Source: an uncultured Acidobacteriota bacterium (GTDB lineage: Bacteria; Acidobacteriota; Thermoanaerobaculia; UBA5066; Gp7-AA6). From it: DNA of 64,000 nt. This document shows, piece by piece, positions 1-64,000 of the stretch. The notes under the pieces were generated by a model that searched no databases, was not told the origin of the DNA, and worked only from the letters and a program-made list of their open reading frames with translations. Each line of letters starts with the position of its first letter. Positions within the stretch are counted from its first letter, which is position 1. Where the stretch lies: the NCBI GenBank assembly GCA_963764715.1, contig CAVXTP010000022.1, positions 512,001 to 576,000 on the forward strand, written 5' to 3'. Both the position numbers and the translations under genes were made by a program.

Positions 1-463
1 CGCCCGAGGCGAGCTTCGGGAGCCAGCGGCGCTTCTGCTCCTCGGTCCCGTAGAGGATCAGCCCCTTCAGGCCGATGGATTGGTGGCCGCCGACGAGGAT
101 GCCGAGCGACGCGTCGACCGTGCCGATCTCCTCGGTCACGCGGCAGTAGGCGGCGGAGGAAAAGCCGTAGCCGCCGTACTCCTCCGGGATCGTCATCCCG
201 AAGGTGCCGAGCTCGGCGAGGCCCTTCACGACCTCCGGCGGGACGCGGTGGTCGCGCTCGATCTCGGCCGGCCGGATGTGGTCCTTCGCGAAGCCGCGGA
301 AGGACTCGAGGAAGGTCGACACGACCTCCCGCTCCGCGGCGCCGATCTCGGGGAAGGGAAAGACGGTGTCCTCCGGGATCTGACCCGCGAAGAGGGACTT
401 GACGACCGGCATCAAGCGCGGGTCGGTCACGGTCGCGACGACGCCCGTCAGTCGGCTGCTCAT
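1..463 (-). CDS. Acyl-CoA dehydrogenase (FadE/ACAD9-like), 3' end runs off the window
   Basis: Manual translation MSSRLTGVVATVTDPRLMPVVKSLFAGQIPEDTVFPFP...GMTIPEEYGGYG...GHQSIGLKGLILYGTEEQKRRWLPKLASG. Its ATG overlaps the fadJ stop (ATGA). Confidence 0.88.
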   Translation of the reverse strand, partial: MSSRLTGVVATVTDPRLMPVVKSLFAGQIPEDTVFPFPEIGAAEREVVSTFLESFRGFAKDHIRPAEIERDHRVPPEVVKGLAELGTFGMTIPEEYGGYGFSSAAYCRVTEEIGTVDASLGILVGGHQSIGLKGLILYGTEEQKRRWLPKLASG

Positions 464-2619
464 GGCGTGATCTCCACTGTTTGCGCCGCGTCCGAATAGA
501 ACCCGCGGCGCGAGTTGGCGAGCTGGCGGATGGTCTCCGAGGGTGCGAAGCGGGGACCCAGGCGTTCGGCGAGGTCGTCGAGACGAGCGAAGACGCGGTG
601 GGCCCCGAGGGAGTCGGCGTAGCGCAGCAGGCCTCCCCGGAAGGGCGGGAACCCCGTCCCGAAGATCATCGCGAGGTCCAGCCGCGCGGGGTCCCGCACG
701 ATCTCGTCCTCGAGGCAGAAGGAGGCTTCGTTGATCATGGGGAGCACGAGGCGCGACTCGATGACCTCGGCGGGCAGCGGCGAGCGGTCCCGCCGCGGGG
801 CGCGCAGGGCCACGTAGGCCTCCGGCGCGGGGGCGACGCGCGTCGTCCCCTCGTAGGAGTAGAAGCCCTTGCCGTTCTTGCGTCCCAGGCGGCCGGCCGC
901 GACCAGGGCCTCCTCCCCTCCGAGCTTCATCCGCTCCGGGAAGGCCGTCTGCATGACCTCGCCGGCCTTGGCCGCGACGTCCAACCCGACGTCGTCGAGG
1001 AGCGCCAGGGGCCCGACCGGCATTCCGAAGGCCGTCATCGTCGCGTCCACGTCCTCGATGCGACAGCCGTCGAGCACGAGACGCACGGCTTCCGAGAGGT
1101 AGGGCGCGAGGATCCGGTTGACCAGGAATCCCGGGGCGTCGCGGACGACGACCGGCGTCTTGCCGAGCGTCTTCGCGAGGGCGAAGATCGTCGCCACCGT
1201 CTCGTCCGTCGTGCGCTCTCCCCGGATGACCTCGACGAGCGGCATCCGGTGCACGGGGTTGAAGAAGTGCATCCCGACGACGCGCCCCGGCTCGAGGGCC
1301 CCCGCGGCGATCTCGGTGATCGGCAGCGTCGAGGTGTTCGAGGCGAAGATCGCCGACGCCGGTACCGCGGCCTCCCAGTCCTTCAACACGGCCCGCTTGA
1401 CGGAAAGCTTCTCGACGACCGCCTCGATCGTGACCTCGCAGCGCCGGAAGCCGGAGTAGTCGAGCGTGCCGGAGAGGAGCCCCATCTTCAGGCCCATCTC
1501 GCGCCGCGTCATCCGCCGCTTCTTGACCACCTCGCGCCAGACAGCGGCCGCCGCGGCATAGCCGTGGGCCAGGGCCGCGGCCTCGATGTCCTTCATCCGC
1601 GCCGGAAGGCCCTTGTCGGCCGCGAGCTGCGCGATCCCTCCGCCCATGACCCCCGCCCCGAGGACGCCGACCCGCGTCACCTCGAGCGGCCGCACCGCCG
1701 GATCCGACACCCCGGTCTCCTTCTTGACCTCCTCGGTCAGGAAGAAGATGTTGAGAAGGTTGCGCTGGACCTCGCCCCCGAACACGAACCCGATGTGGCG
1801 CGCCTCGGCCTCCAGCCCCGCAGCGACCGGCTTGCCGAAGCCTTCCTCGATCGCCTCGAGGGCCTCGAGCGGCGCCGGGTAGTGCCCGCCGGTCTGCTTC
1901 ATCACCCCCTCGCGCGCCTTCGCGAAGATCGCCTTGCGCCCGGGGGGCGTCAGCTCGAGGAGGCGCTGCGGGAAGGGACGCGGCCCGCGGCGCGAAGGCG
2001 GTTTTCGTCCGCCGAGCTTCTCCCGGGCGAAGCGCCGGGCCCACGCTTCGAAGATCGCCGCCGGAACGACCTCGTCGGCGAGGCCGATCTTCTTCGCCCT
2101 CCGGCCGTCGAGGGACTTCCCGGTCAGGATCAGGTCGAGCGCGGCCGGAAGCCCGACGACACGCGGCAGCCGCGTGCAGCCTCCCCACGCGGGAAAGATG
2201 CCGAGCCGGACCTCGGGCAGCCCGATCTGGGCCTTCTTCGAATCCGACATCAGCCGGTAGTCGCAGGCGAGCGCGAGCTCCGTGCCGCCGCCGAGGCAGG
2301 CCCCGTCGATCGCCGCGACCGTCGGGTACGGGAGATTGGCGAGCTGCTCGAAGAGGGCCTGGACGCGCTCGACCGCCGTGCGCGCGTCCTCGGGCTTGAT
2401 GCGGGTGAACTCCTTCACGTCCGCCCCGGCGATGAACACGTCCGGCTTGCCGCTCCGGACGAGGAGGCCCCGGATGCGGGCCTCGCGGGCGAGGCGCACG
2501 AGCAGGTCGCCGAGCTCGGCGATGACCTCCGTCGAGAACTTGTTGACCTTCTCGCCCGGCAGGTCGAACGTCAGCACCGCGAGCCCGTCGTCCTCGACCT
2601 TGAGGTCGAAGGCCGTCAT
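460..2619 (-). CDS. fadJ: Fatty acid oxidation complex alpha subunit (enoyl-CoA hydratase + 3-hydroxyacyl-CoA dehydrogenase)
   Basis: Crotonase motifs FIAGAD and CLGGGTELALACD; HAD motifs GAGVMGGGIA, SNTS, GMHFFNP; C-terminal GFPPFRGG. Start chosen at MTAFDLK after a GGAGG RBS. Confidence 0.92.
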   Translation of the reverse strand: MTAFDLKVEDDGLAVLTFDLPGEKVNKFSTEVIAELGDLLVRLAREARIRGLLVRSGKPDVFIAGADVKEFTRIKPEDARTAVERVQALFEQLANLPYPTVAAIDGACLGGGTELALACDYRLMSDSKKAQIGLPEVRLGIFPAWGGCTRLPRVVGLPAALDLILTGKSLDGRRAKKIGLADEVVPAAIFEAWARRFAREKLGGRKPPSRRGPRPFPQRLLELTPPGRKAIFAKAREGVMKQTGGHYPAPLEALEAIEEGFGKPVAAGLEAEARHIGFVFGGEVQRNLLNIFFLTEEVKKETGVSDPAVRPLEVTRVGVLGAGVMGGGIAQLAADKGLPARMKDIEAAALAHGYAAAAAVWREVVKKRRMTRREMGLKMGLLSGTLDYSGFRRCEVTIEAVVEKLSVKRAVLKDWEAAVPASAIFASNTSTLPITEIAAGALEPGRVVGMHFFNPVHRMPLVEVIRGERTTDETVATIFALAKTLGKTPVVVRDAPGFLVNRILAPYLSEAVRLVLDGCRIEDVDATMTAFGMPVGPLALLDDVGLDVAAKAGEVMQTAFPERMKLGGEEALVAAGRLGRKNGKGFYSYEGTTRVAPAPEAYVALRAPRRDRSPLPAEVIESRLVLPMINEASFCLEDEIVRDPARLDLAMIFGTGFPPFRGGLLRYADSLGAHRVFARLDDLAERLGPRFAPSETIRQLANSRRGFYSDAAQTVEITP

Positions 2620-2640
2620 GGGCGGCCTCCAGGCGAATCG

Positions 2641-2734
2641 GGGCGGGGACAAGCCCCGCCCCCACGACGAGAGGGCTGGACGGTCAGGGGGACTCTCCGG
2701 GCCGGGGTCGTAGGGGCGGCCCTTGTGGCCGCCC
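2641..2734. repeat. Pair of GTAG/GTGG-type REP palindromes
   Basis: 2641-2665 reverse-complements to GTGGGGGCGGGGCTTGTCCCCGCCC; 2710-2734 is GTAGGGGCGGCCCTTGTGGCCGCCC. Near-identical copies occur at 9418-9469 and 19499-19523. Confidence 0.85.
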
Positions 2735-2746
2735 GATCACCGGGCG

Positions 2747-4027
2747 TCACATCAGCTCCACGACCACCGCGCCGCCCTGTCCCCCGCCGATGCACATCGT
2801 CGCGAGGCCGAACTGGGTCCCCCGCCGCTTCATCTCCTTCAGCAGCGTCGTCACGAGGCGGTTGGCGGAGGATCCGACGGGATGCCCGAGCGCGATCGCG
2901 CCGCCGTTCACGTTGGTCTTCTCCCAGTCGATCTCGCCGATCGGTCCGTCGGTGTGGTACTTCGCGTGCCAGGAGGGCGACGGGAAGACGCGGGCGCAGG
3001 CCAGGACCTGCGCGGCGAACGCCTCGTTGATCTCGACGAGGCCGATGTCCTTCCAGGCGACGCCGGCCCGCTTCAGGGCGAGCGGAGTGGCCACGGCCGG
3101 CCCGAGGCCCATCCGCTCGGGCTCGAGCGCGCAGAACGCGAAGCCCCGGATCCGGCCGAGCGGCGAATACCCGCGCGCGCGGGCCGCCGAGGCGCTCATC
3201 AGAAGCGTCGCCGCGCCGCCGTCGGTGATCTGCGAGGAGTTCCCGGCGGTCACGGTGCCGAATTTCCGGTCGAAGTAGGGCTTGAGCTTCGCGAGGGCCT
3301 CCATCGTCTGGTTCTCGCGCACGCCGTTGTCCTGGACCGAAACGGTCTCGTATTTCGGCGGGACCGGAACGGGGACGATCTCCTCGGCGAGCTTCTTGCG
3401 CGCCATGACGACGCGCTGGTGGGAGCGCAGGGAGAACGCGTCCTGCTCCTCCCGGGTGATCCCGTGCTCCTTGGCGAGCACCTCGGCGGTCTCCCCCATG
3501 TTCAGCCCGCAGACCGCGTCCGTCAGGCCCATCAGGAGGCCGATCTCGGGCTTGAAGTGCCGCGGGCGGAACTTCGCGGCGGCGGCGAGCCGCGCGGACA
3601 GGTCCCGGGCGGCGAAGACCTCGGTGAAGACCTCCTGGCTCTCGTGCGAGTACAGAAGCGGGATGTTGGACATCGACTCGACGCCGCCCGCCAGGATCGC
3701 CTCCGCGTCGCCGCCGGCGATCCGGTAGTGCGCGTCCACGATCGACTGGAGGCCGGAGCCGCAGAGCCGGTTCACGGTGAAGGCCGGAACCCGCCTCGGT
3801 ATCCCGGCCTTCAGCGAGGCGACCCGGGCCACGTTCACGGCGTCGGGCGGCTGGGCGATGTTGCCGAAGATCACCTCGTCGAGGCCCTCGGGGTCGAAAT
3901 CCGTGCGCGCGAGCAGCTCGCCGGCCACGATTCGGCCGAGCTCGTCGGCCGGAACGTCCTTCAGGTCCGTGCCGGCCCGTGCGTACGGCGTGCGAAGCCC
4001 GTCGACGACGACGACGTCACGCGACAT
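2747..4027 (-). CDS. fadI: Acetyl-CoA C-acyltransferase (thiolase, FadI/FadA family)
   Basis: NRLCGSG, EINEAFA, GHPVG and CIGGGQG thiolase motifs; lies in the fad operon. Confidence 0.9.
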   Translation of the reverse strand: MSRDVVVVDGLRTPYARAGTDLKDVPADELGRIVAGELLARTDFDPEGLDEVIFGNIAQPPDAVNVARVASLKAGIPRRVPAFTVNRLCGSGLQSIVDAHYRIAGGDAEAILAGGVESMSNIPLLYSHESQEVFTEVFAARDLSARLAAAAKFRPRHFKPEIGLLMGLTDAVCGLNMGETAEVLAKEHGITREEQDAFSLRSHQRVVMARKKLAEEIVPVPVPPKYETVSVQDNGVRENQTMEALAKLKPYFDRKFGTVTAGNSSQITDGGAATLLMSASAARARGYSPLGRIRGFAFCALEPERMGLGPAVATPLALKRAGVAWKDIGLVEINEAFAAQVLACARVFPSPSWHAKYHTDGPIGEIDWEKTNVNGGAIALGHPVGSSANRLVTTLLKEMKRRGTQFGLATMCIGGGQGGAVVVELM

Positions 4028-5828
4028 GCGATCGCCCGGCGGCCTCGTACATCCCTTCGATGAGGGAGTGATAGCGGTTCTCGAGGATCCGGCGCTTCAC
4101 CTTCAGGGTCGGGGTGATGGAGCCGTCTTCGATGGTCAGGTCCGACGGAAGGATCGCGAAGGCCCGGATCTGCTCGTGGTGCGGCTTCTCGGCGTTGTAG
4201 GCGTCGATCTCCCGCTGAAAGAGCGCGCGGATCGCGGGGTGCGCGTCGATCGCGTCCCAGCGCACGTCCGTCGCGCCGTTCGCCGACACCCAGTCCCGGA
4301 GCCGGTCGAAGTTGGGAACGATGAGCGCCGCCAGGAACTTCTGCCGGTCCCCCACGACGATCGGCAGGGCCACGTACGGCGACTTCTTCAGCTCGTTCTC
4401 GATCGGCTGCGGAGCGGCCTTCTTTCCGCCGGCCAGCACGATCAGGTCCTTCTTCCGGTCGGTGATCGCGAGGAACCCGTCCGTCAGGTTCCCGATGTCG
4501 CCGGTGTGGAACCAGCCCTCGGCGTCGATCGCCTCGGCGGTCTCCTGGGGCTTGTTGAAGTAGCCCTTCATCACGTGCGGGCCGCGCGTCAGGATCTCGC
4601 CGTCGGCGGCGATCTTCACCTCGACGTCCCGCAGGGCCCGGCCCACGGTCCCCGGGCGCCAGCGGCCCGGGCCGTTCACCGTGATGACGGGCGAGGTCTC
4701 CGTCAGGCCGTACCCCTCGTAGATCGCGACCCCGGCGCCGATGAAGAACTCCGCGAGCTCCTTCGACAGCGGCGCGCCGCCCGAGACGGCGAACCGGAAG
4801 TTCGTCCCGAGCGCGGCGCGGATCTTCTTGAAGACGAGGGCGTCGGCGATCTTCGCCTTGCGGGCGAGGGCCGCCGGCAACGGCTTGCCCTCCGTGACGT
4901 ACGGAACGCGCTCCTTCCCCACCCCAACCGCCCACGCGAAGATCTTCTTCTTGATGGGGCTGCCCGCGTCCGCCCTGGCCATGATCCGCGCGTGGACCTT
5001 TTCGTAGACCCGCGGCACCGCCCCGAAACAGTGCGGGTTGACCTCCGTGAAGTTGGCCGCCAGCTTGTCGATCGATTCGGCGTAGGCGATCGAGGCGGTC
5101 TTGTAGAGGTACGCGTAGTCGAGCATCCGCTCGAAGACGTGGGACAGCGGGAGGAACGAGAGCGCCACCGCGTCGGCGGTGAACGGGATGACCTCGCAGC
5201 CGGTGACGGCGTTCGACGTCAGGTTCCCGTGGGTCAGCATCGAGCCCTTGGGCTCCCCCGTCGTTCCGGAGGTGTAGATGATGGTCGCGACGTCCTCGGG
5301 CCGGACCCGCCCGGCGCGCTGCGCGAAGATGGCCGGGCTCATCTCGAGGGTCGAGCGCCCGCGGTCGACGACCCCGTGGAAGGTCGTGTAGCCGGGCTCT
5401 CCCGGCGGGTTGCCGTCGACGAGGATGACGTGGTCGAGCGCCGGGCACTGTGCCTTGATCGTCAGGATCTTCCCGAGCTGCTCGAGGGTCGACACGACGA
5501 TCGCCTTCGCCCCGCAGTCGTTCAGGAGCGGCGTGATCTGTCCCGCCGGCAGCGTCGGGTAGATCGGCACCGACCAGGCGCCGGCGCAGAGGATCGCGTA
5601 GTCCGCCATGGCCCATTCCGGCCGGTTCTCGGCGAGGATCGCGACGCGGTCTCCGGGCTGCACCCCGAGCCCGTTCAAGCCGAGCGACAGGGCCCGCACG
5701 GTGAACCCGAAGTCGGCCGCCGAGATCGGCTTCCAGACGCCGTCGACCTTGGAGATCAGGAGATTGGGCTTTCCGCTCGCTGCGGCGATCGTGAAGATGT
5801 CGCACAGGGTCCGCGGCTCGTTCGCCAT
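4017..5828 (-). CDS. fadD: Long-chain fatty acid--CoA ligase
   Basis: AMP-binding motifs IYTSGTTGEPKG, YEGYGLTE, GWFHTGDIG and TPTLKVKR. Confidence 0.9.
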   Translation of the reverse strand: MANEPRTLCDIFTIAAASGKPNLLISKVDGVWKPISAADFGFTVRALSLGLNGLGVQPGDRVAILAENRPEWAMADYAILCAGAWSVPIYPTLPAGQITPLLNDCGAKAIVVSTLEQLGKILTIKAQCPALDHVILVDGNPPGEPGYTTFHGVVDRGRSTLEMSPAIFAQRAGRVRPEDVATIIYTSGTTGEPKGSMLTHGNLTSNAVTGCEVIPFTADAVALSFLPLSHVFERMLDYAYLYKTASIAYAESIDKLAANFTEVNPHCFGAVPRVYEKVHARIMARADAGSPIKKKIFAWAVGVGKERVPYVTEGKPLPAALARKAKIADALVFKKIRAALGTNFRFAVSGGAPLSKELAEFFIGAGVAIYEGYGLTETSPVITVNGPGRWRPGTVGRALRDVEVKIAADGEILTRGPHVMKGYFNKPQETAEAIDAEGWFHTGDIGNLTDGFLAITDRKKDLIVLAGGKKAAPQPIENELKKSPYVALPIVVGDRQKFLAALIVPNFDRLRDWVSANGATDVRWDAIDAHPAIRALFQREIDAYNAEKPHHEQIRAFAILPSDLTIEDGSITPTLKVKRRILENRYHSLIEGMYEAAGRSHVA

Positions 5829-5897
5829 GCTCCCCCCTCGAACCGATTGTGTCGCGCCCCCCCGGGCCGGTCAACCGCGTTATAGGCTCGGCAGCCG

Positions 5898-6413
5898 ATG
5901 GCGATCGCGCTCCTGGCCGGAACCGTGCTGGCCCTCGCCGGTTTCCTGCTCACTTCGGTGCAGGGGTTCGCACTGACGACCCACCTCGCCGCGAGCCATC
6001 CGGAGGCGCGGCTCCTCGTGACCAAGCACGTGGTCTACGCGATCCCCACCGTGCTCCTTTCGCTCTTTTCGCAATCGATGGTCATCTTCTTCTTCATCGG
6101 GACCGGCCGGCTCGTCAAGGACGAGATCGCGGGCTATCCCGAGCCCCAGCGCCGCGTCGTGCTCGACGCCCTGCGCGACTTCAAGCGGCGGACCTCGCCC
6201 CCCGCCACGTTCGCGCTCCTTTCGGCGATTGCCGTGTTCGTCGTCGGCGGCGCGGCCCACGTCCGGGCCCTGCCCTCCTGGGTCCACCTCGCCGCCTCGC
6301 TCGCGGCCGTCGGCACGCACCTCTGGGCGCTGGGTTCCGAGTGGGACGCGTTCGTCGAGAACGGCCGCCTCATGGCGAATCCCGCGAAGTACCAGCCGCG
6401 GAGCCGGCGGTGA
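5898..6413 (+). CDS. Hypothetical integral membrane protein (about 4 TM)
   Basis: Hydrophobic segments, host-like codon usage, stop overlaps the next GTG start. Confidence 0.7.
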   Translation: MAIALLAGTVLALAGFLLTSVQGFALTTHLAASHPEARLLVTKHVVYAIPTVLLSLFSQSMVIFFFIGTGRLVKDEIAGYPEPQRRVVLDALRDFKRRTSPPATFALLSAIAVFVVGGAAHVRALPSWVHLAASLAAVGTHLWALGSEWDAFVENGRLMANPAKYQPRSRR

Positions 6414-7150
6414 CCCCGGCGCCTCTCGCCGGGAAGGTTGCCCTCGTGACCGGCGCGGGCGTGCGGGTGGGCCGCGCGATCGCCCTGGCGCTCGCCGGGG
6501 CCGGAGCCGACGTGGCGGTCCACTACAACGCCTCGGCCGGCCCGGCGGAAGAGGCCGCGTCGAGGATCCGTGCGCTCGGGCGCCGCGCCGCGTCTCTCGC
6601 GGCCGACCTCTCGGACGCCGAGGAGCCCGCCGGGCTCGTGCGACGCACGCTCGAGTCGCTCGGAGGGCTCGACCTGCTCGTCCACTCCGCGGCCAACTTC
6701 CAGCGGCTCCCGCTCGAGGACACCGACGCGGCGGTCTGGGACCGGTCGATGAACCTGAACGCCCGCGCCGGGATGCTGCTCGCTCGCGCCGCGGCGCCCT
6801 CGCTGCGCGAGCGTCGGGGGCGAGTCGTTCTCGTCTCGGACTTCATCGCCCTCCAGCCGATCCGAGGCTACGTGGCGCACTCCGTCTCGAAGGCCGCCGC
6901 CGAAGGCCTCGTCCGGGCGCTCGCCGTGGAGCTGGCGCCGGAAGTCTCGGTCAACGGCGTGGCGCCGGGCACGGTCCTCGTGCCCGAGGGAACCTCGGCC
7001 GAGCAGGCCGAGCGCTGGGCGCGCGAATCGCTCCTGAAGCGCAACGGCGAACCCGCCGACGTGGCCGCCGCGGTCGTCTTCCTGTGCGGCGGCCCGTCCT
7101 TCGTCACGGGCCAGATTCTTCGGGTCGACGGAGGTAAGTCCCTGACCTGA
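6410..7150 (+). CDS. SDR oxidoreductase, pteridine reductase/FolM-like
   Basis: VTGAGVRVG, VHYNAS, NGVAPG, VTGQILRVDGG. The usual catalytic YxxxK appears as HSVSK. Confidence 0.8.
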   Translation: MTPAPLAGKVALVTGAGVRVGRAIALALAGAGADVAVHYNASAGPAEEAASRIRALGRRAASLAADLSDAEEPAGLVRRTLESLGGLDLLVHSAANFQRLPLEDTDAAVWDRSMNLNARAGMLLARAAAPSLRERRGRVVLVSDFIALQPIRGYVAHSVSKAAAEGLVRALAVELAPEVSVNGVAPGTVLVPEGTSAEQAERWARESLLKRNGEPADVAAAVVFLCGGPSFVTGQILRVDGGKSLT

Positions 7151-7203
7151 TTCGGCCTCCCGGTCGGAGTTACCATGGAGCCACATTCGATTAAGGAGGC
7201 TCC

Positions 7204-8790
7204 ATGTTTCCGGCTGCCGCGCGGCGGTCCGCGCTGCTCTTCGGACTGGGTTATGCCTGCGCGGCGGGCGCTCGCGGCGTCCCGCCGGCCGAGCCGGCCT
7301 GCGGCCCCGTGGCCGTGACCCAGAACGCGAGCGCGACGCCCGAGCCGGACACCGGGAACTCGTGCCTCCTCAGCGGGACTCTGTTTCACCTCGCCAACAG
7401 CTGGTACCGGGCGTTTCCGTCGCCGGGCCCGGCATTCGAGGTCTGCGCCGTCGAGTTCGCCGTCGAGACCGCGCAGAGCGGCGGCGGAGACGGCCAGCCG
7501 CTGACGGTCAAGGTCTACGCCAACCCGGACCAGGCCTTTCCGGACAACTTCGCCTGCCTGCCGGCGCAGCTCGTCGGCACCGCCACGCTCTCCCTCACCG
7601 ATCAGACGATGACGACCGTCCTCGTCCCCCTCGCGGCCTCGATTCCCGCGGGGGCCCAGATGATCGTCGAGATCTACGTGCCGGACGGCTCGCTCACGAA
7701 CGACGTCTTCTACCCCGGATCCAACTCGCAGGCGCAGTCGGACCCGACCTGGGTCTACGCGCCCGGCTGCGGCGGGACCTCGCCGGTCGACCTCGCCGAC
7801 CTCGGCGACCCCTCGTCCCACGTCTTCATGTCCGTCCAGGGCACGCTCGACGACCGGCAGCCCGCCGCGCTCTCCGTGCCGGGAGCCGCGGACGGCGTCA
7901 TCGATCCCGGCGAGGTCGTCGTCCTCGCGCCGTCCTGGAAGAACGTGTCGGGGTCCGACCTGTCGCTGACGGGGACGGCGTCGAACCTCACGGGCCCCGC
8001 CGGGCTGACCCTGGAGCTTCTCGACTCGACCGCCGACTACGGGACGATCCCCGCCGGCGCAACGGCGGACTGCGCGGTCGCGACGGAGGACTGCTATAGC
8101 GTCCTCATCAGCGGTTCGACGATCGGCCACCGCGACGCGAGCTTCGACGAAACGACCGCGCCGGGAGCCGCGATCGCCGGCTTCGCCACGCGTCACCGGG
8201 TGCTGCACGTCGGGGCGAGCTTCGGCGACGTGCCGTCCTCGAACCTCTTCTACCCGTACATCGAGAACGTCCTCCACAACGGCGTGACGGGGGGCTGCGC
8301 CACTCCGGGGTACTTCTGCCCGGCGAGCACGACGCTGCGCCAGCAGATGGCGGTCTTCCTCCTGAAGGCCGCCCTGGGCCCCTGCTACGTTCCCCCGCCG
8401 GCGAAGGGCGGCTTCGCCGACGTCCCGGCCTCGAACCCGTTCGCGCCGTGGATCGAAGACCTCGCGGGCCGCGGCATCACCACCGGCTGCGGACCGCAGC
8501 TCTTCTGCCCCGTCCAGCCGGTGACGCGCAAGCAGATGGCGGTCTTCCTCCTCAAGACGCTCCTCGGGTCGTGGTATCTGCCCCCGGCCCCCACGGGCAT
8601 CTTCGACGACGTCGCTCCCGACGCCTTCCGGCCCTGGATCGAGGACCTCTACGCGCGCGGGATCACGGGCGGCTGCGCGGGCGGGCCGCTTCCGGCCCCG
8701 ATCTCCTACTGCCCCGACAACCTCATCACCCGCGGCCAGATGGCGGCCTTCCTGGTCAAGACGTTCGGGCTCTCGCTCTATCGCCCGTAG
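7204..8790 (+). CDS. Secreted protein with C-terminal S-layer-homology-like repeats
   Basis: Signal peptide; three repeats of F.DV...F..WIE.L...GIT.GC...(F/Y)CP...TR.QMA.FL.K. Confidence 0.82.
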   Translation: MFPAAARRSALLFGLGYACAAGARGVPPAEPACGPVAVTQNASATPEPDTGNSCLLSGTLFHLANSWYRAFPSPGPAFEVCAVEFAVETAQSGGGDGQPLTVKVYANPDQAFPDNFACLPAQLVGTATLSLTDQTMTTVLVPLAASIPAGAQMIVEIYVPDGSLTNDVFYPGSNSQAQSDPTWVYAPGCGGTSPVDLADLGDPSSHVFMSVQGTLDDRQPAALSVPGAADGVIDPGEVVVLAPSWKNVSGSDLSLTGTASNLTGPAGLTLELLDSTADYGTIPAGATADCAVATEDCYSVLISGSTIGHRDASFDETTAPGAAIAGFATRHRVLHVGASFGDVPSSNLFYPYIENVLHNGVTGGCATPGYFCPASTTLRQQMAVFLLKAALGPCYVPPPAKGGFADVPASNPFAPWIEDLAGRGITTGCGPQLFCPVQPVTRKQMAVFLLKTLLGSWYLPPAPTGIFDDVAPDAFRPWIEDLYARGITGGCAGGPLPAPISYCPDNLITRGQMAAFLVKTFGLSLYRP

Positions 8791-8808
8791 CGGGCGCGCA
8801 ATCCGCTC

Positions 8809-9366
8809 TCAGCGCGGCCCGAACTCGGCGTGCTCGGCCCGGAGCCGGCCCGCGAACTTCCGCATGAGCGCGCACCGCGCCTCGGCCAGACGCCGCCCGG
8901 CGTCCGTCCGGAGCGGAGCCGCGGCCGCCGCCTCGATCGCGTCCGCCATCTCGAGGATGTCGAGCCGCTCGCGGTACGCGTCGGCGAGGCCGCGGGCGAT
9001 CCCGTAGGCCCCCATCGTCTCGAGCTTCAGCGCGTCGTGCACGACCTCCTCCTCGGGCGAGGCGGGCGCCGTCTCGAACCGCGAGAGCGCCGTGAAGACG
9101 CGGCGGACCGTCTTCGGCGCAACGCCAAGCGATCCCAGGAAGATCTCCGTGCGGCTCCGGTGGCCCATCCGGGAGACCCACTTCTCCTGCCCCGAGAAGA
9201 CGGCGAGCAGGAAGAGGAGGTCGGCGTCCAGGCCTTCCGTTCCGGCGGCGATCGTCTGCGTGGCGGAAACCATGCGCTCGACGTCGCCGTAATTCGTGAC
9301 GCCGTCCAGCCCGACGGCGAGCGGCTTGACGTAGTCGAGTATCGATTTTCGCGCCGCGGCATCCAT
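8809..9366 (-). CDS. Hypothetical protein, degenerate HD-domain-like
   Basis: HDALKLETMGAYGIAR resembles the HD-hydrolase DADKLDxxGAxGIAR segment, but no HD dyad is seen. TAGTAT lies 7 nt before the ATG. Confidence 0.6.
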   Translation of the reverse strand: MDAAARKSILDYVKPLAVGLDGVTNYGDVERMVSATQTIAAGTEGLDADLLFLLAVFSGQEKWVSRMGHRSRTEIFLGSLGVAPKTVRRVFTALSRFETAPASPEEEVVHDALKLETMGAYGIARGLADAYRERLDILEMADAIEAAAAAPLRTDAGRRLAEARCALMRKFAGRLRAEHAEFGPR

Positions 9367-9417
9367 GAAGGGGATACTAGTGTTCTCATGACCGATGTTG
9401 CTACGCGGCTTCCGTAC

Positions 9418-9469
9418 GTAGGGGCGGCCCTTGCGGCCGCCCTCGGGCGGGGACAAGCCCCGCCCCTAC
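9418..9469. repeat. REP doublet (REPIN-like)
   Basis: GTAGGGGCGGCCCTTGCGGCCGCCC-TC-GGGCGGGGACAAGCCCCGCCCCTAC: two inverted REPs 2 nt apart. Confidence 0.85.
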
Positions 9470-9513
9470 TTCCCGCGGACGGCAGCGCCACGCCGGCAAG
9501 GAAGTTCCAGGCC

Positions 9514-10122
9514 ATGATCATTCGGAAGAACCCGAACATCCGTTTTCCCAATCCCGATCCCTCGCGGGTGCCGCCGGGCCAGTTCGTCACGCCGCAGTGG
9601 CCGGTCCTCCACTTCGGCTCGATCCCGAAGGTCGATCTCGCGACGTGGAAGTTCTCCGTTTGGGGAGAGGTCGAGAACCCGGTCGCCTGGACCTGGGAGG
9701 AGTTTCAGAAGCTCCCCCGCGCCGCCCGCCGGAACGACGTTCACTGCGTGACGCACTGGACGAAGCTCGACAACGAATGGGAAGGCGTTCCCGTCCGCGA
9801 AGTCCTGAAGATCGCCCGACCGAAGCCTTCGGCCCGGTTCGTCATCGAGCACGCCATCGGCGGCTGGACGACGAACGTTCCGCTCGCCGACTTCGACCGC
9901 GACGAGAACCTCCTCGCCACGCACCACGGCGGAGCGCCGCTGTCATTCGAGCACGGCGCGCCGATGCGCATCGTGATCCCGCACCTCTACTTCTGGAAGG
10001 GCGCCAAGTGGGCGAGCGGGCTCGAGCTGACGGCCGAGGACCAGGCCGGGTTCTGGGAAGTCAACGGGTACCACATGCGCGGCGACCCGTGGAAGGAAGA
10101 GCGCTTCCGCGACGACCTGTAA
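9514..10122 (+). CDS. Sulfite-oxidase-like molybdopterin oxidoreductase (YuiH-like)
   Basis: RVPPGQ, DVHCVTHW, HGAPMR, YFWKGAKW and GFWEVNGYHMRGDPW motifs. Confidence 0.88.
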   Translation: MIIRKNPNIRFPNPDPSRVPPGQFVTPQWPVLHFGSIPKVDLATWKFSVWGEVENPVAWTWEEFQKLPRAARRNDVHCVTHWTKLDNEWEGVPVREVLKIARPKPSARFVIEHAIGGWTTNVPLADFDRDENLLATHHGGAPLSFEHGAPMRIVIPHLYFWKGAKWASGLELTAEDQAGFWEVNGYHMRGDPWKEERFRDDL

Positions 10123-10153
10123 CAGGGAGGGACCAGCCCCTCCCCCGCGGCGG

Positions 10154-10645
10154 CTAGGCCGGCGTCCGCCGCCGCGGCGGCGGCGTCGGAGCGTCCTCGA
10201 GGTCCGAGGCGGCCCCGTCGCGGAGCTGGCGGCGCCGCCGCTGCATCATGGCCCGCGCGTTCTCCCGCATCCGGACGAGCTTCTCCCGCTGCTCGGGCGT
10301 GAGGACCGCCTTCATGTCGAGCTCCATCAGGGCGAGCTCCTTCTGCAGCGCCGCGCGGGATTGCTCCCGGGCCTCGATCTTCGCCTCGAGGGCCTTCCGG
10401 TCGACGTCGTCGCCCTGCATCGCCTGGTCGTAGTCGAACTGCTTCTTCTCGAAGTCCGCCCGCAGGTCGATGAGCTTCGGCTTGGCGGCGGCGAAGATCT
10501 TCTCGAGCTTCTCGCCCTGCTCGGGCGTCAGCGCGAGCTCCTGCGCGATCCGCGGACGCTTCCACCATTTCCCTTCGGCGACGCCCTGCGCCCGCAGCGC
10601 CGCGGCGGCGAGGAGCAGGAGCGCGACGCACGCGGTCCGCCTCAC
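10154..10645 (-). CDS. Periplasmic Spy/CpxP-like (LTXXQ) protein
   Basis: Signal peptide; LALTPEQ and VLTPEQREKL motifs; downstream of the ECF sigma/anti-sigma pair. Confidence 0.75.
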   Translation of the reverse strand: MRRTACVALLLLAAAALRAQGVAEGKWWKRPRIAQELALTPEQGEKLEKIFAAAKPKLIDLRADFEKKQFDYDQAMQGDDVDRKALEAKIEAREQSRAALQKELALMELDMKAVLTPEQREKLVRMRENARAMMQRRRRQLRDGAASDLEDAPTPPPRRRTPA

Positions 10646-11130
10646 AGGCTCTCCTCGAGCGCCAGGTCCGGCTCGTCCCCGCCCTGCGCGATGAACTCCG
10701 TGTCCCGCAGGAGGGCGTCGTCATCGCGGTCCGCCGCCGACGCGAAGCCCATGTCCGCGGAGGCTCCGGAGGCGGCCGGGGCCGGGCGCGAGCGCCGCGC
10801 CGGCATCGCGAGCGCGACGAGCAGGACGACCGCGGCGGCGCCGGCGATCCAGCGGACGGAAGCCCCCGCCCGGCGAGGGCGCGCGCGGCGGACCGCCGAC
10901 ATCGTGGCCTCGCGCGCCGCGGCCCACTCCTCTTCCGGCCGGTCGTCGATCGCCGCGACGTCTTCCCGCGCGAGCTCGCGCATCGCTCCGCGCCACTCCT
11001 GCAGCGCCCGGGCGCACGCCTCGCAGCGCGACAGGTGCTGCGGCAGCGGCTGCGGCTCCCCCGACGCCGGGGCGGCGAGCCCGAAGAGCTCGGCGTCGGT
11101 CAGGTGCGGCCCGGGTCCCCTCGTTTCCAT
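10642..11130 (-). CDS. Putative zinc-finger anti-sigma factor
   Basis: HLSRCEAC (Hx3Cx2C) followed by a single TM helix; adjacent to the ECF sigma gene. Confidence 0.75.
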   Translation of the reverse strand: METRGPGPHLTDAELFGLAAPASGEPQPLPQHLSRCEACARALQEWRGAMRELAREDVAAIDDRPEEEWAAAREATMSAVRRARPRRAGASVRWIAGAAAVVLLVALAMPARRSRPAPAASGASADMGFASAADRDDDALLRDTEFIAQGGDEPDLALEESL

Positions 11131-11136
11131 CGTTCC

Positions 11137-11736
11137 CTACTCCCGGAAGTCCGAGAGCCGCTCCCGCATCTTCTGGGCGGCCCGGAAGAGATGGGACTTG
11201 ATCGTTCCCGCGTCGAGGCCGGTGACCTCGGCGATGTCCGGGATCGACATTTCCTCGAAGTGTTTCATCATGAAGATCGAGCGCTGGCGCGGCGAGAGAG
11301 CCTCCATGGCGAGGCGCATTCTCTCGCGGATCTCCCGTCCGGCGGTCCGCCGCTCCGCCGAGGGCTCGCGGCTGACGGCGAGCTCCTGCGGCCCCTCCGA
11401 CTCGTCGTCCCCGTCGCGCCGGGGGGCTTGATGGAAGTAGAGGACGAGACGGCGCCGCTTCAACCGGTCCTTGCACCAGTTGATGCAGATCCGCGTCAGC
11501 CACGTCTCGAACGTCGAGCCTTCGCGGAAGCTCTCGAGGCTCTGGTACGCGCGCAGGAAGCTCTCCTGCGCGGCACAGTCCGCCTCGCCGACGTCGCGCA
11601 GGAACCGGTACGCGATCCGCGTGACCTTCTTCTGGTACTGCCGCACGAAGTACTCGTAGAGCTCCGTCCGGCCGGCCAGGATTTCCCGGATCAGCTGCCC
11701 TTCGTCGACGGGGGCCGAGGTCTCGTGCGGAATCAT
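11137..11736 (-). CDS. ECF RNA polymerase sigma-70 factor
   Basis: AQESFLRAY...STFETWLTRICINWCKD (region 2) and IAEVTGLDAGTIKSHLFRA (region 4). Confidence 0.92.
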   Translation of the reverse strand: MIPHETSAPVDEGQLIREILAGRTELYEYFVRQYQKKVTRIAYRFLRDVGEADCAAQESFLRAYQSLESFREGSTFETWLTRICINWCKDRLKRRRLVLYFHQAPRRDGDDESEGPQELAVSREPSAERRTAGREIRERMRLAMEALSPRQRSIFMMKHFEEMSIPDIAEVTGLDAGTIKSHLFRAAQKMRERLSDFRE

Positions 11737-11759
11737 GGCCAGAGCCGGCACGAGCATTG

Positions 11760-11785
11760 GACGAGCGGGCAGACCGCCGGTTTAC
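11760..11785 (-). promoter_or_regulatory. Putative autoregulatory ECF promoter
   Basis: Minus strand reads GTAAAC-N16-CGTC just upstream of the sigma gene, matching the general ECF AAC...CGT architecture. Confidence 0.55.
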
Positions 11786-11867
11786 GCCCCCGCGCACCCG
11801 CGCGCGGCCCCCAACCGTCTCGCCGAGAGCGGTTTGCGGCCATGAGCGGCAAGGGTAACATCGGCCG

Positions 11868-12713
11868 GTGACCGTCCCGCAGGTGATCCTCGTCACGGGC
11901 TGCTCCTCCGGGATCGGCCGCGCGACGGCCCTCGAGGCGTCCCGGCGGGGCCACCGGGTCTTCGCCTCGGCCCGCAACCGCAGCGACCTCGCGGATCTCG
12001 AGCGGCGGGACAACCTCACGGCGCTCGCCCTCGACGTCACGGATCCGGCCTCCGTCCGCGCCGCCGTCGAGCTCGTCCTCGCCCGCGCGGGCCGGATCGA
12101 TGCCCTCGTCAACAACGCCGGCTACGCGCAGTACGGGGCGGTCGAGGAGGTGACGCCCGAGGAGTGGCGCGCCGTGTTCGAGGTCAACTTTTTCGGGCTG
12201 CTGGACGTGACGCGCGCCGTCCTGCCCGCGATGCGCGCCGCCCGACGCGGCACGATCGTGCTGATCTCCTCGCTCGGCGGCCGGGTCAGCGTTCCCTTCG
12301 CCTCCCCGTACTGCGCCTCGAAGCACGCGCTGGAGGCCGTCGCCGACGCCCTCCGCGTCGAAACGGCGCCCTTCGGCGTGCGCGTCGCGACCGTCGAGCC
12401 CGGGCCGATCGACACCCGTTTCGCCGACCGGGCGCGGTCGATCGTCGGTCCCCTGATCGCCCGGCCGGGGCCGTACCGGGCCTTCTACGCGAACGCCGAG
12501 CGCGCGATGGATGGCGACTTCCGCCGGGGCCACCTTCCGCCCGAGGCGGTCGCGCGCGTCGTGGTCGCCGCGATCGAGTCGCCGCGCCCGCGCCCGCGCT
12601 ACCGGGTGACCTGGCTCGCCCGCGTGCTCATCCTGATGAAGACGGTCCTCCCGGACCGCTGGCTCGACCGGGTCATGCGGTCCTCCCTGAAGCTCCCGGC
12701 CGGCCCCGGCTGA
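11868..12713 (+). CDS. Classical SDR oxidoreductase
   Basis: TGCSSGIG, NNAG and YCASK motifs. Confidence 0.88.
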   Translation: MTVPQVILVTGCSSGIGRATALEASRRGHRVFASARNRSDLADLERRDNLTALALDVTDPASVRAAVELVLARAGRIDALVNNAGYAQYGAVEEVTPEEWRAVFEVNFFGLLDVTRAVLPAMRAARRGTIVLISSLGGRVSVPFASPYCASKHALEAVADALRVETAPFGVRVATVEPGPIDTRFADRARSIVGPLIARPGPYRAFYANAERAMDGDFRRGHLPPEAVARVVVAAIESPRPRPRYRVTWLARVLILMKTVLPDRWLDRVMRSSLKLPAGPG

Positions 12714-12716
12714 GCG

Positions 12717-13889
12717 ATGCCCGTCCGGCGGACTCTCGCCTCGCGCGTCCCGATCAAGGTCTGGACCGACGACGTCGAAGCCTCGGCCGCGGCGCAGCTC
12801 GTCCGGACCGGCGCCCTGCCCTTCGTCTTCCGGCACGTCGCGGCGATGGCCGACACCCACTGGGGGATGGGCGCGACCGTCGGGAGCGTCATCGCCACGA
12901 AGGGCGCGATCTGCCCGGCGGCCGTCGGCGTGGACATCGGCTGCGGCATGGCGGCGGTCCGGACCTCGCTCGACGCTTCCGCCCTGGACGGGAAGCTCCC
13001 CCGCCTCCGCGCCTCGATCGAGCGGGGCATCCCGGTCGGGTTCCACCAGCGCTCGGAAGTCCACCCGCGGGCGGCGGCGCTTCTCCGGGCCGCGGAGAAC
13101 GCGGATCTCCCGGCGGTCGCCTCGGAGGCCGAGAAGAAGAAGGCCGCCCACCAGTGCGGGACGCTCGGCGGCGGCAACCATTTCATCGAGATCTGCGTGG
13201 GCGAGGACGATGCCCGCGTCTGGGTGCTCCTCCACTCGGGCTCGCGCAACATCGGCAAGGTGACCGCCGAGAGGCACATCGGACGGGCGAAGGGCGTCAT
13301 GAAGCGCCTCGCCGTCGACCTGCCGGACCCGGACCTCGCGTACTTCGCGACCGGGACGACGGAGTTCGACGACTACGTCCGGGACCTCCGCTGGTGTCAG
13401 GACTTCGCCCGCACGAACCGCGACATCATGGTCGAGGAGGTCCTCAAGGACCTGCGCCACGTCACCGGGCCCTTCGAGACCGAGCCCGCGATCAACTGTC
13501 ATCACAACTACGTCGCCTGGGAGCGCCACTTCGGCGAGGATGTCATGGTCACGCGCAAGGGGGCGATCCGGGCCCGGCGCGGCGACCTCGGCATCATTCC
13601 CGGCTCGATGGGCACCGGCTCCTTCATCGTCCGCGGGCTCGGCCAGCCGGACTCCTTCGACAGCGCCCCGCACGGCGCGGGCCGGAGGATGTCCCGCGGC
13701 GAGGCCCGCCGCCGCTTCACCCGCGAGGACCTCGCCGCGCAGACCGAGGGCGTCGAGTGCCGCAAGGACGCCGGCGTCATCGACGAGATCCCCGGGGCGT
13801 ACAAGCCGATCGGCGAGGTGATCGAGAACTCCTCCGACCTCGTCGAGGTCGTCGCGCGGCTCAAGCAAGTGGTGTGCGTCAAGGGGTGA
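12717..13889 (+). CDS. rtcB: RNA ligase RtcB family
   Basis: VGVDIGCG, GTLGGGNHF, LHSGSR, HHNY, PGSMG, HGAGR and DEIPGAYK motifs. Confidence 0.95.
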   Translation: MPVRRTLASRVPIKVWTDDVEASAAAQLVRTGALPFVFRHVAAMADTHWGMGATVGSVIATKGAICPAAVGVDIGCGMAAVRTSLDASALDGKLPRLRASIERGIPVGFHQRSEVHPRAAALLRAAENADLPAVASEAEKKKAAHQCGTLGGGNHFIEICVGEDDARVWVLLHSGSRNIGKVTAERHIGRAKGVMKRLAVDLPDPDLAYFATGTTEFDDYVRDLRWCQDFARTNRDIMVEEVLKDLRHVTGPFETEPAINCHHNYVAWERHFGEDVMVTRKGAIRARRGDLGIIPGSMGTGSFIVRGLGQPDSFDSAPHGAGRRMSRGEARRRFTREDLAAQTEGVECRKDAGVIDEIPGAYKPIGEVIENSSDLVEVVARLKQVVCVKG

Positions 13890-13954
13890 TGCGCCGATGC
13901 TCCGCGCCCGGCCGCCGCTCGAGCGGCCAGATCGAGAAGTCCGCGCTCGAGAAT

Positions 13955-14031
13955 TGGTGGGACCGGCCGGAGTCGAACCGGCGACCTAGAGTTTAGGAAA
14001 CTCTTGCTCTATCCAACTGAGCTACGGCCCC
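13955..14031 (-). tRNA. tRNA-Arg (anticodon CCT)
   Basis: GGGGCCGTAGCTCAGTTGGATAGAGCAAGAGTTTCCTAAACTCTAGGTCGCCGGTTCGACTCCGGCCGGTCCCACCA folds as a cloverleaf with encoded CCA. Confidence 0.96.
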
Positions 14032-14131
14032 TCCGCTTCATGATCCCACAGGCCGAACGCGGATCGCAGACGGGCCGCGCCGGGTCGAGAGCGCCGCGGC
14101 CGCCATCGCGAACCGCCGCATGGCGGGGACT

Positions 14132-15826
14132 CTACCGCGCCGTGCGGATCCGGCCGGTGAACTCGCGGGCGGGCTCGGAGGCGGGCCGGTCGGTGGGCAC
14201 GCCGAGATAGAAGCCCTGGCCGTAAGGAATGCCGAGGGCACGGCACTCCTCGAGGTCCTCCGGGGTCTCGATCCCTTCCGCCACGCACACGGCGTCGATC
14301 CGGCCGGAGAGGTTGACGAGCATCTCGACGACGTCGCGCTTGATCGAGTCGGTCCGGAGGCCCGTGACGAGGGTGTTGGCCACCTTGATGAAGTCGGGCT
14401 TGAGCTCGGCGATGGCCTGGAGCGAGGCGTAGCCCGAGCCGGCGTCGTCGATCGCGATGCGGAACCCGAGCTCGCGCAGCCGCGCCAGGGCACTGCGGAA
14501 GACGGCGACGTCCCGGATCGCGGAACGCTCGGTGACCTCGAGGACGATCGAGTGCTTCTGGGCGAAGAGCGGGGGGACGGCCTGGGGGCCGTTCTTCGAC
14601 AGGGTCGCGATCGTGTCGGCCTCGATGTTGATGAAGAGGTTCCCGGGGCTCGCGGGCGAGTAGTTCGAGGCCGAGGACGCGAGGCAGAGCTGCTCGAGCT
14701 CCCACACCGACTCGTTCTCGCCGGCGAACTGGAAGAGGAGCTCCGGGCTCTCGAAGGCGGTGTCCGCCGGGCCGCGGGTCAGGGCCTCGTGGCCGAAGAC
14801 CTCGAGCTTCTCGAGCTGGAAGATGGGCTGGTAGACCGTCCGGATCCGGCCCCGGCGGAGGATGTCGCCGAAGCTCTCCCGCAGGAGGCTCTGGCGCTCC
14901 TCCTCCTTGGTCGTCGCCACGGCGATGGCCTGGCGGAGCCCCTTGTAGACGAGGCGCTCGACCCGCATCTGCGGGTTCGGCCGCAGGAGCGCATGCCCCA
15001 CGAACACGCCGATGCGCTTGTGGATGCGGGCCCCGAAGGCCTCGTCGAGCGAGCCGCGCAGCGATTCCTCGACCTGGCGGGCCTTGCGCTGGAGCCGCGT
15101 GGAGGCGTCCTCGCCCGGCTCGAGGCTCGCGAAGACGTAGAAGTCGGAGCCGCCCGCGCGGTTGACCGCGACGAAGTCCTCGGTCGCGAACACCGTCCCG
15201 ACCATCCGCCGGAGGGTCCGCGCGGTGTGCTTCAGGAGGCCGTCGAAGACCTCCCATCCGTAAGCCTCCTCGATGTGGCTGTACTGCTCGACGTCGATGT
15301 ACAGGACCCCCATCTCCCGGTTGTCGAGCAGCCGGTCGCGCAGGGCGTCGATGATCACCGGGACGGTCGGAAGCTCCGTCACCGCGTCGAAGAGCAGGTT
15401 GTGAAAGCGGACCTCTTCGTTCTCCGAGCCGAGGAAGGACGGCGGGGTCTCGCGCTTCTCGTCGAGGAGCCGCCGCACCGTCGTCAGGAGCTTCTTCCGG
15501 GTGAAGGGCTTGGTGATGTAGTCGTCGGCCCCGACCTGCATGCCCGTGATGAGGTCGCGGATCTCGCTCTTGACCGTCAGCATCGCGATCGGGATCTGGC
15601 GGGTCTCCGGCGCGCTCTTGAGGGTCGTGCAGACCTCCCAGCCCGAGAGCTCCGGCATCATCACGTCGAGGAGGATCAGGTCGGGCTGGCCGTCGATCGC
15701 CTTCTCGACAGCCTCGCGGCCGTTGCGCGCCAGCACCGCCGTATATCCGGCGTTGTCGAGGATTGTCTGAACGATGAGAAGGACGTCTTCGTCATCGTCG
15801 ACGATGAGGATTCGCTCGGCAGCCAT
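14132..15826 (-). CDS. Response regulator receiver + degenerate GGDEF + EAL c-di-GMP phosphodiesterase
   Basis: ILIVDDD and LLDVMMP (REC); RAGGSDF (degenerate GGDEF); HEALTR, EVTE, IDDAGSGY and AEGIET (EAL). Confidence 0.88.
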   Translation of the reverse strand: MAAERILIVDDDEDVLLIVQTILDNAGYTAVLARNGREAVEKAIDGQPDLILLDVMMPELSGWEVCTTLKSAPETRQIPIAMLTVKSEIRDLITGMQVGADDYITKPFTRKKLLTTVRRLLDEKRETPPSFLGSENEEVRFHNLLFDAVTELPTVPVIIDALRDRLLDNREMGVLYIDVEQYSHIEEAYGWEVFDGLLKHTARTLRRMVGTVFATEDFVAVNRAGGSDFYVFASLEPGEDASTRLQRKARQVEESLRGSLDEAFGARIHKRIGVFVGHALLRPNPQMRVERLVYKGLRQAIAVATTKEEERQSLLRESFGDILRRGRIRTVYQPIFQLEKLEVFGHEALTRGPADTAFESPELLFQFAGENESVWELEQLCLASSASNYSPASPGNLFINIEADTIATLSKNGPQAVPPLFAQKHSIVLEVTERSAIRDVAVFRSALARLRELGFRIAIDDAGSGYASLQAIAELKPDFIKVANTLVTGLRTDSIKRDVVEMLVNLSGRIDAVCVAEGIETPEDLEECRALGIPYGQGFYLGVPTDRPASEPAREFTGRIRTAR

Positions 15827-15844
15827 CTTGGAGGAGTGCGCGAA

Positions 15845-16360
15845 TTATAGCATCAGCACCGCGTGCAGCGGGTGGTGGCCGAGCTTCGCGCGGCCCTCCA
15901 GCGCGACGAGCTCGATGAAGACGCTGACGCCGATCACTCTCCCGCGGAGCTTCTCGACGAGATCGGCCGCGGCCTTCGCCGTCCCGCCGGTCGCCAGCAC
16001 GTCGTCGACGACGAGGATCCGTTCTCCGGGAGCGAAAGCGTCGGCGTGGACCTCGAGGCTGTCCTTGCCGTACTCGAGCCCGTACGAGACGCGCTCGGCC
16101 TTGCGCGGGAGCTTCCCGGGCTTGCGCGCGGGGACGATCCCCACGCCGAGCTCCCGCGCGAGCGCGGTCCCGAAGAGAAAGCCGCGCGCCTCGATGCCGA
16201 GGATCTTGTCGGGCGGCGAAGCGCGGAAGGGCTCCGCCATCGCCCGCGCCGCGTCGCCGAACGCCTGCGCCGACGCGAGCAGCGGCGTGACGTCGCGGAA
16301 CAGGATCCCGGGCGCGGGAAAGTCGGGCACGTCGTGGATGAACGCGCGGAAGTCCGTCAT
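15845..16360 (-). CDS. apt: Adenine phosphoribosyltransferase
   Basis: PDFPAPGILFRD, EARGF, RKPGKLP, LEYG and VDDVLATGGT motifs. Confidence 0.95.
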   Translation of the reverse strand: MTDFRAFIHDVPDFPAPGILFRDVTPLLASAQAFGDAARAMAEPFRASPPDKILGIEARGFLFGTALARELGVGIVPARKPGKLPRKAERVSYGLEYGKDSLEVHADAFAPGERILVVDDVLATGGTAKAAADLVEKLRGRVIGVSVFIELVALEGRAKLGHHPLHAVLML

Positions 16361-16626
16361 CGCGTGATCTCGAACCGGGAGAAACCCTGGGGCGGCTCCT
16401 CGGCGACCTCGATCCGGTCGACGCGCGAGGAGACCGGCCCGCGCTTGAGGCGCTCGAGGAAGGTCTCGAGCGCCGCGTCGTCGCCCTCGGCGAGGGCCTC
16501 GACGGAGCCGTCCGGCCGGTTGCGCACCCAGCCGCGGACACCGAGCTCCCGCGCGGCGCGCTCGGCGAAGAACCGGAAGCCGACGCCCTGCACGCGCCCC
16601 TGGACGATCGCCCTCCGGGCCGTCAC
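16357..16626 (-). CDS. acyP: Acylphosphatase
   Basis: GRVQGVGFR...GWVRNRPDGSVE; this is the C-terminal end of the long 1093-aa track ORF. Confidence 0.93.
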   Translation of the reverse strand: MTARRAIVQGRVQGVGFRFFAERAARELGVRGWVRNRPDGSVEALAEGDDAALETFLERLKRGPVSSRVDRIEVAEEPPQGFSRFEITR

Positions 16627-17300
16627 GCGGGCGTTCCCGCGAACCGGCCCAGCAGCGGAACGAACGTCACGTCCTCGCCCTCCTCCTGCGCGAAGTCGGT
16701 CTTGCGCCGGCGGATGACGCGCAGCCGCTGCTTGCCGGCCGGCCCGATCGGCACGACCAGGCGCCCTCCCATCGCGAGCTGCGCGAGCAGGGGCTCCGGG
16801 ACGGTCTCGGTCCCGGCCGTGACGATGATCCGGTCGTAGGGCGCGGCGGCGGGATAACCGTAGGTCCCGTCGAAGGCCTTGATGGAGACGTTGTGGTACC
16901 CGAGCGAGGCCAGGAGGGCCGAGGCGCCGCGGGCGAGCTCGTCGATCCGCTCCAGCGAGTAGACGCTGCGGGCGAGACGCCCCAGGACGGCCGTCTGGTA
17001 GCCCGAGCCCGATCCGATCTCGAGGACCTTGTGCTCGGGAGAGACGCCGAGCCTTTGGGTCATCACGCCGACGACGTAGGGCTGGGAGATCGTCTGGCCG
17101 AAGCCGATCGGCAGCGAGTGGTCGCCGTAGGCCCGGGAGCGCAGCGGCGCCGGCACGAACAGGTGGCGCGGGACGTCCTGCATCGCGGCGAGCACCTTCG
17201 GATCGTCGACACCGCGCGTCGCCACGAACCGGGTGACCATCTCGCGCCGCTGGGCGTCTTCCCGGCCGGCGGCCGGGTCGCGGGCGTCGCGCGAGGGCAT
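16623..17300 (-). CDS. pcm: Protein-L-isoaspartate O-methyltransferase
   Basis: VPRHLFV, GQTISQPY, VLEIGSGSGYQ and APYDRIIVTA motifs. Confidence 0.93.
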   Translation of the reverse strand: MPSRDARDPAAGREDAQRREMVTRFVATRGVDDPKVLAAMQDVPRHLFVPAPLRSRAYGDHSLPIGFGQTISQPYVVGVMTQRLGVSPEHKVLEIGSGSGYQTAVLGRLARSVYSLERIDELARGASALLASLGYHNVSIKAFDGTYGYPAAAPYDRIIVTAGTETVPEPLLAQLAMGGRLVVPIGPAGKQRLRVIRRRKTDFAQEEGEDVTFVPLLGRFAGTPA

Positions 17301-17424
17301 TGCCCGCATGATAGCAGGGCGGCCTGGAATCCGGCGCGCGCTCCGTGCGTTCCGGCTCCCTGGCGGAACGGTAGAATGGTCGGCCGATTCGACCGGGTTC
17401 TGATTCGAAGCGTTTCGCTGGAGG

Positions 17425-19491
17425 ATGGGTTTGGCAAGTTCGCAGGAGGTGGCCGAGACCGGCCGTGAGACCCGCATCGCCGGGGTTTCCCGGGAAGAAG
17501 TCCGGAAGTGGTACGGCCTCATGCACCTCGCGCGGGTGCTCGACGACAAGGCTCCCAACTACCTCAAGCAGGGGCTCGGCTGGAGCTACCACGCGCCGTG
17601 CGCGGGACACGACGCGATCCAGCTCGCCCTCGGGATGACGTTCCGGCCCGGCCGGGACTACCTCTTCCCCTACTACCGCGACCTCGCCACCTGTGTCGCC
17701 GCCGGGATGACCGCGGAGGAGATCCTGTTGAACGGCATGTCCAAGGCGGACGACGTCGCCTCGGGCGGCCGGCACATGTCGAACCACTTCGCCAAGCCCT
17801 CGATCGGCATCCAGAACGTCTCCTCCTGCGTCTCCAACCACTCCCAGCATTCCGCGGGCCTCGCCCGGGCGATCAAGACGTACCGGAAGGACGCGATCGT
17901 CTTCTGCTCGGTCGGCGAGTCGTCGACGTCCGAGGGCTACTTCTACGAGGCCGTCAACGGCGCCTCGCGCGAGAAGCTCCCGGTCGTCTTCGTCGTCCAG
18001 GACAACTCCTACGGAATCTCGGTCCCGAAGTCGGACCAGACGGCGAACCTCTATGCCTCCGACAACTTCGCGGGCTTCAAGAACCTCAAGATCATCCACT
18101 GCGACGGCCTCGACGTCTTCGACTCCTTCCGCGCGATGCGGGAGGCCATCGCGTTCGTGCGCTCGGGCGCCGGCGCCGCCATCGTCCACGCGACCTGCGT
18201 GCGCATCCACTCGCACTCCAACTCGGACCGCCAGGAGCTCTACCGGACGCCGGAGGAGCTCGCCGAAGCGAAGGCGTCGGATCCGCTGCCCCGCTTCCGG
18301 CGGCTGCTCGTCGAGACGGGCCTCCTGCCCGAGGACGAGCTGCGGTCGATCGAGCAGCAGAACGAGCGGACGTACGAGGAGGCCGCCGACCGGGCGAAGG
18401 CCGCGCCGGACCCCGATCCCGCGACGATCCACGACTTCGTGGTCCCGGCGCCCTGGATGCCGGCGGCCTGGCCGGAGGGGATCCCCGACGGCTCGGGCGA
18501 GGAGATGACGCTCGTCCACGCGCTGAACGAGACGCTCAAGGAGGAGTTCCGGCACAACCCCGATACCTACATCTGGGGACAGGACGTCGCCTACCGCGAC
18601 AAGGGCGGCGTCTTCAACGTCACCAAGGGCATGCAGCCGGAGTTCGGCCCCGCCCGCGTCTTCAACGCGCCGATCGCCGAGGACCACATCATGGGCACGG
18701 CCGACGGGTTCTCGCGCCTCGACGACCGCATCCGGATCGTCGTCGAGGGCGCGGAGTTCGCGGACTATTTCTGGCCGGCAGCCGAGCAGATGATCGAGAT
18801 GTCCCACGAGTACTGGAGGACGAAGGGCCAGTTCGTCCCCAACGTGACCGTGCGCCTGCCCTCGGGCGGCTACATCGGCGGCGGCCTCTACCACTCGCAG
18901 AACCTGGAGGGCTGGCTCTCGACGCTGCCCGGAATCCGGATCGTCGTGCCGGCCTTCGCCGACGACGCCGCCGGACTCCTGCGCACGGCGATCCGCTCGC
19001 GCGGGATCACGCTCTACCTCGAGCCGAAGTTTCTCTACAACAACCCGATGGCGAAGGCGAAAGTCCCGAAGGAGTTCGCCGTGCCGTTCGGGAAGGCGCG
19101 CGTCCGGCGCGAGGGCGCCGACCTCACGATCGTGGCGTACGGGACGCCGGTCCACTTCGCCCTCGAGGCCGCGAAGGTCCTCGCAGCTGAGGGTCGGTCG
19201 GTCGAAGTCGTCGACCTGCGGTCCCTCGTGCCTCTCGACTGGGAGACCGTGCTGGCCTCGGTGCGCAAGACGAGCCGCGCGCTCGTCGCCCACGAGGACA
19301 AGGTCCACGGCGGCTTCGGCGGCGAGATCGCGGCCCAGATCCAGGAGCGCGCCTTCGAGTCGCTCGACGCCCCGGTCGGGCGGGTCGGGTCCGAGTTCAC
19401 GCCGGTCGGGTTCTCGAGAATCCTCGAGCGGGCCATCCTGCCGTCGAGCGACAAGGTGCTGGAGGCGGCGCGGAAGGTGCTGGCGTACTGA
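17425..19491 (+). CDS. 2-oxoacid (likely branched-chain) dehydrogenase E1, fused alpha+beta
   Basis: TPP motif GESSTSEG...QDNSYGIS and HSHSNSD; beta-half WGQDVA..GGVF, YHSQ, VDLRSLVPLD. Confidence 0.9.
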   Translation: MGLASSQEVAETGRETRIAGVSREEVRKWYGLMHLARVLDDKAPNYLKQGLGWSYHAPCAGHDAIQLALGMTFRPGRDYLFPYYRDLATCVAAGMTAEEILLNGMSKADDVASGGRHMSNHFAKPSIGIQNVSSCVSNHSQHSAGLARAIKTYRKDAIVFCSVGESSTSEGYFYEAVNGASREKLPVVFVVQDNSYGISVPKSDQTANLYASDNFAGFKNLKIIHCDGLDVFDSFRAMREAIAFVRSGAGAAIVHATCVRIHSHSNSDRQELYRTPEELAEAKASDPLPRFRRLLVETGLLPEDELRSIEQQNERTYEEAADRAKAAPDPDPATIHDFVVPAPWMPAAWPEGIPDGSGEEMTLVHALNETLKEEFRHNPDTYIWGQDVAYRDKGGVFNVTKGMQPEFGPARVFNAPIAEDHIMGTADGFSRLDDRIRIVVEGAEFADYFWPAAEQMIEMSHEYWRTKGQFVPNVTVRLPSGGYIGGGLYHSQNLEGWLSTLPGIRIVVPAFADDAAGLLRTAIRSRGITLYLEPKFLYNNPMAKAKVPKEFAVPFGKARVRREGADLTIVAYGTPVHFALEAAKVLAAEGRSVEVVDLRSLVPLDWETVLASVRKTSRALVAHEDKVHGGFGGEIAAQIQERAFESLDAPVGRVGSEFTPVGFSRILERAILPSSDKVLEAARKVLAY

Positions 19492-19498
19492 CCGGTTC

Positions 19499-19523
19499 GT
19501 AGGGGCGGCCCTTGCGGCCGCCC
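19499..19523 (+). repeat. Single GTAG-type REP
   Basis: GTAGGGGCGGCCCTTGCGGCCGCCC, identical to 9418-9442; starts 8 nt after the E1 stop. Confidence 0.85.
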
Positions 19524-19542
19524 TTCCCTGCCCCCTCCCTGT

Positions 19543-19556
19543 ATGACCGGCATCAT
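19543..19556. promoter_or_regulatory. Crp/Fnr-type box ATGACCGGCATCAT
   Basis: Palindrome centred 42.5 nt before the ATG at 19592; CACGAT -10-like element at 19579-19584. Confidence 0.72.
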
Positions 19557-19591
19557 GGCCGGCCCTGCGTCCCGGCGACACGATACGGGTC

Positions 19592-21367
19592 ATGAACGCC
19601 ACACCCCGTTTCGACCCGAACACTCCCGTCAGGGACATCCTCGCGCGCTATCCGCAGCTCTCCTCGGCGCTCGCGGCGCACGGACTCGACTCCTGCTGCG
19701 GGGGCGAGCACCCGCTCGGCGATGCCTGCCGGGCGAAGGGCATCGCGCTCGATGACGTCGTCCGCGACCTCGAGGACGCCTGGCAGGCGGTCGAGGCCCA
19801 TAGCGTCGTGCCCCCGACGATGTCGATCCGCGAGATGACCCGCCGCTTTCCGGCGACCCGCCCGGTGCTCGAGCGTTACGGCCTCGGGGACTGCGGGGGG
19901 GCCGACGGACCGGAGGAGCCGCTGGCCTGGTTCGCGACGGTCCACCGGCTTCCGCTCGAGGACTTTCTCCGCGACGTGCGCGCGGCCGCCGTCAAGGACG
20001 TCGCCGCGGCGCCGCCCGACGTCTCGGCGAAGCCCGTCACCCTCTTCTCGCCCCATTTCGTGGCCGGCGCGCTCTTCCTGACGCTCACCCTCGGCGCCAC
20101 GACCGGGATGATCAACCTGCTCCGGATCGCGGCCGGCGGCGAGGTCCCGATCGACCACCGCCAGGTCCACGGACACACGCAGGTCCTGGGCTTCGCGGCG
20201 CTCTTCCTCATGGGCATCGCCTACCACGCGCTTCCCCGGATCCTCGGCGTCGGCGCCTTCGGCAGCCGCGCCCTCATCCGCTCGAGCTTCTGGCTCATGT
20301 TCTTCGGCGTGATCCTGCGCAACGCCGGGCAGCTCTTCGGCCTCTATCCCTTCGGCCGGCTGTCCTCGCTGCTCTCGGGCGGGATGGAGCTCGCGTCGGG
20401 CGCGATCTTCGTCCGGTTCGTCTTTTCGCTGCTCGCGCGCGTCCGGGAGGGCAAGTACGACCGGAAGGATCCCCTCCTCCGCTTCGTGCGAGCGGGCACC
20501 CTCTGCTTCGCCGTCGCGATCGGTCTGAGCGCGGCCCAGGGCCTCTGGCTCGGGGGCCACATCGACACGGTCCTCCCCGCCTCGCTCAACGAGTCCTTCT
20601 ACTTCGTGGCGCTCTACGGCTTCCTGCTCGCCTGGATCTACGGCTTCGGCCACCGGCTCGTCTCGCTCTTCCTCGGCGTCGGCCCGGCGGCGCCCTTCGC
20701 GGCTCCGCTGACGCTCGCGGCCCAGATGACGGGCGTGCTCCTCTATTCCGCGGGATGGGTCCCGGGCGTCCCGGACGCCGCCGCGCTCGCCCTGCGCGAC
20801 GCCGGGCTCTTCCTCGCCGCCGCCTCGGCCCTCGTCTTCCTCGCCGGCAACGGCTTTCTCTGGCGGCGCTCGGACCTTCCGATGCTGCGGACGCCCGGAA
20901 ATCCCACGTTCGCGATCCGCGCCGCCTTCGCGTCGCTCGGCCTGTGGGCGGTCCTCGAGGTCGCCGCCGTTCTCCTCACCCGCCTGACCCGCCTGCCGGC
21001 CCAGAACCTCTGGTGGGCCGACGCCGGGCGGCACGTCTTCACGATCGGCTTCGTGACGCTCCTGATCGTGGGGATGAGCTTCCGGATCCTGCCGGTCTTC
21101 TCCGGGAAGACCCTCTGGTCGCCGCGGCTGGCGCACGCGACGTACGCCCTCCTTCTCGTCGGCGTGGCGATGCGCCTGCTCCAGTACCCGGCGGCGTTCC
21201 TGCCCGTGTTCTACGAGATCGGCTCGTACATGGGGATCCCGGTCGTCCTGGCGCTCGTCCTCTTCGTGTTCAACCTCGTCCGCACGATGCGCGGGCGCCC
21301 GGCGCCGGAGAAGGCCTCGGCCCGACTGGCCACCGCCCGATTCGCCTCGACGCTCCCGGTGCGATAA
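19592..21367 (+). CDS. DUF542/ScdA_N-like domains fused to an NnrS-like membrane domain
   Basis: N-terminal GLDSCCGG (RIC/YtfE-type motif), a second related small domain (GLGDCGG), then a multi-TM domain with HGHTQVLGF and RHVFTIGF. Confidence 0.7.
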   Translation: MNATPRFDPNTPVRDILARYPQLSSALAAHGLDSCCGGEHPLGDACRAKGIALDDVVRDLEDAWQAVEAHSVVPPTMSIREMTRRFPATRPVLERYGLGDCGGADGPEEPLAWFATVHRLPLEDFLRDVRAAAVKDVAAAPPDVSAKPVTLFSPHFVAGALFLTLTLGATTGMINLLRIAAGGEVPIDHRQVHGHTQVLGFAALFLMGIAYHALPRILGVGAFGSRALIRSSFWLMFFGVILRNAGQLFGLYPFGRLSSLLSGGMELASGAIFVRFVFSLLARVREGKYDRKDPLLRFVRAGTLCFAVAIGLSAAQGLWLGGHIDTVLPASLNESFYFVALYGFLLAWIYGFGHRLVSLFLGVGPAAPFAAPLTLAAQMTGVLLYSAGWVPGVPDAAALALRDAGLFLAAASALVFLAGNGFLWRRSDLPMLRTPGNPTFAIRAAFASLGLWAVLEVAAVLLTRLTRLPAQNLWWADAGRHVFTIGFVTLLIVGMSFRILPVFSGKTLWSPRLAHATYALLLVGVAMRLLQYPAAFLPVFYEIGSYMGIPVVLALVLFVFNLVRTMRGRPAPEKASARLATARFASTLPVR

Positions 21368-21375
21368 TCCGCGGC

Positions 21376-22062
21376 GTGCCGCCGAGGCCGCCGATCCCGT
21401 TCAACGCCATCCCCATCCTCGCGCCCCTGACGGGCGAGGATCGCGCCGCGCTCGACCCGATCTGCGAGCTCAAGGCCTACGAGAAGGGCGAGGTGCTCTT
21501 CGAGGAAGGCTCGCCCGCGCTCTTCATCCAGTTCGTCTTCGTGGGACGCGTCAAGATCGTCAAGGCCGCCCCGGACCGCGACCTCATCCTCGAGATCCTC
21601 GGCCCCGGCGAGCCGGTCGGCGCGGTCGCGGTCTTCGAGCAGCGCCCCTACCCCGCCTCCGCCATCGCCCTCGAGCCGAGCGGAACGATCGCGATTCCCG
21701 AGCGCGAGTTCTTCCGCCTCGTCGAGAAGCGGCCCGAGATCACCCGCCGCCTGCTCGCGGGCCTCACGATGCGCCTCATGGCCTTGAACCGCCGGCTCGC
21801 CGACATGACCGGGTCCGTCGAATACCGCGCGGCGCGGCTCTTCTCGACGCTCGCGGAGCGGGCCGGCCGCAAGCAGGCCGACGGGATCTTCGTGCCGATC
21901 CACCTCTCCCGCCAGGACATCGCCGACCTCGCCGGGACGACGATCGAGACGGCCATCCGGATCATGAGCCGCTGGCAGAAGGAGGGGCTCGTCGAGACCG
22001 AGAAAGACGGGTTCCTGATCCGGCAGATCGCCGCCCTGCGCGAGCTCGCTCCGGCCGAATAG
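21376..22062 (+). CDS. Crp/Fnr family transcriptional regulator (DNR/HcpR-like, no FNR Cys cluster)
   Basis: cNMP-binding fold YEKGEVLFEEG...GRVKI...GPGEPVG; HTH LSRQDIADLAGTTIETAIRIMSRW. Confidence 0.92.
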   Translation: MPPRPPIPFNAIPILAPLTGEDRAALDPICELKAYEKGEVLFEEGSPALFIQFVFVGRVKIVKAAPDRDLILEILGPGEPVGAVAVFEQRPYPASAIALEPSGTIAIPEREFFRLVEKRPEITRRLLAGLTMRLMALNRRLADMTGSVEYRAARLFSTLAERAGRKQADGIFVPIHLSRQDIADLAGTTIETAIRIMSRWQKEGLVETEKDGFLIRQIAALRELAPAE

Positions 22063-22096
22063 CCGCGCGCGCCCGCGCGCCGGCGCCCCGGCGCTC

Positions 22097-23485
22097 CTAG
22101 TGCAGGTGCGCCGAGGGGTTGCCCGGAGGCAGAGCGGCGAAGGCCGGGTGCTCCGGGTTGCCGCGGGTCAGGATCATCGCGTAGAGGAAGGGCCCGAAGC
22201 TCGTCCCGCGGCGGCCGTTGACGGCGACGATCGGCGTCCCGTCGGAGTCGAACTGCGCGGCGGCCGCGAGGTCCTGCTGCAGCGCGGCCTGGGTCGCGGG
22301 CGAGGCAATGCAGGCGGCCAGCTTCTCGGGGGCCATGAATGGCGCGGCGATCGCCAGCACCGCGTTGCGATTCAGGTCCTTCTGCTTCGCAAAGAGGGCG
22401 GCCGCGAATTCGGGCTCCTTGCCCGACGGCTCCATGCAGATGCGCGCGGACGCCGCCACGCAGCGGACGTCGTCGCCCTTTCCGCCTTCGAAGGCGGGGT
22501 TGCACCGGCCGTCCAGCGGGTACTGCCGCGCGTCGACGCTGAAGCTTCCGGGGTCCGTGTGCTCGCGCAGCGTCTGCATCGTCTCCTGGAGGCCGGCGCA
22601 GTGCTCGCAGAGGATGTCGGTGAACTCCGTGATCCGGACCGGCGCCACGGCCGAGCCCACGAGCGCGCGCGGCGCGGGCAGCATGGCCGGGGGGGCGCTC
22701 CGGTAGATCGCGAGCGAGTCGGCGAGCATCTGGCGTCCGGCCGGGTCGAGGGTCGCCACGAGCTCCGCGAGCTTGCGGTCCTTCAGCTCGTCTCCGGTCC
22801 CGGTCGAGGCGGCCGACGGGGCCGCGGCCGGCTCGGACGCCGCCGTCCCGCCCGAGGTGGCGGCCTCCGCAATCGCCCGCCGGCCGGCTTCCCCGCTCGT
22901 CTTCGGCGTGCGCAGCCCCGGGTACAGCAGCAGCGCGAATGCCGCGGCCATGCAGCCGAGAGCGAGAGTCCAGCCCCGGCCGGCCTCCGGCAGACCCTCG
23001 CGCCGCCAGCCGAGGAGCGCGATCGCCGCGTAGGCTCCGACCACCAGATACGTCCCGATGCATCCGACGCAGATCGTCCCCGCCGCCGCGCTCGCGGCGA
23101 GAAGGACGGCGACGGCGAGGATCCCGGCCCCGGCCGTCAGGCGCACGGCCGAGACGAGCGCCGCGGGCGGCCGGCCCGACGCGATCCGGGCGAGACCGGC
23201 GAGCGGAAGGACGAAGGCGGCGACGCTCCACACGAGCCCCCAGCCCGAGATCGGGAGTCCCGTCAGCCGGTGGACGGAGGAGGCGAGGGCGCCGTTCCAG
23301 AGGGCCGTGCAGTCGAACTTCCCGCCGAAGCCGCAAAACGAGCCGCCGCCCGAGCGCGCAACGACCAGCTCCGCCCACAGGAAGAGGGACCAGAGCGCGG
23401 AGAGCGCGCCGAGGGCCGTCAGCTTCACCCAGGATTTCGCGGCGAGGGGACCGGTCGGTCGAGCTCCCGTATCGGCTTTAGCCAT
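22097..23485 (-). CDS. VKOR family - DsbA-like thioredoxin fusion
   Basis: VKOR loop C-GFGGKFD-C and TM CVGC; thioredoxin EFTDILCEHC and cis-Pro GTP. Confidence 0.82.
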   Translation of the reverse strand: MAKADTGARPTGPLAAKSWVKLTALGALSALWSLFLWAELVVARSGGGSFCGFGGKFDCTALWNGALASSVHRLTGLPISGWGLVWSVAAFVLPLAGLARIASGRPPAALVSAVRLTAGAGILAVAVLLAASAAAGTICVGCIGTYLVVGAYAAIALLGWRREGLPEAGRGWTLALGCMAAAFALLLYPGLRTPKTSGEAGRRAIAEAATSGGTAASEPAAAPSAASTGTGDELKDRKLAELVATLDPAGRQMLADSLAIYRSAPPAMLPAPRALVGSAVAPVRITEFTDILCEHCAGLQETMQTLREHTDPGSFSVDARQYPLDGRCNPAFEGGKGDDVRCVAASARICMEPSGKEPEFAAALFAKQKDLNRNAVLAIAAPFMAPEKLAACIASPATQAALQQDLAAAAQFDSDGTPIVAVNGRRGTSFGPFLYAMILTRGNPEHPAFAALPPGNPSAHLH

Positions 23486-23504
23486 GCCCGAATCTTGACA
23501 CGGC

Positions 23505-24731
23505 TCAGGATGCGGCGGCGGGGCGCGCCTTCCAGGAGACGTAGGGCCGGGCGAGCAGGCGAAGGGCCGAGAGCTTCCCCTCGTACAGCCGCCCGGCGAG
23601 CGAGCTCGGAACGAGCCCCCGGGCCTCCTCCGGCTGAACGACGAGCGACACTTCGATCGGCAGGATCCCGATCGGAAGCCCGGCGTCGCGGCAGGCCTCG
23701 TAGAGATGGGCGAAAACTTCCCGCATGGCGCCGGGGTCGGGGGGCGCCTCGTGCTCGAGCTCGCTCCCGATCGTCGGCCGGAAGATGCAGACCGTGGGAA
23801 ACGCTCCGGCCTCGACGATGCGGTCGATCCCGCGCATCGTCGCCTGGATCGGCTCGAGACCGGCGATGATCTCGCCCGAGACGCGGCCCCGCCCGAGCTT
23901 CTTCGCGGTGTACTCCATCGCCTCGAAGAACCCCTCCTGGCCGACCGACCGCGCCTTTCCAGGGCAGATCAGCTCGAACCAGCGGGGATCCTCGAGCTCG
24001 TAGCAGAACGAGAAGTGGTCCGTGCCGGCCTCGATCAGCGCGTCGTACTCCGAGAACTTGTTCCGCGGGACGGGGTGGGCCTGGACGCCGATGAATCCCC
24101 CGACCTCCGCGCGAATCGCCCGCACGTACGGCTCGCACTGGCGAAGGCCGTGGATCGGCTCGAGCCGGTCGACCTCCTCGAAGTGGTAGCCCGTGTTGAG
24201 GTGGGTGAAGACCGAGCCCGACTCGTCCCGGGCGGCGCGGGCGACCTCGACGACGTCCTCGACCTTCTTGCGCGCCTGCTCGTTGACGCCGACGTTCTTT
24301 CCGGTGGTGCAGAAGCGGCAGGCCTCGTTCCGGGCCCAGTACAGGCACGCGTTCGAGACGTACACCCCGAGGTAGTTGCCCTGCAGGACGCCGATGCGGT
24401 TCATCGGGATGCCCGAGGAGGTGGAGCGGCTGTACCAGGCGGGCTCCTCGGGGATCACCACCGGGTAGGACTCGCGGTCCCGGTCGTCGACGACGCAATA
24501 GCCGGTTTCCGTCCGGACGAGCTCGAACGGCGACGTCCACGCGAAGACCTCGACGACGGGCACGTTGACCCAGATCGGCTTGCGGCTCGAGGGAATGACG
24601 ATCTCGAGGCCCGAGCCGAGACCAGCGCGGGTCCGCGAGATCCGCCGGCCGTCCTGCTCGACGGTCGAGTTCTCCGGAAGCCGCAGGCCCCGGCAGAAAA
24701 GCTCGATTTCCAGTTCGACGGGCGACAACAC
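23505..24731 (-). CDS. Radical SAM protein (MSMEG_0568/biotin-synthase-related type, function unknown)
   Basis: RTRAGLGSG N-terminus and CLYWARNEACRFC (Cx8Cx2C). GTG 24731 is preferred over TTG 24740 because TAGCTT lies 7 nt upstream. Confidence 0.8.
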   Translation of the reverse strand: MLSPVELEIELFCRGLRLPENSTVEQDGRRISRTRAGLGSGLEIVIPSSRKPIWVNVPVVEVFAWTSPFELVRTETGYCVVDDRDRESYPVVIPEEPAWYSRSTSSGIPMNRIGVLQGNYLGVYVSNACLYWARNEACRFCTTGKNVGVNEQARKKVEDVVEVARAARDESGSVFTHLNTGYHFEEVDRLEPIHGLRQCEPYVRAIRAEVGGFIGVQAHPVPRNKFSEYDALIEAGTDHFSFCYELEDPRWFELICPGKARSVGQEGFFEAMEYTAKKLGRGRVSGEIIAGLEPIQATMRGIDRIVEAGAFPTVCIFRPTIGSELEHEAPPDPGAMREVFAHLYEACRDAGLPIGILPIEVSLVVQPEEARGLVPSSLAGRLYEGKLSALRLLARPYVSWKARPAAAS

Positions 24732-24766
24732 CGATTTCAAGCTAGAGCCTGCCCGAACCGGGCGCC

Positions 24767-24780
24767 ATGATGCAAATCAT
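24767..24780. promoter_or_regulatory. Crp/Fnr-type box ATGATGCAAATCAT (radical SAM promoter)
   Basis: Centred 42.5 nt upstream of GTG 24731 on the minus strand. Confidence 0.72.
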
Positions 24781-24841
24781 CCAGATGGAGCGAGAGCTCA
24801 CGCCGGCGTGAACCGCAAAAATCGGTGAAATCGAGCCGGAC

Positions 24842-24855
24842 ATGACGGGCATCAT
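24842..24855. promoter_or_regulatory. Crp/Fnr-type box ATGACGGGCATCAT (nos supra-operon promoter)
   Basis: GATCGT -10-like element at 24879-24884; first ATG at 24898. Confidence 0.72.
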
Positions 24856-24897
24856 AAGCCCCTCACCGGCCCCCGCGGGATCGTTCGATCGAGAACG

Positions 24898-25122
24898 ATG
24901 AGCAGGCCCCCCAAGCCGACCGCCCCCCCCGCCGCACGGGAATTCCTTTCGACGGGCGAAGTCGCGCGCCTCTTCGGCGTCTCGCCGTCGGCCGTGACCC
25001 GCTGGGCGCGCACCGGGGTCCTCAAGGCCGTCCGCACGCCCGGGGGGCACTACCGATTCCGCGCGAGCACGCTGCGCCGGGCCGCGATCGAGATCCCCGA
25101 CGAGCCGCAGCGCCTGGACTGA
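24898..25122 (+). CDS. Small MerR-like/BldC-like helix-turn-helix protein
   Basis: FLSTGEVARLFGVSPSAVTRWARTGVLKAVRTPGGHYRF is a typical HTH_17/BldC pattern. Confidence 0.85.
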   Translation: MSRPPKPTAPPAAREFLSTGEVARLFGVSPSAVTRWARTGVLKAVRTPGGHYRFRASTLRRAAIEIPDEPQRLD

Positions 25123-25126
25123 CGCC

Positions 25127-27052
25127 GTGCCGATCGCCGCCCGCCTTCCCGATCTCGCCCACTGGAAAGCCCAGGTCAAGTGCCAGGCCGGCTGCCCCGT
25201 CGCGACGGACGCCGGGCGATACGTCCAGCTGATCGCCGACGGGCGCGACGAGGATGCGTTCCTCGTCGCCCGGGCGCCGAACCCCTTCGCCTCGGTCTGC
25301 GGCCGCGTCTGCGCGGCGCCCTGCGAGGACGCCTGCCGTCGGGGCGCGATCGACTCGCCGATCTCGATCCGCGCGCTCAAGCGCTTCGTGACCGAGAAGT
25401 ACGGCGTCGAGTCGATCCGGCCAGCCACCCAGGACGTCCTGCGCGACGCTCTCGTGACCGAGGGCAATCGCTACGCCGGGCACCTTCCCGTGCATCCCCT
25501 CTCGGGAAACGGCGGGAAAGCGCGCGTGCGGGTCGCCGTCATCGGAGCCGGCCCGTCGGGCCTCTCGGCCGCGCACGACCTGGCCCTCCTCGGCTACGCC
25601 GTCACGGTCTTCGAAGCCTCCGAGGAGCCCGGCGGCATGATGCGCTTCGGCATCCCGGAGTACCGGCTTCCCCGCACGCTCATCCGCGCGGAGATCGAAA
25701 AGATCCTCTCGCTCGGCGTCACGCTGAAGCTCCGGACGCCGCTCTCGCCCGACTTCGGTCTCGCTGCGCTCCGGGCCGAAGGGTTCGAGTCCGTCTTCCT
25801 TTCGGTCGGAGTCTCCCGCGGCCGCGACCTGCAGGTGCCGGGCGTCGAGAAGGACGGCGTCGTCAAGGCCGTCGACTACCTCTTGAACGTCAACCGGGGC
25901 TTCCGGATGGACCTCGGGCGCCGCGTCGTCGTCATCGGCGGCGGCTTCGTCGCCTTCGACGCCGCGCGCACGGCGCTCCGTCTCGGACGGGAGGCGGACG
26001 TCGACCGCCTCGAAGCGGATTTCGACGCCGCCGACGAGAGCGCCCGGATGAAGGAGGCGCTCGACTCGGCGCGCGCGGCGATCCGGGGAGGCGCGGCCGA
26101 GGTCACGATCGTGTCGCTCGAGAGCTTCGAGGAGATGCCCGTCCTCCGGACGACCCAGGGGCACGAGGAGTTCGAGGAAGCGAAGAAAGAGGGCGTCGTA
26201 TTCGTCCCCCGGCGCGGTCCGAGCCGTTTCCTGGGCGGCAATCGCCTCGAGGCCGTCGAGCTGAAGCGGGTCGTCTCCGTCTTCGACGAGAACGGCCGGT
26301 TCGCCCCGCGCTACGACGAGACCGACCTCATCTCGCTTCCGGCCGACGCCTGCGTTTTGGCCATCGGGCAGCAGCCCGACCTCTCGTTCCTCAAGCCCGC
26401 GGACGGCGTCGCGCTGTCGCCGGGCGGGACCATCAAGGTCGACCCCGCGACCCTCGCGACCTCCGCCCCCGGCATCTTCGCGGGGGGCGACGTCGCGTTC
26501 GGCCCCCGCAACCTCATCGAGGCCGTCGCCAACGGAAAGCTCGCCGCGCGCTCGATCCACGAGCGCCTCTCGCGGGAGACCCCGCGCCTCGAGTCGCATC
26601 TGGAGGTCGAAAAGATCCCGACCGCGAGCTATCGGATGGTCGCGGGCTTCGAGATCTTCGACCGCGAGTCCCCCCCGATGCTCGACGTCGGCCGGCGCAC
26701 CGGCATCGCCGAGGTCGAAACGGGCTACGCCGAGGTCGAGGCCCGCCGCCAGGCCGCGCGGTGCCTCGTCTGCCACGTCCAGACGATCTACGACCCGGAG
26801 AAGTGCGTCCTCTGCAACCGCTGCGTGGACATCTGCCCCGAATACTGCCTGTCGATCGTTCCCTTCGAGGCGCTCGACCTGCCCGCCGAGGAGCGCGCCG
26901 CGCTCGCGGCCCGCGCGGAGGCCGACGGGCTGCCGCTCTCGGCCATGGTCAAGGACGACGAGCGCTGCATCCGGTGCGGCCTCTGCGCGATCCGCTGCCC
27001 GACCGACGCGATGACGATGGAGCGCTTCTCGATCACGGAGCGATTCCGGTGA
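25127..27052 (+). CDS. NAD(P)H-dependent FAD/FeS oxidoreductase (GltD/NfnB/DsrL-like) with C-terminal 2x[4Fe-4S] domain
   Basis: CQAGCP...CGRVCAAPCEDACRR; GAGPSG; GGMMRFGIPEYRLP; GGGFVAFD; FAGGD; CVLCNRCVDICP and CIRCGLCAIRCP. Confidence 0.88.
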   Translation: MPIAARLPDLAHWKAQVKCQAGCPVATDAGRYVQLIADGRDEDAFLVARAPNPFASVCGRVCAAPCEDACRRGAIDSPISIRALKRFVTEKYGVESIRPATQDVLRDALVTEGNRYAGHLPVHPLSGNGGKARVRVAVIGAGPSGLSAAHDLALLGYAVTVFEASEEPGGMMRFGIPEYRLPRTLIRAEIEKILSLGVTLKLRTPLSPDFGLAALRAEGFESVFLSVGVSRGRDLQVPGVEKDGVVKAVDYLLNVNRGFRMDLGRRVVVIGGGFVAFDAARTALRLGREADVDRLEADFDAADESARMKEALDSARAAIRGGAAEVTIVSLESFEEMPVLRTTQGHEEFEEAKKEGVVFVPRRGPSRFLGGNRLEAVELKRVVSVFDENGRFAPRYDETDLISLPADACVLAIGQQPDLSFLKPADGVALSPGGTIKVDPATLATSAPGIFAGGDVAFGPRNLIEAVANGKLAARSIHERLSRETPRLESHLEVEKIPTASYRMVAGFEIFDRESPPMLDVGRRTGIAEVETGYAEVEARRQAARCLVCHVQTIYDPEKCVLCNRCVDICPEYCLSIVPFEALDLPAEERAALAARAEADGLPLSAMVKDDERCIRCGLCAIRCPTDAMTMERFSITERFR

Positions 27053-27063
27053 AGGAGCCGAAG

Positions 27064-27570
27064 ATGACCGAGACCAAGGACCGCCGGGAGTTCCTCTTGA
27101 AGATCGGCATCGGGAGCGGGATCGCCGCCCTCGGCGCGCAGACCGTCGCCTCGATGCGGTCCCTCGTCCCGAACGTCTCGTACGACGCCCCGACGACCGT
27201 CAAGATCGGCGCGCCGAACGACTTTCCGGACGGCCTGCAGTTCCTGCCGGACCAGCGCCTCTACGTCTTCCGGGACGGCCGGACGTTCCACGCGATCTCG
27301 GCGGTCTGCACGCACCTCGGCTGCACCGTCCGCGCGGAGGCCCTCGCGAAGATCGAGACGGCGACGGTCGACGGCCAGCCGCTCCGGCTGACCCACCGGT
27401 TCCTCTGCCCGTGCCACGGCTCCCGGTACAACGGCGACGGCACGAACGTCTCCGGTCCCGCCCCGAAGCCCCTGACCTGGTTCCACCTGTCCGTCGCCCC
27501 CGAGGACGGCCAGCTCGTCGTCGACCTCGCCCGTCCCGTCGACCGCGACTTCCGCCTGACCGTGGCCTGA
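27064..27570 (+). CDS. Rieske [2Fe-2S] subunit of a Rieske/cytochrome b complex
   Basis: Tat-like DRREFL anchor; CTHLGC and CPCHGSRY boxes. Confidence 0.93.
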   Translation: MTETKDRREFLLKIGIGSGIAALGAQTVASMRSLVPNVSYDAPTTVKIGAPNDFPDGLQFLPDQRLYVFRDGRTFHAISAVCTHLGCTVRAEALAKIETATVDGQPLRLTHRFLCPCHGSRYNGDGTNVSGPAPKPLTWFHLSVAPEDGQLVVDLARPVDRDFRLTVA

Positions 27571-27580
27571 AGGAGACCGC

Positions 27581-28963
27581 ATGAGCGCCAAGCCCGAAAA
27601 GACCCAGCCTCCCGCCGCTCCGGGCGTGCACCCGCGGCGCTGGTGGAGCTTTCGTCCCGCCTCCGACCGGCAGGCCGGCGACGCGATCGTGTCCAACTTC
27701 ATGCTGCACTGGTTCCCGGCCAAGAGCTTCAAAGCCTCGATGGCGTGGAGCTACTCCTTCTGGCTCGGCACGGTCTCCGCGGCGCTCCTCTTCCTGCTCG
27801 TCCTCTCGGGCCTGCCGCTCCTCTTCCTCTACATCCCCTCGGTCGAGCGCGCCTACGCCTCGGTCAAGGACATCGAGTACGTCATCACGTTCGGCTCGTG
27901 GATCCGCGCGGTGCACCGGATCTCGGCGCACCTGATGGTGGCCGCGGTCTTCCTCCACCTCGTCCGGGTCTTCCTGACCGGCGCCTACAAGAACGGCGTC
28001 GTGAGGGGGGCCGGAGGGGACCAACGGTCCCCCCTTCATGGAAGCGGCCAGAAGCGGCAATGGAACTGGGTCATCGGCGTCGTGATGCTGCTCCTGACCC
28101 TCTTCCTCTCGTTCACCGGGTACCTCCTTCCCTGGGACCAGCTCGCCTACTGGGCGGTCACGGTCGGAACCAACATCGCCTCCTCCGTCCCCTACGTCGG
28201 CCCCGCGATCCGGGAGCTCCTGATCGGGGGACGCACGATCGAGCAGGCGACGCTCATCCGGTTCTACGTCCTCCACGTCCTCTTCCTGCCGATGCTCATC
28301 GGCGTCCTCTTCGGCTACCACATGTGGCGCGTCCGGAAGGACGGCGGGCTCGCCCGCGCCGACGGCGCGCGGCTCGCGGAATCCAAGACCGACGCCCCTC
28401 CCTCGAAGTCCAAGACGTACACGCTCCTCGGCATCGCCCGGGGGACGTCGCCGCACGTGAAGGCCTCGACGCTCGAGGCCCCCGAGACGACCGTCAACTC
28501 CGTCCCGGACCTGACGCGCCGCATCGCGATCGTGATCCTCGGGACGATCGCGCTCGTCGGCATCCTCTCGGTCTTCGTCCGCTCGCCGCTCGAGGAGCCG
28601 GCGAACCCGCTGATCACGCCGAACCCCGCCAAGGCGCCCTGGTATTTCCTGTGGCTCCAGGAAATCGTGACCGACACGACGGTCCACATCGGCTCCTTCA
28701 CGATCAACGGCGCGTTCCTCGGCGGGGTCCTGCTGCCGGGCGCGCTCCTCGCCCTGATGACCATCTGGCCGTGGCTCGACCGGAGCCCCGCCGCCGCGAC
28801 GGGCGCCTGGTTCGCGAAGACCCGCCGCCGGCAGAACCTCCTCTTCCTCCTTCTCGTCGCGGCCGTGCTCGCCCTGACGGTCGTCGGCACCTTCCTGCGC
28901 GGCCCCTACTGGCACTTCTACTGGCCCTGGCAGCCCTGGCCCGAGCTGCCCTCGAGGATCTGA
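27581..28963 (+). CDS. Cytochrome b (fused b6 + subunit IV type)
   Basis: Heme ligands HRISAHLMVAAVFLH and LHVLFLPMLIGVLFGYH; TGYLLPWDQ; PEWY-equivalent KAPWYF. Confidence 0.93.
   Translation: MSAKPEKTQPPAAPGVHPRRWWSFRPASDRQAGDAIVSNFMLHWFPAKSFKASMAWSYSFWLGTVSAALLFLLVLSGLPLLFLYIPSVERAYASVKDIEYVITFGSWIRAVHRISAHLMVAAVFLHLVRVFLTGAYKNGVVRGAGGDQRSPLHGSGQKRQWNWVIGVVMLLLTLFLSFTGYLLPWDQLAYWAVTVGTNIASSVPYVGPAIRELLIGGRTIEQATLIRFYVLHVLFLPMLIGVLFGYHMWRVRKDGGLARADGARLAESKTDAPPSKSKTYTLLGIARGTSPHVKASTLEAPETTVNSVPDLTRRIAIVILGTIALVGILSVFVRSPLEEPANPLITPNPAKAPWYFLWLQEIVTDTTVHIGSFTINGAFLGGVLLPGALLALMTIWPWLDRSPAAATGAWFAKTRRRQNLLFLLLVAAVLALTVVGTFLRGPYWHFYWPWQPWPELPSRI
28001..28039. repeat. 39-bp palindromic element in frame inside cytochrome b
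   Basis: GTGAGGGGGGCCGGAGGGGACCAACGGTCCCCCCTTCAT with inner stem GGGGACC-AAC-GGTCCCC; codons atypical for this gene. Confidence 0.6.
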
Positions 28964-28964
28964 C

Positions 28965-30191
28965 ATGGAACAGAGAACCGATTCCCCCTATCCGAAGAAG
29001 GACCGGCCGATCCTCGCGATCGTCGGCGTGCTGCTCGTCGTCTCGACGGTCCTCTTCGCGTGGAGCGACCGCAAGCACGACTGGCGCTACTACCAGTACG
29101 CCTTCCGCGCCCAGGTGACCGAGAAGCTCGGGGCGGAGAAGGCCGCGACCATCCCGAAGGGCGTCCAACAGATCTGGGTCTCCGAGATGCGCCGCGCCGA
29201 CCGCTGCATCACCTGTCACCAGGCGATGCTCTGGAAGGGCTTCGAGAAGGCCGAGAACCCCTACAAGTCGCACCCCGTCGAGCCCCTCAAGGGGCATCCA
29301 ATCGAGAAGTACGGCTGCACCGCCTGCCACGGCGGCCAGGGCTGGGCCATCGACGACGTCGCCGCGCACGGCCCGGTCGAGCACTGGGAGGAGCCCCTCC
29401 TGGGGTCGCAGCTCGGCGAGGCCTACACGCTCTCGGCCCAGAAGTCGGCGCTCATGCAGATGAACTGCAACGTGTGCCACCGCTTCGACCGCGAGACGAA
29501 GGGGGCCGACGAGATCAACCTGGCGAAGAAGCTCGTCCTCGAGAAGGGCTGCCGCGCCTGCCACGTGATCAACGGCCGCGGCGGAACGATCGGCCCCGAC
29601 CTCACGTGGGTCGGCGACAAGGCACCCGAGCAGTACGAGTACGGGCGGCTCTCGGGCCAGAAGAGCGCCTACGCCTGGCACGTCGCCCACTTCAAGGACC
29701 CCCGGGCCCTCGTGCCGGAGACGGTCATGCCGAACTTCCACTTCACCACCCGCGACGCCCAGGCGCTGGCGATGCTGGCGCTCTCGTGGCGGCGCGCGCC
29801 GATTCCGGCCGACTACCGGCCGGGGCTCCCCCGCACCGACCCCCAGACCCCGGAGGAGATCGCCGAAGAGCAGCGGATGAAGACCGGCCCCGGCGCCTGG
29901 TTCGTCAAGACGGGCTGCTTCGTCTGCCACTCCATCCAGTCGCTCGGGGTCAAGAGCCCGGCCCAGATCGGGCCCGATCTCTCGACGGCGGTCGAGGACA
30001 CGCAGGCGCGCTTCGGCCGCACGGTCGACGACTTCCTCCGCGAGCCGACGGGAACGATGGCCGTCGTGCTGTCGCGCCAGATCGTGCTGACGCCGCAGGA
30101 GAAGGAGATCGCCGTCCAGAAGCTGCGGGAGGCGTTCGCCGAGCACCAGAAACAGAAGGCCGAGGGAAAACCCGAAGCCGGCGGCCATTGA
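28965..30191 (+). CDS. Membrane-anchored pentaheme cytochrome c
   Basis: N-terminal TM helix; five CxxCH motifs (CITCH, CTACH, CNVCH, CRACH, CFVCH). Confidence 0.92.
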   Translation: MEQRTDSPYPKKDRPILAIVGVLLVVSTVLFAWSDRKHDWRYYQYAFRAQVTEKLGAEKAATIPKGVQQIWVSEMRRADRCITCHQAMLWKGFEKAENPYKSHPVEPLKGHPIEKYGCTACHGGQGWAIDDVAAHGPVEHWEEPLLGSQLGEAYTLSAQKSALMQMNCNVCHRFDRETKGADEINLAKKLVLEKGCRACHVINGRGGTIGPDLTWVGDKAPEQYEYGRLSGQKSAYAWHVAHFKDPRALVPETVMPNFHFTTRDAQALAMLALSWRRAPIPADYRPGLPRTDPQTPEEIAEEQRMKTGPGAWFVKTGCFVCHSIQSLGVKSPAQIGPDLSTAVEDTQARFGRTVDDFLREPTGTMAVVLSRQIVLTPQEKEIAVQKLREAFAEHQKQKAEGKPEAGGH

Positions 30192-30222
30192 AACGGTAAC
30201 CCGAGAGGGAAGGAGAACGACG

Positions 30223-32106
30223 ATGAGTCAGACGAGGAAGAGCTGGATCACATGGAGCGCTCTCGCGGTCTTCGCGGTCGCCGCCGCGCTCGCCGGCCGC
30301 TGCGCGCCGAGCGCGCCGAAGGCCGGGGGCAAGAAGGGCGCCCCCGCCGGCGCGTCGGACCTCGCGGTCGCGGCGCAGAAGACCTACGTCCCGCCCGGAG
30401 ACCTCGACGAGTACTACATGTTCGCCTCGGGCGGACACTCGGGCCAGGTCTACGTCTACGGGATCCCGTCGATGCGCCACCTCTCGACGATCCCGGTCTA
30501 CACGCCCTACCCCGCCACCGGCTACGGCTTCGACGACGAGTCGAAGGCGATGCTCGGCGGCCGGCTGACGTGGGGCGACGTTCACCATCCGTCCCTCTCG
30601 GAGACGGGCGGCGACTACGACGGACGCTGGCTCTTCGTCAACGACATGAACGGCCGGGTCGCCCGCATCGACCTGCGCGACTTCAAGACCAAGCAGATCT
30701 TCGGACCCATGCCCAACATCTCGGGCAATCACGGTTCGGCTTTCGTCACGCCCAACACCGAGTACTCGGTCATGGCCTCGCGCTTTTCGATCCCGATCCC
30801 CAAGGGAACCGCCGCCCCGATCGACAATTACGCCACCGACTACAAGGGCGTCGTCGCCGCCGTGAAGATCGACCCGAAGACCGGCGAGATGACGCAGGGC
30901 TTCGAGATTCTCATGCCTCCCTTCGACTACGACCTCGGCGACGCCGGGAAAAAGGCCTCGGACGGCTGGATGTTCTTCACCTGCTACAACTCCGAGCGCG
31001 CGACCGGAAAGCTCGAGGTCACGGCCTCGCAGCGGGACCGGGACTACATCGCCGCCGTCGACTGGAAGGCCGCCGAGAAGGCGATCGCCGAGGGCAAGGG
31101 CGACATGATCGGCGGCGTCAAGGTCCTCGATCCGCGGAAGGTCCCCGGGCTCGTCTACTTCATGCCCTGCGGAAAGTCCCCCCACGGCGTCGACGTCTCG
31201 CCGGACGGCAAGTACATCATCGGCTCGGGCAAGCTCCAGGGCGTGACGACGGCCTTCAATTTCGAGAAGGTCCAGACCGCCATCCGCAACAAGGACTTCA
31301 CGGGCGACGAGGACGGGATCCCGGTCCTCAAGTACGAGTCGATCAAGGACGCGGAAGTCCCGGTCGGGCTCGGACCGCTCCACACCCAGTTCGGACCCAA
31401 CGGCGAGTGCTACACCTCGCTCTTCGTCGACAGCGCGATCGCCAAGTGGAAGCTCGGGACCTGGGAAGTGATCGACAAGGTCCCGATGTCGTACTCCATC
31501 GGGCACCTGGCGGCGGCCGAGGGCGACACCGTCTCTCCGGACGGCAAGTACCTCGTCGGACTGAACAAGCTGTCCCACGGCCGGCATCTCTCGGTCGGGC
31601 CGTCCCAGCCCGAGTCGTCGCAGCTCGTCGACATCTCCGAAGAGAAGATGAAGATCCTCTACGACGCCTTCACGGAGCCGGAGCCTCATTACGCGCAGAT
31701 CATCAAGGCCGACAAGATCAAGCCGATCGAGGTCTATCCGAAGGACGAGAACAAGAACCCGAACGCGATCTGGGACGTCAAGGATGCGGGCGTCACGCGC
31801 AAGGGCAGCGAGGTCCTCGCGAAGGTCGTCCTCGTCCGCTCGACGATCTCGCCGACGGCGATCGAGGTTGAAGAGGGCGACACGGTCAAGGTGGTCATGA
31901 CCAACATCGAGCAGACGACCGATGAGCTCCACGGGTTCGGCCTCCTCGACTACAACATCAACATCGTCTGCGACCCCGGCGAGACCAAGACCGTCACCTT
32001 CAAGGCCGACAAGCCGGGCGTCTTCCCCTACTACTGCACGAATTTCTGCTCCGCCCTCCACCAGGAGATGCAGGGCTACCTCATCGTCAGGCCCAAAAAG
32101 GGCTGA
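30223..32106 (+). CDS. nosZ: Nitrous oxide reductase, clade II (Sec-dependent, no C-terminal cytochrome c)
   Basis: SGGHSGQ; CuZ His motifs DVHH, GNHG, SPHG, GPLHT, IGHL, EPH; CuA HGF...CTNFCSALHQEM; no twin-Arg signal. Confidence 0.97.
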   Translation: MSQTRKSWITWSALAVFAVAAALAGRCAPSAPKAGGKKGAPAGASDLAVAAQKTYVPPGDLDEYYMFASGGHSGQVYVYGIPSMRHLSTIPVYTPYPATGYGFDDESKAMLGGRLTWGDVHHPSLSETGGDYDGRWLFVNDMNGRVARIDLRDFKTKQIFGPMPNISGNHGSAFVTPNTEYSVMASRFSIPIPKGTAAPIDNYATDYKGVVAAVKIDPKTGEMTQGFEILMPPFDYDLGDAGKKASDGWMFFTCYNSERATGKLEVTASQRDRDYIAAVDWKAAEKAIAEGKGDMIGGVKVLDPRKVPGLVYFMPCGKSPHGVDVSPDGKYIIGSGKLQGVTTAFNFEKVQTAIRNKDFTGDEDGIPVLKYESIKDAEVPVGLGPLHTQFGPNGECYTSLFVDSAIAKWKLGTWEVIDKVPMSYSIGHLAAAEGDTVSPDGKYLVGLNKLSHGRHLSVGPSQPESSQLVDISEEKMKILYDAFTEPEPHYAQIIKADKIKPIEVYPKDENKNPNAIWDVKDAGVTRKGSEVLAKVVLVRSTISPTAIEVEEGDTVKVVMTNIEQTTDELHGFGLLDYNINIVCDPGETKTVTFKADKPGVFPYYCTNFCSALHQEMQGYLIVRPKKG

Positions 32107-32119
32107 CCCGTCCCGAGAA

Positions 32120-32152
32120 CCGGGCGGCGGAACTCCTCCCCCCGCCGCCCGG
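32120..32152 (+). terminator. 11-bp GC hairpin after nosZ (partial terminator or mRNA stabiliser)
   Basis: CCGGGCGGCGG-N11-CCGCCGCCCGG with no U-tract. Confidence 0.6.
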
Positions 32153-32170
32153 AACTCACAGGAGATCCCC

Positions 32171-32821
32171 ATGAAGGCCATCCTCGAACGGAGCAACCGG
32201 GCGCTCGAACTGCCGCTGGACCTGCTCCCGCGACTGCTGCTTCTGGTGGCCGCGCTGCTTCTCGTCCCGACTTACCTGATGCCGCTCTGGAAGCTGACGA
32301 TGTTCGCGCCGCAGTACCCGGACGGCCTGCGCCTGAACATCCACAGCTACAAACTCGAGGGCGGCAACGCCGGCCAGGACGTCAAGGAAATCAACATCCT
32401 CAATCACTACATCGGGATGAGGGACCTGACGACGGCCGACTTCACCGAATTCAAGTGGATGCCGTTCGTCATCGGCATGCTGGGACTCCTCTTCCTTCGC
32501 GCCCTCTTTCACGGGAGAATCGGTGATCTGATCGACGTCGTCGTGCTGTACCTGTACTTCGGCCTCTTCTCGCTGTGGTCCTTTGGCTACAAGCTCTACT
32601 CGTACGGCCACAACCTCGCGCCGACCGCGTCGGTGAAGGTCCCGCCCTTCATGCCTCCGCTCTTCGGGTACAAGAAGCTCGCCAACTTCGAGGTCTACTC
32701 GTACCCCGCCGCCGCGTCTTACGCCCTCGCCGCCGTCGGCGTGGTCCTTCTCGCCGCCCTCGTGCTGGCCCGGCGCGAGGCCCGCCTCGAGGAGCACGAG
32801 GACGCCCGGACGGCCGGATGA
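32171..32821 (+). CDS. nosB: NosB membrane protein
   Basis: PLW...APQYPDGL...INILNHYIGM...EF.WMP...YGHNL; directly after clade II nosZ. Confidence 0.88.
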   Translation: MKAILERSNRALELPLDLLPRLLLLVAALLLVPTYLMPLWKLTMFAPQYPDGLRLNIHSYKLEGGNAGQDVKEINILNHYIGMRDLTTADFTEFKWMPFVIGMLGLLFLRALFHGRIGDLIDVVVLYLYFGLFSLWSFGYKLYSYGHNLAPTASVKVPPFMPPLFGYKKLANFEVYSYPAAASYALAAVGVVLLAALVLARREARLEEHEDARTAG

Positions 32822-34173
32822 TCCTGCCCGCCGTCGCCCTCCTCCTCGCCCTGTCCGCAGAGGAAATGACTTCCGCGACGGCGGCCTCCGTCGAGGGACG
32901 TCCCGCCGCCGGCGCCGTCTCGCCCCTCCAGGGGCGTGTCGACGCGGCCCCCGCGGGGTCCGTCCTCGAGATCGGGCCCGGCACCTACCGCGGCGACCTC
33001 TACATCGATCGTTCCATCACGCTCTCGGGACGCGGCCGCCCGAGGCTTCTGGGCTCGGGCACGGGAAGCGTCGTCCGCATCCGCGCCGCCGGCGTCGTCG
33101 TCCAGGGGTTCGACGTCGACGGGGGCGGAGGCGGGGATCTCGGGCGGGACGCCTCGGGAATCCACGTCGCGGCGAAGAACGTCACCGTGCGCGACTGCCG
33201 AATCACCAACGCCCTCTTCGGCGTGTACCTGCGCGAGGCCGACGGGTCGGCCGTCGAGCGCACCTCGATCCGGGGGATCCCGGGCAAGGACCCGGGCGAG
33301 AAAGGCTCCGGTATCCACGTCTGGAACACGAACGGCTTCCGCCTCGTCGGCAACACGATCGTCGACGTCCGCGACGGCTTCTACATCCAGTCCTCCGCGC
33401 ACGGCGTCATCCGCGGCAACACGGCGCGGGACCTGCGCTACGGGCTGCATTACATGTTCACGGACGACAACCTCTTCGAGGACAACACGTTCGAGAACGG
33501 CGCCGCCGGCACGGCGATCATGTACTCGAAGCGCATCGTCTTCCGGCGCAACCGCTTCCTGCACAACCGGGGGTTCGCGTCCGTGGGACTGCTGTTCAAG
33601 GCCTGCGAGGACGTCACGGCCGAGTCGAACCTCATCGCCGACAACGCGCGGGGGATCTTTCTCGAGGGGTCCTATCGCAATCTCTTCAAGGACAACGTCA
33701 TCGCCGAGTCCGACGTCGCGATCGTCCTCTACGACTCGTGCGCCGACAACCGCTTCGTCGGGAATCTCTTCCTCGGCAACATGACGCCGCTGACGCTCGT
33801 GGGCCGCCGGACCGACACCCGGTTCGACGGCAACTACTGGTCGGGCAACGGCGAGCCCGACCTCGACGGCGACGGCCGTAGCGACCGGCCCTATCGCCTC
33901 TCCTCGGTCTTCGACCACTTCCGCGGGAACCTGACGGCGGCCGACCTCTTCACGTCGAGCCTCGCCGCGTCCGCCCTCTCGGCCGCCGAGCGGGCGTTCC
34001 CCGTCCTCGAGCCCGTGACGGTGGAAGACCGGTCGCCGCTCGCCCGGCCGCCCGTCCTGCCATCCGTCCCGCGCCCGCCCCTTGCCCCTCGCGGCCGCAA
34101 CGCCGGCGCCCTCGCCGCCTGCGCCGCCGCCGTCGTTCTCGGGAGCGTCGCCGTCTGGGAAGGCCGCCGATGA
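32818..34173 (+). CDS. nosD: N2O reductase maturation protein NosD
   Basis: Beta-helix repeats, GSGIHVWN, RDG, RYGLHYMF, GNYWS and DLDGDG motifs. Confidence 0.93.
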   Translation: MILPAVALLLALSAEEMTSATAASVEGRPAAGAVSPLQGRVDAAPAGSVLEIGPGTYRGDLYIDRSITLSGRGRPRLLGSGTGSVVRIRAAGVVVQGFDVDGGGGGDLGRDASGIHVAAKNVTVRDCRITNALFGVYLREADGSAVERTSIRGIPGKDPGEKGSGIHVWNTNGFRLVGNTIVDVRDGFYIQSSAHGVIRGNTARDLRYGLHYMFTDDNLFEDNTFENGAAGTAIMYSKRIVFRRNRFLHNRGFASVGLLFKACEDVTAESNLIADNARGIFLEGSYRNLFKDNVIAESDVAIVLYDSCADNRFVGNLFLGNMTPLTLVGRRTDTRFDGNYWSGNGEPDLDGDGRSDRPYRLSSVFDHFRGNLTAADLFTSSLAASALSAAERAFPVLEPVTVEDRSPLARPPVLPSVPRPPLAPRGRNAGALAACAAAVVLGSVAVWEGRR

Positions 34174-35069
34174 TCCGGTTCAAGGACTTCTCGAAGACGT
34201 TCGGCGGGAATCGCGCCGTGGACGGAGTGACGTTCTCGGTCGAGCGCGGCGAGGCCGTCGCGCTCCTCGGGCCCAACGGCTCGGGCAAGACGACCACGCT
34301 GAAGGCCGCCGCCGGCCTCATCCGGCCGACGTCCGGCGAGGTTCGCGTGGGCGAGCCGCCCCGCTCGCCGCAGGAGCCCGAGGCGCGAAACGCCATCTCG
34401 TACCTCCCCCAGAAGGTCACGTTTCCGGAAGCCGTCACGGGCCGCGAGATCGTCGACTTCTATCGCCGGCTCCGCAACGTCGATCCCGTCCGGGTCGACG
34501 AGGTCTTCCACTTCGCCTCGTTGAACGGCGCCTCCGCGCGTCCGGTCGGCACTTACTCGGGCGGCATGCTGCAGCGCCTGGGTCTCGCGATCGCGGTCCT
34601 TCCCCAGGCGCCGATCCTGCTGCTCGACGAGCCGACCGCGGCCCTCGATCCCGACGGCCTCTGCGCGTTCTACGGCCTCGTCGAGCGGCGCCGCCGGGAA
34701 GGGCACACGCTGCTCTTCACGTCGCACCAGCTCGGCGACGTCGAGCGGCTCGCCGACCGTTTCGTGCTCCTCGTGGAGGGCCGCCTCGCGGCGTCGCTGA
34801 CCCAGCGCGAGCTCGCGGACCGCCTGTCGCAGCGCGGCGTCCTGCGCCTGCGCCTCGAGCGCCGCGTCCCGGGCCTCGTCGAGCAGCTCCGCGCATTTTC
34901 ACCGGCCGCCGTCTGGGCGGCGGGCGAGCTCGTCATCGCCGGCCCCGCGGCCGACCGTCCCCGGATCCTCGACGTCGTGCGCGCGGCGGGCGGGCAGATC
35001 GTCGGCCTCGCGGCCGAGGAGGGCCGGCTCGACCTTCTCTATCGCGAGCTCGTGCGAGGCGAGGCGTGA
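34170..35069 (+). CDS. nosF: ABC ATPase NosF
   Basis: GPNGSGKTT, YSGGMLQR and LLLDEPT motifs; nos context. Confidence 0.9.
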   Translation: MIRFKDFSKTFGGNRAVDGVTFSVERGEAVALLGPNGSGKTTTLKAAAGLIRPTSGEVRVGEPPRSPQEPEARNAISYLPQKVTFPEAVTGREIVDFYRRLRNVDPVRVDEVFHFASLNGASARPVGTYSGGMLQRLGLAIAVLPQAPILLLDEPTAALDPDGLCAFYGLVERRRREGHTLLFTSHQLGDVERLADRFVLLVEGRLAASLTQRELADRLSQRGVLRLRLERRVPGLVEQLRAFSPAAVWAAGELVIAGPAADRPRILDVVRAAGGQIVGLAAEEGRLDLLYRELVRGEA

Positions 35070-35527
35070 GAGCCCGAGGGCTCCTCGCCGCCCTCGCCAT
35101 GGTCCCGATGATCGCCTGTGCCGGCGGCGACCCGGCGCCGGCCGCCCTCGACACCCGCCACGAAACCTGCCGCTCGTGCCGGATGCCGGTTTCGGACCCG
35201 CATCTGGCGGCCCAGCTCACGGCCCCCGGCGAGGAACCGGCCTTCTTCGACGACATCGGCTGCCTGCGCGACTACGTTCGCGAGCACACGCCCGAGGCGG
35301 GGGCCGTCGCCTGGGTCGCCGATCACCGGACCGCCGGCTGGGTTCGAGCGGCCGCCGCGACGTATGCGCTCTGTCCGACGATCGAGACGCCGATGGGGTC
35401 GCACCTGATCGCCTGGGCCGACGCACCCTCGCGGCAGTCGGACTCCGCGGTGAAGAACTGTGCCTCGCGGTCCGCACCGGAAATCTTCGGAGCGAGCCCT
35501 CCCGACGGCCACAAGAGAGGCGGTTGA
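35066..35527 (+). CDS. nosL: Copper chaperone lipoprotein NosL
   Basis: Lipobox-like MIAC; CRSCRM, FDDIGC and TPMGS motifs. Confidence 0.9.
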   Translation: MRARGLLAALAMVPMIACAGGDPAPAALDTRHETCRSCRMPVSDPHLAAQLTAPGEEPAFFDDIGCLRDYVREHTPEAGAVAWVADHRTAGWVRAAAATYALCPTIETPMGSHLIAWADAPSRQSDSAVKNCASRSAPEIFGASPPDGHKRGG

Positions 35528-35529
35528 GA

Positions 35530-35979
35530 ATGGAAACCAAGATCCCCCAGTCGATCCAGATGGAGCACGAGGAGCTCCACGAGCAGCTTGCCCGCGCGAT
35601 CAAGGCGGGCGGGAAGACGGGCGAAGCGGCCCGCGCCGTCATGAAGGTGCTCCAGCCGCACATGGCGCGGGAAGAGGAGATCGTCGCGCCCTGTCTCGCC
35701 CTGCTCCGGCCGGCCGCCGAGGGCACGCTGACCGCGGAGATGGCCGAGGCCCTGTCGCGTGTCGCGCCCCTGAAGGCCGAGATGCCGCGCATGCTGGAGG
35801 AGCACGGTCGGATCGTGGACGCGCTGCGCGAGCTCATCCGGGTGGCCACCGAGGAGAACCAGCCCGGGTTCGCGAAGCTCGCCCAGATGCTCGTGGCCCA
35901 CGCCCAGGAAGAAGAGGAGATCCTCTACCCCGCCGCCATTCTGCTGGCGGAGGTTCTCAAGGCGAGGTTCGGCGCATGA
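35530..35979 (+). CDS. Hemerythrin-like (HHE) domain protein
   Basis: EHEELH, HMAREEE, EEHGRI and HAQEEEEILYP motifs. Confidence 0.82.
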   Translation: METKIPQSIQMEHEELHEQLARAIKAGGKTGEAARAVMKVLQPHMAREEEIVAPCLALLRPAAEGTLTAEMAEALSRVAPLKAEMPRMLEEHGRIVDALRELIRVATEENQPGFAKLAQMLVAHAQEEEEILYPAAILLAEVLKARFGA

Positions 35980-36821
35980 CCGCTCCCGACGCGAGGTCGG
36001 TCGTCCTTCTCTGCGCGCACCAGGAGCTGGTCCTCGCGGTCCGGTCGCGCTGGACCCAGATCTTCGCGGCCGTCTTCGCCGCGCTGTCGCTGGCGGTGGC
36101 CGCGTCCGGCTACGTGCTGTCGGGCGGCGCCGGATTGCAGGACTTCGCGAGGACCGCGGCCTCGCTCGTCCAGCTCGTTCTCCTCCTGACTCCCCTGACC
36201 TCGCTCGTGATCGGCGTCCTCGCGCTCGCCCCCGAGCGCGGCGCCGCGGAAATGCTCTTCTCGCAGCCGGTCTCGCGGCGCGCGATCCTGCTCGGCCGCC
36301 TCCTCGGCCTCTTCGCCGCCCTCGCCGCGGCGCAGGCGATCGGCCTCGGGGGAGCCGGCCTTCTCGTCTTCTCCCGCGCCGGAGGCACCGGGGCGGCCGG
36401 CTACGGCATCCTGTTCCTCGGCGCCCTCGTGCTGACCGCCGTCTTCCTCGGAATCGCCGCGCTGCTCGTCTCCGGAGGGGTCGGCCGACGCGCGAAGTCC
36501 CTCGCCGTCGCCCTGATCGTCTGGTTCGGCGCCGTCGTCCTCTTCGACGTCGCGGCCCTCGGTGTCGCGTCCCTGCTCGGCTCGACCGCCGCTTCGCGGC
36601 TTCTCATCGCGGCCGTGCTGGTCAATCCCATCGACGCTTTCCGCACGGGCGCCCTCCTCGCAATCCAGGGCACGACGGCGTTCGGCGGCGCGTCCCTCGC
36701 CCTCCTGCGATTCACGCGGGGCCCCGGCGGAGCCGCGGCGCTGCTCGGGCTGTCCGCGGTCCTCTGGCTCGTGCTGCCGGCGGCCTTCGCCGCCCGACGG
36801 CTCGAACGCGCCGACCTCTGA
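35976..36821 (+). CDS. nosY: ABC permease NosY
   Basis: Multi-TM protein with E.LFSQPVSR and NPIDAFR; nos context. Confidence 0.88.
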   Translation: MTAPDARSVVLLCAHQELVLAVRSRWTQIFAAVFAALSLAVAASGYVLSGGAGLQDFARTAASLVQLVLLLTPLTSLVIGVLALAPERGAAEMLFSQPVSRRAILLGRLLGLFAALAAAQAIGLGGAGLLVFSRAGGTGAAGYGILFLGALVLTAVFLGIAALLVSGGVGRRAKSLAVALIVWFGAVVLFDVAALGVASLLGSTAASRLLIAAVLVNPIDAFRTGALLAIQGTTAFGGASLALLRFTRGPGGAAALLGLSAVLWLVLPAAFAARRLERADL

Positions 36822-36825
36822 GGTC

Positions 36826-37281
36826 CTAGATCCGCTCTTCGCGCCGGGTCGCGTGGAGGACCTGGCCGACGAGGATCAGCAGTCCGACGTCCCGCAGGAT
36901 CGCGAGCTTCATGTCGTTGAGGCGCTCGGCGTCGGTCTTCTGGACCTTCGCGGTGCCGAAGCAGCCGCAGTCGACGGGCCTCCCGCGCGCGAGGTTGATC
37001 GACAGGGCGACGATGAACACGAGGAGGAGGATCCCGAGAACCCGGGCCGCGGAACGCCTCGCGATCCCGAGGAAGAGGGCGATTCCCGCCACGACCTCGA
37101 GCCAGGGCAGGATGAGCGCCAGCGCGTTGACCGCCGCGCCGGGCAGGAGCCCGTAGTTGTGGATCTCGTGGGCGAAGCCGGGCGGGTCCGAGATCTTGAA
37201 GAAGCCGGCGACGGCGAAGAACGCCGCCAGCACGAACTGGACGCGGACCGTGAGCCAGGGCGAGGAAAGCCCGCCGCTCAA
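36826..37281 (-). CDS. MauE/DoxX family membrane protein
   Basis: KISDP..FA..I.NY, LPWLE and DCGCFG motifs; TTG start overlaps the rhodanese stop. Confidence 0.82.
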   Translation of the reverse strand: MSGGLSSPWLTVRVQFVLAAFFAVAGFFKISDPPGFAHEIHNYGLLPGAAVNALALILPWLEVVAGIALFLGIARRSAARVLGILLLVFIVALSINLARGRPVDCGCFGTAKVQKTDAERLNDMKLAILRDVGLLILVGQVLHATRREERI

Positions 37282-37865
37282 GGCTCGGACCCCTTCGTGA
37301 CCGGCAGCCCGCGCTTGACCCAGTCCGGGTAGCCGTCCTTGTACACGAGGACGTTGTCGAAGCCGACCATGTAGAGCTTCTCGGAGAGCATGTGCGAGTC
37401 TTCGCAGGCGCCCCCGCTGCAGTAGACGACGATCGGCGCGCTCTGGTCGGTGCCCTCGGCGAAGTAGGCCTTGACCTTGTCGTCGATGTCCGACTCCCAG
37501 ACCGAGAACGGCCGGGCGCCCGCGACGTGGCCGTCGCGATAAACGCTCGTGCGCCGGGCGTCCAGGAAGGGCACGGTCTTGCGCGCGTAGAGCTCGGCCG
37601 CTTCCTCGCCCGAGATCTCGAGCCAGGCCTTGTCGGGATGGGGCGAGAACCCCTTGCCGGCCGCGGGCGCCCCGAGCGCGGTCGACGGCGCCGCCGGAGC
37701 GGCAGGAGTCGGCCTCGCGGTGACGGCGGACCCGGGCCTCTCGTAGGCCCCGATCCACTTGAGGCGGCGTTCGGGCCCCGCGAGGGCGTTGGAGATCGAA
37801 GCCGCGACGATCGACACGAGGACGAACCCCGCGGCCTCGACCCAGAACGGCGCCCGGCTTCTCAC
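37278..37865 (-). CDS. Exported/membrane-anchored rhodanese-like protein
   Basis: N-terminal TM; FLDAR...GHVAGA, VVYCSGGACEDS and GYPDW motifs. Confidence 0.85.
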   Translation of the reverse strand: MRSRAPFWVEAAGFVLVSIVAASISNALAGPERRLKWIGAYERPGSAVTARPTPAAPAAPSTALGAPAAGKGFSPHPDKAWLEISGEEAAELYARKTVPFLDARRTSVYRDGHVAGARPFSVWESDIDDKVKAYFAEGTDQSAPIVVYCSGGACEDSHMLSEKLYMVGFDNVLVYKDGYPDWVKRGLPVTKGSEP

Positions 37866-37899
37866 CCCGGCATCTTAGCCGAGGCGGCCTTCCGTTCGG

Positions 37900-38604
37900 C
37901 TAGGAACCGTACCGCTGGATGCGGCGCACCAGCTCGTCCGCGCCGTCGTGGCCGAGCAGGTCGTCGACCGACGGATACAGGACGTGCTCCTCCTTGGCGT
38001 TGTGCTCGCCGAGCACGGCGTGGAAGCTCGCGCGGAGCGGCGCGACCTGCGCGGCGGCGTCCCCGATCCCGAGCTCGATCGCCTCGAGAAGCCGGAGGAT
38101 CTCCCGATGCTCGGCCCGCATCACGGCCGTGGGCCCGGCGGTCGGCGGCATTCCCGCGCCGGACTCGAACGCCGGAAAGAGCAGGTCCTCCTCGAAGCCG
38201 ATGTGGCGGCGAAGCCCGAAGGCGAACTCGGAGTACAGATCGAATGCCGTGGCGAGGTCGCCCTCGGCCCGCGCGCGGAAAGCGGCCGCCTCGAGGGCCT
38301 CGAGACGATCGTGGTCCCACGCCAGCGCTTCGTTCACTCCGCGGGCCGCGGCCCGGGACGCGTCGCTGCGCGCGATCTCGATCCGCCACGCCGGCGGTCC
38401 CGCCTGCAGGGGCGACCATTCGAACGTCCCCGGGCGAGCGGCCTGGAGCCGCCGGAGCAGCTCGCCGCCGGAATCGCCGCAGGTCAGGACGAACCGTTCC
38501 GCGGGACCGAGCGTGTCGAACCACGTGAGCAGCTCCGCCGCCGCATCCTCGGCCGACCGGCCGCGGACGTCGAGCGCGCGCTCCGCCGTCACCAGATGAG
38601 TCAT
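37900..38604 (-). CDS. DUF2249-like + hemerythrin domain protein
   Basis: LDVRG...FEWSPLQAGPPAWRIEI N-domain; DHDRL, HIGFEEDLLFP, EHREI, HNAKEEHVLYP; GGAGGGAGG RBS. Confidence 0.8.
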   Translation of the reverse strand: MTHLVTAERALDVRGRSAEDAAAELLTWFDTLGPAERFVLTCGDSGGELLRRLQAARPGTFEWSPLQAGPPAWRIEIARSDASRAAARGVNEALAWDHDRLEALEAAAFRARAEGDLATAFDLYSEFAFGLRRHIGFEEDLLFPAFESGAGMPPTAGPTAVMRAEHREILRLLEAIELGIGDAAAQVAPLRASFHAVLGEHNAKEEHVLYPSVDDLLGHDGADELVRRIQRYGS

Positions 38605-38671
38605 GGGACCTCCCTCCGGAGCGGCCCTCCGCCCCGCCGGGACAGGATCGCAGGCCGGCCGCCGCGGGCCT

Positions 38672-38685
38672 ATGACCGGGATCAT
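38672..38685. promoter_or_regulatory. Crp/Fnr-type box ATGACCGGGATCAT
   Basis: GATCCT -10-like element (minus strand, 38644-38649) at the same spacing as the other boxes. Confidence 0.7.
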
Positions 38686-38747
38686 CCCGGCGGGCCTGAT
38701 GCGTTTGCATCTATGCGGACGCCGAATCGCGCCCGAGGCTAGCCCCA

Positions 38748-40472
38748 GTGACCCCGACCGATCCCGACCAGTCCGGGGCGCGTCTCGACGCGCTCGAGGC
38801 GAGAATCCGGCGCCTCGAGGAGGCCGTGCTCGGCTCCCGCGAGGCGGCGCCCGCGGCCCCTCCAGAGCCGATCGCCTGGGCCGAGCAGACGGGCGAACCG
38901 CTCCGCATTCTGCCCGCCTCGGCGGCGCCCCTCTTCCTCGACGTCCTGGCGCAGGTCGGCTGGAGCGTCCTGACCCTCGCCGGGGCCTTCCTCATCCGCG
39001 CCCTCACGGACCGCGGCACCGTGGCCACCACTCCGGGCGTCGGCTTCGGCCTCGCCTACGCCTTCGCCATCATGGTCCTCGCCGACCGCGCCGCCGCGCG
39101 CGGCAACCGGCTGACCGCCGCATTCCTCGGCTCCACCGCCGCCTTCATCGCCGACGCCATCGTCGCCGAAACGACGACGCGCTTCGCGATCTTCACGCCG
39201 GCCGGAGGCCTCGTGATCCTCGCCGCCGCGACGGCGATCGTTCTCGTCGTGGGCCGCCGCCACGACCTGCCCGCCCTCGACTGGACCGCGACGATCGCGT
39301 GCTGTGCGACCGCCGTGTTTCTCGCCCTGATGGCCGGAGTCCCCGCGCTCTCCGGCCTGCTGCTCCTGGCGCTCGCGTCCGCGACGACCTGGCTCGGGAT
39401 GAGCCGCTGGAGCTGGCGGATGCTGGGCTGGCTGCCCACCTTCTGCGCGGCGGGCCTCTCGATCTGGGCGACCGCCGACGTCCTCGGGGCGGGCCCGGCG
39501 GCCCCGGCGGACCGGGCCTCTCTCGCCATGCTCCTGGCCCTCGCCCTCGCGATCCTCTGGCCGGGGAGCGTCCTCCTGCACGCTCTCGCGGGGCGGGCGC
39601 AGATCGGCGGACTCGCGATCGTCCAGACGCTCCTCGCCCTGTCGGTCGGCCTCGGCGGCGTGCTGCGGCTCGCGGCCGTGCGCGGCGGCGGAGCGGCCGC
39701 CGTGGCCGCGGCCGCGACGGCGAGCGGCGCCGCGAGCTATCTCTTCGCGTTCCTGCGCGAGCGCGCTCCCGAGGCTCGCGCGAGCCGCATCTACTTCGCC
39801 TGGCTCGGCCTCGCCCTGACGGTCATCGGGAGCGGGGTCCTCCTGGCGGCGCCGGCCCCCGCCCTCGCGTGGTCGATCCTCTGCGTGGCGGCGGTCGTCC
39901 TCGGCCGGACCTTCGAGCCCGCGATCCTCCAGCCCCAGGGCGCGGTCTTCGCCGCCGTCGCGGCCGTCGGTTCGGGGTTGCTCGGCGCTTCGGTACGGGC
40001 CTTCACGGGCGCGCCGGCGCGTCTCGCGCTGCCGTCCCCGGCCGCTCTCGTCACCCTGGCGGCCGTGACCGCCGCCGCCGTGCTTCTGCTCGCCGAGGAG
40101 CCCGCCGCCGGCTCCTTCCCCGCGCTCGTCGCAACGCTGCTGTGCGCCGTCGGGATCGGCGGCATCGGCGTGGTGCTTCTCGACCGGCCCGCCCACGCCG
40201 TCCTGGCCTCGCCCCTGGCGGCGCTTCGGACCGTGATCATCTCCCTTTCGGCGTACGTGCTGGCGCGCCGATGGCGCTCGACCCGGCGGCCGGAGCTCCG
40301 CACCCTGGCGTACTTCGCCCTCGTCGCGGGCGGGCTCAAGCTGCTGTTCGAGGACCTCCCGGGCGGGACGCCGATGACGCTCTTCGTCGCCTTCGTGTTC
40401 TACGGAGGGGCGCTGCTGCTGATTCCGCGGCTCATGCGGACGGGCGCGCGCCTGCCCGCCTCCGCGCCCTGA
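38748..40472 (+). CDS. Polytopic membrane protein of unknown function (DUF2339-like)
   Basis: N-terminal coiled coil LEARIRRLE, many TM segments, C-terminal KLLFEDL. Confidence 0.7.
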   Translation: MTPTDPDQSGARLDALEARIRRLEEAVLGSREAAPAAPPEPIAWAEQTGEPLRILPASAAPLFLDVLAQVGWSVLTLAGAFLIRALTDRGTVATTPGVGFGLAYAFAIMVLADRAAARGNRLTAAFLGSTAAFIADAIVAETTTRFAIFTPAGGLVILAAATAIVLVVGRRHDLPALDWTATIACCATAVFLALMAGVPALSGLLLLALASATTWLGMSRWSWRMLGWLPTFCAAGLSIWATADVLGAGPAAPADRASLAMLLALALAILWPGSVLLHALAGRAQIGGLAIVQTLLALSVGLGGVLRLAAVRGGGAAAVAAAATASGAASYLFAFLRERAPEARASRIYFAWLGLALTVIGSGVLLAAPAPALAWSILCVAAVVLGRTFEPAILQPQGAVFAAVAAVGSGLLGASVRAFTGAPARLALPSPAALVTLAAVTAAAVLLLAEEPAAGSFPALVATLLCAVGIGGIGVVLLDRPAHAVLASPLAALRTVIISLSAYVLARRWRSTRRPELRTLAYFALVAGGLKLLFEDLPGGTPMTLFVAFVFYGGALLLIPRLMRTGARLPASAP

Positions 40473-40479
40473 ACGGGTC

Positions 40480-40947
40480 TCAGCCCGCGTCGGTCCCGAG
40501 GCGGCGTTCCAGGACGAACCGGGGCGCCGGCGCAAATCCCTGGGTGCCGAGGAAGCGGCCGAGCTCGTGCTCGTCCCAGGCGACCTCCGTGCGCAGCCGC
40601 TCGATCCCGAGCGCCCGGAGATTGCGCGTGAGGTCCTCGACGAGGGCCGTCCCGACGCCGCGCCGCGCGTAGCCCGGGTCCACGAGGATCGTGTCGAGAA
40701 TGGCGATCGGTTCGGGCTGCCCGAACTCTCCGTAGTGCAGAGACCCGAGCACGGCGCCGACGAGGAAGCCCTCCATCTCGCAGCCCAGCGAGATCCGGAC
40801 GTCGGATTCCGCGAGCGCCCGCCGGAGCTTCCCTTCGTACCAGGCCGTGCGGTTTCGCCCGGTGAGCGCGTGGTCCATGCGGACCAGCCGCGGCAGGTCT
40901 TCGAGCGTGAGCGTGCGGACCTTCAGATCGTCGCGTTCGCCGTCCAT
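40480..40947 (-). CDS. GNAT acetyltransferase, BadL-like
   Basis: YGEFG, LDTILVDPGYARRGVG and GFAPAPR motifs; last gene of the bcr operon (C-terminal end of the 1196-aa track ORF). Confidence 0.8.
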   Translation of the reverse strand: MDGERDDLKVRTLTLEDLPRLVRMDHALTGRNRTAWYEGKLRRALAESDVRISLGCEMEGFLVGAVLGSLHYGEFGQPEPIAILDTILVDPGYARRGVGTALVEDLTRNLRALGIERLRTEVAWDEHELGRFLGTQGFAPAPRFVLERRLGTDAG

Positions 40948-41778
40948 GCGGCCCCCTCCATGCCGACCCTCTGCCGGCGGAATGCTCCCCAGATCGCGGC
41001 CCCGATCGCCCCGGCGTACGCCGACAGCGGGTCGCGCGCCAGCTCGAGCGGCGCCGCTCCCCGGGCCGCTCCCTGCGCGAGCGCGGCCGACAGCGCCACC
41101 GCGAGCCCGTCGTCGGCGGCGAGGCCCCCGCTCAGGAAGACGGTCCCCTCGACGCCGAGGGAATGGAGCAGCCGCGCGAAGCGTCCGGCCATGCTGTCGT
41201 GGATCCCCCGCAGGATGTTGGCGGCGCCGAGGCCCCGCGAAACCATGTTGATCACGTCCGTCTCGGCGAGCACGGCGCAGATCGAGCTGACGGCCTCGGG
41301 CTTCTCCGCGGTCTGCGACAGGGCCCCGATGTCGGCCTGGGCGACACCCAGGTAGCGGGCGATGTTCTCGAGGAACTGGCCGGACCCCGAGGCGCACTGA
41401 CTCGTCATCTTGTAGCCGAGCACCTTGCCCCGCGAGTCCATCGCCACGGCCCGCGCGTGGAGGGCGCCGATGTCGAGAACGGCCCTCGCCCACGGCGCCA
41501 GAAAGAGCGCCCCGCGCGCGTGCGTCGTCATTCCGTAGAAGTGGCCCGTGGCGATCGGGCGTCTCCTCCCCTTCGCCTGTCGACGCGACGTAGTCGAGCT
41601 CGCGGACGCCCGCGGCCTCGACCGCCGCGTCGAAGGCCTCGGCGACGACCTCGGCGACGTTGCGGCGGCGGACGCGCGCCACCGCGTGGCCGAGCACCCG
41701 GTCCTCGCCCTCCCCGACCCGCAGGATCGCCGCCTTGACGGCGCTCGAGCCGACGTCGATCCCGGCCGTGACGCTCAT
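40923..41778 (-). pseudogene. bcrD: Benzoyl-CoA reductase subunit D (ATPase), +1 frameshift as sequenced (possibly artefact)
   Basis: AGIDVGSSAVK...STGEGE in one frame; GHFYGMTTHARGA...DIGALH...MTSQCASGSGQFLENIARYL in the next. Extra G at 41557-41559. Confidence 0.85.
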
Positions 41779-43059
41779 GCCGCCGCTCCCCGAAGCGCGA
41801 AGTGCGCCGCCCCCAGCGCTCCCGTGTAGATGCTGTCGGCCGAGATGTTGATCCGGCGCTCGCCGTAGTTCTCGGCAATCAATCCCGTCAGCGCCTGCAC
41901 CGCCGCGGGGTTGCGCGCCACGCCGCCGGTGAAGGTGAACTCGTTCTCGACGCCGCCCGACCGCGCCAGCAGGCTCAACGCCCGCAGGATCACGGCGCGG
42001 TGGAGCCCGGCCAGGATGTCCTCGCGCTTCTCGCCGAGCGAGAGCCGCTCCCGCAGCTCGGCCCCCGCGAAGACCGTGCAGGTCGAGCTGATCCGGACCG
42101 GCCGCCGGCTCTCGAGGGCCAGGGGCCCGAGCTCGTGGAGGCCCATGTTCATCTCGTCGGCGATGTACCCGAGGTAGCGCCCGCAGCCGGCGGCGCAGCG
42201 GTCGTTCATCTGGAAGCTCGTCACGATCCCGGCCCCGTCGACCTGGATCGCCTTGGTGTCCTGCCCGCCGATGTCGAGGACGGTCCGCGTGGCCGGGAAG
42301 AGCACGTGGGCGCCGAGTCCGTGGCAGAGGATCTCGGACCGGATCTGCTCCTTCGGGAACGGGAGCCGCGCGCGGCCGTATCCCGTGCCGACCGTCGCCG
42401 CGACCGCGATTTCCGCCGTCACCGCCGCCTCGACGGCAGCCCGCACCCCCGGCGTCTCGCCGACGCGCTCGACGGCCTGGCCGATGTGCTCCCGGAAGCC
42501 GAGCTCGAGCGGCTCGTTCTCGACGAGGACGATGCACTTGTCGTAGAGCCCGACCAGCGCGTCGAAGGTGACGCCCGAGCCGCCCTCCCGCGCGGCCTCC
42601 TCCGAGAGCCGGGCGTAAGCCGAGCCGGCCGCGTCGCGGAAGAAGTCCGAGCGCTCGGAGGGATTCGCTTCGGCGAAGCGGGCCTCCTCCTCGGGCGCGG
42701 AGGCGCTCGAAGATGCGGACGACGGCGGCCCGGAGTCGCCTCGCGCCGGCCGGCGGGATGCCCTTCTCGATCTCCTCCCCGATCTTCGCCTCGAGCGACG
42801 AGAGCTGCACGAGCATCTGTTCGAGACGGAACGCTCGCAGGAGGCGGTTGAGCGTCCCGAGCCCGGCCGCCTGCTCGACTTCCCGCTGCAGGAGCCGGAA
42901 GCGCGCGCTGACGAAGGCCTCGGTGCGGGCGAGCTCCGCCGCGAGGTCGTAGTTGGAGCGGGAGTTGGTGATCCCGCGACCGAGCACCTCGCCCCGCTCG
43001 TCCAGGACGACGGCCTTCGTCGTCGTCGAGCCGAGGTCGATCCCGACGAACGCTTTCAC
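41775..43059 (-). pseudogene. bcrA: Benzoyl-CoA reductase subunit A (ATPase), +1 frameshift as sequenced (possibly artefact)
   Basis: [13 protein letters not shown]...[10 protein letters not shown], then shift at 42693-42695, then SDFFRD...GTGYGR...SEILCHG...DIGGQDTK...[13 protein letters not shown]. Confidence 0.85.
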
Positions 43060-44342
43060 GCGCCGACGCCCGCGGCCGCGCCCGCCCGGCGGGCGTCGAG
43101 CATCTGGAAGTAGCTCTCCATGCGGTTCTTGAGGTTGGCGGCCGAGAAGTACCGGGGGTCCACGAGGTCCGACTCGATGAACGCCCCGGGCAGGCCCGTG
43201 CGGCGCTCGACCTCGCGCAGCATCATGAGCTGGCCGGCCGAGAAGGAGTTGCAGGACTTGACCGAGTGGATCAGGAACCCGTCCGCGGCGTACTCCTCGG
43301 CGTACTGCGCGATCATGTCGACGCGCGACGGGAGGTTCCGGTTGGTGTAGCAGCCGCTGCAGTAGTCCGCGAGCGTGCCGAGAGGATCGGAGGGGTCGTG
43401 GCGGAAGCCGAGGTCGTACGTTCCGCCGACCTTCGAGTAGGTGGACGCCACGACGACGGCGCCCTCGTCGGCGAAGAGCTTCCAGAACTCGCGGAAATGG
43501 GTCCAGTTGGGCGGGCCCTCGACGACAAGCCGGTGCTTCTGGCGGTCGAGCCGGCCGGACGGCGTCGTCGGGCCTTCCCCGCGCGCCGCGCGCTCCTCGA
43601 CCTCCTGCCGGAGCGCCCGGTAGTACGCGCCCCCTTCCTCGGTCCCGCGGAAGGCCGAGAAGATGGGCCCGACGTAGTAGACGGCGCCGAAGTAGGCATC
43701 GATCGGGCTCGGCGTCTTCTTGGCGGACTCCAGGACCGCCACCAGGTCGTCCTCCGCGGCCGCGCTCCGGGTGAGGTTCTCGCGCAGCCGGTCCTCGTCG
43801 TATCGGCGGCCGGTGGCCTTCTCGAGGGCCGGCACGAGGGTTTCGCGGATCTGGCGCTCGACGTACGTCCGCATCGCCGGCGATTGCGTCCCGTCGCCCT
43901 GGTACGGGATCTGGAGGAACACCGTCGGGCACTGGTACGCCTCGCGCAGCAGCTCGAACCACTTCATGAACGTGTAGCAGCCGGTGTAGGAGAGAAGCAG
44001 CAGGTCCGGCTTCGGCAGCCGCGTCCCCGTCGGGCTGACGTTGCCGGCTTTCAGCATCCCGACGTCGCACTTCACGTACGAGCAGACGTCCTCGGAGTGG
44101 CCGGCCTTCTCGGCGGCGGCGATGTAGCCCCCGCTCTTGCCGCGCATGGCCGACTGGAGAGCGTTGATCTCGGGCAGCACCGGCAGCGCGTCGAAGGAGC
44201 GGATGAGCTCCGTGAGGTTACCCGGCACGAAGGTGTAGACGACCGGCTCGCCGGTCTCGGGCGCCGCCTCGAGACGGCGATAGTGCTCCGCCAGCATCTC
44301 CTTCTGGAGGAGCATCGAGCGGTCTTTTTCGGTCTCGGACAT
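43056..44342 (-). CDS. bcrB: Benzoyl-CoA reductase subunit B
   Basis: QKEM, FVPGNL, LPEINALQ, GHSEDVCSYVK, YTGC, EGPPNW, KSCNSFSAGQL and ESDLVDPRYFS motifs. Confidence 0.93.
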   Translation of the reverse strand: MSETEKDRSMLLQKEMLAEHYRRLEAAPETGEPVVYTFVPGNLTELIRSFDALPVLPEINALQSAMRGKSGGYIAAAEKAGHSEDVCSYVKCDVGMLKAGNVSPTGTRLPKPDLLLLSYTGCYTFMKWFELLREAYQCPTVFLQIPYQGDGTQSPAMRTYVERQIRETLVPALEKATGRRYDEDRLRENLTRSAAAEDDLVAVLESAKKTPSPIDAYFGAVYYVGPIFSAFRGTEEGGAYYRALRQEVEERAARGEGPTTPSGRLDRQKHRLVVEGPPNWTHFREFWKLFADEGAVVVASTYSKVGGTYDLGFRHDPSDPLGTLADYCSGCYTNRNLPSRVDMIAQYAEEYAADGFLIHSVKSCNSFSAGQLMMLREVERRTGLPGAFIESDLVDPRYFSAANLKNRMESYFQMLDARRAGAAAGVGA

Positions 44343-44473
44343 CTATTGTTCTCCCGGCAGGGTGCTGCCTGAGGCGACATGGCGTGCGACCGGCCGACCG
44401 GCTCCTGGCCCTCTGGTTTCGCAGTGCCGTTGCCGACCTGCCGAAGCGTTGACGCCGCCTCTATCGAAAAGCA

Positions 44474-45641
44474 CTAGGCGCCTCCCCAGAGCTTGATCGC
44501 GTCGGCGAACGTGCCGGCCTGCTCGCGAAACTGCTGGAACTGGCCGGTGTTCTCGGCGAACTGGAACGCGATGCACGGGATGCCCGCGGCTCTCGGCTCC
44601 CGCTCGCAGCATCGGCCGGTCGAGCAGCGCCGGGTCGCAGAAGCTCGCCGACGCGAAGATGACGCCGTCGGCCCTCGCCGCCGCCACGCGCTCGGCGAGG
44701 AGGCGCCGCTTTCCGTCCGGATCCGGCTCGTAGAGCGTGGAGTTGCGGACCGAGTGCCGCACGAAGGCCTCCGCGAGGTTGTGGAGCGGATCGCCCTCGA
44801 GCGGGACATCCCCGTCGATCATCCGGTTGCCGAGAAGGAAATCGTCGTCGACGATGAAGCAGCCCGCGCGCTCGATCGTCTTGACGAGCCCGAGCGGAGG
44901 CTGCTCGCAGAAGGCGCCCACGACGACGACCCGCGCCCGGTCGCGCACGCGGCCCGGCTCCGCCTCGACCGCGGCGAGGTACGCGCGCACGCGCTCGAGG
45001 AAGTCCTCGAGCGGCACGAGCTCCCCCGCGCGCATCAGGAGGTACAGCTCCTCGGTCGGCACGCTCCAGGGGGCGTCCCGGCGCGCCTGGTAGAGACGCC
45101 GGATGAGCGCGCGGGCGGTGTTGTACGCCCCGATCGCCTCGCGGAGGGACTCCTCGGTCGCCGGGGCGCCTCCCACCCGTCCGAGATCGCGCCGCAGCAC
45201 CTCGAGCTCGTCCCGCCAGAAGGCCGTCTGGATCGACGACTCCCCTCCCTGCGGCAGGTCGAGGTAGCGGACGTACAGGTCGGGATAGAGCAGCTTCCAT
45301 ACCCCCGACAGGTTGCGGATGACGTCGCAGGTCGCCGGGAAGAGGACCGCCGAGAGGAAGTCGAGCCGTCCCGACTGCGCGAGCTCGACGACCGAGCGGG
45401 GCAGGTGGCAGATGTAGGACTGGTAGAAGGCGTCCCCGCGGATGATCTCGAGGCGGTCACCGCCCCCGTGGATGCCGACCGGGAGAAGGCCCGAGGCCCG
45501 CAGGACCTCCCGGGGCGCGTAGACCGGAAGATATCCCGCCGCCTTCCGGCCGGGCCGCTCCGCGATCCAGGCGCGCGCCGCCGAGAACTCCAGGTCCTCG
45601 CAGACGTCTTCGGCCCAGTCGACGATCTCGGCTCGTTTCAC
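44474..45641 (-). pseudogene. bcrC: Benzoyl-CoA reductase subunit C, +1 frameshift near the C-terminus as sequenced (possibly artefact)
   Basis: GDAFYQSYICHLPRS, CDVIRNLSG, FCEQPP, SFCDPALL; after the shift at about 44583-44591, GIPCIAFQFAENTGQFQQFREQAGTFADAIKLW. Confidence 0.85.
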
Positions 45642-46423
45642 GTGTGGGACCAGACCGGAGGCCGGCGCTCGAGAAAGGCGGTCAGGCCCTCGACGGGGTC
45701 GCGGTGGGACATGAGGTCGTTCAGGTACTGGGCCTCGAGGACGGGCAGGTCGTCGTCGAGCGACGCGGCGAGGAGCCTCCGCGACGCGCGCCAGGCCGCG
45801 CGCACGGCCACGGCCGACTTGTCGGCGAGGCGCTCTCCGTACCAGCGCTGCAGGGCCGCCTCCGCGTCGTGGTTGCAGCCGTCGATCAGTCCCCAGGCGG
45901 CCGCGCCCTGCGCGTCGAAGGTGTCGCCCGAGACGATCAGCTGCGTGGCTCTCGCCCCGGTCACGCGCCACGGCAGGACGATCGCGGCGACCGGGGGAAA
46001 GACGCCCAGGCGCGTCTCCGGGACGCCGAAGCGCGCCGACGCCTCGCCGAAGACCATCCCGCACCAGAGCGCGAGCTCGAAGGCGCCGCCGAGGCACTGG
46101 CCGCGCACCACCGCCGCCGTGGGCGTCCCGAGCGCCTCGAGGTCGCGGAACAGGCCGTGAAACGCGGGCAGCAGCTCGCCGACCCGGTCCGGCATGTGCT
46201 CCTGGACCGACGCTCCGAAGCTGAAGTGATCGCCCGCGCCCTCGAACACCAGGAGCTTGAGAGGACCGGGGTTCTTCGCGAGCTCGACCAGGCGCGCGCG
46301 GATCGCGCCGATCATCTCCCGGTCGAGGACGTTCGCCTTCGGCCGGTCGAGAACGATCCGCTGGATCTCCCCGCCGCGCTCCGCTCCGCAGCGGATCGGG
46401 GACGTCGCAACCGTTTCCGTCAT
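45638..46423 (-). CDS. dch: Cyclohexa-1,5-dienecarbonyl-CoA hydratase
   Basis: RPKANVLD, HFSFGASVQEH, GQCLGG and PE..LGVFPP motifs; bcr context. Confidence 0.88.
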   Translation of the reverse strand: MTETVATSPIRCGAERGGEIQRIVLDRPKANVLDREMIGAIRARLVELAKNPGPLKLLVFEGAGDHFSFGASVQEHMPDRVGELLPAFHGLFRDLEALGTPTAAVVRGQCLGGAFELALWCGMVFGEASARFGVPETRLGVFPPVAAIVLPWRVTGARATQLIVSGDTFDAQGAAAWGLIDGCNHDAEAALQRWYGERLADKSAVAVRAAWRASRRLLAASLDDDLPVLEAQYLNDLMSHRDPVEGLTAFLERRPPVWSHT

Positions 46424-47529
46424 GAAACCTCCTCGGCGTCGGGTACGAGGACGACGCGGCGTTCGACCCGATGCGCCCGAACGTCCTCGAGGACCTCGGC
46501 GATCCTCGAGAGCGGCCGCAGCTCGGCGTGCGAAGCGACCTCGATCCGTCCCGCGAGCACCTTTTCCAGGATCTCGGGATAGAGCCCGGGCGCGCAGCCC
46601 CAGTTCCCCAGCGCCCGCGCGTCGAAGGCCATGAGGTTCGAGAGCCGCACCGCGACGGTCTCGAGCGTGAAGCCGACGACCATGAGCGTCGCGCCGTGGA
46701 CGAGGAGGCCGAAGGCCGTCTGCTGGCCCGCGGGCGTGCCCGAGCATTCGAGGATCGTCCAGCCCGTCGCCGGCGCGCCCTTCTCGCGGGCGAAGGCAGC
46801 GAGCCGGCCCCGGAGCTCCTTCGCCGGCAATTCGCGGGGGTCGAGCGCGAGGCCCACGCCGATCTTCGAAGCCGCGTCCCTCCGGCGAGCGTCGACGTCG
46901 AGGCCGACCACCGCCGCGCCCCGCTCGGCCGCGACCTCCGCGGCGAAGGTCCCGACGCCGCCCAGCCCGACGACGACGGCGAGCTCCCCGAAGCGAACGC
47001 CGGACCGCTCGACCGCCTGGTAGGCCGTCGAGACCGCGTCGGCCACGACGGCGAGGTGCCGGAGCGTCAGTCCCGGCGCGTCACCCAGCGGAGCATCCGG
47101 ATCCTGCCCCGCGCCCGGCACCGGGCACAGGAAGCGTCCCGGCAGCACGACGCGGTCGGCGAAGCCCCCATCCCGGTCGTTGCCCGGCATGATCTGGGAC
47201 GCGCAGATGGTCGATCGTCCCGCGCGGCAGAGCGCGCACTCGCCGCAGGGCAGCACCGCCGGAACGACGACCGCGCGGCCGACGAGCTCCCGCTGGCGGC
47301 TTCCCGCGTCCTCGACGTAACCGCTGATCTCGTGGCCCAGGATCAGCGGCAGCGGATGGCGCGTGCGCACGCCGTCGTTCAGGAAGCCGAGGTCCGTGTG
47401 GCAGACGCCGCACCCGGCGACCCGGATCAGGACGTCTTCCGCGTCCAGCGTCCCGACCTCGCGGCGAGCGGGAGCGAGGGCTCCCGCCGTCCCGGCGAAC
47501 TCGTACCCCCGGATCGTCGTCACGCTCAC
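46420..47529 (-). CDS. had: 6-hydroxycyclohex-1-ene-1-carbonyl-CoA dehydrogenase (Zn-ADH)
   Basis: GCGVCHTDLG, LGHEISG, PAVLPCGECALC, MPGND.DGGFA and RLSNLMAFDA...GNWGC motifs. Confidence 0.92.
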   Translation of the reverse strand: MSVTTIRGYEFAGTAGALAPARREVGTLDAEDVLIRVAGCGVCHTDLGFLNDGVRTRHPLPLILGHEISGYVEDAGSRQRELVGRAVVVPAVLPCGECALCRAGRSTICASQIMPGNDRDGGFADRVVLPGRFLCPVPGAGQDPDAPLGDAPGLTLRHLAVVADAVSTAYQAVERSGVRFGELAVVVGLGGVGTFAAEVAAERGAAVVGLDVDARRRDAASKIGVGLALDPRELPAKELRGRLAAFAREKGAPATGWTILECSGTPAGQQTAFGLLVHGATLMVVGFTLETVAVRLSNLMAFDARALGNWGCAPGLYPEILEKVLAGRIEVASHAELRPLSRIAEVLEDVRAHRVERRVVLVPDAEEVS

Positions 47530-48272
47530 GCCCCCAGCGCCTGTCCGCCGTCGACGGCGAGGGCCTGGCCCGTGATGTGCGCGGCGCCGGGCCCGGCGAG
47601 AAACGCGACGGCCTCCGCGATCTCCTCCGGCCGCGCCGCGCGGCCGAGCAGCGTCTCGGCGAGGGCCTTGCGGCGGACCTCGTCGGAGAGCGCCGCGGTC
47701 ATCGGCGTGTCGGTGAAGCCCGGCTCCACCACGTTGACCGTGACGCCGCTCGCGGCGAGCTCCCGGGCCGCCGAGCGCGCGAGGCCCAGGAGGCCGGCCT
47801 TGGCTGCGGCGTAATTGGCCTGGCCGAATTTGCCGCGCCGCCCGTTGATCGAGGAGATGATGACGACGCGACCCGACGGGCTCCGGCGGAGCGCCGACGC
47901 CGCGGCGCGCAGGTAGTTCGCCGCGCCCGAGAGATCCACCGCGATGACCCGATCCCACGCCTCGTCGCTCATCTTCCAGAGGACGCCGTCACGGCAGATC
48001 CCGGCGGCGAGCACCAGGAGGTCCAGCGCCTTGCGACGCTCGAGGACGTCGCCGACCGTCCGGCGCGCGGCCTCCGCGTCCGCCACGTCCGCCGCGTAGA
48101 GGTTTGCCTTGCCGAACGCGCGGGCGAGACCGCCGAGGCGCCGCGCATCGGCGTCGACGATCGCGACGGCGGCTCCCGCGGCCTTCAGCCGCCGGGCGCA
48201 GGCGAGACCGATGCCGCTCGCGCCGCCGGTCACGAGCGCGACCCGACCGGCGAGCTCGCGACGGGGGCTCAC
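47526..48272 (-). CDS. SDR oxidoreductase (FabG/PhaB-like)
   Basis: TGGASGIG, RDGVLWKM and GKFGQANYAAAK motifs; translationally coupled between oah and had. Confidence 0.85.
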   Translation of the reverse strand: MSPRRELAGRVALVTGGASGIGLACARRLKAAGAAVAIVDADARRLGGLARAFGKANLYAADVADAEAARRTVGDVLERRKALDLLVLAAGICRDGVLWKMSDEAWDRVIAVDLSGAANYLRAAASALRRSPSGRVVIISSINGRRGKFGQANYAAAKAGLLGLARSAARELAASGVTVNVVEPGFTDTPMTAALSDEVRRKALAETLLGRAARPEEIAEAVAFLAGPGAAHITGQALAVDGGQALGA

Positions 48273-49318
48273 TCGAGCTTGCCTCCGCACGCACCGCAGT
48301 GGGCGAAGGTCGCCGGCAGCCCTTCCGCGCCGCAGCTCCGGCAGGCCCGCACGTGCGCTCCCCACGGCGTCTCGGGGGACCCGCCCGGCTCGACGGCGCG
48401 GCGCCGGACTGCGGCGAAGTCGACCGGCCGCTTGTGGGCGAACGCGCTCATGCCCTCGAAGGGCTCGTAGTCGGTGTAATGGAGGGCCAGCCAGTCCTGC
48501 GCGTGGCGCACCGTGAGAGCCCAGGAGAAGTCCTTCCAGAAGTTGACCTGCTGCTTGGTGTAGCGAACGCACTCGGGAAACGTCCGGAGGAGCTCCGCCG
48601 CCAGGCGGCCGACTTCCTCGTCGAGGGGCGCGAGGTCGATCGAGTACCCGTCCGCTCGCTTCTGCGCCTTTTCGATCTCCTCGGGCGAGGCGATGGCCAC
48701 GAGCTCCCCGCCCCGGCGCACCGACGGCGCGACCCGGTTGACGAGCCCCCATTCGAGCGCCAGGCGCGCGGGAATCGGGCGGTTGGTGAAGAGCATCTCG
48801 CGGGCGCGCTTGTCGCCGACCGTGATCGGCAGCCACTGCGTGGCGCCGCCGCAGGCGACCGATCCGACGCGGACGCCGACCTGGCCGACGTAGGCGTGCT
48901 CGGCGATCACCGCGAGGTCGCAGGCGAGGACCGTCTCGTTTCCGCCGCCGACCGCCACCCCGTTGATCCGCGCAATCACGGGCTTCCCGGTCGAGAGGAT
49001 CGCGTCGATGTAGGCGCGGAAGAGCGCCATGTACTTCCAGTAGTCCCGGGGCGCCCCGATGTAGGTCTCGGCGTACTCCTTGACGTCGCCGCCCGTGCAG
49101 AAGGCGCGGTCCCCCGCGCCCGTCAGGACGATGACGCCGACCGCGTCGTCGAAGGTGGCCTCGCGCAGCCCCGCTGCGAGCTCCTCGAGGCAGGAGGTCG
49201 AGTAGGCGTTGTACCGGCCGGGACGGTTGATGGTGATCCGGGCGACACCGTCCTTCTTCTCGTAGAGGATCTCCTTGAAGGACAGGGAGGAGACCTCGCG
49301 AGGCGGGAAGGCGCGCAT
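48269..49318 (-). CDS. oah: 6-oxocyclohex-1-ene-1-carbonyl-CoA hydrolase (Oah/BamA)
   Basis: YNAYST, AFCTGGDVKEYAE.Y, GGATQWLP and FPEC.RYTK motifs; C-terminal CxxC...CxxC. Confidence 0.88.
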   Translation of the reverse strand: MRAFPPREVSSLSFKEILYEKKDGVARITINRPGRYNAYSTSCLEELAAGLREATFDDAVGVIVLTGAGDRAFCTGGDVKEYAETYIGAPRDYWKYMALFRAYIDAILSTGKPVIARINGVAVGGGNETVLACDLAVIAEHAYVGQVGVRVGSVACGGATQWLPITVGDKRAREMLFTNRPIPARLALEWGLVNRVAPSVRRGGELVAIASPEEIEKAQKRADGYSIDLAPLDEEVGRLAAELLRTFPECVRYTKQQVNFWKDFSWALTVRHAQDWLALHYTDYEPFEGMSAFAHKRPVDFAAVRRRAVEPGGSPETPWGAHVRACRSCGAEGLPATFAHCGACGGKLE

Positions 49319-49354
49319 CAGTCTGCAGTCTCGTACGGGGTCCGGCGGGTGCGC

Positions 49355-49368
49355 ATGATCTGCGTCAT
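49355..49368. promoter_or_regulatory. Crp/Fnr-type box ATGATCTGCGTCAT (benzoyl-CoA operon promoter)
   Basis: Centred 43.5 nt upstream of the oah ATG; GAGACT -10-like element at 49327-49332 (minus strand). Confidence 0.72.
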
Positions 49369-49487
49369 GGCACAAAGGATCCACTCGAGCGCCCACCCAC
49401 CGAATGATTGGTTTGCATCAGATCGGGAGATTCCTGATCCCGGGCAAGCGCCGGTGTCGGCCCCTCGGCCGGGGGCCCGGAGGTGCT

Positions 49488-50243
49488 TCAGTCCTGGAGG
49501 CGCGCGGCGATGCCTTCGAGGAGGGACAGCGAGTCGTAGTGGGTCAGGTCGAGGTGGAGCGGCGTGACGGAGATGTAGTTCTCCTCGACCGCCGAGAGGT
49601 CCGTGCCTTGCTCGAGCTCCCCGGCCGGCGGCGTCGAGCCGATCCAGTAGTAGGGCCGGCCCCGGGGGTCGATCTTCTCGATCACGGCCTCACCGTACCG
49701 GCGCCTTCCCTGGCGACCGACCCGCACCCCGCGGGGCGCCTCGGCGGGGACGTTCACGTTGATCAGCGTTCCCGGCGTCAGCGGCTGCTCGAGAAGGAGC
49801 CGGGCGAGCCTCGCCGCGAATGCCGCGGCGGCGTCGAACGTGAAGCCCGTCTCGATCTCCTGCGAGATCGCGACCGACGGGATCCCGATGAGCGTCCCCT
49901 CGAAGGCCGCCGACACGGTGCCGGAGTAGGTGACGTCGTCCCCGAGATTCAGCCCCAGGTTGATCCCCGAAAAGAGAAGCTTCGGCCGCTCGTCGCGGAG
50001 CAGGTGCAGCACGCCCCAGTTGACGCAGTCGGTCGGCGTCCCGTCGACCGACCAACGCTGCGGCCCGATCAGCTTGGCCCGGAGCGGATGATGGAGCGTC
50101 AGGGAGTGCCCCGCGGCGCTGCGCTCCTGGTCCGGCGCCACCGTGAAGACGTCGCCGACCTCGGAGAGGGCCGCCGCCAGCCGCTCGATGCCCTCGGAGA
50201 AGACGCCGTCGTCGTTGGTGACGATGATCCGCGGCCGGCTCAT
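49488..50243 (-). CDS. surE: 5'/3'-nucleotidase SurE
   Basis: TNDDG, GTPTDCV, SGIN.G.N.G.DV.YSGTV and SVTPL motifs. Confidence 0.96.
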   Translation of the reverse strand: MSRPRIIVTNDDGVFSEGIERLAAALSEVGDVFTVAPDQERSAAGHSLTLHHPLRAKLIGPQRWSVDGTPTDCVNWGVLHLLRDERPKLLFSGINLGLNLGDDVTYSGTVSAAFEGTLIGIPSVAISQEIETGFTFDAAAAFAARLARLLLEQPLTPGTLINVNVPAEAPRGVRVGRQGRRRYGEAVIEKIDPRGRPYYWIGSTPPAGELEQGTDLSAVEENYISVTPLHLDLTHYDSLSLLEGIAARLQD

Positions 50244-50461
50244 GCGGCCGGCGGGGGCGCCGCGTCCGGCGGCGGCATCACGAACATCAGGATGATGTAG
50301 GCGAGGATGCCGGGAAACGCGACAGACACGACCGAGATCAGGACGTAGGCCACGCGCACCACGGTCGGATCGAGGCCGAAGTACTCCGCGAGCCCCCCGC
50401 AGACCCCCGCGATCATCTTGTGCCGGCTCGACCGCGTCAGGCGCCGCTCGGGGTTCGTCAT
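50240..50461 (-). CDS. pspC: PspC domain protein
   Basis: LTRS...KMIAGVCGGLAEYFGLDPTVVR. Confidence 0.9.
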   Translation of the reverse strand: MTNPERRLTRSSRHKMIAGVCGGLAEYFGLDPTVVRVAYVLISVVSVAFPGILAYIILMFVMPPPDAAPPPAA

Positions 50462-50874
50462 GGTTCTTCTCCTTCGTAGACCACGCGGTTGCGCTCCGTC
50501 TCCTGCAGCGTCACCCGCACCAGCCTCGCCGGCGCGACCTTCCCGGCGAGCTGCCGCCAGATCCCGACGGCGATGTTCTCGGCCGTAGGATTCACCCCTG
50601 CCAGGAAGTCGACGTCGTAGTTGAGGTGCCGCCGGTCGAGCCGCCGGATCACCGTCTCCTCGACGGCGTGCTTCAGGTGCCCGAAGTCCATCACGTAGCC
50701 CGTCTCCGGGTCGATCTCGCCCTCGACGGTGACCTCGAGCCCGTAGGTATGCCCGTGGCCGTTGGGGTTGTTGCACTTGTCGAAGACGCGCTGGTTGGTC
50801 GCCTCGTCCCAGTCGGAGCGATGAAGCCGGTGCGCGGCCGAGAAATGGGAGCTCGAGAGCAGCCGCACCTTCAT
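50458..50874 (-). CDS. queD: 6-carboxy/6-pyruvoyl-tetrahydropterin synthase
   Basis: FSAAHRL, CNNPNGHGHTY, PTAENIA and LQET motifs. Confidence 0.9.
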   Translation of the reverse strand: MKVRLLSSSHFSAAHRLHRSDWDEATNQRVFDKCNNPNGHGHTYGLEVTVEGEIDPETGYVMDFGHLKHAVEETVIRRLDRRHLNYDVDFLAGVNPTAENIAVGIWRQLAGKVAPARLVRVTLQETERNRVVYEGEEP

Positions 50875-50902
50875 CGACGCGATTCTAGCGCGCCGCCCCG
50901 TG

Positions 50903-50931
50903 TTGACAGGCTGCGTGGACCCTGCTCAAAT
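50903..50931 (+). promoter_or_regulatory. Putative sigma70 promoter of tRNA-Pro
   Basis: TTGACA-N17-TCAAAT with an extended TG, 12 nt before the tRNA. Confidence 0.55.
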
Positions 50932-50943
50932 GCGGCTCCCGGT

Positions 50944-51020
50944 CGGGATGTGGCGCAGTCTGGTAGCGTACCTGAATGGGGTTCAGGGGGTCCCGGGTTC
51001 GAATCCCGGCATCCCGACCA
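50944..51020 (+). tRNA. tRNA-Pro (anticodon GGG)
   Basis: CGGGATGTGGCGCAGTCTGGTAGCGTACCTGAATGGGGTTCAGGGGGTCCCGGGTTCGAATCCCGGCATCCCGACCA folds as a cloverleaf with CCA. Confidence 0.96.
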
Positions 51021-51043
51021 AATAGAACCCTGCGACTCCGAAT

Positions 51044-51214
51044 CTACCTGCCGTCAGGCGTCTCGCTTCGGCTTCTCCGATCCTTCATCGTCGACTTGCA
51101 GCGCTCGCAGACGAAGAATTGATCCGTGGACCCCGCCGGACCCGGCACCGGTCCCTTCATGAAGATCTTGCGGCCTGGAGACTGGGTACAGTTCGGGCAG
51201 AGGGGGCTGCCCAC
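51044..51214 (-). CDS. Possible small zinc-ribbon protein
   Basis: CPNC...CERC pair in a short ORF; start uncertain (the track gives 51343). Confidence 0.35.
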   Translation of the reverse strand: MGSPLCPNCTQSPGRKIFMKGPVPGPAGSTDQFFVCERCKSTMKDRRSRSETPDGR

Positions 51215-51387
51215 ATCCAGGAAGCGCGGCGAGCGGGGATTGTCGATGGAGCCGAAGCATATGGTGTCATCTGATTCCTCGGGCAAGAATTGCGGCTTCC
51301 ACGGAAGTCGGGGATGGATGATCAACTCGCCCCCGATTCGCACTCCGGTGCGTTAACCGACTGAAAGGCCTCGGGGGGGTGCCACTC

Positions 51388-51401
51388 TTCGAATCCCGGC
51401 A
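51388..51401 (+). repeat. 14-bp direct repeat of the tRNA-Pro T-arm (att-like)
   Basis: TTCGAATCCCGGCA is identical to 50998-51011. Confidence 0.55.
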
Positions 51402-51483
51402 CGGAAGGCACCCCGAGAGGGCGTTCGATTCGGTCCGACGATCCCTCTGTAGTATCCGTAAGCAGGCCGGGGGGTGACTCGCC

Positions 51484-52116
51484 ATGCGCTACCCACGAGT
51501 CCTGGGTCTACTCTTGTTCCTGGGGTCGTCCGGGCTGGCGGTTGCGCAGAGTGCCGACAAGTCGTTCGAGGTTTCGCCCTTCGTCGGCTACCTCTTCGGC
51601 GGCGACGTCTGGGAGCGTGCCCCCGACCTGCCGAGCCTCTCGGTCGATGATCACGTCGACTACGGAATCCGTGTCGGCTTCCGCGCGACATCCCACTGGG
51701 TCCTCGAGATGCAATGGACCCGGGTTCCAACCGAATTGAGCCTCGGCTTTTCCTTGCCGCAGACCCATCCGGTCAACATGGATTACCTGATCGCCGGCGT
51801 CGCTTACGAGCTCACGGGAGGATCCCTGCGGCCGTACGTCCTGCTCGGCGTCGGAGCGGCGTTCTTCGACCCGAAAGAGGTGCCGAGCGAGACCCGCTTC
51901 ACGGGCAGCCTGGCTCTGGGACTCAAGGCATTCTTCACGCCCGCTTTGGGGCTGCGCGTCGAGGCGCGAGGCTATGCCTCGAGTCTGGACGATACGCCGC
52001 TTGGATTCCCGTGCACGACCTTCGACGGCAGCGGCGGCCCTGTCGTGCCTCGGTCCTGCGCAAAGTCATGGCTCTTCAACGGAGACCTGACCGGGGGCCT
52101 GATCGTCGCGTTCTAG
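51484..52116 (+). CDS. Outer-membrane beta-barrel protein (8-strand type)
   Basis: Signal peptide, alternating beta-strands, RPYVLLGVG and a C-terminal Phe. Confidence 0.78.
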   Translation: MRYPRVLGLLLFLGSSGLAVAQSADKSFEVSPFVGYLFGGDVWERAPDLPSLSVDDHVDYGIRVGFRATSHWVLEMQWTRVPTELSLGFSLPQTHPVNMDYLIAGVAYELTGGSLRPYVLLGVGAAFFDPKEVPSETRFTGSLALGLKAFFTPALGLRVEARGYASSLDDTPLGFPCTTFDGSGGPVVPRSCAKSWLFNGDLTGGLIVAF

Positions 52117-52243
52117 GCCGACGCAACCGAGCGCCCCGCCCGACCGCGTGGCCGGTCGGCGTTTCATGCCGCCGGGGCCGCGCCAATGTAGCGACTGCCG
52201 CCGGCCCCGGACCGTCTCTCACGGAATGTTTAGGAGTGGGCCG

Positions 52244-53302
52244 TCACCCGCTGGCTCGAGATCGTGAGGTGCGCGGGGCGCGCCGAACCGGAGCGCCCGG
52301 TCCCGCCGCCCGGGCTGCATCCCGGGGAGACCCGCCCCACTGTCGGCTCCAGGCACGTCGCAGTTGCAGGTCCGAGCCGAAGCCGGCCTCCGCGGCGGCG
52401 CGCGTGACCGTCGCTCCGTATTCCAGCGCCTGGCGGGCGCGCTCGAGCCGGATCAAGCGGAGGTAGTGCAGCGGCGAGATGCCGGCGTGATCGATGAAGA
52501 GCCGCAACAGATGGCGCTCCGCGGCGTGGCCGATCTGGGCCAGCGACGCCATGTCCCAGTCGCGCTGCGGGTCGGTGACGATCGCGTTCTGAACCCGGTG
52601 CACGGTGGGGTGCAGGTGGCGTCGGTGCATGTGGAAGGGCGACGACTCGGTGTCGCGCGGGGACCGCCGCAGGTAGACGACCATGTCCTCGGCGACGCTC
52701 GCCGCCAAAGCCTCGCCGCACTCCTCCGCGATGAGGTGGAGCGCGACGTCGATCCCCGCCGTGATGCCGGCGCTGGACGCGAGCGGACCGTCCACCACGA
52801 AGACGCGATTGTCGATGACCTCGGCCTGCGGCGCCAGGGCGCGCAGCATGGGCAGGAGCTCGTGGTGCGTGGTGCAGCGGCGCGTCGAGAGGACCCCCGC
52901 CCGCGCGGCCAGCAGGGTGCCCGAGCAGATCGTCAGCAGGCGGTGCGGCGTGTTCGCGTCGAGAAGCGCATCGCGCAGCCGATCGTTCAGCCACCGGGCG
53001 GTGACCGCGATGTCCGGCGTGACCTTGGTCATGTGAGGGGTCGGTTGACCGACCACCACGACCCAGGTCGGCGTGCGGAGCTGGTCCGGCAACGGGGCGA
53101 GGTCGCCGAGCGCCAGTCCCACCGACGTCGGCACGATGGCGGCCGGCCCCGCGAAGCGCTGACGAAAGCGCGGCGGGAGTCCGAGACGCTCGCGGTGCTG
53201 GTTGGCGAGACGAAACGCTTCCGCCGGACCGGCGATGTCGAGCAGCAACGAGTGCCGCACGATGACGAAGAGCACGTCGATGGGCTGGGCGCGCGTGATC
53301 AT
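52244..53302 (-). CDS. GlxA-family AraC regulator (DJ-1/PfpI + HTH)
   Basis: LLDIAGPAEAF, ICSG, SSAGITAGID, ERHLLRLF and AGFGS motifs. Confidence 0.9.
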   Translation of the reverse strand: MITRAQPIDVLFVIVRHSLLLDIAGPAEAFRLANQHRERLGLPPRFRQRFAGPAAIVPTSVGLALGDLAPLPDQLRTPTWVVVVGQPTPHMTKVTPDIAVTARWLNDRLRDALLDANTPHRLLTICSGTLLAARAGVLSTRRCTTHHELLPMLRALAPQAEVIDNRVFVVDGPLASSAGITAGIDVALHLIAEECGEALAASVAEDMVVYLRRSPRDTESSPFHMHRRHLHPTVHRVQNAIVTDPQRDWDMASLAQIGHAAERHLLRLFIDHAGISPLHYLRLIRLERARQALEYGATVTRAAAEAGFGSDLQLRRAWSRQWGGSPRDAARAAGPGAPVRRAPRTSRSRASG

Positions 53303-53441
53303 GGCCGAGAGACGAGCGAATCACAGCATACATCGGACGGAACCGGCCGCCGGGTCCACCAGCCGATGTCCGAAAGTGATTCAAAGTTGTCGGCCTTGCG
53401 CCGCGACAGGACTTCGGCCCCCCGGTATGTTCGCCGTCGTC

Positions 53442-55508
53442 ATGGCCTACCTTCGCGCAGCCGCGCTGCCGACCCTGCTGACGCTCCTCGCGGCGCTCTC
53501 GGCCGGAGACCCGTCCCCGTCCGCCGCCCAGGCGGCGGATGGCCGGACACCGCCGTCGCTCGAGACCACGGTCGACGTGCGCATCATCCCCGGCGAGGAT
53601 TTCTTCGCCTACGCCAACGGCGCATGGCTCGAGGCGACCGCGATCCCGGCAGGCAAGGAGAAGTGGGGGGCCCGCGACGAGCTCGAGGAGGTTGCCCGCC
53701 GCCGCGTCGCCGCGCTGCTCGACGGCGCTGCCGCCGCGCCCGCCGGCTCGGCGGCGCGGAAGGTCGCCGACTTTTATGCCGCGTACGTGAACGAGGGCGG
53801 CCTGGAGGCCCGGGGGCTCACGTCGCTGAAGCCGCTGCTCGAGCGCATCGAGAAAGTGTCGGACAAGACGGAGCTGACACGCCTGCTGGGCCGCGACATG
53901 CGCGCCGACGTCGACCCCATGGGATTCGGAATCTACAAGTCAGCGAGCGTGCTGGGCCTCTCCGTGGAGCAGAGCATCCACGGAGAGAAGACCAACACCA
54001 CTTTCCTGGTGCAGGGAGGGCTGGGCCTGCCGGACCGCGAGGACTATCTCGGCGCCGACCCCGGGAAAGAGGCGCTTCGAGCACGGTATCGCGACTACAT
54101 CCGGACCATGCTCACGCTCGCCGGCTTCGGACATGCCGAGCAGCGCGCGAGAGCGGTGCTGGCGCTGGAAACGGCGATGGCGCAAAGCCAGGCCACGCGC
54201 GAGGCGTCGTCCAACGACCACAATGCCGACAACCTCTGGACCCGCTCCGACTTCGCGCAGCGGGCCCCCGGGATCGACTGGGCCGTCTTCTTCGACGAAG
54301 CCGGGCTGGCCGGTCAGGGCGAAATCGTCGTCTGGCAGCCGACCGCCGTGACCGGGCTGGCGGCGCAGGTCGCGTCGCAGCCGCTGGAGGCCTGGAAGGA
54401 CTACCTGCGCTTCCATTCCATGCACGATTTCGCGGACGTTCTGCCGCGCGCCTTTGCCGAGCAGGCGCTGGCGCTGCGGGCCGCCACGGGGGCCTCGCCG
54501 CAGCCCTCCCGGGCGGAGCGCGCCCTCGCGGCCACGCAGTCGGCCATGAGGAGCGCGCTCGGGAAGATGTACGTCGAGCGCTACTTCCCCGCCGAACAGA
54601 AGGCGCGCGTGGAGAGGATCTCCGACGACGTCCGCGCGGCCCTCACGAAGCGGGTCGAGGCCGCGGCCTGGATGTCCCCCGCCACCCGGGCGAGCGCCCT
54701 GTCGAAGCTGCAGACGCTGTACGTCGGCCTCGGGTATCCCGATCAGTGGGAAGACGACTCCTCGCTCGCCGTGGACCCGGCCGACCCGCTCAATAATCTC
54801 CGGCGCGTCTCGGACCGCGCCCGCCGCAACGCCCTCGCCCGGCTCGGCCAGCCCGTCAATCTGAAGTACTGGTACATCTCTCCGCAGACGGTCGGCGCGC
54901 TGCTCGTGTTCCAGCAGAACGCGTACGTGATGTCGGCCGCGTTGCTGGAGCCTCCCAAGTACGATCACATGTCCTCCGACGCCGCGGCCTACGGTTCCGT
55001 CGGGGCGCTCATCGGACACGACCTCACGCACTACATCGACGTGCTCGGCGCCGAGTACGACCCGGAGCACCGGCTGCGACGATGGTGGACGGCCCAGGAC
55101 CAGCAGCGCTTCCAGGCCCTTACGCAGCCGCTCGTGGATCAGTTCTCGGCGTACCAGCCGCTGCCGGGCCTCTCGATCAACGGCAAGCTGACGCTCACCG
55201 AGAACGTCGCCGACCTCGGCGGCCTCGCCGCCGCGTTCGACGCCTACCGCAAGTCGCTCGGCGGCCGGGTGACGGATCCCGACGCCGTGCGCCTGCAGGA
55301 CCGCGAGTTCTTCATCGCCTACGCGCAGACCCTTCGCCGCAAGATCAGCGAGGGCGCCCTGCGGACGCAGGTCGCCACCAACGACCACGCGCCGGAGAAC
55401 TACCGGGCCGACACGGTCCGCAATCTCGATGCGTGGTACGACGCGTTCGACGTGCGCCCGGGGCAGCCGCTGTACCTCGAGCCCTCGGCCCGCGTGCGCG
55501 TCTGGTAA
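53442..55508 (+). CDS. M13 (neprilysin/PepO) family metallopeptidase with atypical active site
   Basis: Signal peptide; PGEDFFAYANG.W, GLGLPDREDY, GHDLTH, ENVADLGG, VRNLDAWY and RVRVW motifs. Confidence 0.88.
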   Translation: MAYLRAAALPTLLTLLAALSAGDPSPSAAQAADGRTPPSLETTVDVRIIPGEDFFAYANGAWLEATAIPAGKEKWGARDELEEVARRRVAALLDGAAAAPAGSAARKVADFYAAYVNEGGLEARGLTSLKPLLERIEKVSDKTELTRLLGRDMRADVDPMGFGIYKSASVLGLSVEQSIHGEKTNTTFLVQGGLGLPDREDYLGADPGKEALRARYRDYIRTMLTLAGFGHAEQRARAVLALETAMAQSQATREASSNDHNADNLWTRSDFAQRAPGIDWAVFFDEAGLAGQGEIVVWQPTAVTGLAAQVASQPLEAWKDYLRFHSMHDFADVLPRAFAEQALALRAATGASPQPSRAERALAATQSAMRSALGKMYVERYFPAEQKARVERISDDVRAALTKRVEAAAWMSPATRASALSKLQTLYVGLGYPDQWEDDSSLAVDPADPLNNLRRVSDRARRNALARLGQPVNLKYWYISPQTVGALLVFQQNAYVMSAALLEPPKYDHMSSDAAAYGSVGALIGHDLTHYIDVLGAEYDPEHRLRRWWTAQDQQRFQALTQPLVDQFSAYQPLPGLSINGKLTLTENVADLGGLAAAFDAYRKSLGGRVTDPDAVRLQDREFFIAYAQTLRRKISEGALRTQVATNDHAPENYRADTVRNLDAWYDAFDVRPGQPLYLEPSARVRVW

Positions 55509-55536
55509 TCGGCGAGCCCCGGGCCTCGAGGCGATC

Positions 55537-56310
55537 TTGCGCGTCACCGTCTGCGAACTGCCGCACGAGCCCGTAGCCCTGGCCGCCGCGTGGGCCGCAC
55601 TGTGCGAGCACACAATGCGCCACGCGTCCGAGCTGGTCCTGCTGCCGGAGTTCGCGATGGTCGATGCGGTCTGGCAGGACGAGACTTTCGACGCCGCCCG
55701 CTGGACAGTCGCGCAGGCCGCGAGCGACGTCTGGCGCCAGCGCCTCCCCGAGTTGCGTGCCGCGCACGTGGTCGGGACCCGTCCCGTCACCATCGACGGC
55801 CGCCCCTTCAATCAGGGGTTCCTCTGGTCGGCTTCCGGCGGCCTGGTGCCGCTCCGCCGCAAGTTCTTCATGCCGGATGAACCGGGCGGCTGGGAAGCGC
55901 GCTGGTTCGACCGGGGCGATCCCGATTTCACCGAGTATTCCGCGGGCGGCTGGTCGTTTGGCCTCAACATCTGCAGCGAGCTGTGGGCCGTGGAAACCTA
56001 CGCCGCGTATGCCGAGCGCGGCGTGCAGCTCGTCCTGTCGCCCCGCGCGACGGCGGCCGCCACGATCGCCCGGTGGCTGGCCGTGGGCGTCGTGGCGGCG
56101 GTGCGCTCGGGCGCGTTCAGCCTGTCGTCCAACCGCGTGGATCCGACGGGTGCGTTCGGCGGCGTCGGATGGATCATCGATCCTTACGGGAACTTCCTGG
56201 CGCGGACGAGCCCCGACGCACCGTTCGCGACGGTCGACATCGACCTCTTCGCCTCGGCGGCCGCGCGGGACGACTATCCCGGCTACGTATTCCGCGGGCG
56301 ACGGCGGTGA
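55537..56310 (+). CDS. Carbon-nitrogen hydrolase (nitrilase superfamily)
   Basis: Catalytic triad context LLPE, RRK and ICSE. Confidence 0.85.
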   Translation: MRVTVCELPHEPVALAAAWAALCEHTMRHASELVLLPEFAMVDAVWQDETFDAARWTVAQAASDVWRQRLPELRAAHVVGTRPVTIDGRPFNQGFLWSASGGLVPLRRKFFMPDEPGGWEARWFDRGDPDFTEYSAGGWSFGLNICSELWAVETYAAYAERGVQLVLSPRATAAATIARWLAVGVVAAVRSGAFSLSSNRVDPTGAFGGVGWIIDPYGNFLARTSPDAPFATVDIDLFASAAARDDYPGYVFRGRRR

Positions 56311-56375
56311 TCGCGGCCGATAGACTCGCTGACCCGGCCCGGCTCGATCGTCGCGTTTCGAGGCGCTGGCGGACG

Positions 56376-56999
56376 TCAGCCCTCGCGCCGCACGACCCAG
56401 GTCGTCATGCACCGCTGATCCTGGACGACCGTCGTCTTCAGGGGGTCGAGGAGAGAACCGCCGAGCTCTCGCGTCAGGGACATCAGGAGCTTCTCGTCGA
56501 CGAGAAACCGCTCGCTGCCGTCCGGCAGTCGAAACCGGCCTCCGCCGACCGGTCGCATCCGCGTCTCCATCCCGATGTTCGACGCGAGGCGGCAGAAGAA
56601 CAGTCCTCCCGGCTTCAGCAGGCGCCAGGACCCGCTGACCATCGCCCGGAAGTGCGCCTCGTCGCGAGCGAAGTGGAGGACGGCGCTGCTGACGACGACA
56701 TCGGCGCACCGGTCCTCGAAGGTCGAGGCCTCCGCGGACTCGACACGGAAGTTCGCCGGCGGCAGTCGGGGCGCGAGCCTCCCGGCCAGCTCCCGGACGG
56801 TCTCGATCGCCCCCGCGTCCGGGTCCAGCGCACGGACCTCGTAGCCCTGTCCCAGAAAGTAGGTCAGGTTCCGACCCCGGCCGCAGCCGGCCTCCAGCAC
56901 CGACCGGCCCGGGAGGATGCGCCCCCGCAGGAGCTGGTCGAAGAGGTAGATGTCGATCCCGCCGAAGATCGCCGTCAGGTCGAGCGGGTTGGCCGGCAT
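56376..56999 (-). CDS. Class I SAM-dependent methyltransferase
   Basis: VLEAGCGRGRN, SSAVLHFA and LKPGG motifs. Confidence 0.88.
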   Translation of the reverse strand: MPANPLDLTAIFGGIDIYLFDQLLRGRILPGRSVLEAGCGRGRNLTYFLGQGYEVRALDPDAGAIETVRELAGRLAPRLPPANFRVESAEASTFEDRCADVVVSSAVLHFARDEAHFRAMVSGSWRLLKPGGLFFCRLASNIGMETRMRPVGGGRFRLPDGSERFLVDEKLLMSLTRELGGSLLDPLKTTVVQDQRCMTTWVVRREG

Positions 57000-57068
57000 C
57001 GCCCGGCGAGTCTATCCGCGCGGGCGCGCGCCTTGCAGATGTAGCCTCCGCACTGAAGGAGGACACCG

Positions 57069-57431
57069 ATGCGCATCCTCGGCCCGCGGCTCCACGGTTA
57101 CATCGACGTCGCCACCATCCTCATCTTCCTCGTCGGCCCGCTTCTCTTCGGCCTCGGCGGCAGCCCGGCCCTGATCAGCTGGGTCCTCGCCGCTGCGCAC
57201 CTCGTCCTGACGCTCCTGACGCGCTTTCCGCTCGGCGTCGTCAAGAAGATCCCATTCTTCATCCACGGGCTGGTCGAGCTTCTCGTGGCCGTGTTCCTCG
57301 CCCTCCTCCCGCGCCTCGACGGGTACGCGCCCGGCTCCCCGGCGCGGCGCTTCTACTGGACGATGGCGATCGTGATCGGCCTCGTCTGGCTGCTGACCGA
57401 CTATCGCGGGCACGAAGCCGAGACGGCTTGA
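57069..57431 (+). CDS. Small membrane protein (SPW-repeat-like)
   Basis: Two repeats HG.ID/HG.VE with 4 TM; AGGAGG RBS. Confidence 0.7.
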   Translation: MRILGPRLHGYIDVATILIFLVGPLLFGLGGSPALISWVLAAAHLVLTLLTRFPLGVVKKIPFFIHGLVELLVAVFLALLPRLDGYAPGSPARRFYWTMAIVIGLVWLLTDYRGHEAETA

Positions 57432-58159
57432 GCGGTTCGTCGCTGCGGGCCTTCCTCCGGCGCCGGATCTCGCGCGAGGAAGCCGTCGGCCTGTCGTTCA
57501 CGCTGAGCTTCGTGCTGTGCGCCACCCTCGCGGCCGCCGTGGGATGGCTCGCCCACGAGGTCCTGCTCGCGGGCGGGAAGCCGGGCCCGTTCGACGTGCG
57601 GGTCTCCGAGTCCCTGGTCGGGCTCCGCTCGAAGCGGCTCACCGGGCTCATGGCGACCGCGAGCGCGTTCGGCGACCACCGGTTCCTGCTCGTCGCGACT
57701 CCCGCGGTCCTCCTCGCCCTCTGGAGCTCCCGCCGGCACGTTTCCGCGCTGCTCTTCGCCGGAAGCGTGGTCGGCGGATTCGGCCTGAGCACGGTGCTCA
57801 AGATCGCGATCGCCCGCGCGCGCCCCGAGGCCTGGAAGGCCCTCGTGACCGAGAAGAGCTACAGCTTCCCGAGCGGCCACGCGGTCATGGCGACCGTGTT
57901 CTTCGGGGGACTGGCGGCCGTCGTGTTTCACCTCTCGAAGAGCCCGTTGCGGCGCGGGCTCGCCGTTCTCCTCGCGAGCGGGATCGTCCTGACGATCGCC
58001 GCGAGCCGGGTCTACCTGGGAGCGCACTGGCCGACCGACACTCTGGCCGGGATGGCGGCTGGCCTCATCTGGGTCGTGATCTACGCGTCCGCGACGGAGA
58101 CCGTCACGCACATCCAGAGGCGCCGCAAGGGCCTCAGGGAATCGCGGTCACCCGATTGA
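57428..58159 (+). CDS. PAP2 family phosphatase
   Basis: KIAIARARP, SFPSGH and SRVYLGAHWPTD motifs. Confidence 0.9.
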   Translation: MSGSSLRAFLRRRISREEAVGLSFTLSFVLCATLAAAVGWLAHEVLLAGGKPGPFDVRVSESLVGLRSKRLTGLMATASAFGDHRFLLVATPAVLLALWSSRRHVSALLFAGSVVGGFGLSTVLKIAIARARPEAWKALVTEKSYSFPSGHAVMATVFFGGLAAVVFHLSKSPLRRGLAVLLASGIVLTIAASRVYLGAHWPTDTLAGMAAGLIWVVIYASATETVTHIQRRRKGLRESRSPD

Positions 58160-59762
58160 TCTCGAGGGTCGGCGGCTTCTCGGGCGCAGCCTCCGCCGCG
58201 CCGGAACGGGCCGCGCGGATCCGGGCGCCGCGATTGCTCCACCATGCCGCGGCCTCCGCCGCTGACCACGCGGGAACGTCCGACGCCGCGGCGAGCGCCG
58301 CCTGGATGGCCTCGACGCTCTCGGGCCTGTCCTCCGGGTCTTTCGCGAGCGCCGCGAGAACGAGGGCCTCGATCGAGGGAGGCAGCGTCCGCCCGACCCG
58401 CGCCGAGGGCGGGACGGGTTCGTCCCGCAGGAGCTTCGTCATCACGTCGCCGAGGCTGCCGTCGAAAACGGTCGATCCGGTCAGCAGGAAATATGCGGTC
58501 GCCCCCAGCGCGTAGATGTCGCAGCGGACGTCGATGCGATTCGGTGAGCGGAGCGCCTCCGGGGCCATGTAGTGCGGTGTGCCCAGGGCCGTGTTCTCGA
58601 GGGTGAGGCGGGCGTCGACCGCGGAGGCGCTCTTCACGAGCCCGAAGTCCACGACCTTGGCGACGTCCGGCCTTCCGCCGCGCTCGCAGAGCAGGATGTT
58701 GGCCGGCTTAATGTCGCGGTGGATCAGCCCCACGCGATGCGCCTCGCCGAGAGCCTCGCAGACCTGCCGGAGCACGTGGACGACGCGGCCCGGAGGCATC
58801 GGCCCGTCGCGCCGGACGAGCTCGTCGAGGTCGATGCCGTCGAGGAACTCCATCGCGTAATAGAAGACCCCGTCGGGCGTGCGGCCGTAGTCGTACACCG
58901 AGACGGTGTGCGGCGAGGTCAGGAGCGAGGTCATCTGGACCTCGCGCTCGAAGCGGGCGAGGTCCATCTCCCCCGCCCGTTCCGGCGGCAGGATCTTGAT
59001 CGCGGTCGGCCGGCGCAGGAGCGCATGGCTCGCCCGGTAGACGGCGCCCATCCCGCCCTCCCCGATCTTCTCGACGAGCGTGTAGGGCCCCAGGCGGCGC
59101 GCCTCGCGGACCGTCTGGCGCAGGCCGTAGATGACGCTCGAGATCTTCGTCGAGAGCAGGACCGCGAGGCCGGCGAAAAGGCCGGCAAAGATCGCATAGG
59201 AGACCGGGGCGGGCAGGCTCGGCTGGGCGGCCCGCTCGTAGCCGATCAGCGTCAGCACCGGAAGCGGCGCGACCGACACCGCACCGATCCACGCCGTGCG
59301 CCGCGGGTCGCTCGGTACGATCGCGGCGCGGTAGAGGAGTATTCCGAAGAGGGCGAGCGCTGCGAGCAGGTCGGGCCGCAGGACGAGCGGAAGGGTGAAG
59401 CTCATGGCGAGGATGCCGACCGAGACGAGGAACATGCCGACGCCGTCGACCAGCGCGAGCGCCGACGAGGGCATCAGGGGCCCGCGGGCGGCGAGCCACA
59501 TCGCCAGAAGCACCACCATGTACGCGAGGTTGAAGAGATGCGGCGTCGCGAGCGGCAGCCCGTGAACGAGAGCGTCGGGCGTCCAGGCCAGAGCCACACC
59601 CCAGCCGGCGAGGAAGAAAAAGACGGTCAGGAGGAACACCAGCCGCGCGAACCGTCCGATCCGCTCCTGCAGGAAGGCGCGGCCCTCCTCGGAGCCCCAC
59701 GGGCTCCCCTCGCCGCTCGCCGCGCGGCGGCGATCCTGTCGATCCCCACCCGGCCGTTCCAA
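58134..59762 (-). CDS. Membrane-bound Hanks-type Ser/Thr protein kinase
   Basis: N-terminal TM helices; IGEGGMGAVY, AIK, HRDIKPAN, DFG and GTPHYMAPE motifs. Confidence 0.93.
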   Translation of the reverse strand: MERPGGDRQDRRRAASGEGSPWGSEEGRAFLQERIGRFARLVFLLTVFFFLAGWGVALAWTPDALVHGLPLATPHLFNLAYMVVLLAMWLAARGPLMPSSALALVDGVGMFLVSVGILAMSFTLPLVLRPDLLAALALFGILLYRAAIVPSDPRRTAWIGAVSVAPLPVLTLIGYERAAQPSLPAPVSYAIFAGLFAGLAVLLSTKISSVIYGLRQTVREARRLGPYTLVEKIGEGGMGAVYRASHALLRRPTAIKILPPERAGEMDLARFEREVQMTSLLTSPHTVSVYDYGRTPDGVFYYAMEFLDGIDLDELVRRDGPMPPGRVVHVLRQVCEALGEAHRVGLIHRDIKPANILLCERGGRPDVAKVVDFGLVKSASAVDARLTLENTALGTPHYMAPEALRSPNRIDVRCDIYALGATAYFLLTGSTVFDGSLGDVMTKLLRDEPVPPSARVGRTLPPSIEALVLAALAKDPEDRPESVEAIQAALAAASDVPAWSAAEAAAWWSNRGARIRAARSGAAEAAPEKPPTLEINRVTAIP

Positions 59763-59820
59763 GTTCGTGGCGGAATTCTACAGGCGCCGGCCCGACTCTC
59801 CTGCCTCCTGCCTCCTGAGG

Positions 59821-62013
59821 CTACGGCCCGTACAGGTTCAGCTGAAATCCCTTCGTCAGGAACACGGCCATCTGCCCGCGCCGCGTCGCGGCATTGGGAC
59901 AGTAGAGGCCGCCGCCGCACCCTGCCGTCACGCCCTCGTCCTTGAGCGCTTCGACCCACGGCGCGAACGGATTGCCGACCGGAACGTCGGAGAAGTCCCC
60001 GCTCGCCGCCGGCGGCACCCAGGACGACCCGTGCTCCGTCTTGAGAAGAAACACCGCCATCTGGGCCCGCGTCACGGGATCGTTCGGGCAGAAGTTCGCC
60101 CCGGAGCCGCAGCCGGCGGTGACCCCCTCGGCCGCGAGCCGCTCGATCCAGGCCGCCGCGAAGGCGTTGACCGCCACGTCGTCGAAGACCGTACCGGTCG
60201 CGGCGGGCGGGACGTAGGCCGATCCGTGCTCGGCGCGCAGCAGGAACACCGCCATCTGGGCCCGCGTCAGGGTGCCGTCGGGGCAGAAGGAGACTCCTCC
60301 GCAGCCCGACGTGATGCCCTTGTGGAGCACCGTCTCCACGTAACGGTAGTCGCCCCGCGTCGCGGCCACGTCCTCGAAGCTCCGGCCGATGTGAAGAGGC
60401 CACGAGCGTATCGAGGCATCCGAGAGGGTCTCCTCGAACGTCGCGTCCCAGTGGAGCGCGGGCCGGGCGGCGGCGAAGGCCGTCACGCTGTAACAGTTGC
60501 CGGTCGCGTCAAAGCACGAGGCGAGCTGGCCGGCCGGGACGCTGCCGTAGTCGCCCGCGGCGTCGACGATCGCGTACGTCGCTCCCGGTCCGGGGCCGGT
60601 GAAGGACGTGGCGGTCCCGGTCATGGAGACCGGAGAGGCTCCCTCGTTGAGGTACGACGGCTCGACCGTCGCGGTCTCGCCGCTCTCGAGGACGCCGTTG
60701 GGGTACGGGTTCGCGCCCAGGGGATGGCGGTCGACGCCGAGCTCGGGGGAGGGGCCGAGCTCGATCTGCACGACGAGCGCCGAAGCGTCGGCCGAGAGCG
60801 GCGTGACGCGCAGGCCCGCCTCCGCGTCGAAGTAGCTCTGCCCCACGACCAGGGCCGCGTTGCCGAAGCCGGCGTCGGTCGGGGTCATGTCGAGCAGGCA
60901 CGTCGTGCAGCTGAACGCGGGATAGCCCGGAGCCAGGCGCATCATCGCGCCGCTGACGGGATTGCCCGACATGGTTCCGTCGAAGCCGATCGGCTGGCGG
61001 TACTCGATCCAGTACGTCCGCTGCGGATCGACCAGCGGGATCTGCACGGCGTAGAGGCTTCGGCCCGCCTGCTCGATCGGCGCGATCGTGTAGGTCGCCA
61101 TGCCGCCGCCGTGCGTCGCCTTCGTGCCGGCGGGCAGGTAGCCGAGCTGGCTCTTCATGTAGGCGGGAAAGTGGCGCGCCTGGGAGTTGCCCATGATCGA
61201 GAACGGGTCGCCGTACTCGCTGACCGTGCACGGGCTCTCCAGGACGGTCGCCCCGCAGTCGAGGGAGCTCGAGTGGCCGACGCCGAAGCAGTGGCCGAGC
61301 TCGTGCCCGACGACGAGATTGGACAGCGCCTGGTTGATCCACGCCTGGGATCCGCCGCCGAGGCCCGACCATCCGCACGGAATGTGCGGGAACACGTAGA
61401 CGCGCTTCTGGTACGCGTACGGGTTGTACCCTGCGTCCGTCGCGCGCGCGTCGGCCTGGGCGGAGACCGTGTAGGGGTCGCACGTCGTCGGCGTGTTGAT
61501 CGTTGCCGTCAGCCAGTTGGTCACGGTCCCCGAGAGCGTGTGGGTGCCGTACGAGACCTCCTTGTAGTAGTCGGAAACGTTCCCCGCGCCGAACATCCGG
61601 GTCTGGACCTGGGCCACGGTGTACGGCTCGGTCGTCGTGTCGAGGAACTTGATGAGGATGGCGATCACCGTCGAGTTGCCGCCGACGGCGGGCGCCTCGA
61701 CGGCATCCGGCGCCTCCAGCACCTCGAGGTGCTCGACCGCGAAACGGCCCGCTTGTGCCTTTCCCACGACGCGTACGCGGGTGCCCTCGGCGGGCGCTTC
61801 CGCGTCGGGGGGCAGGTCGAGAGAGATCCGGGCGCCCCCTTCGTCGGCGAGGGCCACGATCCGCTCCGAGCGGCCGTGCTCGAAGTCGTCGGCGGTGAGG
61901 ATCTCGATCGTCCCCGAACGCGTCTCGATCGCGGCCCGGGCGGACCCGCCGGCGAGCGCGGCAAGGAACACGAATGCGGCCGCCAGGCGGCCGGGCCGCT
62001 CCCCGAGTCTCAT
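59821..62013 (-). CDS. Secreted metzincin-type metalloprotease (M11/M6-like) with SLH-like repeats
   Basis: HELGHCFGVGH, EYGDPFSIMG and YWIEYRQ motifs; C-terminal module paralogous to 7204-8790. Confidence 0.85.
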   Translation of the reverse strand: MRLGERPGRLAAAFVFLAALAGGSARAAIETRSGTIEILTADDFEHGRSERIVALADEGGARISLDLPPDAEAPAEGTRVRVVGKAQAGRFAVEHLEVLEAPDAVEAPAVGGNSTVIAILIKFLDTTTEPYTVAQVQTRMFGAGNVSDYYKEVSYGTHTLSGTVTNWLTATINTPTTCDPYTVSAQADARATDAGYNPYAYQKRVYVFPHIPCGWSGLGGGSQAWINQALSNLVVGHELGHCFGVGHSSSLDCGATVLESPCTVSEYGDPFSIMGNSQARHFPAYMKSQLGYLPAGTKATHGGGMATYTIAPIEQAGRSLYAVQIPLVDPQRTYWIEYRQPIGFDGTMSGNPVSGAMMRLAPGYPAFSCTTCLLDMTPTDAGFGNAALVVGQSYFDAEAGLRVTPLSADASALVVQIELGPSPELGVDRHPLGANPYPNGVLESGETATVEPSYLNEGASPVSMTGTATSFTGPGPGATYAIVDAAGDYGSVPAGQLASCFDATGNCYSVTAFAAARPALHWDATFEETLSDASIRSWPLHIGRSFEDVAATRGDYRYVETVLHKGITSGCGGVSFCPDGTLTRAQMAVFLLRAEHGSAYVPPAATGTVFDDVAVNAFAAAWIERLAAEGVTAGCGSGANFCPNDPVTRAQMAVFLLKTEHGSSWVPPAASGDFSDVPVGNPFAPWVEALKDEGVTAGCGGGLYCPNAATRRGQMAVFLTKGFQLNLYGP

Positions 62014-62443
62014 GAATTCCTCCGGTTGTAGGAGAAATTATGAGGCTTCGGACGGGCCGATACACCGGCCATTCGGGCAGGGTGATACCCGCGGGCGCGC
62101 TCGAATTCGGGGATTCCCCCGGCCCCATCCTCGGGGTCGGGCTGAGATCAGTGCCAGCGTCCCTCGACTCGATGCCACCCGGGCGGAGTGTGCCGCCACG
62201 GGGGCGCGGTCCAGGTCGCGTGCCGGACTCGCGATCGCGGCTTCCACTCGCAGGGCAAGCGGAGCTTCTTCGCCGTAAAACGACGCCTTCGACGTAAACG
62301 ACGCCCGGCGGAGCCGAGGCGCAGCCGGGGAACCGACTTCGTTCCCGTCACCTCCCGGGTCAGGAAGCAACTCCCATGCCGGTCGACACTTCGGCGAACC
62401 GGTCGCACGCCGTGATAAACACGGGCCTATGGAGGGCGGCCTC

Positions 62444-64000
62444 ATGCGCCGACACCTGGCACGATTCGCGTTTTCTCTCCTTCTCGTATCCGGAGTCGCG
62501 GGCATCGCTCTGCGGGCGCAGGATCAGGACGCCGGGACCGACGAAGCCTCGGCGCGCGGCGACGGACTGCAGTGGCCCCGCGTCGTCGAAGCGGGCGACA
62601 CGACGTTCACGGTCTACCAGCCGCAGATCGACAAGTTCGAAGACGCAGTGCTCGAAGCTCGCGCCGCGGTGAAGGTCGACACGAAGGTCGGCGACAAGAC
62701 GCAGACGAGCTACGGCGTCGTCTGGATCACGGCGCACACCCAGATCGACAAGGAGAACGACCTCGTCGAGCTCTTCGACATCCAGCTCACGAAGGCGAAC
62801 TTCCCGACGGCCCCCGACAAGGCCGAGGAATATCTCGAAACCTTCCGAAAAAACACGGAGCCCACGCGCACGATCTCGCTCGAGCGCGTCGAGGCGAACC
62901 TCGGCGTGACGCAGGCCGATCGCAGGGGCAGCGCGGTGCCGCTCAAGAACGACCCCCCCGCGATCTACTACCGGAGCATTCCGGCCCTCCTCGTCCTGAT
63001 CGACGGCGATCCGGCCCTGCGGCCCGTGGAAGGCGCCGCCGGGCTTCAGCGCGTGGTCAACACGAAGACCCTCATCCTCGAGGCCGGCGGCACCTTTTAC
63101 ATGTCGCTCGCCGATCGCTGGCTCCAGGCGCCCGCGGCGACCGGGCCCTGGCAGCTCGCGGCGTCGGCCCCCGCCCCGGTCACGGCCGTGCGCGACGCCA
63201 TCGCGAAGGACGAGAACCAGACGCAGGTCGACCTCCTCCAAGACCCCGGCGAGGAGGTCAAGGCGGTCCTCGCCGAGGGCAAGATCCCCGAGATCATCGT
63301 CAGCACGGCGCCGGCCGAGCTCATCGTGACGAGCGGCAAGCCGCAGATGAAGCCGATCGCGGGGACGCAGCTTCTCTACGTCGAGAACACGACGGGCGAC
63401 ATCTTCATCGACCTGAAGGACCAGACCTATTACGTGACGCTGACGGGCCGCTGGTACCGCTCGAAGTCCCTCGAGAAGGGCCCCTGGCAGTTCGTCGAGG
63501 GCGACCACCTGCCCCCGGACTTCGCGAAGATCCCGGAGGGCGACCCGAAGGCGAGCGTCCTCGCCACCGTCCCCGGCACGCCCGCGGCCCAGGAGGCCGT
63601 GATCGCCAACAGCATTCCGCAGACGGCCGAGGTCAACCGCGAGGAGGCGAAGTACGAGGCGAAATACGACGGGGAGCCGAAGTTCGACGACGTGCCGGAC
63701 ACCCCGATCCAGTACGCCGTCAACTCCCCGACGCCGGTCGTGCGCGTCTCGCCGACGTCCTACTACTCGGTGCAGGGCGGCGTCTGGTTCACCGGCGGGT
63801 CGGCTTACGGGCCGTGGGAAGTGGCGACCGTCGTGCCGACGGTGATCTACACGATCCCGACCGCGAGCCCGATCCACTACGTCACCTACGTGCGCGTCTA
63901 CCGGTACACGCCGACGACCGTCTGGTTCGGTTACACGCCGGGCTACCTCGGCACCTGCTACGCGCCCTGGGGCACCGTCGTCTATGGCACGGGCTGGTAC
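62444..64000 (+). CDS. Large secreted hypothetical protein, 3' end runs off the window
   Basis: Manual translation MRRHLARFAFSLLLVSGVAGIALRAQ...WPRVVE...TVYQPQID...LPPDFAKIP...VPGTPAAQEAV. GGAGG RBS; frame open to the window end. Confidence 0.8.
   Translation, partial: MRRHLARFAFSLLLVSGVAGIALRAQDQDAGTDEASARGDGLQWPRVVEAGDTTFTVYQPQIDKFEDAVLEARAAVKVDTKVGDKTQTSYGVVWITAHTQIDKENDLVELFDIQLTKANFPTAPDKAEEYLETFRKNTEPTRTISLERVEANLGVTQADRRGSAVPLKNDPPAIYYRSIPALLVLIDGDPALRPVEGAAGLQRVVNTKTLILEAGGTFYMSLADRWLQAPAATGPWQLAASAPAPVTAVRDAIAKDENQTQVDLLQDPGEEVKAVLAEGKIPEIIVSTAPAELIVTSGKPQMKPIAGTQLLYVENTTGDIFIDLKDQTYYVTLTGRWYRSKSLEKGPWQFVEGDHLPPDFAKIPEGDPKASVLATVPGTPAAQEAVIANSIPQTAEVNREEAKYEAKYDGEPKFDDVPDTPIQYAVNSPTPVVRVSPTSYYSVQGGVWFTGGSAYGPWEVATVVPTVIYTIPTASPIHYVTYVRVYRYTPTTVWFGYTPGYLGTCYAPWGTVVYGTGWY

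Follow-up and report, generated by a model that had tools for sequence, protein, structure and literature searches.

Organization of the nos Operon

Positions 25,127–36,821 (+ strand) of the window, the whole stretch of 64,000 nucleotides that was analyzed, are occupied by a single compact operon with intergenic gaps of −4 to 64 bp. It comprises 11 genes, all on the + strand, in the order ox (a flavo-iron-sulfur oxidoreductase), Rieske, fused cytochrome b6/subunit IV, pentaheme cytochrome c, nosZ, nosB, nosD, nosF, nosL, hemerythrin and nosY; terminator-like sites were sought on the + strand within the operon, and none was found. The tight packing claimed in a preliminary description of this DNA was thus confirmed, and all of the sequence details named there and taken up below stood up to checking. 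That description omitted an ORF of 74 aa encoding an HTH_17/MerR-like DNA-binding protein (24898–25122, + strand; Pfam HTH_17 6.5e-12, MerR 7.3e-10), which ends 5 bp upstream of ox and is a possible local regulator. By tblastn, the closest loci, L047 and L048, are the only ones with this ORF upstream of ox; in L041 it is in the opposite orientation.

The nosZ gene (30223–32106, + strand) encodes a Sec-type (clade II) enzyme, scoring 910 bits with TIGR04246 (cut-off 625) and 441 with the TAT-type model, under its cut-off. NosZ contains no CxxCH motif and no twin arginine in its N-terminus, in agreement with the reported lack of a cytochrome domain. Directly after it lies a nosB-like gene (32171–32821, +) for a membrane protein of 216 aa with four TM-like segments, named according to literature usage; it had zero matches in Pfam or NCBIfam and is 44–82% identical across nos-linked loci. 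The remaining genes, all on the + strand, are nosD (32818–34173; TIGR04247 385 bits, cut-off 300; PF05048), the ABC ATPase gene nosF (34170–35069; PF00005), nosL (35099–35527; PF05573 25.2 bits, cut-off 24), whose start codon may be further upstream, and the ABC-2 permease gene nosY (35976–36821; PF12679). The positions of nosF, nosL and nosY are kept in related loci. The hemerythrin-domain gene between nosL and nosY (35530–35979, +; PF01814) is an insert present only in L047 among the 74 fetched loci searched, and hemerythrin genes occur both inside and beside the operon.

The absence of nosR and nosH was examined genome-wide, and no NosR/NosH-type Fer4_5 domain (PF12801) was detected (genome completeness, 96.8%). 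The genome encodes menaquinone synthesis via the futalosine route and a complex I with NuoF-like genes. Over 18 kb at the locus, 9, 7, and 5 RNA reads were counted in three runs.

Features of the Four Proteins Encoded Upstream of nosZ

The ox product (25127–27052, + strand; 641 aa) is a cytoplasmic NfnB/GltD-type iron-sulfur flavoprotein with FAD and NAD(H) sites. Its Pfam domains are Fer4_20 (residues 17–91), Pyr_redox_2 (135–470) and two Fer4 stretches (554–629), which bear out the N-terminal iron-sulfur cysteines and C-terminal 2x[4Fe-4S] domain of the preliminary description; the N-terminal cluster cysteines are completed by a C-terminal segment. In the alignment, the cysteines suffice for four iron-sulfur clusters in addition to FAD and the NAD site, and the four-cluster cysteines and the FAD are nearly invariant across phyla. 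The top NCBIfam match was NF009410, under its cut-off, and the PDB relatives were NfnA/NfnB/StnC-like proteins, GltD and DPD. Hydropathy revealed neither a TM-like nor a signal segment, as expected of the signal-less protein first described.

The Rieske [2Fe-2S] protein (27064–27570, + strand; 168 aa; PF00355) has an RR-type N-terminus, with CTHLGC as box I and CPCHGSRY as box II, the latter containing the GSRY already noticed. Of 30 nos-linked Rieske proteins, 25 have the Ser/Tyr pair of box II. The two boxes are 27 residues apart, as in all 29 nos-linked proteins compared, while 24 of the 34 others have a spacer of 12; in these sequences, the longer spacer is specific to the nos-linked clade.

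The next gene (27581–28963, + strand) encodes a fused cytochrome b6 and subunit IV of 460 aa with seven TM-like segments (Pfam Cytochrome_B and Cytochrom_B_C). Its heme histidines, H112/H126 and H232/H247, are 14 and 15 residues apart, the same spacing as in the aligned columns of b6 (H86/H100 and H187/H202), so the b6-type assignment held. The alignment also reproduced the two anomalies that had been pointed out. KAPWYF stands at the position of RPEWYF in the ordinary Rieske/cytochrome b gene, giving APWY for PEWY, and FWLGT aligns with YCLGG of b6, with a Trp for the heme-cn (heme-ci) Cys. PEWY is altered in all family members seen, the heme-cn cysteine is present in no aligned member, and the N-terminal extension bears an invariant histidine, H43.

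The pentaheme cytochrome c (28965–30191, + strand; 408 aa; Pfam Cytochrom_C) has CxxCH motifs at residues 81, 118, 168, 196, and 318 and is membrane-anchored, with a single N-terminal TM-like segment (16–34). Five motifs were counted in 30 of 32 nos-linked orthologues.

Conservation of the Four-Gene Module

Of 40 relatives from the same order that were surveyed for linkage, nine have a TIGR04246 nosZ. In all nine, ox lies approximately 3.3–3.6 kb upstream of nosZ on the same contig and strand, with 75–92% identity; in one of them (G013) it is in three pieces of 87–95%. A sample of 401 Acidobacteriota genomes was also screened, and nosZ exceeded the family cut-off in 32, all Sec-type; ox was upstream on the same contig in 17 and on another contig in one, and 14 had no ox match. 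Ten nos clusters sampled from these 14 genomes encode a NosZ 46–60% identical to that of the window, and none of the 10 contains ox, Rieske, cytochrome b or pentaheme c. The four genes are linked to a single subclade of NosZ. Since 14 of the 32 genomes lack the module, N2O reduction does not generally depend on it.

Among species-representative genomes, the full order ox-Rieske-cytb-5heme-nosZ-B-D-F was found in 28 of 63 loci, from Acidobacteriota, Anaeromyxobacter sp. PSR-1 and other Anaeromyxobacteraceae, Ignavibacteriota, Bacteroidota, Kryptoniota and Calditrichaceae (Calditrichota). Rieske follows ox in 57 of the 63, the contigs of the other six terminating at or just past ox, and wherever an ox of at least 55% identity was found without nosZ, the contig stops before the expected nosZ site. 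More distant copies (42–49% identity, seven relatives) adjoin Rieske, cytochrome b and multiheme c genes, with nos genes absent. The operon of one relative, G033, contains cbb3-type oxidase genes (COX1, FixO) inside the ox-Rieske-cytb-multiheme arrangement.

In a quick IQ-TREE analysis of 66 rows, all 29 nos-linked ox proteins and six from short contigs formed one clade (SH-aLRT 99), and the sister clades keep ox-Rieske-cyt b-multiheme c, with nos genes absent. Across 67 loci, identity to the window ox correlated with identity to its cytochrome b (r = 0.96) and Rieske protein (r = 0.97); because kin share ancestry, these values show co-inheritance and not independent events. Hence, ox is not a chance neighbor of nosZ, and it is conserved with both the Rieske/cytochrome b module and nosZ, as the preliminary description required. 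Furthermore, ox homologues occur in 86 of the 401 Acidobacteriota genomes and nosZ in 40, and ox is joined to Rieske/cytochrome b in lineages lacking nosZ, so the conserved partner is the Rieske/cytochrome b module and not NosZ.

This distribution bears on the view that ox is not a subunit but a soluble flavoenzyme of the NAD(P)H/ferredoxin type that is co-expressed with the other proteins, with Rieske, cytochrome b and pentaheme c supplying NosZ through an ordinary Q cycle. The lack of a membrane segment in ox agrees with it, as does the action of ox relatives in soluble complexes (Nfn and StnABC-like enzymes), and since a nosR/nosH-type gene was not found in the genome, the electrons for activation may have to come from elsewhere. 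We nevertheless consider it improbable, given that ox stays with Rieske/cytochrome b where nosZ is lacking and that a cytoplasmic enzyme without a membrane partner could not reach periplasmic NosZ.

Predicted Docking of Ox on Cytochrome b

The docking of ox residues 495–641 on cytochrome b, modeled as one copy of what should be a dimer, gave an ipSAE of 0.46 (runs 0.48, 0.42, and 0.46), for which the verdict of the tool was “weak support.” In the calibration, 116 of 157 solved complexes and 2 of 215 mismatched pairs reached the pass mark; only 18 of the 157 did so with scores of 0.60 or less, and both of the mismatches fell in this range. By the tool's own statement, passes at such low scores are wrong more often than right unless the prior guess was likely. 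The runs share at least 82% of their contacts, with a partner pLDDT of at least 71. The low score would suit a soluble ox; all three controls scored 0.00, which speaks against it. From this model, we infer that ox may bind cytochrome b.

Possible Directions of Electron Flow

The reading we prefer, and hold tentatively, is that ox, Rieske, cytochrome b and pentaheme c form one NosZ-dedicated, anammox-like membrane complex in which quinol bifurcates to NosZ and NAD+. Menaquinol would be oxidized at the Qo site, and the high-potential electron would pass from Rieske through pentaheme c, the presumed link, to periplasmic NosZ. The low-potential electron would cross the membrane via hemes bP and bN, possibly with a further heme on His43 of the cytochrome b dimer, and on the cytoplasmic side would reach NAD+ through the four iron-sulfur clusters and the FAD of ox, quinone not being re-reduced. 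The net reaction would be 2 MKH2 + N2O + NAD+ → 2 MK + N2 + H2O + NADH + H+. We infer how the low-potential electron travels, in which direction electrons flow at NAD, and that NADH is used rather than NADPH. The N2O/N2 couple lies at about +1.35 V. With this value and published potentials of about −70 mV for menaquinone and −320 mV for NAD(P), the coupled reaction would be strongly exergonic. Counting against bifurcation, a heterotroph with complex I has no obvious need of quinol-derived NADH.

The direction of flow is not fixed by anything in the sequence, and the conservation and cofactor evidence fits equally well a reversed complex, which we regard as somewhat unlikely. Here ox would be the NADH input, electrons passing from NADH through FAD and the four iron-sulfur clusters to the n-side cytochrome b hemes and on to quinone at or near Qi, or otherwise feeding the Q cycle, in a self-contained, non-pumping NADH:NosZ oxidoreductase chain. 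The NAD site of ox has SLE in place of the YRR of NfnB-type NADPH enzymes, with L331 and E332 invariant. By the general rule for Rossmann folds, this points to NADH; the site therefore looks NADH-type rather than NADPH-type, and NADH is the catabolic carrier of a heterotroph. The NfnB/GltD-type PDB relatives of ox point the same way, as such modules usually accept electrons from NAD(P)H. On the other hand, the proton-pumping complex I of this genome would be bypassed, with a loss of energy, an argument raised against this direction in Kuenenia by Hauser et al. (2025). A reversed complex also leaves unexplained why a simple NADH:quinone function is tied so tightly to Rieske/cytochrome b genes, and why a high-potential-type Rieske signature stands beside ox in an organism that uses menaquinone and lacks this signature in its ordinary Rieske/cytochrome b locus, which has CACHDGVY and PEWY.

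It is also conceivable, though with little probability, that ox is bound as a relief valve or NADH/NAD+ sensor on a complex running mainly a normal Q cycle, over-reduced b hemes shedding electrons to NAD+ only under some conditions and thereby limiting short circuits or radicals with a very oxidizing acceptor. The COX1 and FixO genes in the G033 operon fit this proposal, as they associate the module with O2 as well as N2O, both acceptors of very high potential, and the hemerythrin genes in and beside the window operon hint at a concern with O2 or NO. Against it, four iron-sulfur clusters and FAD, maintained across phyla, would be a heavy investment for an occasional valve. Moreover, no family member keeps the heme-cn cysteine, and the change of PEWY in all members seen suggests that the core mechanism itself is altered.

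Comparison With Anammox Complexes and Published nos Clusters

The preliminary description called the locus a candidate for an undescribed system, which was overstated. The same gene order is present in the cultured Anaeromyxobacter sp. PSR-1, and this order has already been drawn for cultured strains under the bare labels “Fe-S, Rieske, cy-b, cy-c”; figure legends in published nos-cluster comparisons list genes with these names. Dibrova et al. (2017) noted that NAD(P)-binding FeS oxidoreductases occur together with cytochrome b outside anammox bacteria as well.

The analogy drawn with anammox complexes found support in sequence. In the PDB, the Rieske protein was matched best, ahead of b6f PetC, by 9rk4 (8.8e-19) and 9rk3 (3.9e-17), which are Kuste4569 and Kustd1480 of Kuenenia, Rieske proteins of NAD(P)-reductase-bearing complexes. 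Kuste4569 has the Ser/Tyr pair of box II, like most nos-linked Rieske proteins, and the midpoint potentials reported for both Kuenenia proteins exceed +300 mV. Compared by published description, the cofactors of ox (FAD, NAD site, four iron-sulfur clusters) match those of the Kuenenia subunits. In published AlphaFold3 models of the Kuenenia complexes, His43 of Kuste4571 binds an additional heme b; this residue may correspond to the invariant H43 in the window cytochrome b.

Nevertheless, the heme-cn cysteine is present in the anammox complexes and absent from the window cytochrome b family, and the cytochrome b is fused in the window but split in anammox, with three and five subunit-IV helices, respectively, by description; electron transfer on the n-side may therefore be wired differently. 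A further difference is the NAD site of ox, which seems to be of the NADH and not the NADPH kind. The anammox complexes, with their NAD(P)-linked subunits, are puzzling, and their nos-linked counterparts could make the function testable in culturable N2O-respiring bacteria.

Organization of the operon and its surroundings

Eleven real genes, all on the + strand, were picked out by family searches between positions 25127 and 36821; many spurious ORFs are present in the window because of its G+C content of about 70%. The first gene, ox (25127-27052), encodes a cytoplasmic flavo-FeS NAD(H) oxidoreductase of 641 aa with Fer4_20, Pyr_redox_2 and two Fer4 stretches. It is followed by genes for a Rieske protein (168 aa), a fused cytochrome b6/subunit IV (cyt b, 460 aa) and a c-type cytochrome (408 aa), and then by nosZ, a gene for a membrane protein in the nosB position (216 aa, four TM-like segments), nosD, nosF, nosL, a hemerythrin-domain gene (35530-35979) and nosY. 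The intergenic gaps range from -4 to 64 bp, and the genes flanking the operon lie on the opposite strand. A scan of the operon for promoters and terminators found no promoter-like site and no + strand terminator, a result that is uninformative at 70% G+C. A search for sequencing runs containing the stretch found none; in three metatranscriptome-labelled runs from the same sample, 9, 7 and 5 reads fell on positions 22000-40000, each read matching partly.

NosZ is of the Sec-dependent type, with 910 bits against TIGR04246 (cut-off, 625), 441 bits, under the cut-off, against the TAT-type model TIGR04244, and no twin arginine at the N-terminus. With nosD, nosF, nosY and nosL all matching their families, this is a clade II nos cluster. 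The name nosB was given by position since nosB has no family model; the protein in question is encoded directly 3' of nosZ and is conserved in related loci. The preliminary description had reported that nosR and nosGH were missing and that NosZ carried no cytochrome domain. Both statements held: no Fer4_5-type domain (PF12801; NosR/NosH-type) was found anywhere in the genome, which is 96.8% complete, and NosZ contains zero CxxCH motifs.

Menaquinone is made by the futalosine route, the genes of which are present in the genome. NirK was not found in this genome and the NirS-family matches were weak (best, 33 bits). By its gene content the organism looks like a non-denitrifying N2O reducer, and the names given to homologous proteins assign it to the class Thermoanaerobaculia of the Acidobacteriota.

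Several features were observed around the operon. A HTH_17/MerR-like ORF of 74 aa (24898-25122), absent from the earlier gene list, ends 5 bp before ox, and MerR-type genes also flank two modules that have no nos genes nearby (loci L040 and L041). The idea of an FNR-type box was set aside: the sole candidate was the perfect palindrome ATGATGCAAATCAT (24767-24780), about 350 bp 5' of ox and with 2 mismatches to the box. A Crp/Fnr-family regulator (cNMP_binding and HTH_Crp_2; 20755-22062, +) with an N-terminal extension of about 230 residues is encoded 3 kb upstream of the operon and is a candidate nos regulator. The ORF divergent from the operon (23505-24740, - strand, 411 aa) matched no Pfam family at E <= 0.01. 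The hemerythrin gene between nosL and nosY was shared, among the 74 fetched loci searched, with the closest relative's locus (L047) only, and the convergent downstream genes (36826-38685, - strand) encode a MauE/DoxX protein, a rhodanese and a DUF2249-hemerythrin protein. The hemerythrins and the MauE/DoxX and rhodanese neighbors hint at O2/NO or sulfur handling around NosZ.

The flavoprotein module is linked to nosZ

The co-occurrence of ox with the Rieske/cyt b genes and nosZ was surveyed in 40 relatives of the same order, one of which, the unpublished G030, was counted solely as a negative. Sec-type nosZ was present in nine of them, and all nine carried ox on the contig and strand of nosZ, about 3.3-3.6 kb upstream of it, a count over relatives that, owing to kinship, is not made up of independent cases. 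These copies of ox were 75-92% identical to that of the window; the one in G013 was split into three pieces (87-95%). Fragments of the nos-type ox (73-79% identity) were detected, with no nosZ found, in G010 (C602), G029 (C20:12108-12452), G039 (C83) and G009 (C135), and these may be remnants of lost operons or the result of assembly gaps. Two relatives, G026 and G032, had a more distant nosZ and no ox.

Furthermore, 401 evenly drawn Acidobacteriota genomes were analyzed, none of them less than 80% complete and that of the window among them. A nosZ match at E <= 1e-100 was obtained in 40 genomes, 32 of them over the family cut-off. Among these 32, ox was located upstream on the same contig in 17, on a contig other than that of nosZ in one (G441, 77% identical), and was without a match at E <= 1e-100 in the remaining 14. 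When ten nos clusters from this last group were fetched, ox, Rieske, cyt b and pentaheme c genes were all absent beside nosZ, and their NosZ proteins were 46-60% identical to that of the window. Homologues of ox as such were found in 86 of the 401 genomes. The two surveys indicated that the four upstream genes are gained and lost together and travel with one NosZ subclade; the association reported in the preliminary description is not that of a chance neighbor.

The wider distribution was studied with a profile built from 20 diverse ox homologues, which yielded 63 loci from species-representative genomes that were then searched by tblastn with the eleven proteins of the window. The full order ox-Rieske-cytb-5heme-nosZ-nosB-D-F(-L-Y) was observed in 28 of the 63 loci. 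Within the Acidobacteriota these belonged to Thermoanaerobaculia, Vicinamibacterales and Terriglobia, and elsewhere to Anaeromyxobacter sp. PSR-1 and other Anaeromyxobacteraceae, Ignavibacteriales, Bacteroidota, Ca. Kryptoniota, Calditrichaceae and Ca. Coneutiohabitans; the module is present in at least five phyla besides Acidobacteriota. In every locus with an ox of at least 55% identity and no nosZ match, the contig stopped first. The Rieske gene directly followed ox in 57 loci, and the contigs of the other six stopped at or just past ox, so that all 57 informative loci agreed. A group of 24 genomes around the "Planctomycetia" MAG of locus L105 gave ox matches of 40-59% identity and no sign of anammox identity; eight genomes of this group (loci L112-L119, in G050-G062) had ox at 54-59% identity. 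A protein atlas search returned generic FAD-oxidoreductase clusters only, mostly from Acidobacteriota, Pseudomonadota and Actinomycetota.

Characterization of the flavoprotein

The ox protein has neither a TM-like nor a signal segment, in agreement with the earlier statement that it lacks a signal peptide, and it matches PF14691 (60.5 bits) and PF07992 (107 bits) over their cut-offs. The solved structures related to it are those of NfnA/NfnB-type proteins, of GltD and DPD, and of the proteins of about 1170 aa in 9bov and 8oh5, which resemble NfnB in their N-terminal part, with E-values against the NfnB/GltD-type members from 2.4e-71 to 7e-41. All the NCBIfam equivalog models shown scored far under their cut-offs (e.g., 246 vs. 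472 for TIGR01316); ox is therefore not one of the named enzymes, such as the glutamate synthase small subunit, GltA or YgfK.

Residues 511-552, which contain an RCLxC motif, align to the extreme N-terminus of NfnB, and for this reason C546 and C549 probably complete two NfnB-type clusters. Together with the C-terminal 2x[4Fe-4S] domain, ox, in which the cluster cysteines are invariant, would probably hold four clusters. The segment C546-x-x-C549-H550 was also considered as a heme-c motif, and was discarded because it aligns to the RCLxC cluster-ligand segment of NfnB.

Two additional traits set ox apart. None of the solved relatives has its conserved insert of some 33 residues (290-322), and the sequence SLESFEEMPV is found where four of five aligned PDB homologues have YRR(S/T)xxEMPA, the alignment of the fifth (5jca) missing this stretch. 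L331 and E332 were invariant in 36 sequences. The YRR motif, placed after the second Rossmann strand, has a role in NADPH binding, and a general rule for Rossmann folds relates such a site to the choice between NADH and NADPH. The substitution predicts that ox uses NADH, not NADPH.

Features of the Rieske protein, cytochrome b and pentaheme cytochrome

The sequence traits listed in the preliminary description were all recovered. Five CxxCH motifs and a single anchor at the N-terminus were present in the c-type cytochrome, and box II of the Rieske protein reads CPCHGSRY. In cyt b the b6-type histidines H112/H126 and H232/H247 are invariant and aligned to those of b6, KAPWYF occupies the PEWY position and is invariant in the ox-linked fused cyt b proteins, and the sequence FWLGT aligns with YCLGG of b6, which places Trp at the Cys of heme cn. 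All the ox-linked cyt b proteins aligned were without a Cys in this column, the residue being Trp, Gly or Tyr. The motif RPEWYF is kept in the ordinary Rieske/cyt b genes of locus L101 and of the genome of the window.

The cyt b protein has 4 + 3 TM-like segments. Compared with b6, its family carries an N-terminal extension of 26 residues with invariant P26, H43 and P46, and H117 is an extra invariant His. A 19-residue insert, GVVRGAGGDQRSPLHGSGQ, occupies residues 139-157 (27995-28051) in the cytoplasmic B-C loop of the window protein. Although it contains a His, it was dismissed as a docking or heme site: it is not a family feature, being absent from 35 of 35 other cyt b proteins, including the 88%-identical one of L047.

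Among the Rieske proteins of the nos-linked modules, a Ser/Tyr pair was present in 25 of 30, with mostly Ser/Phe in the nos-free ones, and the spacer between the two boxes measured 27 residues in 29 of 29 nos-linked proteins vs. 12 in 24 of 34 others (15 residues longer, clade-specific). An ordinary Rieske/cyt b/multiheme c locus of the same genome (L001, G000:C11:77178-80717) has PEWY, YYLGG and the Rieske box CACHDGVY; hence, the high-potential-type box is specific to the ox-linked copy. The genome also has two other cyt b loci, on C20 and C3.

The best PDB matches of the window Rieske protein were 9rk4 (Kuste4569; 8.8e-19) and 9rk3 (Kustd1480; 3.9e-17), ahead of all other entries. These belong to two Rieske/cyt b complexes of Kuenenia, Kuste4569-4574 and Kustd1480-1485, each with an NAD(P) oxidoreductase on the cytoplasmic side (Hauser et al., 2025, PMC12954380); the complexes were also treated by Kartal et al. 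(2013) and de Almeida et al. (2016), as cited there. In Kuenenia, the subunits co-migrate as one complex. The Kuenenia Rieske proteins have potentials above +300 mV despite the use of menaquinone (about -70 mV), NAD lying at -320 mV (PMC12954380).

A wider family without nos genes

Copies of ox with 42-49% identity were found in seven relatives, joined to Rieske, cyt b and multiheme c genes and with no nos genes nearby. The same nos-free arrangement was observed in loci of Geothrix campi, Verrucomicrobiota, Binatota and Ignavibacteriota. Two layouts occurred, one with a split b6 of about 250 aa and a c-type cytochrome of about 650-710 aa, and the other with a fused cyt b of about 425 aa and a cytochrome of about 463 aa; the commonest number of CxxCH motifs over all nos-free loci was eight. 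Most of these modules are stand-alone operons.

Some nos-free loci carried additional genes. The order in L040 (G033:C8) was Rieske-cytb-multiheme c-COX1-FixO-small ORF-ox, which places a cbb3-type oxidase within the operon, and in L041 (G040:C34) the module was followed by a 1245-aa molybdopterin-domain protein. Genes of similar size (440-575 aa) preceded the modules of L097 (7754-9954), L085 (8015-9988), L094 (7516-9243), L107 (7930-9435), L088 (8279-9610) and L036 (6816-8225), and in two of these loci a CarboxypepD_reg-like gene also came before the module. The 440-575-aa proteins, grouped here by size, gave no significant Pfam match and faint porin/lipoprotein hints; these preceding genes could encode a further, outer-membrane component. 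The 1069-aa representative P0123 has the full ox architecture at residues 437-1063, behind an N-terminal extension of 436 residues.

In a quick IQ-TREE of 66 complete ox proteins, all 29 nos-linked sequences, along with six from short contigs, formed one clade (SH-aLRT 99), and the nos-free proteins fell outside it, in other clades. ORF starts in the fetched loci were set by script, and L068 was left out of the alignments because of an internal stop. Over 67 loci, identity to the window ox tracked identity to the window cyt b (r = 0.96) and Rieske protein (r = 0.97), which indicates co-inheritance as a unit, and not independent events, because the relatives share ancestry. It is a solid conclusion that the module of the window is dedicated to nos and belongs to a widespread family, whose members inherit an NAD(H) flavoprotein together with Rieske, cyt b and multiheme c proteins.

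Docking and possible mechanism

The contact between ox and cyt b was modeled by docking ox residues 495-641 to cyt b (36-sequence alignment), in a single copy, as the dimer was over the size limit. The ipSAE obtained with single-copy cyt b was 0.46 (0.48, 0.42 and 0.46 in the runs), against 0.00 for the best of three controls; at least 82% of the contacts agreed between runs and the partner pLDDT was at least 71. When the method was calibrated, 116 of 157 solved complexes and 2 of 215 mismatched pairs attained the pass mark, and passes at 0.60 or below comprised 18 of the 157 solved complexes and both passing mismatches. The model lends weak support to the binding of ox to cyt b, nudging the odds and showing little. 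The alternative that ox is co-expressed with the module and yet acts as an unbound enzyme appears improbable.

The reading favored here, tentatively and somewhat short of an even chance, is the bifurcation of menaquinol at the Qo site to NosZ and NAD+. One electron would pass from the Rieske protein to the pentaheme cytochrome and NosZ, and the other from the b hemes through the four FeS clusters and FAD to NAD+. With menaquinone at about -70 mV, NAD at -320 mV and the N2O/N2 couple at about +1.35 V, this reaction would be strongly exergonic. Since NuoF-like complex I genes are present in the genome, the NADH formed could re-enter the chain with proton pumping. Complex I would hand its electrons back to the quinone pool, and by our own arithmetic the loop would move about six charges per N2O vs. 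two for a plain Q cycle.

The main rival is the same complex running in reverse, with NADH feeding the quinone/Q-cycle system. It is rather unlikely. A function of ox as a relief valve or a sensor seems improbable. Menaquinol bifurcation, combined with the distribution of the family, gives a broader proposal that we regard as doubtful as a whole: NAD-linked Rieske/cyt b complexes would be a widespread device and not an anammox oddity, one clade would be hard-wired to NosZ, and the N2O/N2 couple would pull every second electron to NADH, from where complex I would return it.

Implications

To our knowledge, NosZ is the only biological N2O sink, and the electron supply to clade II NosZ is known mainly for the NosGH type. 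About half of the sampled Acidobacteriota Sec-type nos clusters (17/32) use a non-NosGH module that includes a cytoplasmic NAD(H) enzyme. Anammox bacteria grow slowly, are not known in pure culture and are difficult to manipulate. Cultured heterotrophs have related modules, nos-linked in Anaeromyxobacter sp. PSR-1 and nos-free in Geothrix campi, and therefore gene deletion, complexome profiling and membrane assays are possible. The main interest lies here, as anammox-type complexes come within experimental reach in culturable bacteria.

If bifurcation were true, it would be a new way of harvesting the free energy of N2O reduction, which is large and otherwise goes to waste; energy-yield estimates for N2O respiration would change, and possibly also those for the competitiveness of these N2O consumers in soil. 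High growth yields have been reported for some clade II N2O reducers, for which the loop would be a candidate reason. If the direction with NADH input were the true one, the module would be a compact NADH:N2O chain bypassing complex I.

Comparison with known systems

Sanford et al. (2012) is reportedly the original paper for the comparison of nos clusters. Fe-S, Rieske, cy-b and cy-c genes are listed in nos-cluster figure legends (PMC11096178, PMC11237620, PMC13122619), and the label Fe-S is assumed here to stand for ox; these legend texts hold no statement of the Fe-S gene as an anammox-type NAD(H) flavoprotein and no mechanism. In the part of Dibrova et al. (2017) covered here, NAD(P)-binding FeS proteins accompany cyt b subfamily G "in many other cases", clade G' comprises long cyt b genes situated in "large conserved operons" with a function that is unknown, and nosZ and nitrous oxide are never mentioned. 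No paper tying an NAD(P)H oxidoreductase-Rieske/cyt b complex to nosZ or proposing bifurcation in N2O respiration was found by a search that left most subscription journals and supplements outside. In Anaeromyxobacter sp. PSR-1 (L054) the order, ox-Rieske-cytb-5heme-nosZ-B-D-F-L-Y, is identical, with 60-83% identity, and the system is the same. The claim of an undescribed system thus stands only in part: the gene order exists in a cultured Anaeromyxobacter and its genes are labelled in legends, whereas the link and the mechanism were not found in the literature searched.

The Wolinella-type clade II system (NosGH/NosC1C2; Hein et al., 2017; summarized in PMC13685413) shares the Sec-type NosZ, nosB, D, F, Y and L, the absence of nosR and the delivery of menaquinol electrons to NosZ via c-type cytochromes. 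It differs in having nosG, nosH, nosC1 and nosC2, none of which is present in the window, and in encoding the Rieske/cyt bc complex separately, whereas that of the window lies within the operon with an NAD(H) flavoprotein. NosHG is the sole clade II electron delivery named in the portion covered of a 2026 review on N2O reductase.

The NfnB/GltD-type proteins (NfnAB, the StnC-like N-terminal module of 8oh5/9bov and the glutamate synthase small subunit) have the Fer4_20, FAD and NAD(P) Rossmann domains of ox, and the N-terminal 680 residues or so of 9bov and 8oh5 show the same segment order. Nevertheless, the RCLxC segment opens NfnB but sits at 511-552 in ox, which also differs by its own 290-322 insert, SLE in place of YRR and the C-terminal 2x[4Fe-4S] domain. 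The window has no NfnA- or GltB-like partner gene.

A further likeness is to the Kuenenia complexes. The role of NAD(P)-reductase-bearing Rieske/cyt b complexes in anammox bacteria is described as unclear (PMC12954380). In both cases one operon encodes a cytoplasmic FAD/NAD/FeS oxidoreductase along with a Rieske protein, a multiheme c and a cyt b of the b6 kind with its subunit IV. Four FeS clusters run from FAD toward the membrane in the AlphaFold3 models of Kuenenia (PMC12954380), as would those of ox, which was likened by published description, the Rieske protein alone being compared by sequence. The Rieske boxes read CPCHGS(K/R)Y or end in F, with the Ser/Tyr of the nos-linked proteins as in Kuste4569 and the Ser/Phe of the nos-free ones as in Kustd1480; the longer nos-linked spacer counts as a difference. 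In the same models, His43 of both Kuste4571 monomers holds an additional heme b (PMC12954380), and the window cyt b also has an additional conserved His in its N-terminal region, H43, likened by number and description. By contrast, Kuenenia has the CxGG heme-cn motif that the window cyt b family is without, a split cyt b6 and a subunit IV with five helices where the window has a fused protein with three subunit-IV helices (a split b6, with a length of about 250 aa, is found in some nos-free relatives), a cytochrome with six or eight hemes instead of five, and a gene order that does not begin with ox. The hosts of the window-type modules are heterotrophs without evident need for reverse electron flow. 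In both systems the acceptor is a very positive nitrogen oxide, reached in Kuenenia through an HAO-like octaheme protein and in the window through the copper enzyme NosZ.

Follow-up and report, generated by a model that had tools for sequence, protein, structure and literature searches.

A class I benzoyl-CoA reductase operon beside clade II nos genes in an acidobacterium and its plausible link to N2O reduction

Can a soil acidobacterium couple the anaerobic breakdown of aromatic rings to the consumption of N2O? The question is raised by a 64-kb stretch of DNA (the window), in which a complete-looking operon for anaerobic ring breakdown lies next to genes that consume this greenhouse gas. Neither part is new as a kind: class I benzoyl-CoA reductase (BCR) has been published for Acidobacteriota MAGs (PMC11704145) and NosZII for Thermoanaerobaculia (PMC13122619), as stated in the accessible parts of these two sources. 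We consider it likely that the locus is a Thermoanaerobaculia-like operon for an ATP- and ferredoxin-dependent class I BCR plus ring processing, with frameshifts that are errors and with anaerobic induction.

Results and Discussion

Nine genes for ring reduction and ring processing

All nine genes claimed in the first-pass annotation were recovered with Pfam and NCBIfam, on the minus strand and where it had placed them (Table 1). Their Pfam domains are, in order, ECH_1 (Oah-like), adh_short, ADH_N with ADH_zinc_N, ECH_1, two HGD-D, two BcrAD_BadFG and Acetyltransf_1. The genes overlap at seven of the eight junctions, at six of them by a 4-nt GTGA/ATGA start/stop overlap; the GTG start of the SDR gene overlaps the oah stop, and the ATG of dch, with the Shine-Dalgarno motif GAGGAGG, overlaps the had stop. 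The nine genes form a single, tightly coupled operon.

Table 1 Features of the window, ordered by position
Feature	Position	Strand	Remarks
Box	19544		gap at nnrS-like gene
Crp/Fnr-family regulator	21367..22044	plus	cNMP_binding and HTH_Crp_2; without N-terminal cysteine cluster
Boxes	24768 (perfect), 24843		nos promoter gap
Clade II nos cluster	24941..36815	plus	Pfam; NosZ TIGR04246, NosD TIGR04247
Box	38673		hemerythrin/unk556 gap
Whole operon	40480-49318	minus	Oah-like, SDR, Had, Dch, BcrC, BcrB, BcrA, BcrD, GNAT (nine genes)
GNAT acetyltransferase	40480..40947	minus	155 aa; Acetyltransf_1; ATG at 40947, 25 nt into the bcrD end; stop at 40480-40482
bcrD	40923..41778	minus	+1 frameshift at 41557 (extra G); TIGR02261
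bcrA	41775..43059	minus	net +1 frameshift near 42692; TIGR02259
bcrB	43056..44342	minus	intact, 428 aa; TIGR02260
131-nt spacer, bcrC stop to bcrB start	44345..44475	minus	found only in assembly GCA_963764715.1
bcrC	44474..45641	minus	net +1 frameshift near 44590; TIGR02263
Dch-like cyclohexa-1,5-diene-1-carbonyl-CoA hydratase	45638..46423	minus	TIGR03189
Had, 6-hydroxycyclohex-1-ene-1-carbonyl-CoA dehydrogenase (Zn-ADH family)	46420..47529	minus	TIGR03201, ADH_N, ADH_zinc_N
SDR (FabG / acetoacetyl-CoA-reductase-like)	47526..48272	minus	adh_short_C2, 186 bits
Oah-like ring-opening hydrolase	48269..49318	minus	349 aa; crotonase of MenB/BadI/Oah group; ATG at 49318
bcr operon promoter region	49319..49487	minus	two Crp/Fnr-like boxes, 49356-49367 and 49409-49420

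NCBIfam matches were judged against the curated equivalog cut-offs. BcrB, encoded by the sole copy in the genome, scores 669.5 with TIGR02260 (cut-off 486.6), and BcrC scores 424.5 over positions 2-353 of its profile (cut-off 421.2), with a further 33.9 (positions 349-380) in the shifted-frame tail. The other two subunits are each matched in two frames: BcrD with 45.2 (2-91) and 280.4 (71-262; cut-off 312.9), and BcrA with 107 (2-127) and 444.8 (129-432), the summed pieces (552) staying below the cut-off of 578. The bcr-type models score far above the bzd-type ones (for BcrB, 669 with TIGR02260 vs 74 with TIGR03191), and by NCBIfam membership the subunits are assigned to a class I BCR of the Thauera/Rhodopseudomonas (Bcr/Bad) type. 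Had exceeds its cut-off (420.5 vs 338.7). For Dch the best match is TIGR03189 at 207, under the cut-off of 292.5, and the Oah-like gene, the best of its kind in the genome, gives 159.7 bits with ECH_1 and its best NCBIfam match with TIGR03200 at 200.4, under the cut-off of 464.5. The SDR scores 230 with TIGR01830 and 219 with TIGR01829, each under its cut-off, and has homologues (52-57% identity) in alphaproteobacterial and planctomycete bcr loci; it may be a 3-hydroxyacyl-CoA (3-hydroxypimeloyl-CoA) dehydrogenase.

In the proposed pathway, BcrCBAD would convert benzoyl-CoA or a close analogue to a cyclic dienoyl-CoA, which would be hydrated by Dch. Had would oxidise the 6-hydroxy group, the divergent Oah-like hydrolase would open the ring to give 3-hydroxypimeloyl-CoA, and the SDR probably oxidises this product for beta-oxidation.

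Frameshifts and assembly quality

In the deposited sequence, bcrC, bcrA and bcrD, three of the four genes for the reductase, are out of frame, and the frame changes seen in the first-pass annotation are real features of it. Whether they exist in the cell is another matter, as that annotation had recognised by naming silent genes as a way in which its proposal could fail. If they do, the operon of this strain would be a recently inactivated pseudogene cluster, with no aromatic ring reduction. Such a reading is in keeping with three net +1 shifts within 3.1 kb that are the only frameshift-like sites of the window, with the unique 131-nt insertion between bcrC and bcrB, and with public runs that each contain at most 17% of the sampled words. 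Loss of bcr does happen, since the genes are patchy in the genus (6 of 24 genomes).

Comparison with relatives and metagenomes nevertheless argues against inactivation. The extra bases of all three genes are missing in 8/8 aligned relatives, and of 14 relative loci scanned, 11 have bcrA in a single frame. Among Logan contigs from four soil and biofilm runs, the base at 41557 is missing in one contig from each run, that at 44591/44592 in five contigs from three of the runs, and that at 42692 in one contig from one run. Relative to L038/L039, bcrA has three indels (-1, +1, +1) inside 75 nt; a -1 and a +1 at a distance of 14 nt compensate each other, a pattern typical for a noisy consensus. The 131-nt spacer is absent from 6/6 relatives aligned, and contigs from runs X1 and X5 continue across the site without it; no second copy was found elsewhere in the genome, and its folding is no better than that of shuffles (z = -0.67).

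Similar breaks are found throughout the assembly, where 311 of 1765 same-strand frame transitions are frameshift-like, in regional clusters spread unevenly across contigs. A random draw of 16 contained six unequivocal one-domain splits (AcrB, PfkB, ribosomal protein S5, Pyr_redox_2, DAHP synthase and GAPDH), about four cases of two separate genes, and undecided cases for the rest; one CtaD copy is also split. The breaks of sister MAGs are different ones, affecting bcrA in L037 and L040 and numerous sites in L088. We saw no stop codon, no deletion and no sign of relaxed selection: dN/dS relative to L039 and L038 is 0.03-0.18 in every segment tested, on both sides of the breaks, with downstream values of 0.07 for BcrA_C and 0.04-0.06 for BcrD_C. 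The bcr operon is under purifying selection. Given that the extra bases are missing from relatives and contigs, that dN/dS is low, and that the approximately 311 breaks include S5, GAPDH and CtaD, we take the three single-base shifts to be most likely consensus errors of the assembly, so that the cell probably has intact genes. A true pseudogene cluster is improbable.

Phylogeny and conservation of the operon

The organism had been described as apparently non-proteobacterial, and both the nearest BcrB loci, which are from Acidobacteriota and Thermoanaerobaculia MAGs (98% identity to that of G023), and the BcrB tree agree with this. In the tree, the protein falls in a clade of 27 rows (SH-aLRT 100), 26 of them Acidobacteriota. 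The identical nine-gene order, with an Oah-like protein of at least 75% identity, is present in 20 of 80 related loci, and five partial acidobacterial loci (L038, L047, L101, L102 and L079) agree over the part present, so that the order is conserved in about 25 acidobacterial loci. Of 201 genomes of the class, 34 have a BcrB match at E <= 1e-60, and in 31 of these it is over the cut-off.

The nos cluster and its relation to bcr

The nos genes run in the order MerR-HTH, flavo-FeS protein, Rieske, cytochrome b, cytochrome c, NosZ, membrane protein, NosD, NosF, NosL, hemerythrin and NosY. NosZ is of the Sec type (TIGR04246, 910 vs a cut-off of 625), and NosD scores 385 with TIGR04247. The distance from the nosY end (36815) to the GNAT stop is 3.7 kb, in line with the earlier claim of less than 4 kb. 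A chimeric contig, the other way in which that proposal might have failed, is contradicted by recurrence of the arrangement in G023, G013, L038 and L047, and in a looser form in G064, G072 and G145. BcrB and NosZ are separated by 11 kb in G000, G023 and G013, by 14 kb in G064 and by 23-27 kb in G145 and G072, and the neighbourhood (11-27 kb) is thus retained across three genera of the family.

A regulatory box common to both clusters had also been proposed, and boxes are indeed present upstream of both nos and oah. A search for TGAT-N4-ATCA with at most one mismatch gave 14 boxes in the window vs 4.6 expected, a number reached by none of 100 shuffles, and six of the 14 are in four promoter-like gaps. 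The Crp/Fnr-family regulator encoded in the window is a candidate reader of these boxes, and their simplest reading would be common anaerobic induction of nos and bcr. At the same threshold, 6 of 20 relative loci have a box ahead of oah.

In the genome we found no narG, napA, nirS or nirK match of substance, and no Nor, the heme-copper oxidases being two aa3 oxidases of the CtaD type. N2O is the sole anaerobic respiratory acceptor whose reductase was found in the genome. In 200 other genomes from the class, BcrB and NosZ occur together in 11, BcrB alone in 22, NosZ alone in 16 and neither in 151; the 11 observed compare with 4.5 expected (odds ratio 4.7, Fisher p 0.001), a statistic that overstates the case because the relatives are non-independent. 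Judging from neighbourhood, co-occurrence and the common box, it is plausible that aromatic oxidation is coupled to N2O reduction.

These three observations must be set against the view that nos and bcr lie close together as a by-product of common descent or of an 'anaerobic island', with both clusters induced by anoxia and no specific coupling. The intervening genes differ among the 11-, 14-, 23- and 27-kb spacings, the two clusters are 379 kb apart in G217 and on different contigs in G016, and nosY is inside the flank of only 3 of 80 BcrB loci. NosZ is lacking in 22 of the 33 other BcrB-positive genomes, and BcrB in 16 of the 27 other NosZ-positive ones. The oah-upstream box also occurs in L040, L043, L059 and L088, whose fetched loci show no nos gene, and bad genes are known to be activated by anoxia in a Crp-like manner, with the Crp-like AadR as the activator of the R. 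palustris badDEFGAB operon (PMC6191541, accessible part). The retained neighbourhood, the excess co-occurrence and N2O reductase as the only such enzyme found speak for coupling, and we put the chance of a mere by-product at about even.

Electron supply

The window contains no ligase, ferredoxin, kor, nar, nir or nor gene, as noted in the first-pass annotation, which had pointed to the genome for these functions. There, only the 2-oxoacid:ferredoxin oxidoreductases (OFORs) were recovered; no nir or nor, no ligase over its cut-off and no dedicated ferredoxin were found. At least three OFORs are present: two alpha subunits reach 580 and 567 bits (cut-off 483), each with a beta subunit, and NfnAB-like genes follow one of them; we also found a 1261-aa PFOR-like ORF and a VorB-type OFOR whose delta part is ferredoxin-like. 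Motif scans of the genome gave no small Thauera-type ferredoxin, a 144-aa polyferredoxin being the one stand-alone candidate. The expected donor to Bcr would be a ferredoxin that receives its electrons from one of these OFORs.

The nos-linked flavo-FeS protein had been suggested as a source of low-potential electrons for Bcr. The comparison does not support this candidate: in 5/5 relatives that have NosZ and lack BcrB (G027, G031, G035, G037 and G040), an orthologue (75-81% identity) is encoded upstream of nosZ at a distance of about 5 kb, so the protein belongs to nos.

Substrate and comparison with known systems

Benzoyl-CoA or a close analogue is the expected substrate, yet the reductase, Dch and the Oah-like protein might act on a substituted or other aryl-CoA, such as hydroxy-, methyl- or amino-benzoyl-CoA. 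Dch and the Oah-like protein are far under their equivalog cut-offs and share only 39-41% and 32-37% identity (the latter over nearly full length) with the enzymes of alphaproteobacterial bcr loci, and a long branch sets the BcrB clade apart from the alphaproteobacterial one. The C-terminal CxxC...CxxC tail of the Oah-like protein, an extra Zn-ribbon-like element, is conserved in 19 of 20 acidobacterial orthologues, and the best solved relative of this protein is MenB (4ELS). The closest solved relatives of BcrB and BcrA are subunits of 3-methylbenzoyl-CoA reductase, MbdO (9G87) and MbdQ (9GAI). No benzoate-CoA ligase exceeded the cut-off in the genome, the top match being an acetyl-CoA synthetase and the second a general acyl-CoA synthetase on C10, adjoining Mo-hydroxylase genes. 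On the other side, BcrB, BcrC, BcrD and Had reach the NCBI equivalog cut-offs of the benzoyl-CoA pathway, and BcrB gives 669 bits on the Bcr model vs only 220 bits against MbdO. Characterised class I BCRs take several substituted analogues, so the distinction may be a matter of degree. We regard a different substrate as unlikely, and prefer benzoyl-CoA or a close analogue.

The last gene, for the GNAT, immediately follows bcrD in the same orientation in 40 of the 80 related loci. In R. palustris, the GNAT BadL controls the badDEFGAB operon via BadM, according to the accessible part of PMC6191541; no Rrf2/BadM-like regulator was seen beside the GNAT of the window, which by analogy is probably an acetyltransferase with a regulatory role like that of BadL. 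Its identity to the GNATs of the Rhodovulum and Magnetospirillum bcr loci is 44-45%, and BcrB is 62-67% identical to BcrB of Rhodovulum, Rhodomicrobium and Magnetospirillum.

Organization of the bcr operon

The window has a G+C content of about 71%, so that shadow frames fill the raw ORF lists; according to the GC3 frame plot and the codon-usage frame HMM, 40480-49318 codes on the minus strand over its full length. The genes are transcribed in the order Oah-like, SDR, Had, Dch, BcrC, BcrB, BcrA, BcrD and GNAT, and the operon limits given in the first-pass annotation, 40480 and 49318, were borne out, as they match exactly the GNAT stop and the Oah ATG. At six gene junctions the reading frames share 4 nt (GTGA/ATGA), and the first 25 nt of the GNAT gene lie within bcrD. 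The sole intergenic gap is a 131-nt spacer from the bcrC stop to the bcrB start (44345-44475), which has no counterpart in any relative compared and is skipped by metagenome contigs. It is not a repeat, being present in a single copy in the genome, and was also rejected as a structured RNA (fold z-score −0.67), the only Rfam matches in the window being two tRNA genes.

Locations of features in the window and on other contigs (C numbers) of the source genome
Feature	Location	Strand	Basis or remark
Oah-like crotonase	48269-49318	-	Pfam, NCBIfam
SDR	47526-48272	-	Pfam, NCBIfam
Had	46420-47529	-	Pfam, NCBIfam
Dch	45638-46423	-	Pfam, NCBIfam
BcrC	44474-45641	-	Pfam, NCBIfam
BcrB	43056-44342	-	Pfam, NCBIfam
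BcrA	41775-43059	-	Pfam, NCBIfam
BcrD	40923-41778	-	Pfam, NCBIfam
GNAT	40480-40947	-	Pfam, NCBIfam
MerR-HTH, GltD-like flavo-FeS protein with 2[4Fe-4S] tail, Rieske, cytochrome b (ExtP/ExtQ-like), cytochrome c	24943-30161	+	directly upstream of nosZ
Acyl-CoA dehydrogenase, FadB-like hydratase/dehydrogenase, thiolase, FadD11-like ligase	1-5826	-	
tRNA	13958-14031	-	Rfam
ScdA_N/DUF1858/NnrS-like membrane protein, then Crp/Fnr-family regulator	19634-22044		box upstream, 19544
Crp/Fnr-family regulator	21367-22044		
Hemerythrin/DUF2249, rhodanese, MauE/DoxX membrane protein	36829-38592		between nos and bcr
556-aa protein	38784-40451	+	
tRNA	50944-51017	+	Rfam
OFOR alpha and beta, then NfnA-like, NfnB/GltA-like operon	C23:70738-75852		
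Frameshift-like break sites (examples)	C6:46454, C14:244181, C2:66052, C24:51089		

Family assignment of the reductase and lower-pathway proteins

The four reductase subunits are encoded together, contiguously and in the order C-B-A-D, as two HGD-D proteins (B and C) and two BcrAD_BadFG ATPases (A and D) of Pfam. BcrB and BcrC pass the NCBIfam equivalog cut-off (669.5 vs 486.6 and 424.5 vs 421.2, respectively), BcrD reaches it only as the sum of two pieces (45.2 + 280.4 = 325.6 vs 312.9), and the BcrA pieces sum to a value below it (107 + 444.8 = 552 vs 578). The bzd-type NCBIfam models are much weaker on the Bcr subunits (72-139 bits).

Had, the 6-hydroxy dehydrogenase, passes the TIGR03201 equivalog cut-off (420.5 vs 338.65). 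The dienoyl-CoA hydratase-like protein is under that of TIGR03189 (207 vs 292.5), but since this is still its best match, by about 100 bits over other crotonases, the protein is predicted from its context to act as Dch. The Oah-like protein, the candidate ring-opening hydrolase, is likewise under the TIGR03200 (Oah/BamA) cut-off (200.4 vs 464.45; BadI 172, MenB 169) and was placed among the C-C-cleaving crotonases of the MenB/BadI/Oah group. It is homologous over its full length to Oah of alphaproteobacterial bcr loci, at 32-37% identity, and is the only such gene in the source genome, which has no better Oah candidate. Its C-terminal CxxC-(13 residues)-CxxC tail (48269-48345), possibly a Zn-ribbon, recurs in 19 of 20 acidobacterial orthologues, and the canonical Oah of Alphaproteobacteria and Planctomycetota has no such tail.

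Frameshifts in bcrC, bcrA and bcrD

In this assembly a net +1 shift interrupts, once each, bcrC (at ~44590), bcrA (~42692) and bcrD (~41557), and bcrA has an additional compensating −1/+1 pair, 14 nt apart. At each of the three break sites, alignment with eight relatives shows one surplus base in the window. Logan contigs of 88-99% identity to the window, taken from four runs of soil and biofilm, do not have these bases at the sites that they span; the contigs are those of relatives rather than source reads. No public run contains more than 17% of the sampled words, and no RNA run was among those listed. Measured against the two intact loci closest to the window, dN/dS is 0.03-0.18 in every segment tested (the short bcrC tail was left out), also downstream of the breaks. 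Across the genome, 311 of 1765 same-strand transitions are frameshift-like, clustered and very unevenly distributed between contigs. Among 16 such sites taken at random, six split a single domain with consecutive profile coordinates, about four correspond to two genes and the rest are undecided. The breaks hit genes for ribosomal protein S5, GAPDH, DAHP synthase and one CtaD copy, and gene calls from this assembly will be fragmented by them. Sister assemblies are broken elsewhere in the same genes (loci L037, L040 and L088), 11 of the 14 loci scanned being in a single frame.

The low dN/dS, the genome-wide breaks, the split single domains and the differing breaks in sister assemblies argue that the frameshifts are very probably consensus errors rather than decay, and a real inactivation of the three genes is accordingly rated improbable. 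The bcrA of the closest relative (L037, on contig C9 of genome G023) has its own frameshift at ~8623, at a different base in the same 100-nt stretch as that of the window. The record names of the nearest relatives ('MFD...bin...contig_...') presumably denote a long-read metagenome series.

Distribution and phylogeny

The best 80 BcrB loci of public genomes come first from MAGs of Thermoanaerobaculia and 'uncultured Acidobacteriota' (82-98% identity), then from Gemmatimonadota, Krumholzibacteriota, Myxococcota and Planctomycetota (70-79%), and then from Alphaproteobacteria at only 62-67%. In a quick maximum-likelihood tree of 77 BcrB rows, from which L087 (internal stop) and the short L088, L096 and L114 were left out, the window is inside a 27-row clade (SH-aLRT 100) with 26 rows labelled Acidobacteriota, and a long branch separates the alphaproteobacterial sequences from it. 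The nine-gene order, with an Oah-like protein of at least 75% identity, is found in 20 of the best 80 loci, and five further acidobacterial loci, which are incomplete, have the same order over the part they hold. GNAT comes directly after bcrD in 40 of the 80, other phyla included. BcrB is present in 34 of the 201 sampled genomes of the class and in 6 of the 24 other genomes of the genus; the relative genome sets for the genus and nos comparisons include G030, a genome flagged as unpublished, which gave no relevant match and on which none of the statements made here depends.

The nos neighbourhood and the shared box

NosZ is of the Sec-dependent clade II type (TIGR04246, 910.1 vs 625; the TAT-type TIGR04244 gives 440), and its gene is preceded by those of a flavo-FeS protein, a Rieske protein, cytochrome b and cytochrome c, and followed by those of NosD, F, L and Y. 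The flavo-FeS protein had been put forward, speculatively, as the source of low-potential electrons for the reductase. This proposal was not sustained: in five of five relatives with NosZ and without BcrB (G027, G031, G035, G037 and G040), the protein is encoded some 5 kb upstream of nosZ, and it thus belongs to nos and not to bcr. Its position is the same in all eight genomes, apart from the source genome, where a close orthologue shares a contig with NosZ. The whole upstream set may serve clade II NosZ as a module for electron input.

A chimeric contig, joined between nos and bcr, was rejected on the recurrence of the arrangement in other assemblies and on the uniform GC content across contigs (0.675-0.719). 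BcrB and NosZ are 11 kb apart in the source genome (G000), G023 and G013, 14 kb in G064, 23 kb in G145, 27 kb in G072 and 379 kb in G217, and they are on different contigs in G016, G018, G209, G150, G181, G026 and G032. The close pairs span three genera of one family. Of 200 further genomes of the class, 11 carry both proteins, 22 only BcrB, 16 only NosZ and 151 neither, which corresponds to an odds ratio of 4.7 and a Fisher p of 0.001 that is overstated because the relatives are not independent.

The Crp/Fnr-like box TGAT-N4-ATCA, with at most one mismatch, occurs in the window about three times as often as expected (14 matches), and six of the matches fall in promoters, those of nos, oah, the nnrS-like gene, and the pair of hemerythrin and 556-aa protein genes; the strict FNR consensus TTGAT-N4-ATCAA gave no match at the same tolerance. 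Of 20 relative loci, 6 also have the box ahead of oah, and in four of these the locus fetched contains no nos gene; the box is therefore a feature of the bcr promoter itself. The Crp/Fnr-family regulator encoded in the window, next to the NnrS-like membrane protein, has no FNR-type cysteine cluster.

Between nos and bcr there is a set of hemerythrin/DUF2249, rhodanese and MauE/DoxX genes. The same set directly follows GNAT, on the same strand, in locus L045 (10980-12756), and partial sets adjoin bcr in L042, L047, L079, L101, L108 and L111; the set may be part of the bcr operon and not of nos. The neighbouring 556-aa protein has no Pfam or NCBIfam match, and homologues are found beside bcr in 8 of the best 80 loci; DUF2339-like acidobacterial clusters in a protein atlas provide a lead only.

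The neighbourhood, the co-occurrence and the shared box make the coupling of bcr to N2O a reasonable hypothesis. A broader scheme, conceivable but rather unlikely in its entirety, is that N2O respiration and ATP-dependent ring reduction form one co-regulated anaerobic module in this Thermoanaerobaculia family. The boxes, of the same type in both promoters, would be read by the cysteine-less NnrR/DNR-like regulator beside the NnrS-like gene, and in these soil bacteria, which would not denitrify, lignin-derived aromatics would be oxidised with N2O as the only anaerobic acceptor, by a reductase clade with a built-in GNAT, a Zn-ribbon-tailed hydrolase and no dedicated ferredoxin gene.

Electron supply and substrate activation in the rest of the genome

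Within the limits of an incomplete, error-prone assembly, which apply to every negative result of this section, the source genome (4.36 Mb in 26 contigs, 96.8% complete) contains no credible narG, napA, nirS or nirK gene. The NapA/NarG-like molybdoenzyme matches are formate dehydrogenases or a broken molybdoenzyme, and the heme-copper oxidases considered as Nor are instead aa3-type CtaD with CoxB.

Two alpha/beta pairs of 2-oxoacid:acceptor oxidoreductase (OFOR) are over the cut-off, and one of them, at C23:74074-75852, is followed by NfnAB-like genes and is a candidate source of reduced ferredoxin. A third OFOR is VorB-type with a ferredoxin-like part, and there is also a PFOR-like ORF. Motif scans of the genome yielded no small 2[4Fe-4S] ferredoxin of the Thauera type and only a 144-aa polyferredoxin. 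This four-cluster protein is encoded identically on two contigs (C3:1954-2493 and C20:5280-5819), which may reflect a duplicated or doubly assembled region; the C20 copy adjoins Rieske and cytochrome b (ExtP-like) genes.

No protein of this genome passes the 375-bit cut-off of the benzoate-CoA ligase family TIGR02262. The best match (226.8 bits, contig C5) is an acetyl-CoA synthetase (acetate-CoA ligase, TIGR02188, 986 bits), the second (223 bits) is a PRK08162-like acyl-CoA synthetase, and the AMP-binding gene of the window is FadD11-like. At C10:273115-277425, a Mo-hydroxylase of the xanthine dehydrogenase family, with gamma and alpha subunits weakly similar to 4-hydroxybenzoyl-CoA reductase and far under the cut-offs, precedes a PRK08162-like acyl-CoA synthetase (597 vs 677); this locus is a candidate for aromatic-acid activation. 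For BoxB the genome gave a weak match only (159 vs 499 bits), probably PaaA-like. The beta-oxidation genes at the start of the window could serve pimeloyl-CoA breakdown, yet they are generic.

Taken together, the sequence comparisons indicate that the operon is real and conserved, encodes a benzoyl-CoA pathway of the Bcr type that probably functions, and belongs to an acidobacterium that reduces N2O without denitrifying. Its variant features are modest: a bcrD-coupled GNAT, an SDR within the operon, a divergent Cys-tailed Oah and a cluster without a ferredoxin gene.

Significance

If the operon works, the anaerobic degraders of lignin-type aromatics would include abundant soil Acidobacteriota, and catabolism in this lineage could be paid for by N2O consumption, which would tie carbon turnover to a sink for a greenhouse gas. 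With about 33% identity to canonical Oah/BamA, the divergent Oah-like gene would probably escape marker assays for canonical BamA. The pathway would also be undercounted, because probable assembly errors will lead annotation pipelines to call three of the four reductase genes of the MAG pseudogenes.

Comparison with known systems

The operon resembles the class I, ATP-dependent BcrCBAD system of Thauera aromatica in its four subunits of the same two families, in their order C-B-A-D, in the bcr-type NCBIfam equivalogs, and in having Had, Dch and an Oah homologue in the same cluster. Close sequence relatives of the class I pathway are found in Magnetospirillum, Rhodovulum and Rhodomicrobium, BcrB being 62-67% identical to alphaproteobacterial proteins. 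The window has the order oah-SDR-had-dch-bcrCBAD-GNAT, whereas loci L091, L095 and L103 have had-oah-dch-bcrCBAD, which we take to be the order in T. aromatica. In contrast to that organism, no ferredoxin or korAB gene is in or near the window cluster, Dch and Oah are divergent, Oah has the extra Cys-rich tail, and the host is an acidobacterium, whose genome yielded no nitrate, nitrite or NO reductase.

With the badDEFGAB genes of Rhodopseudomonas palustris the operon shares the NCBIfam reductase families, an associated GNAT and a Crp/Fnr-type promoter site, as in the AadR control described in PMC6191541, according to which the bad operon is subject to Crp-like activation and the GNAT BadL exerts control. 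The window GNAT may be of the BadL type, which acetylates aminobenzoates and is paired with an Rrf2 (BadM) regulator, judging from its domain and context; no Rrf2 gene was seen in the window. Unlike in R. palustris, translation of the GNAT is coupled to that of bcrD, the operon has no gene for an Rrf2 regulator, the BadA ligase or the BadB ferredoxin next to it, and the lower pathway is of the Dch/Had rather than the BadK/H/I type.

The closest solved structure by sequence is that of the 3-methylbenzoyl-CoA reductase MbdONQP (PDB 9G87, 9GAI, 9GAL and 9GBA), with BcrB matching MbdO (220 bits over residues 23-424) and the C-terminal part of BcrA matching MbdQ (203 bits). Compared in this way, by sequence alone, the Mbd proteins match far less strongly than the Bcr/Bad family models do.

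Our literature search found no publication naming both Thermoanaerobaculia and bcrABCD, and benzoyl-CoA is not mentioned among the matches listed for non-denitrifying N2O reducers. NosZII of the Sec type has been noted in Thermoanaerobaculia, mainly in paddy soils (PMC13122619); in that report, the Vicinamibacteria strain tested is also without nirK and nirS, no link between nos and aromatic catabolism is drawn, and the word 'aromatic' occurs 0 times. Class I reductase genes are known in Acidobacteriota MAGs from mangrove sediment (PMC11704145) and peat (bioRxiv 10.64898/2026.05.27.727921, where bcrABCD is mentioned alongside Acidobacteriota MAG transcripts), and benzoyl-CoA degradation genes in Gemmatimonadota MAGs (PMC10581226). 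As far as the accessible sections of these three reports go, they have in common with the window bcrABCD in non-proteobacterial MAGs, discussed with anaerobic respiration, and the window goes beyond them in its operon structure, GNAT and SDR companions, nos neighbourhood and shared box. Class I benzoyl-CoA reductase in Acidobacteriota and NosZII in Thermoanaerobaculia are thus already known, and the operon described here adds a further member.
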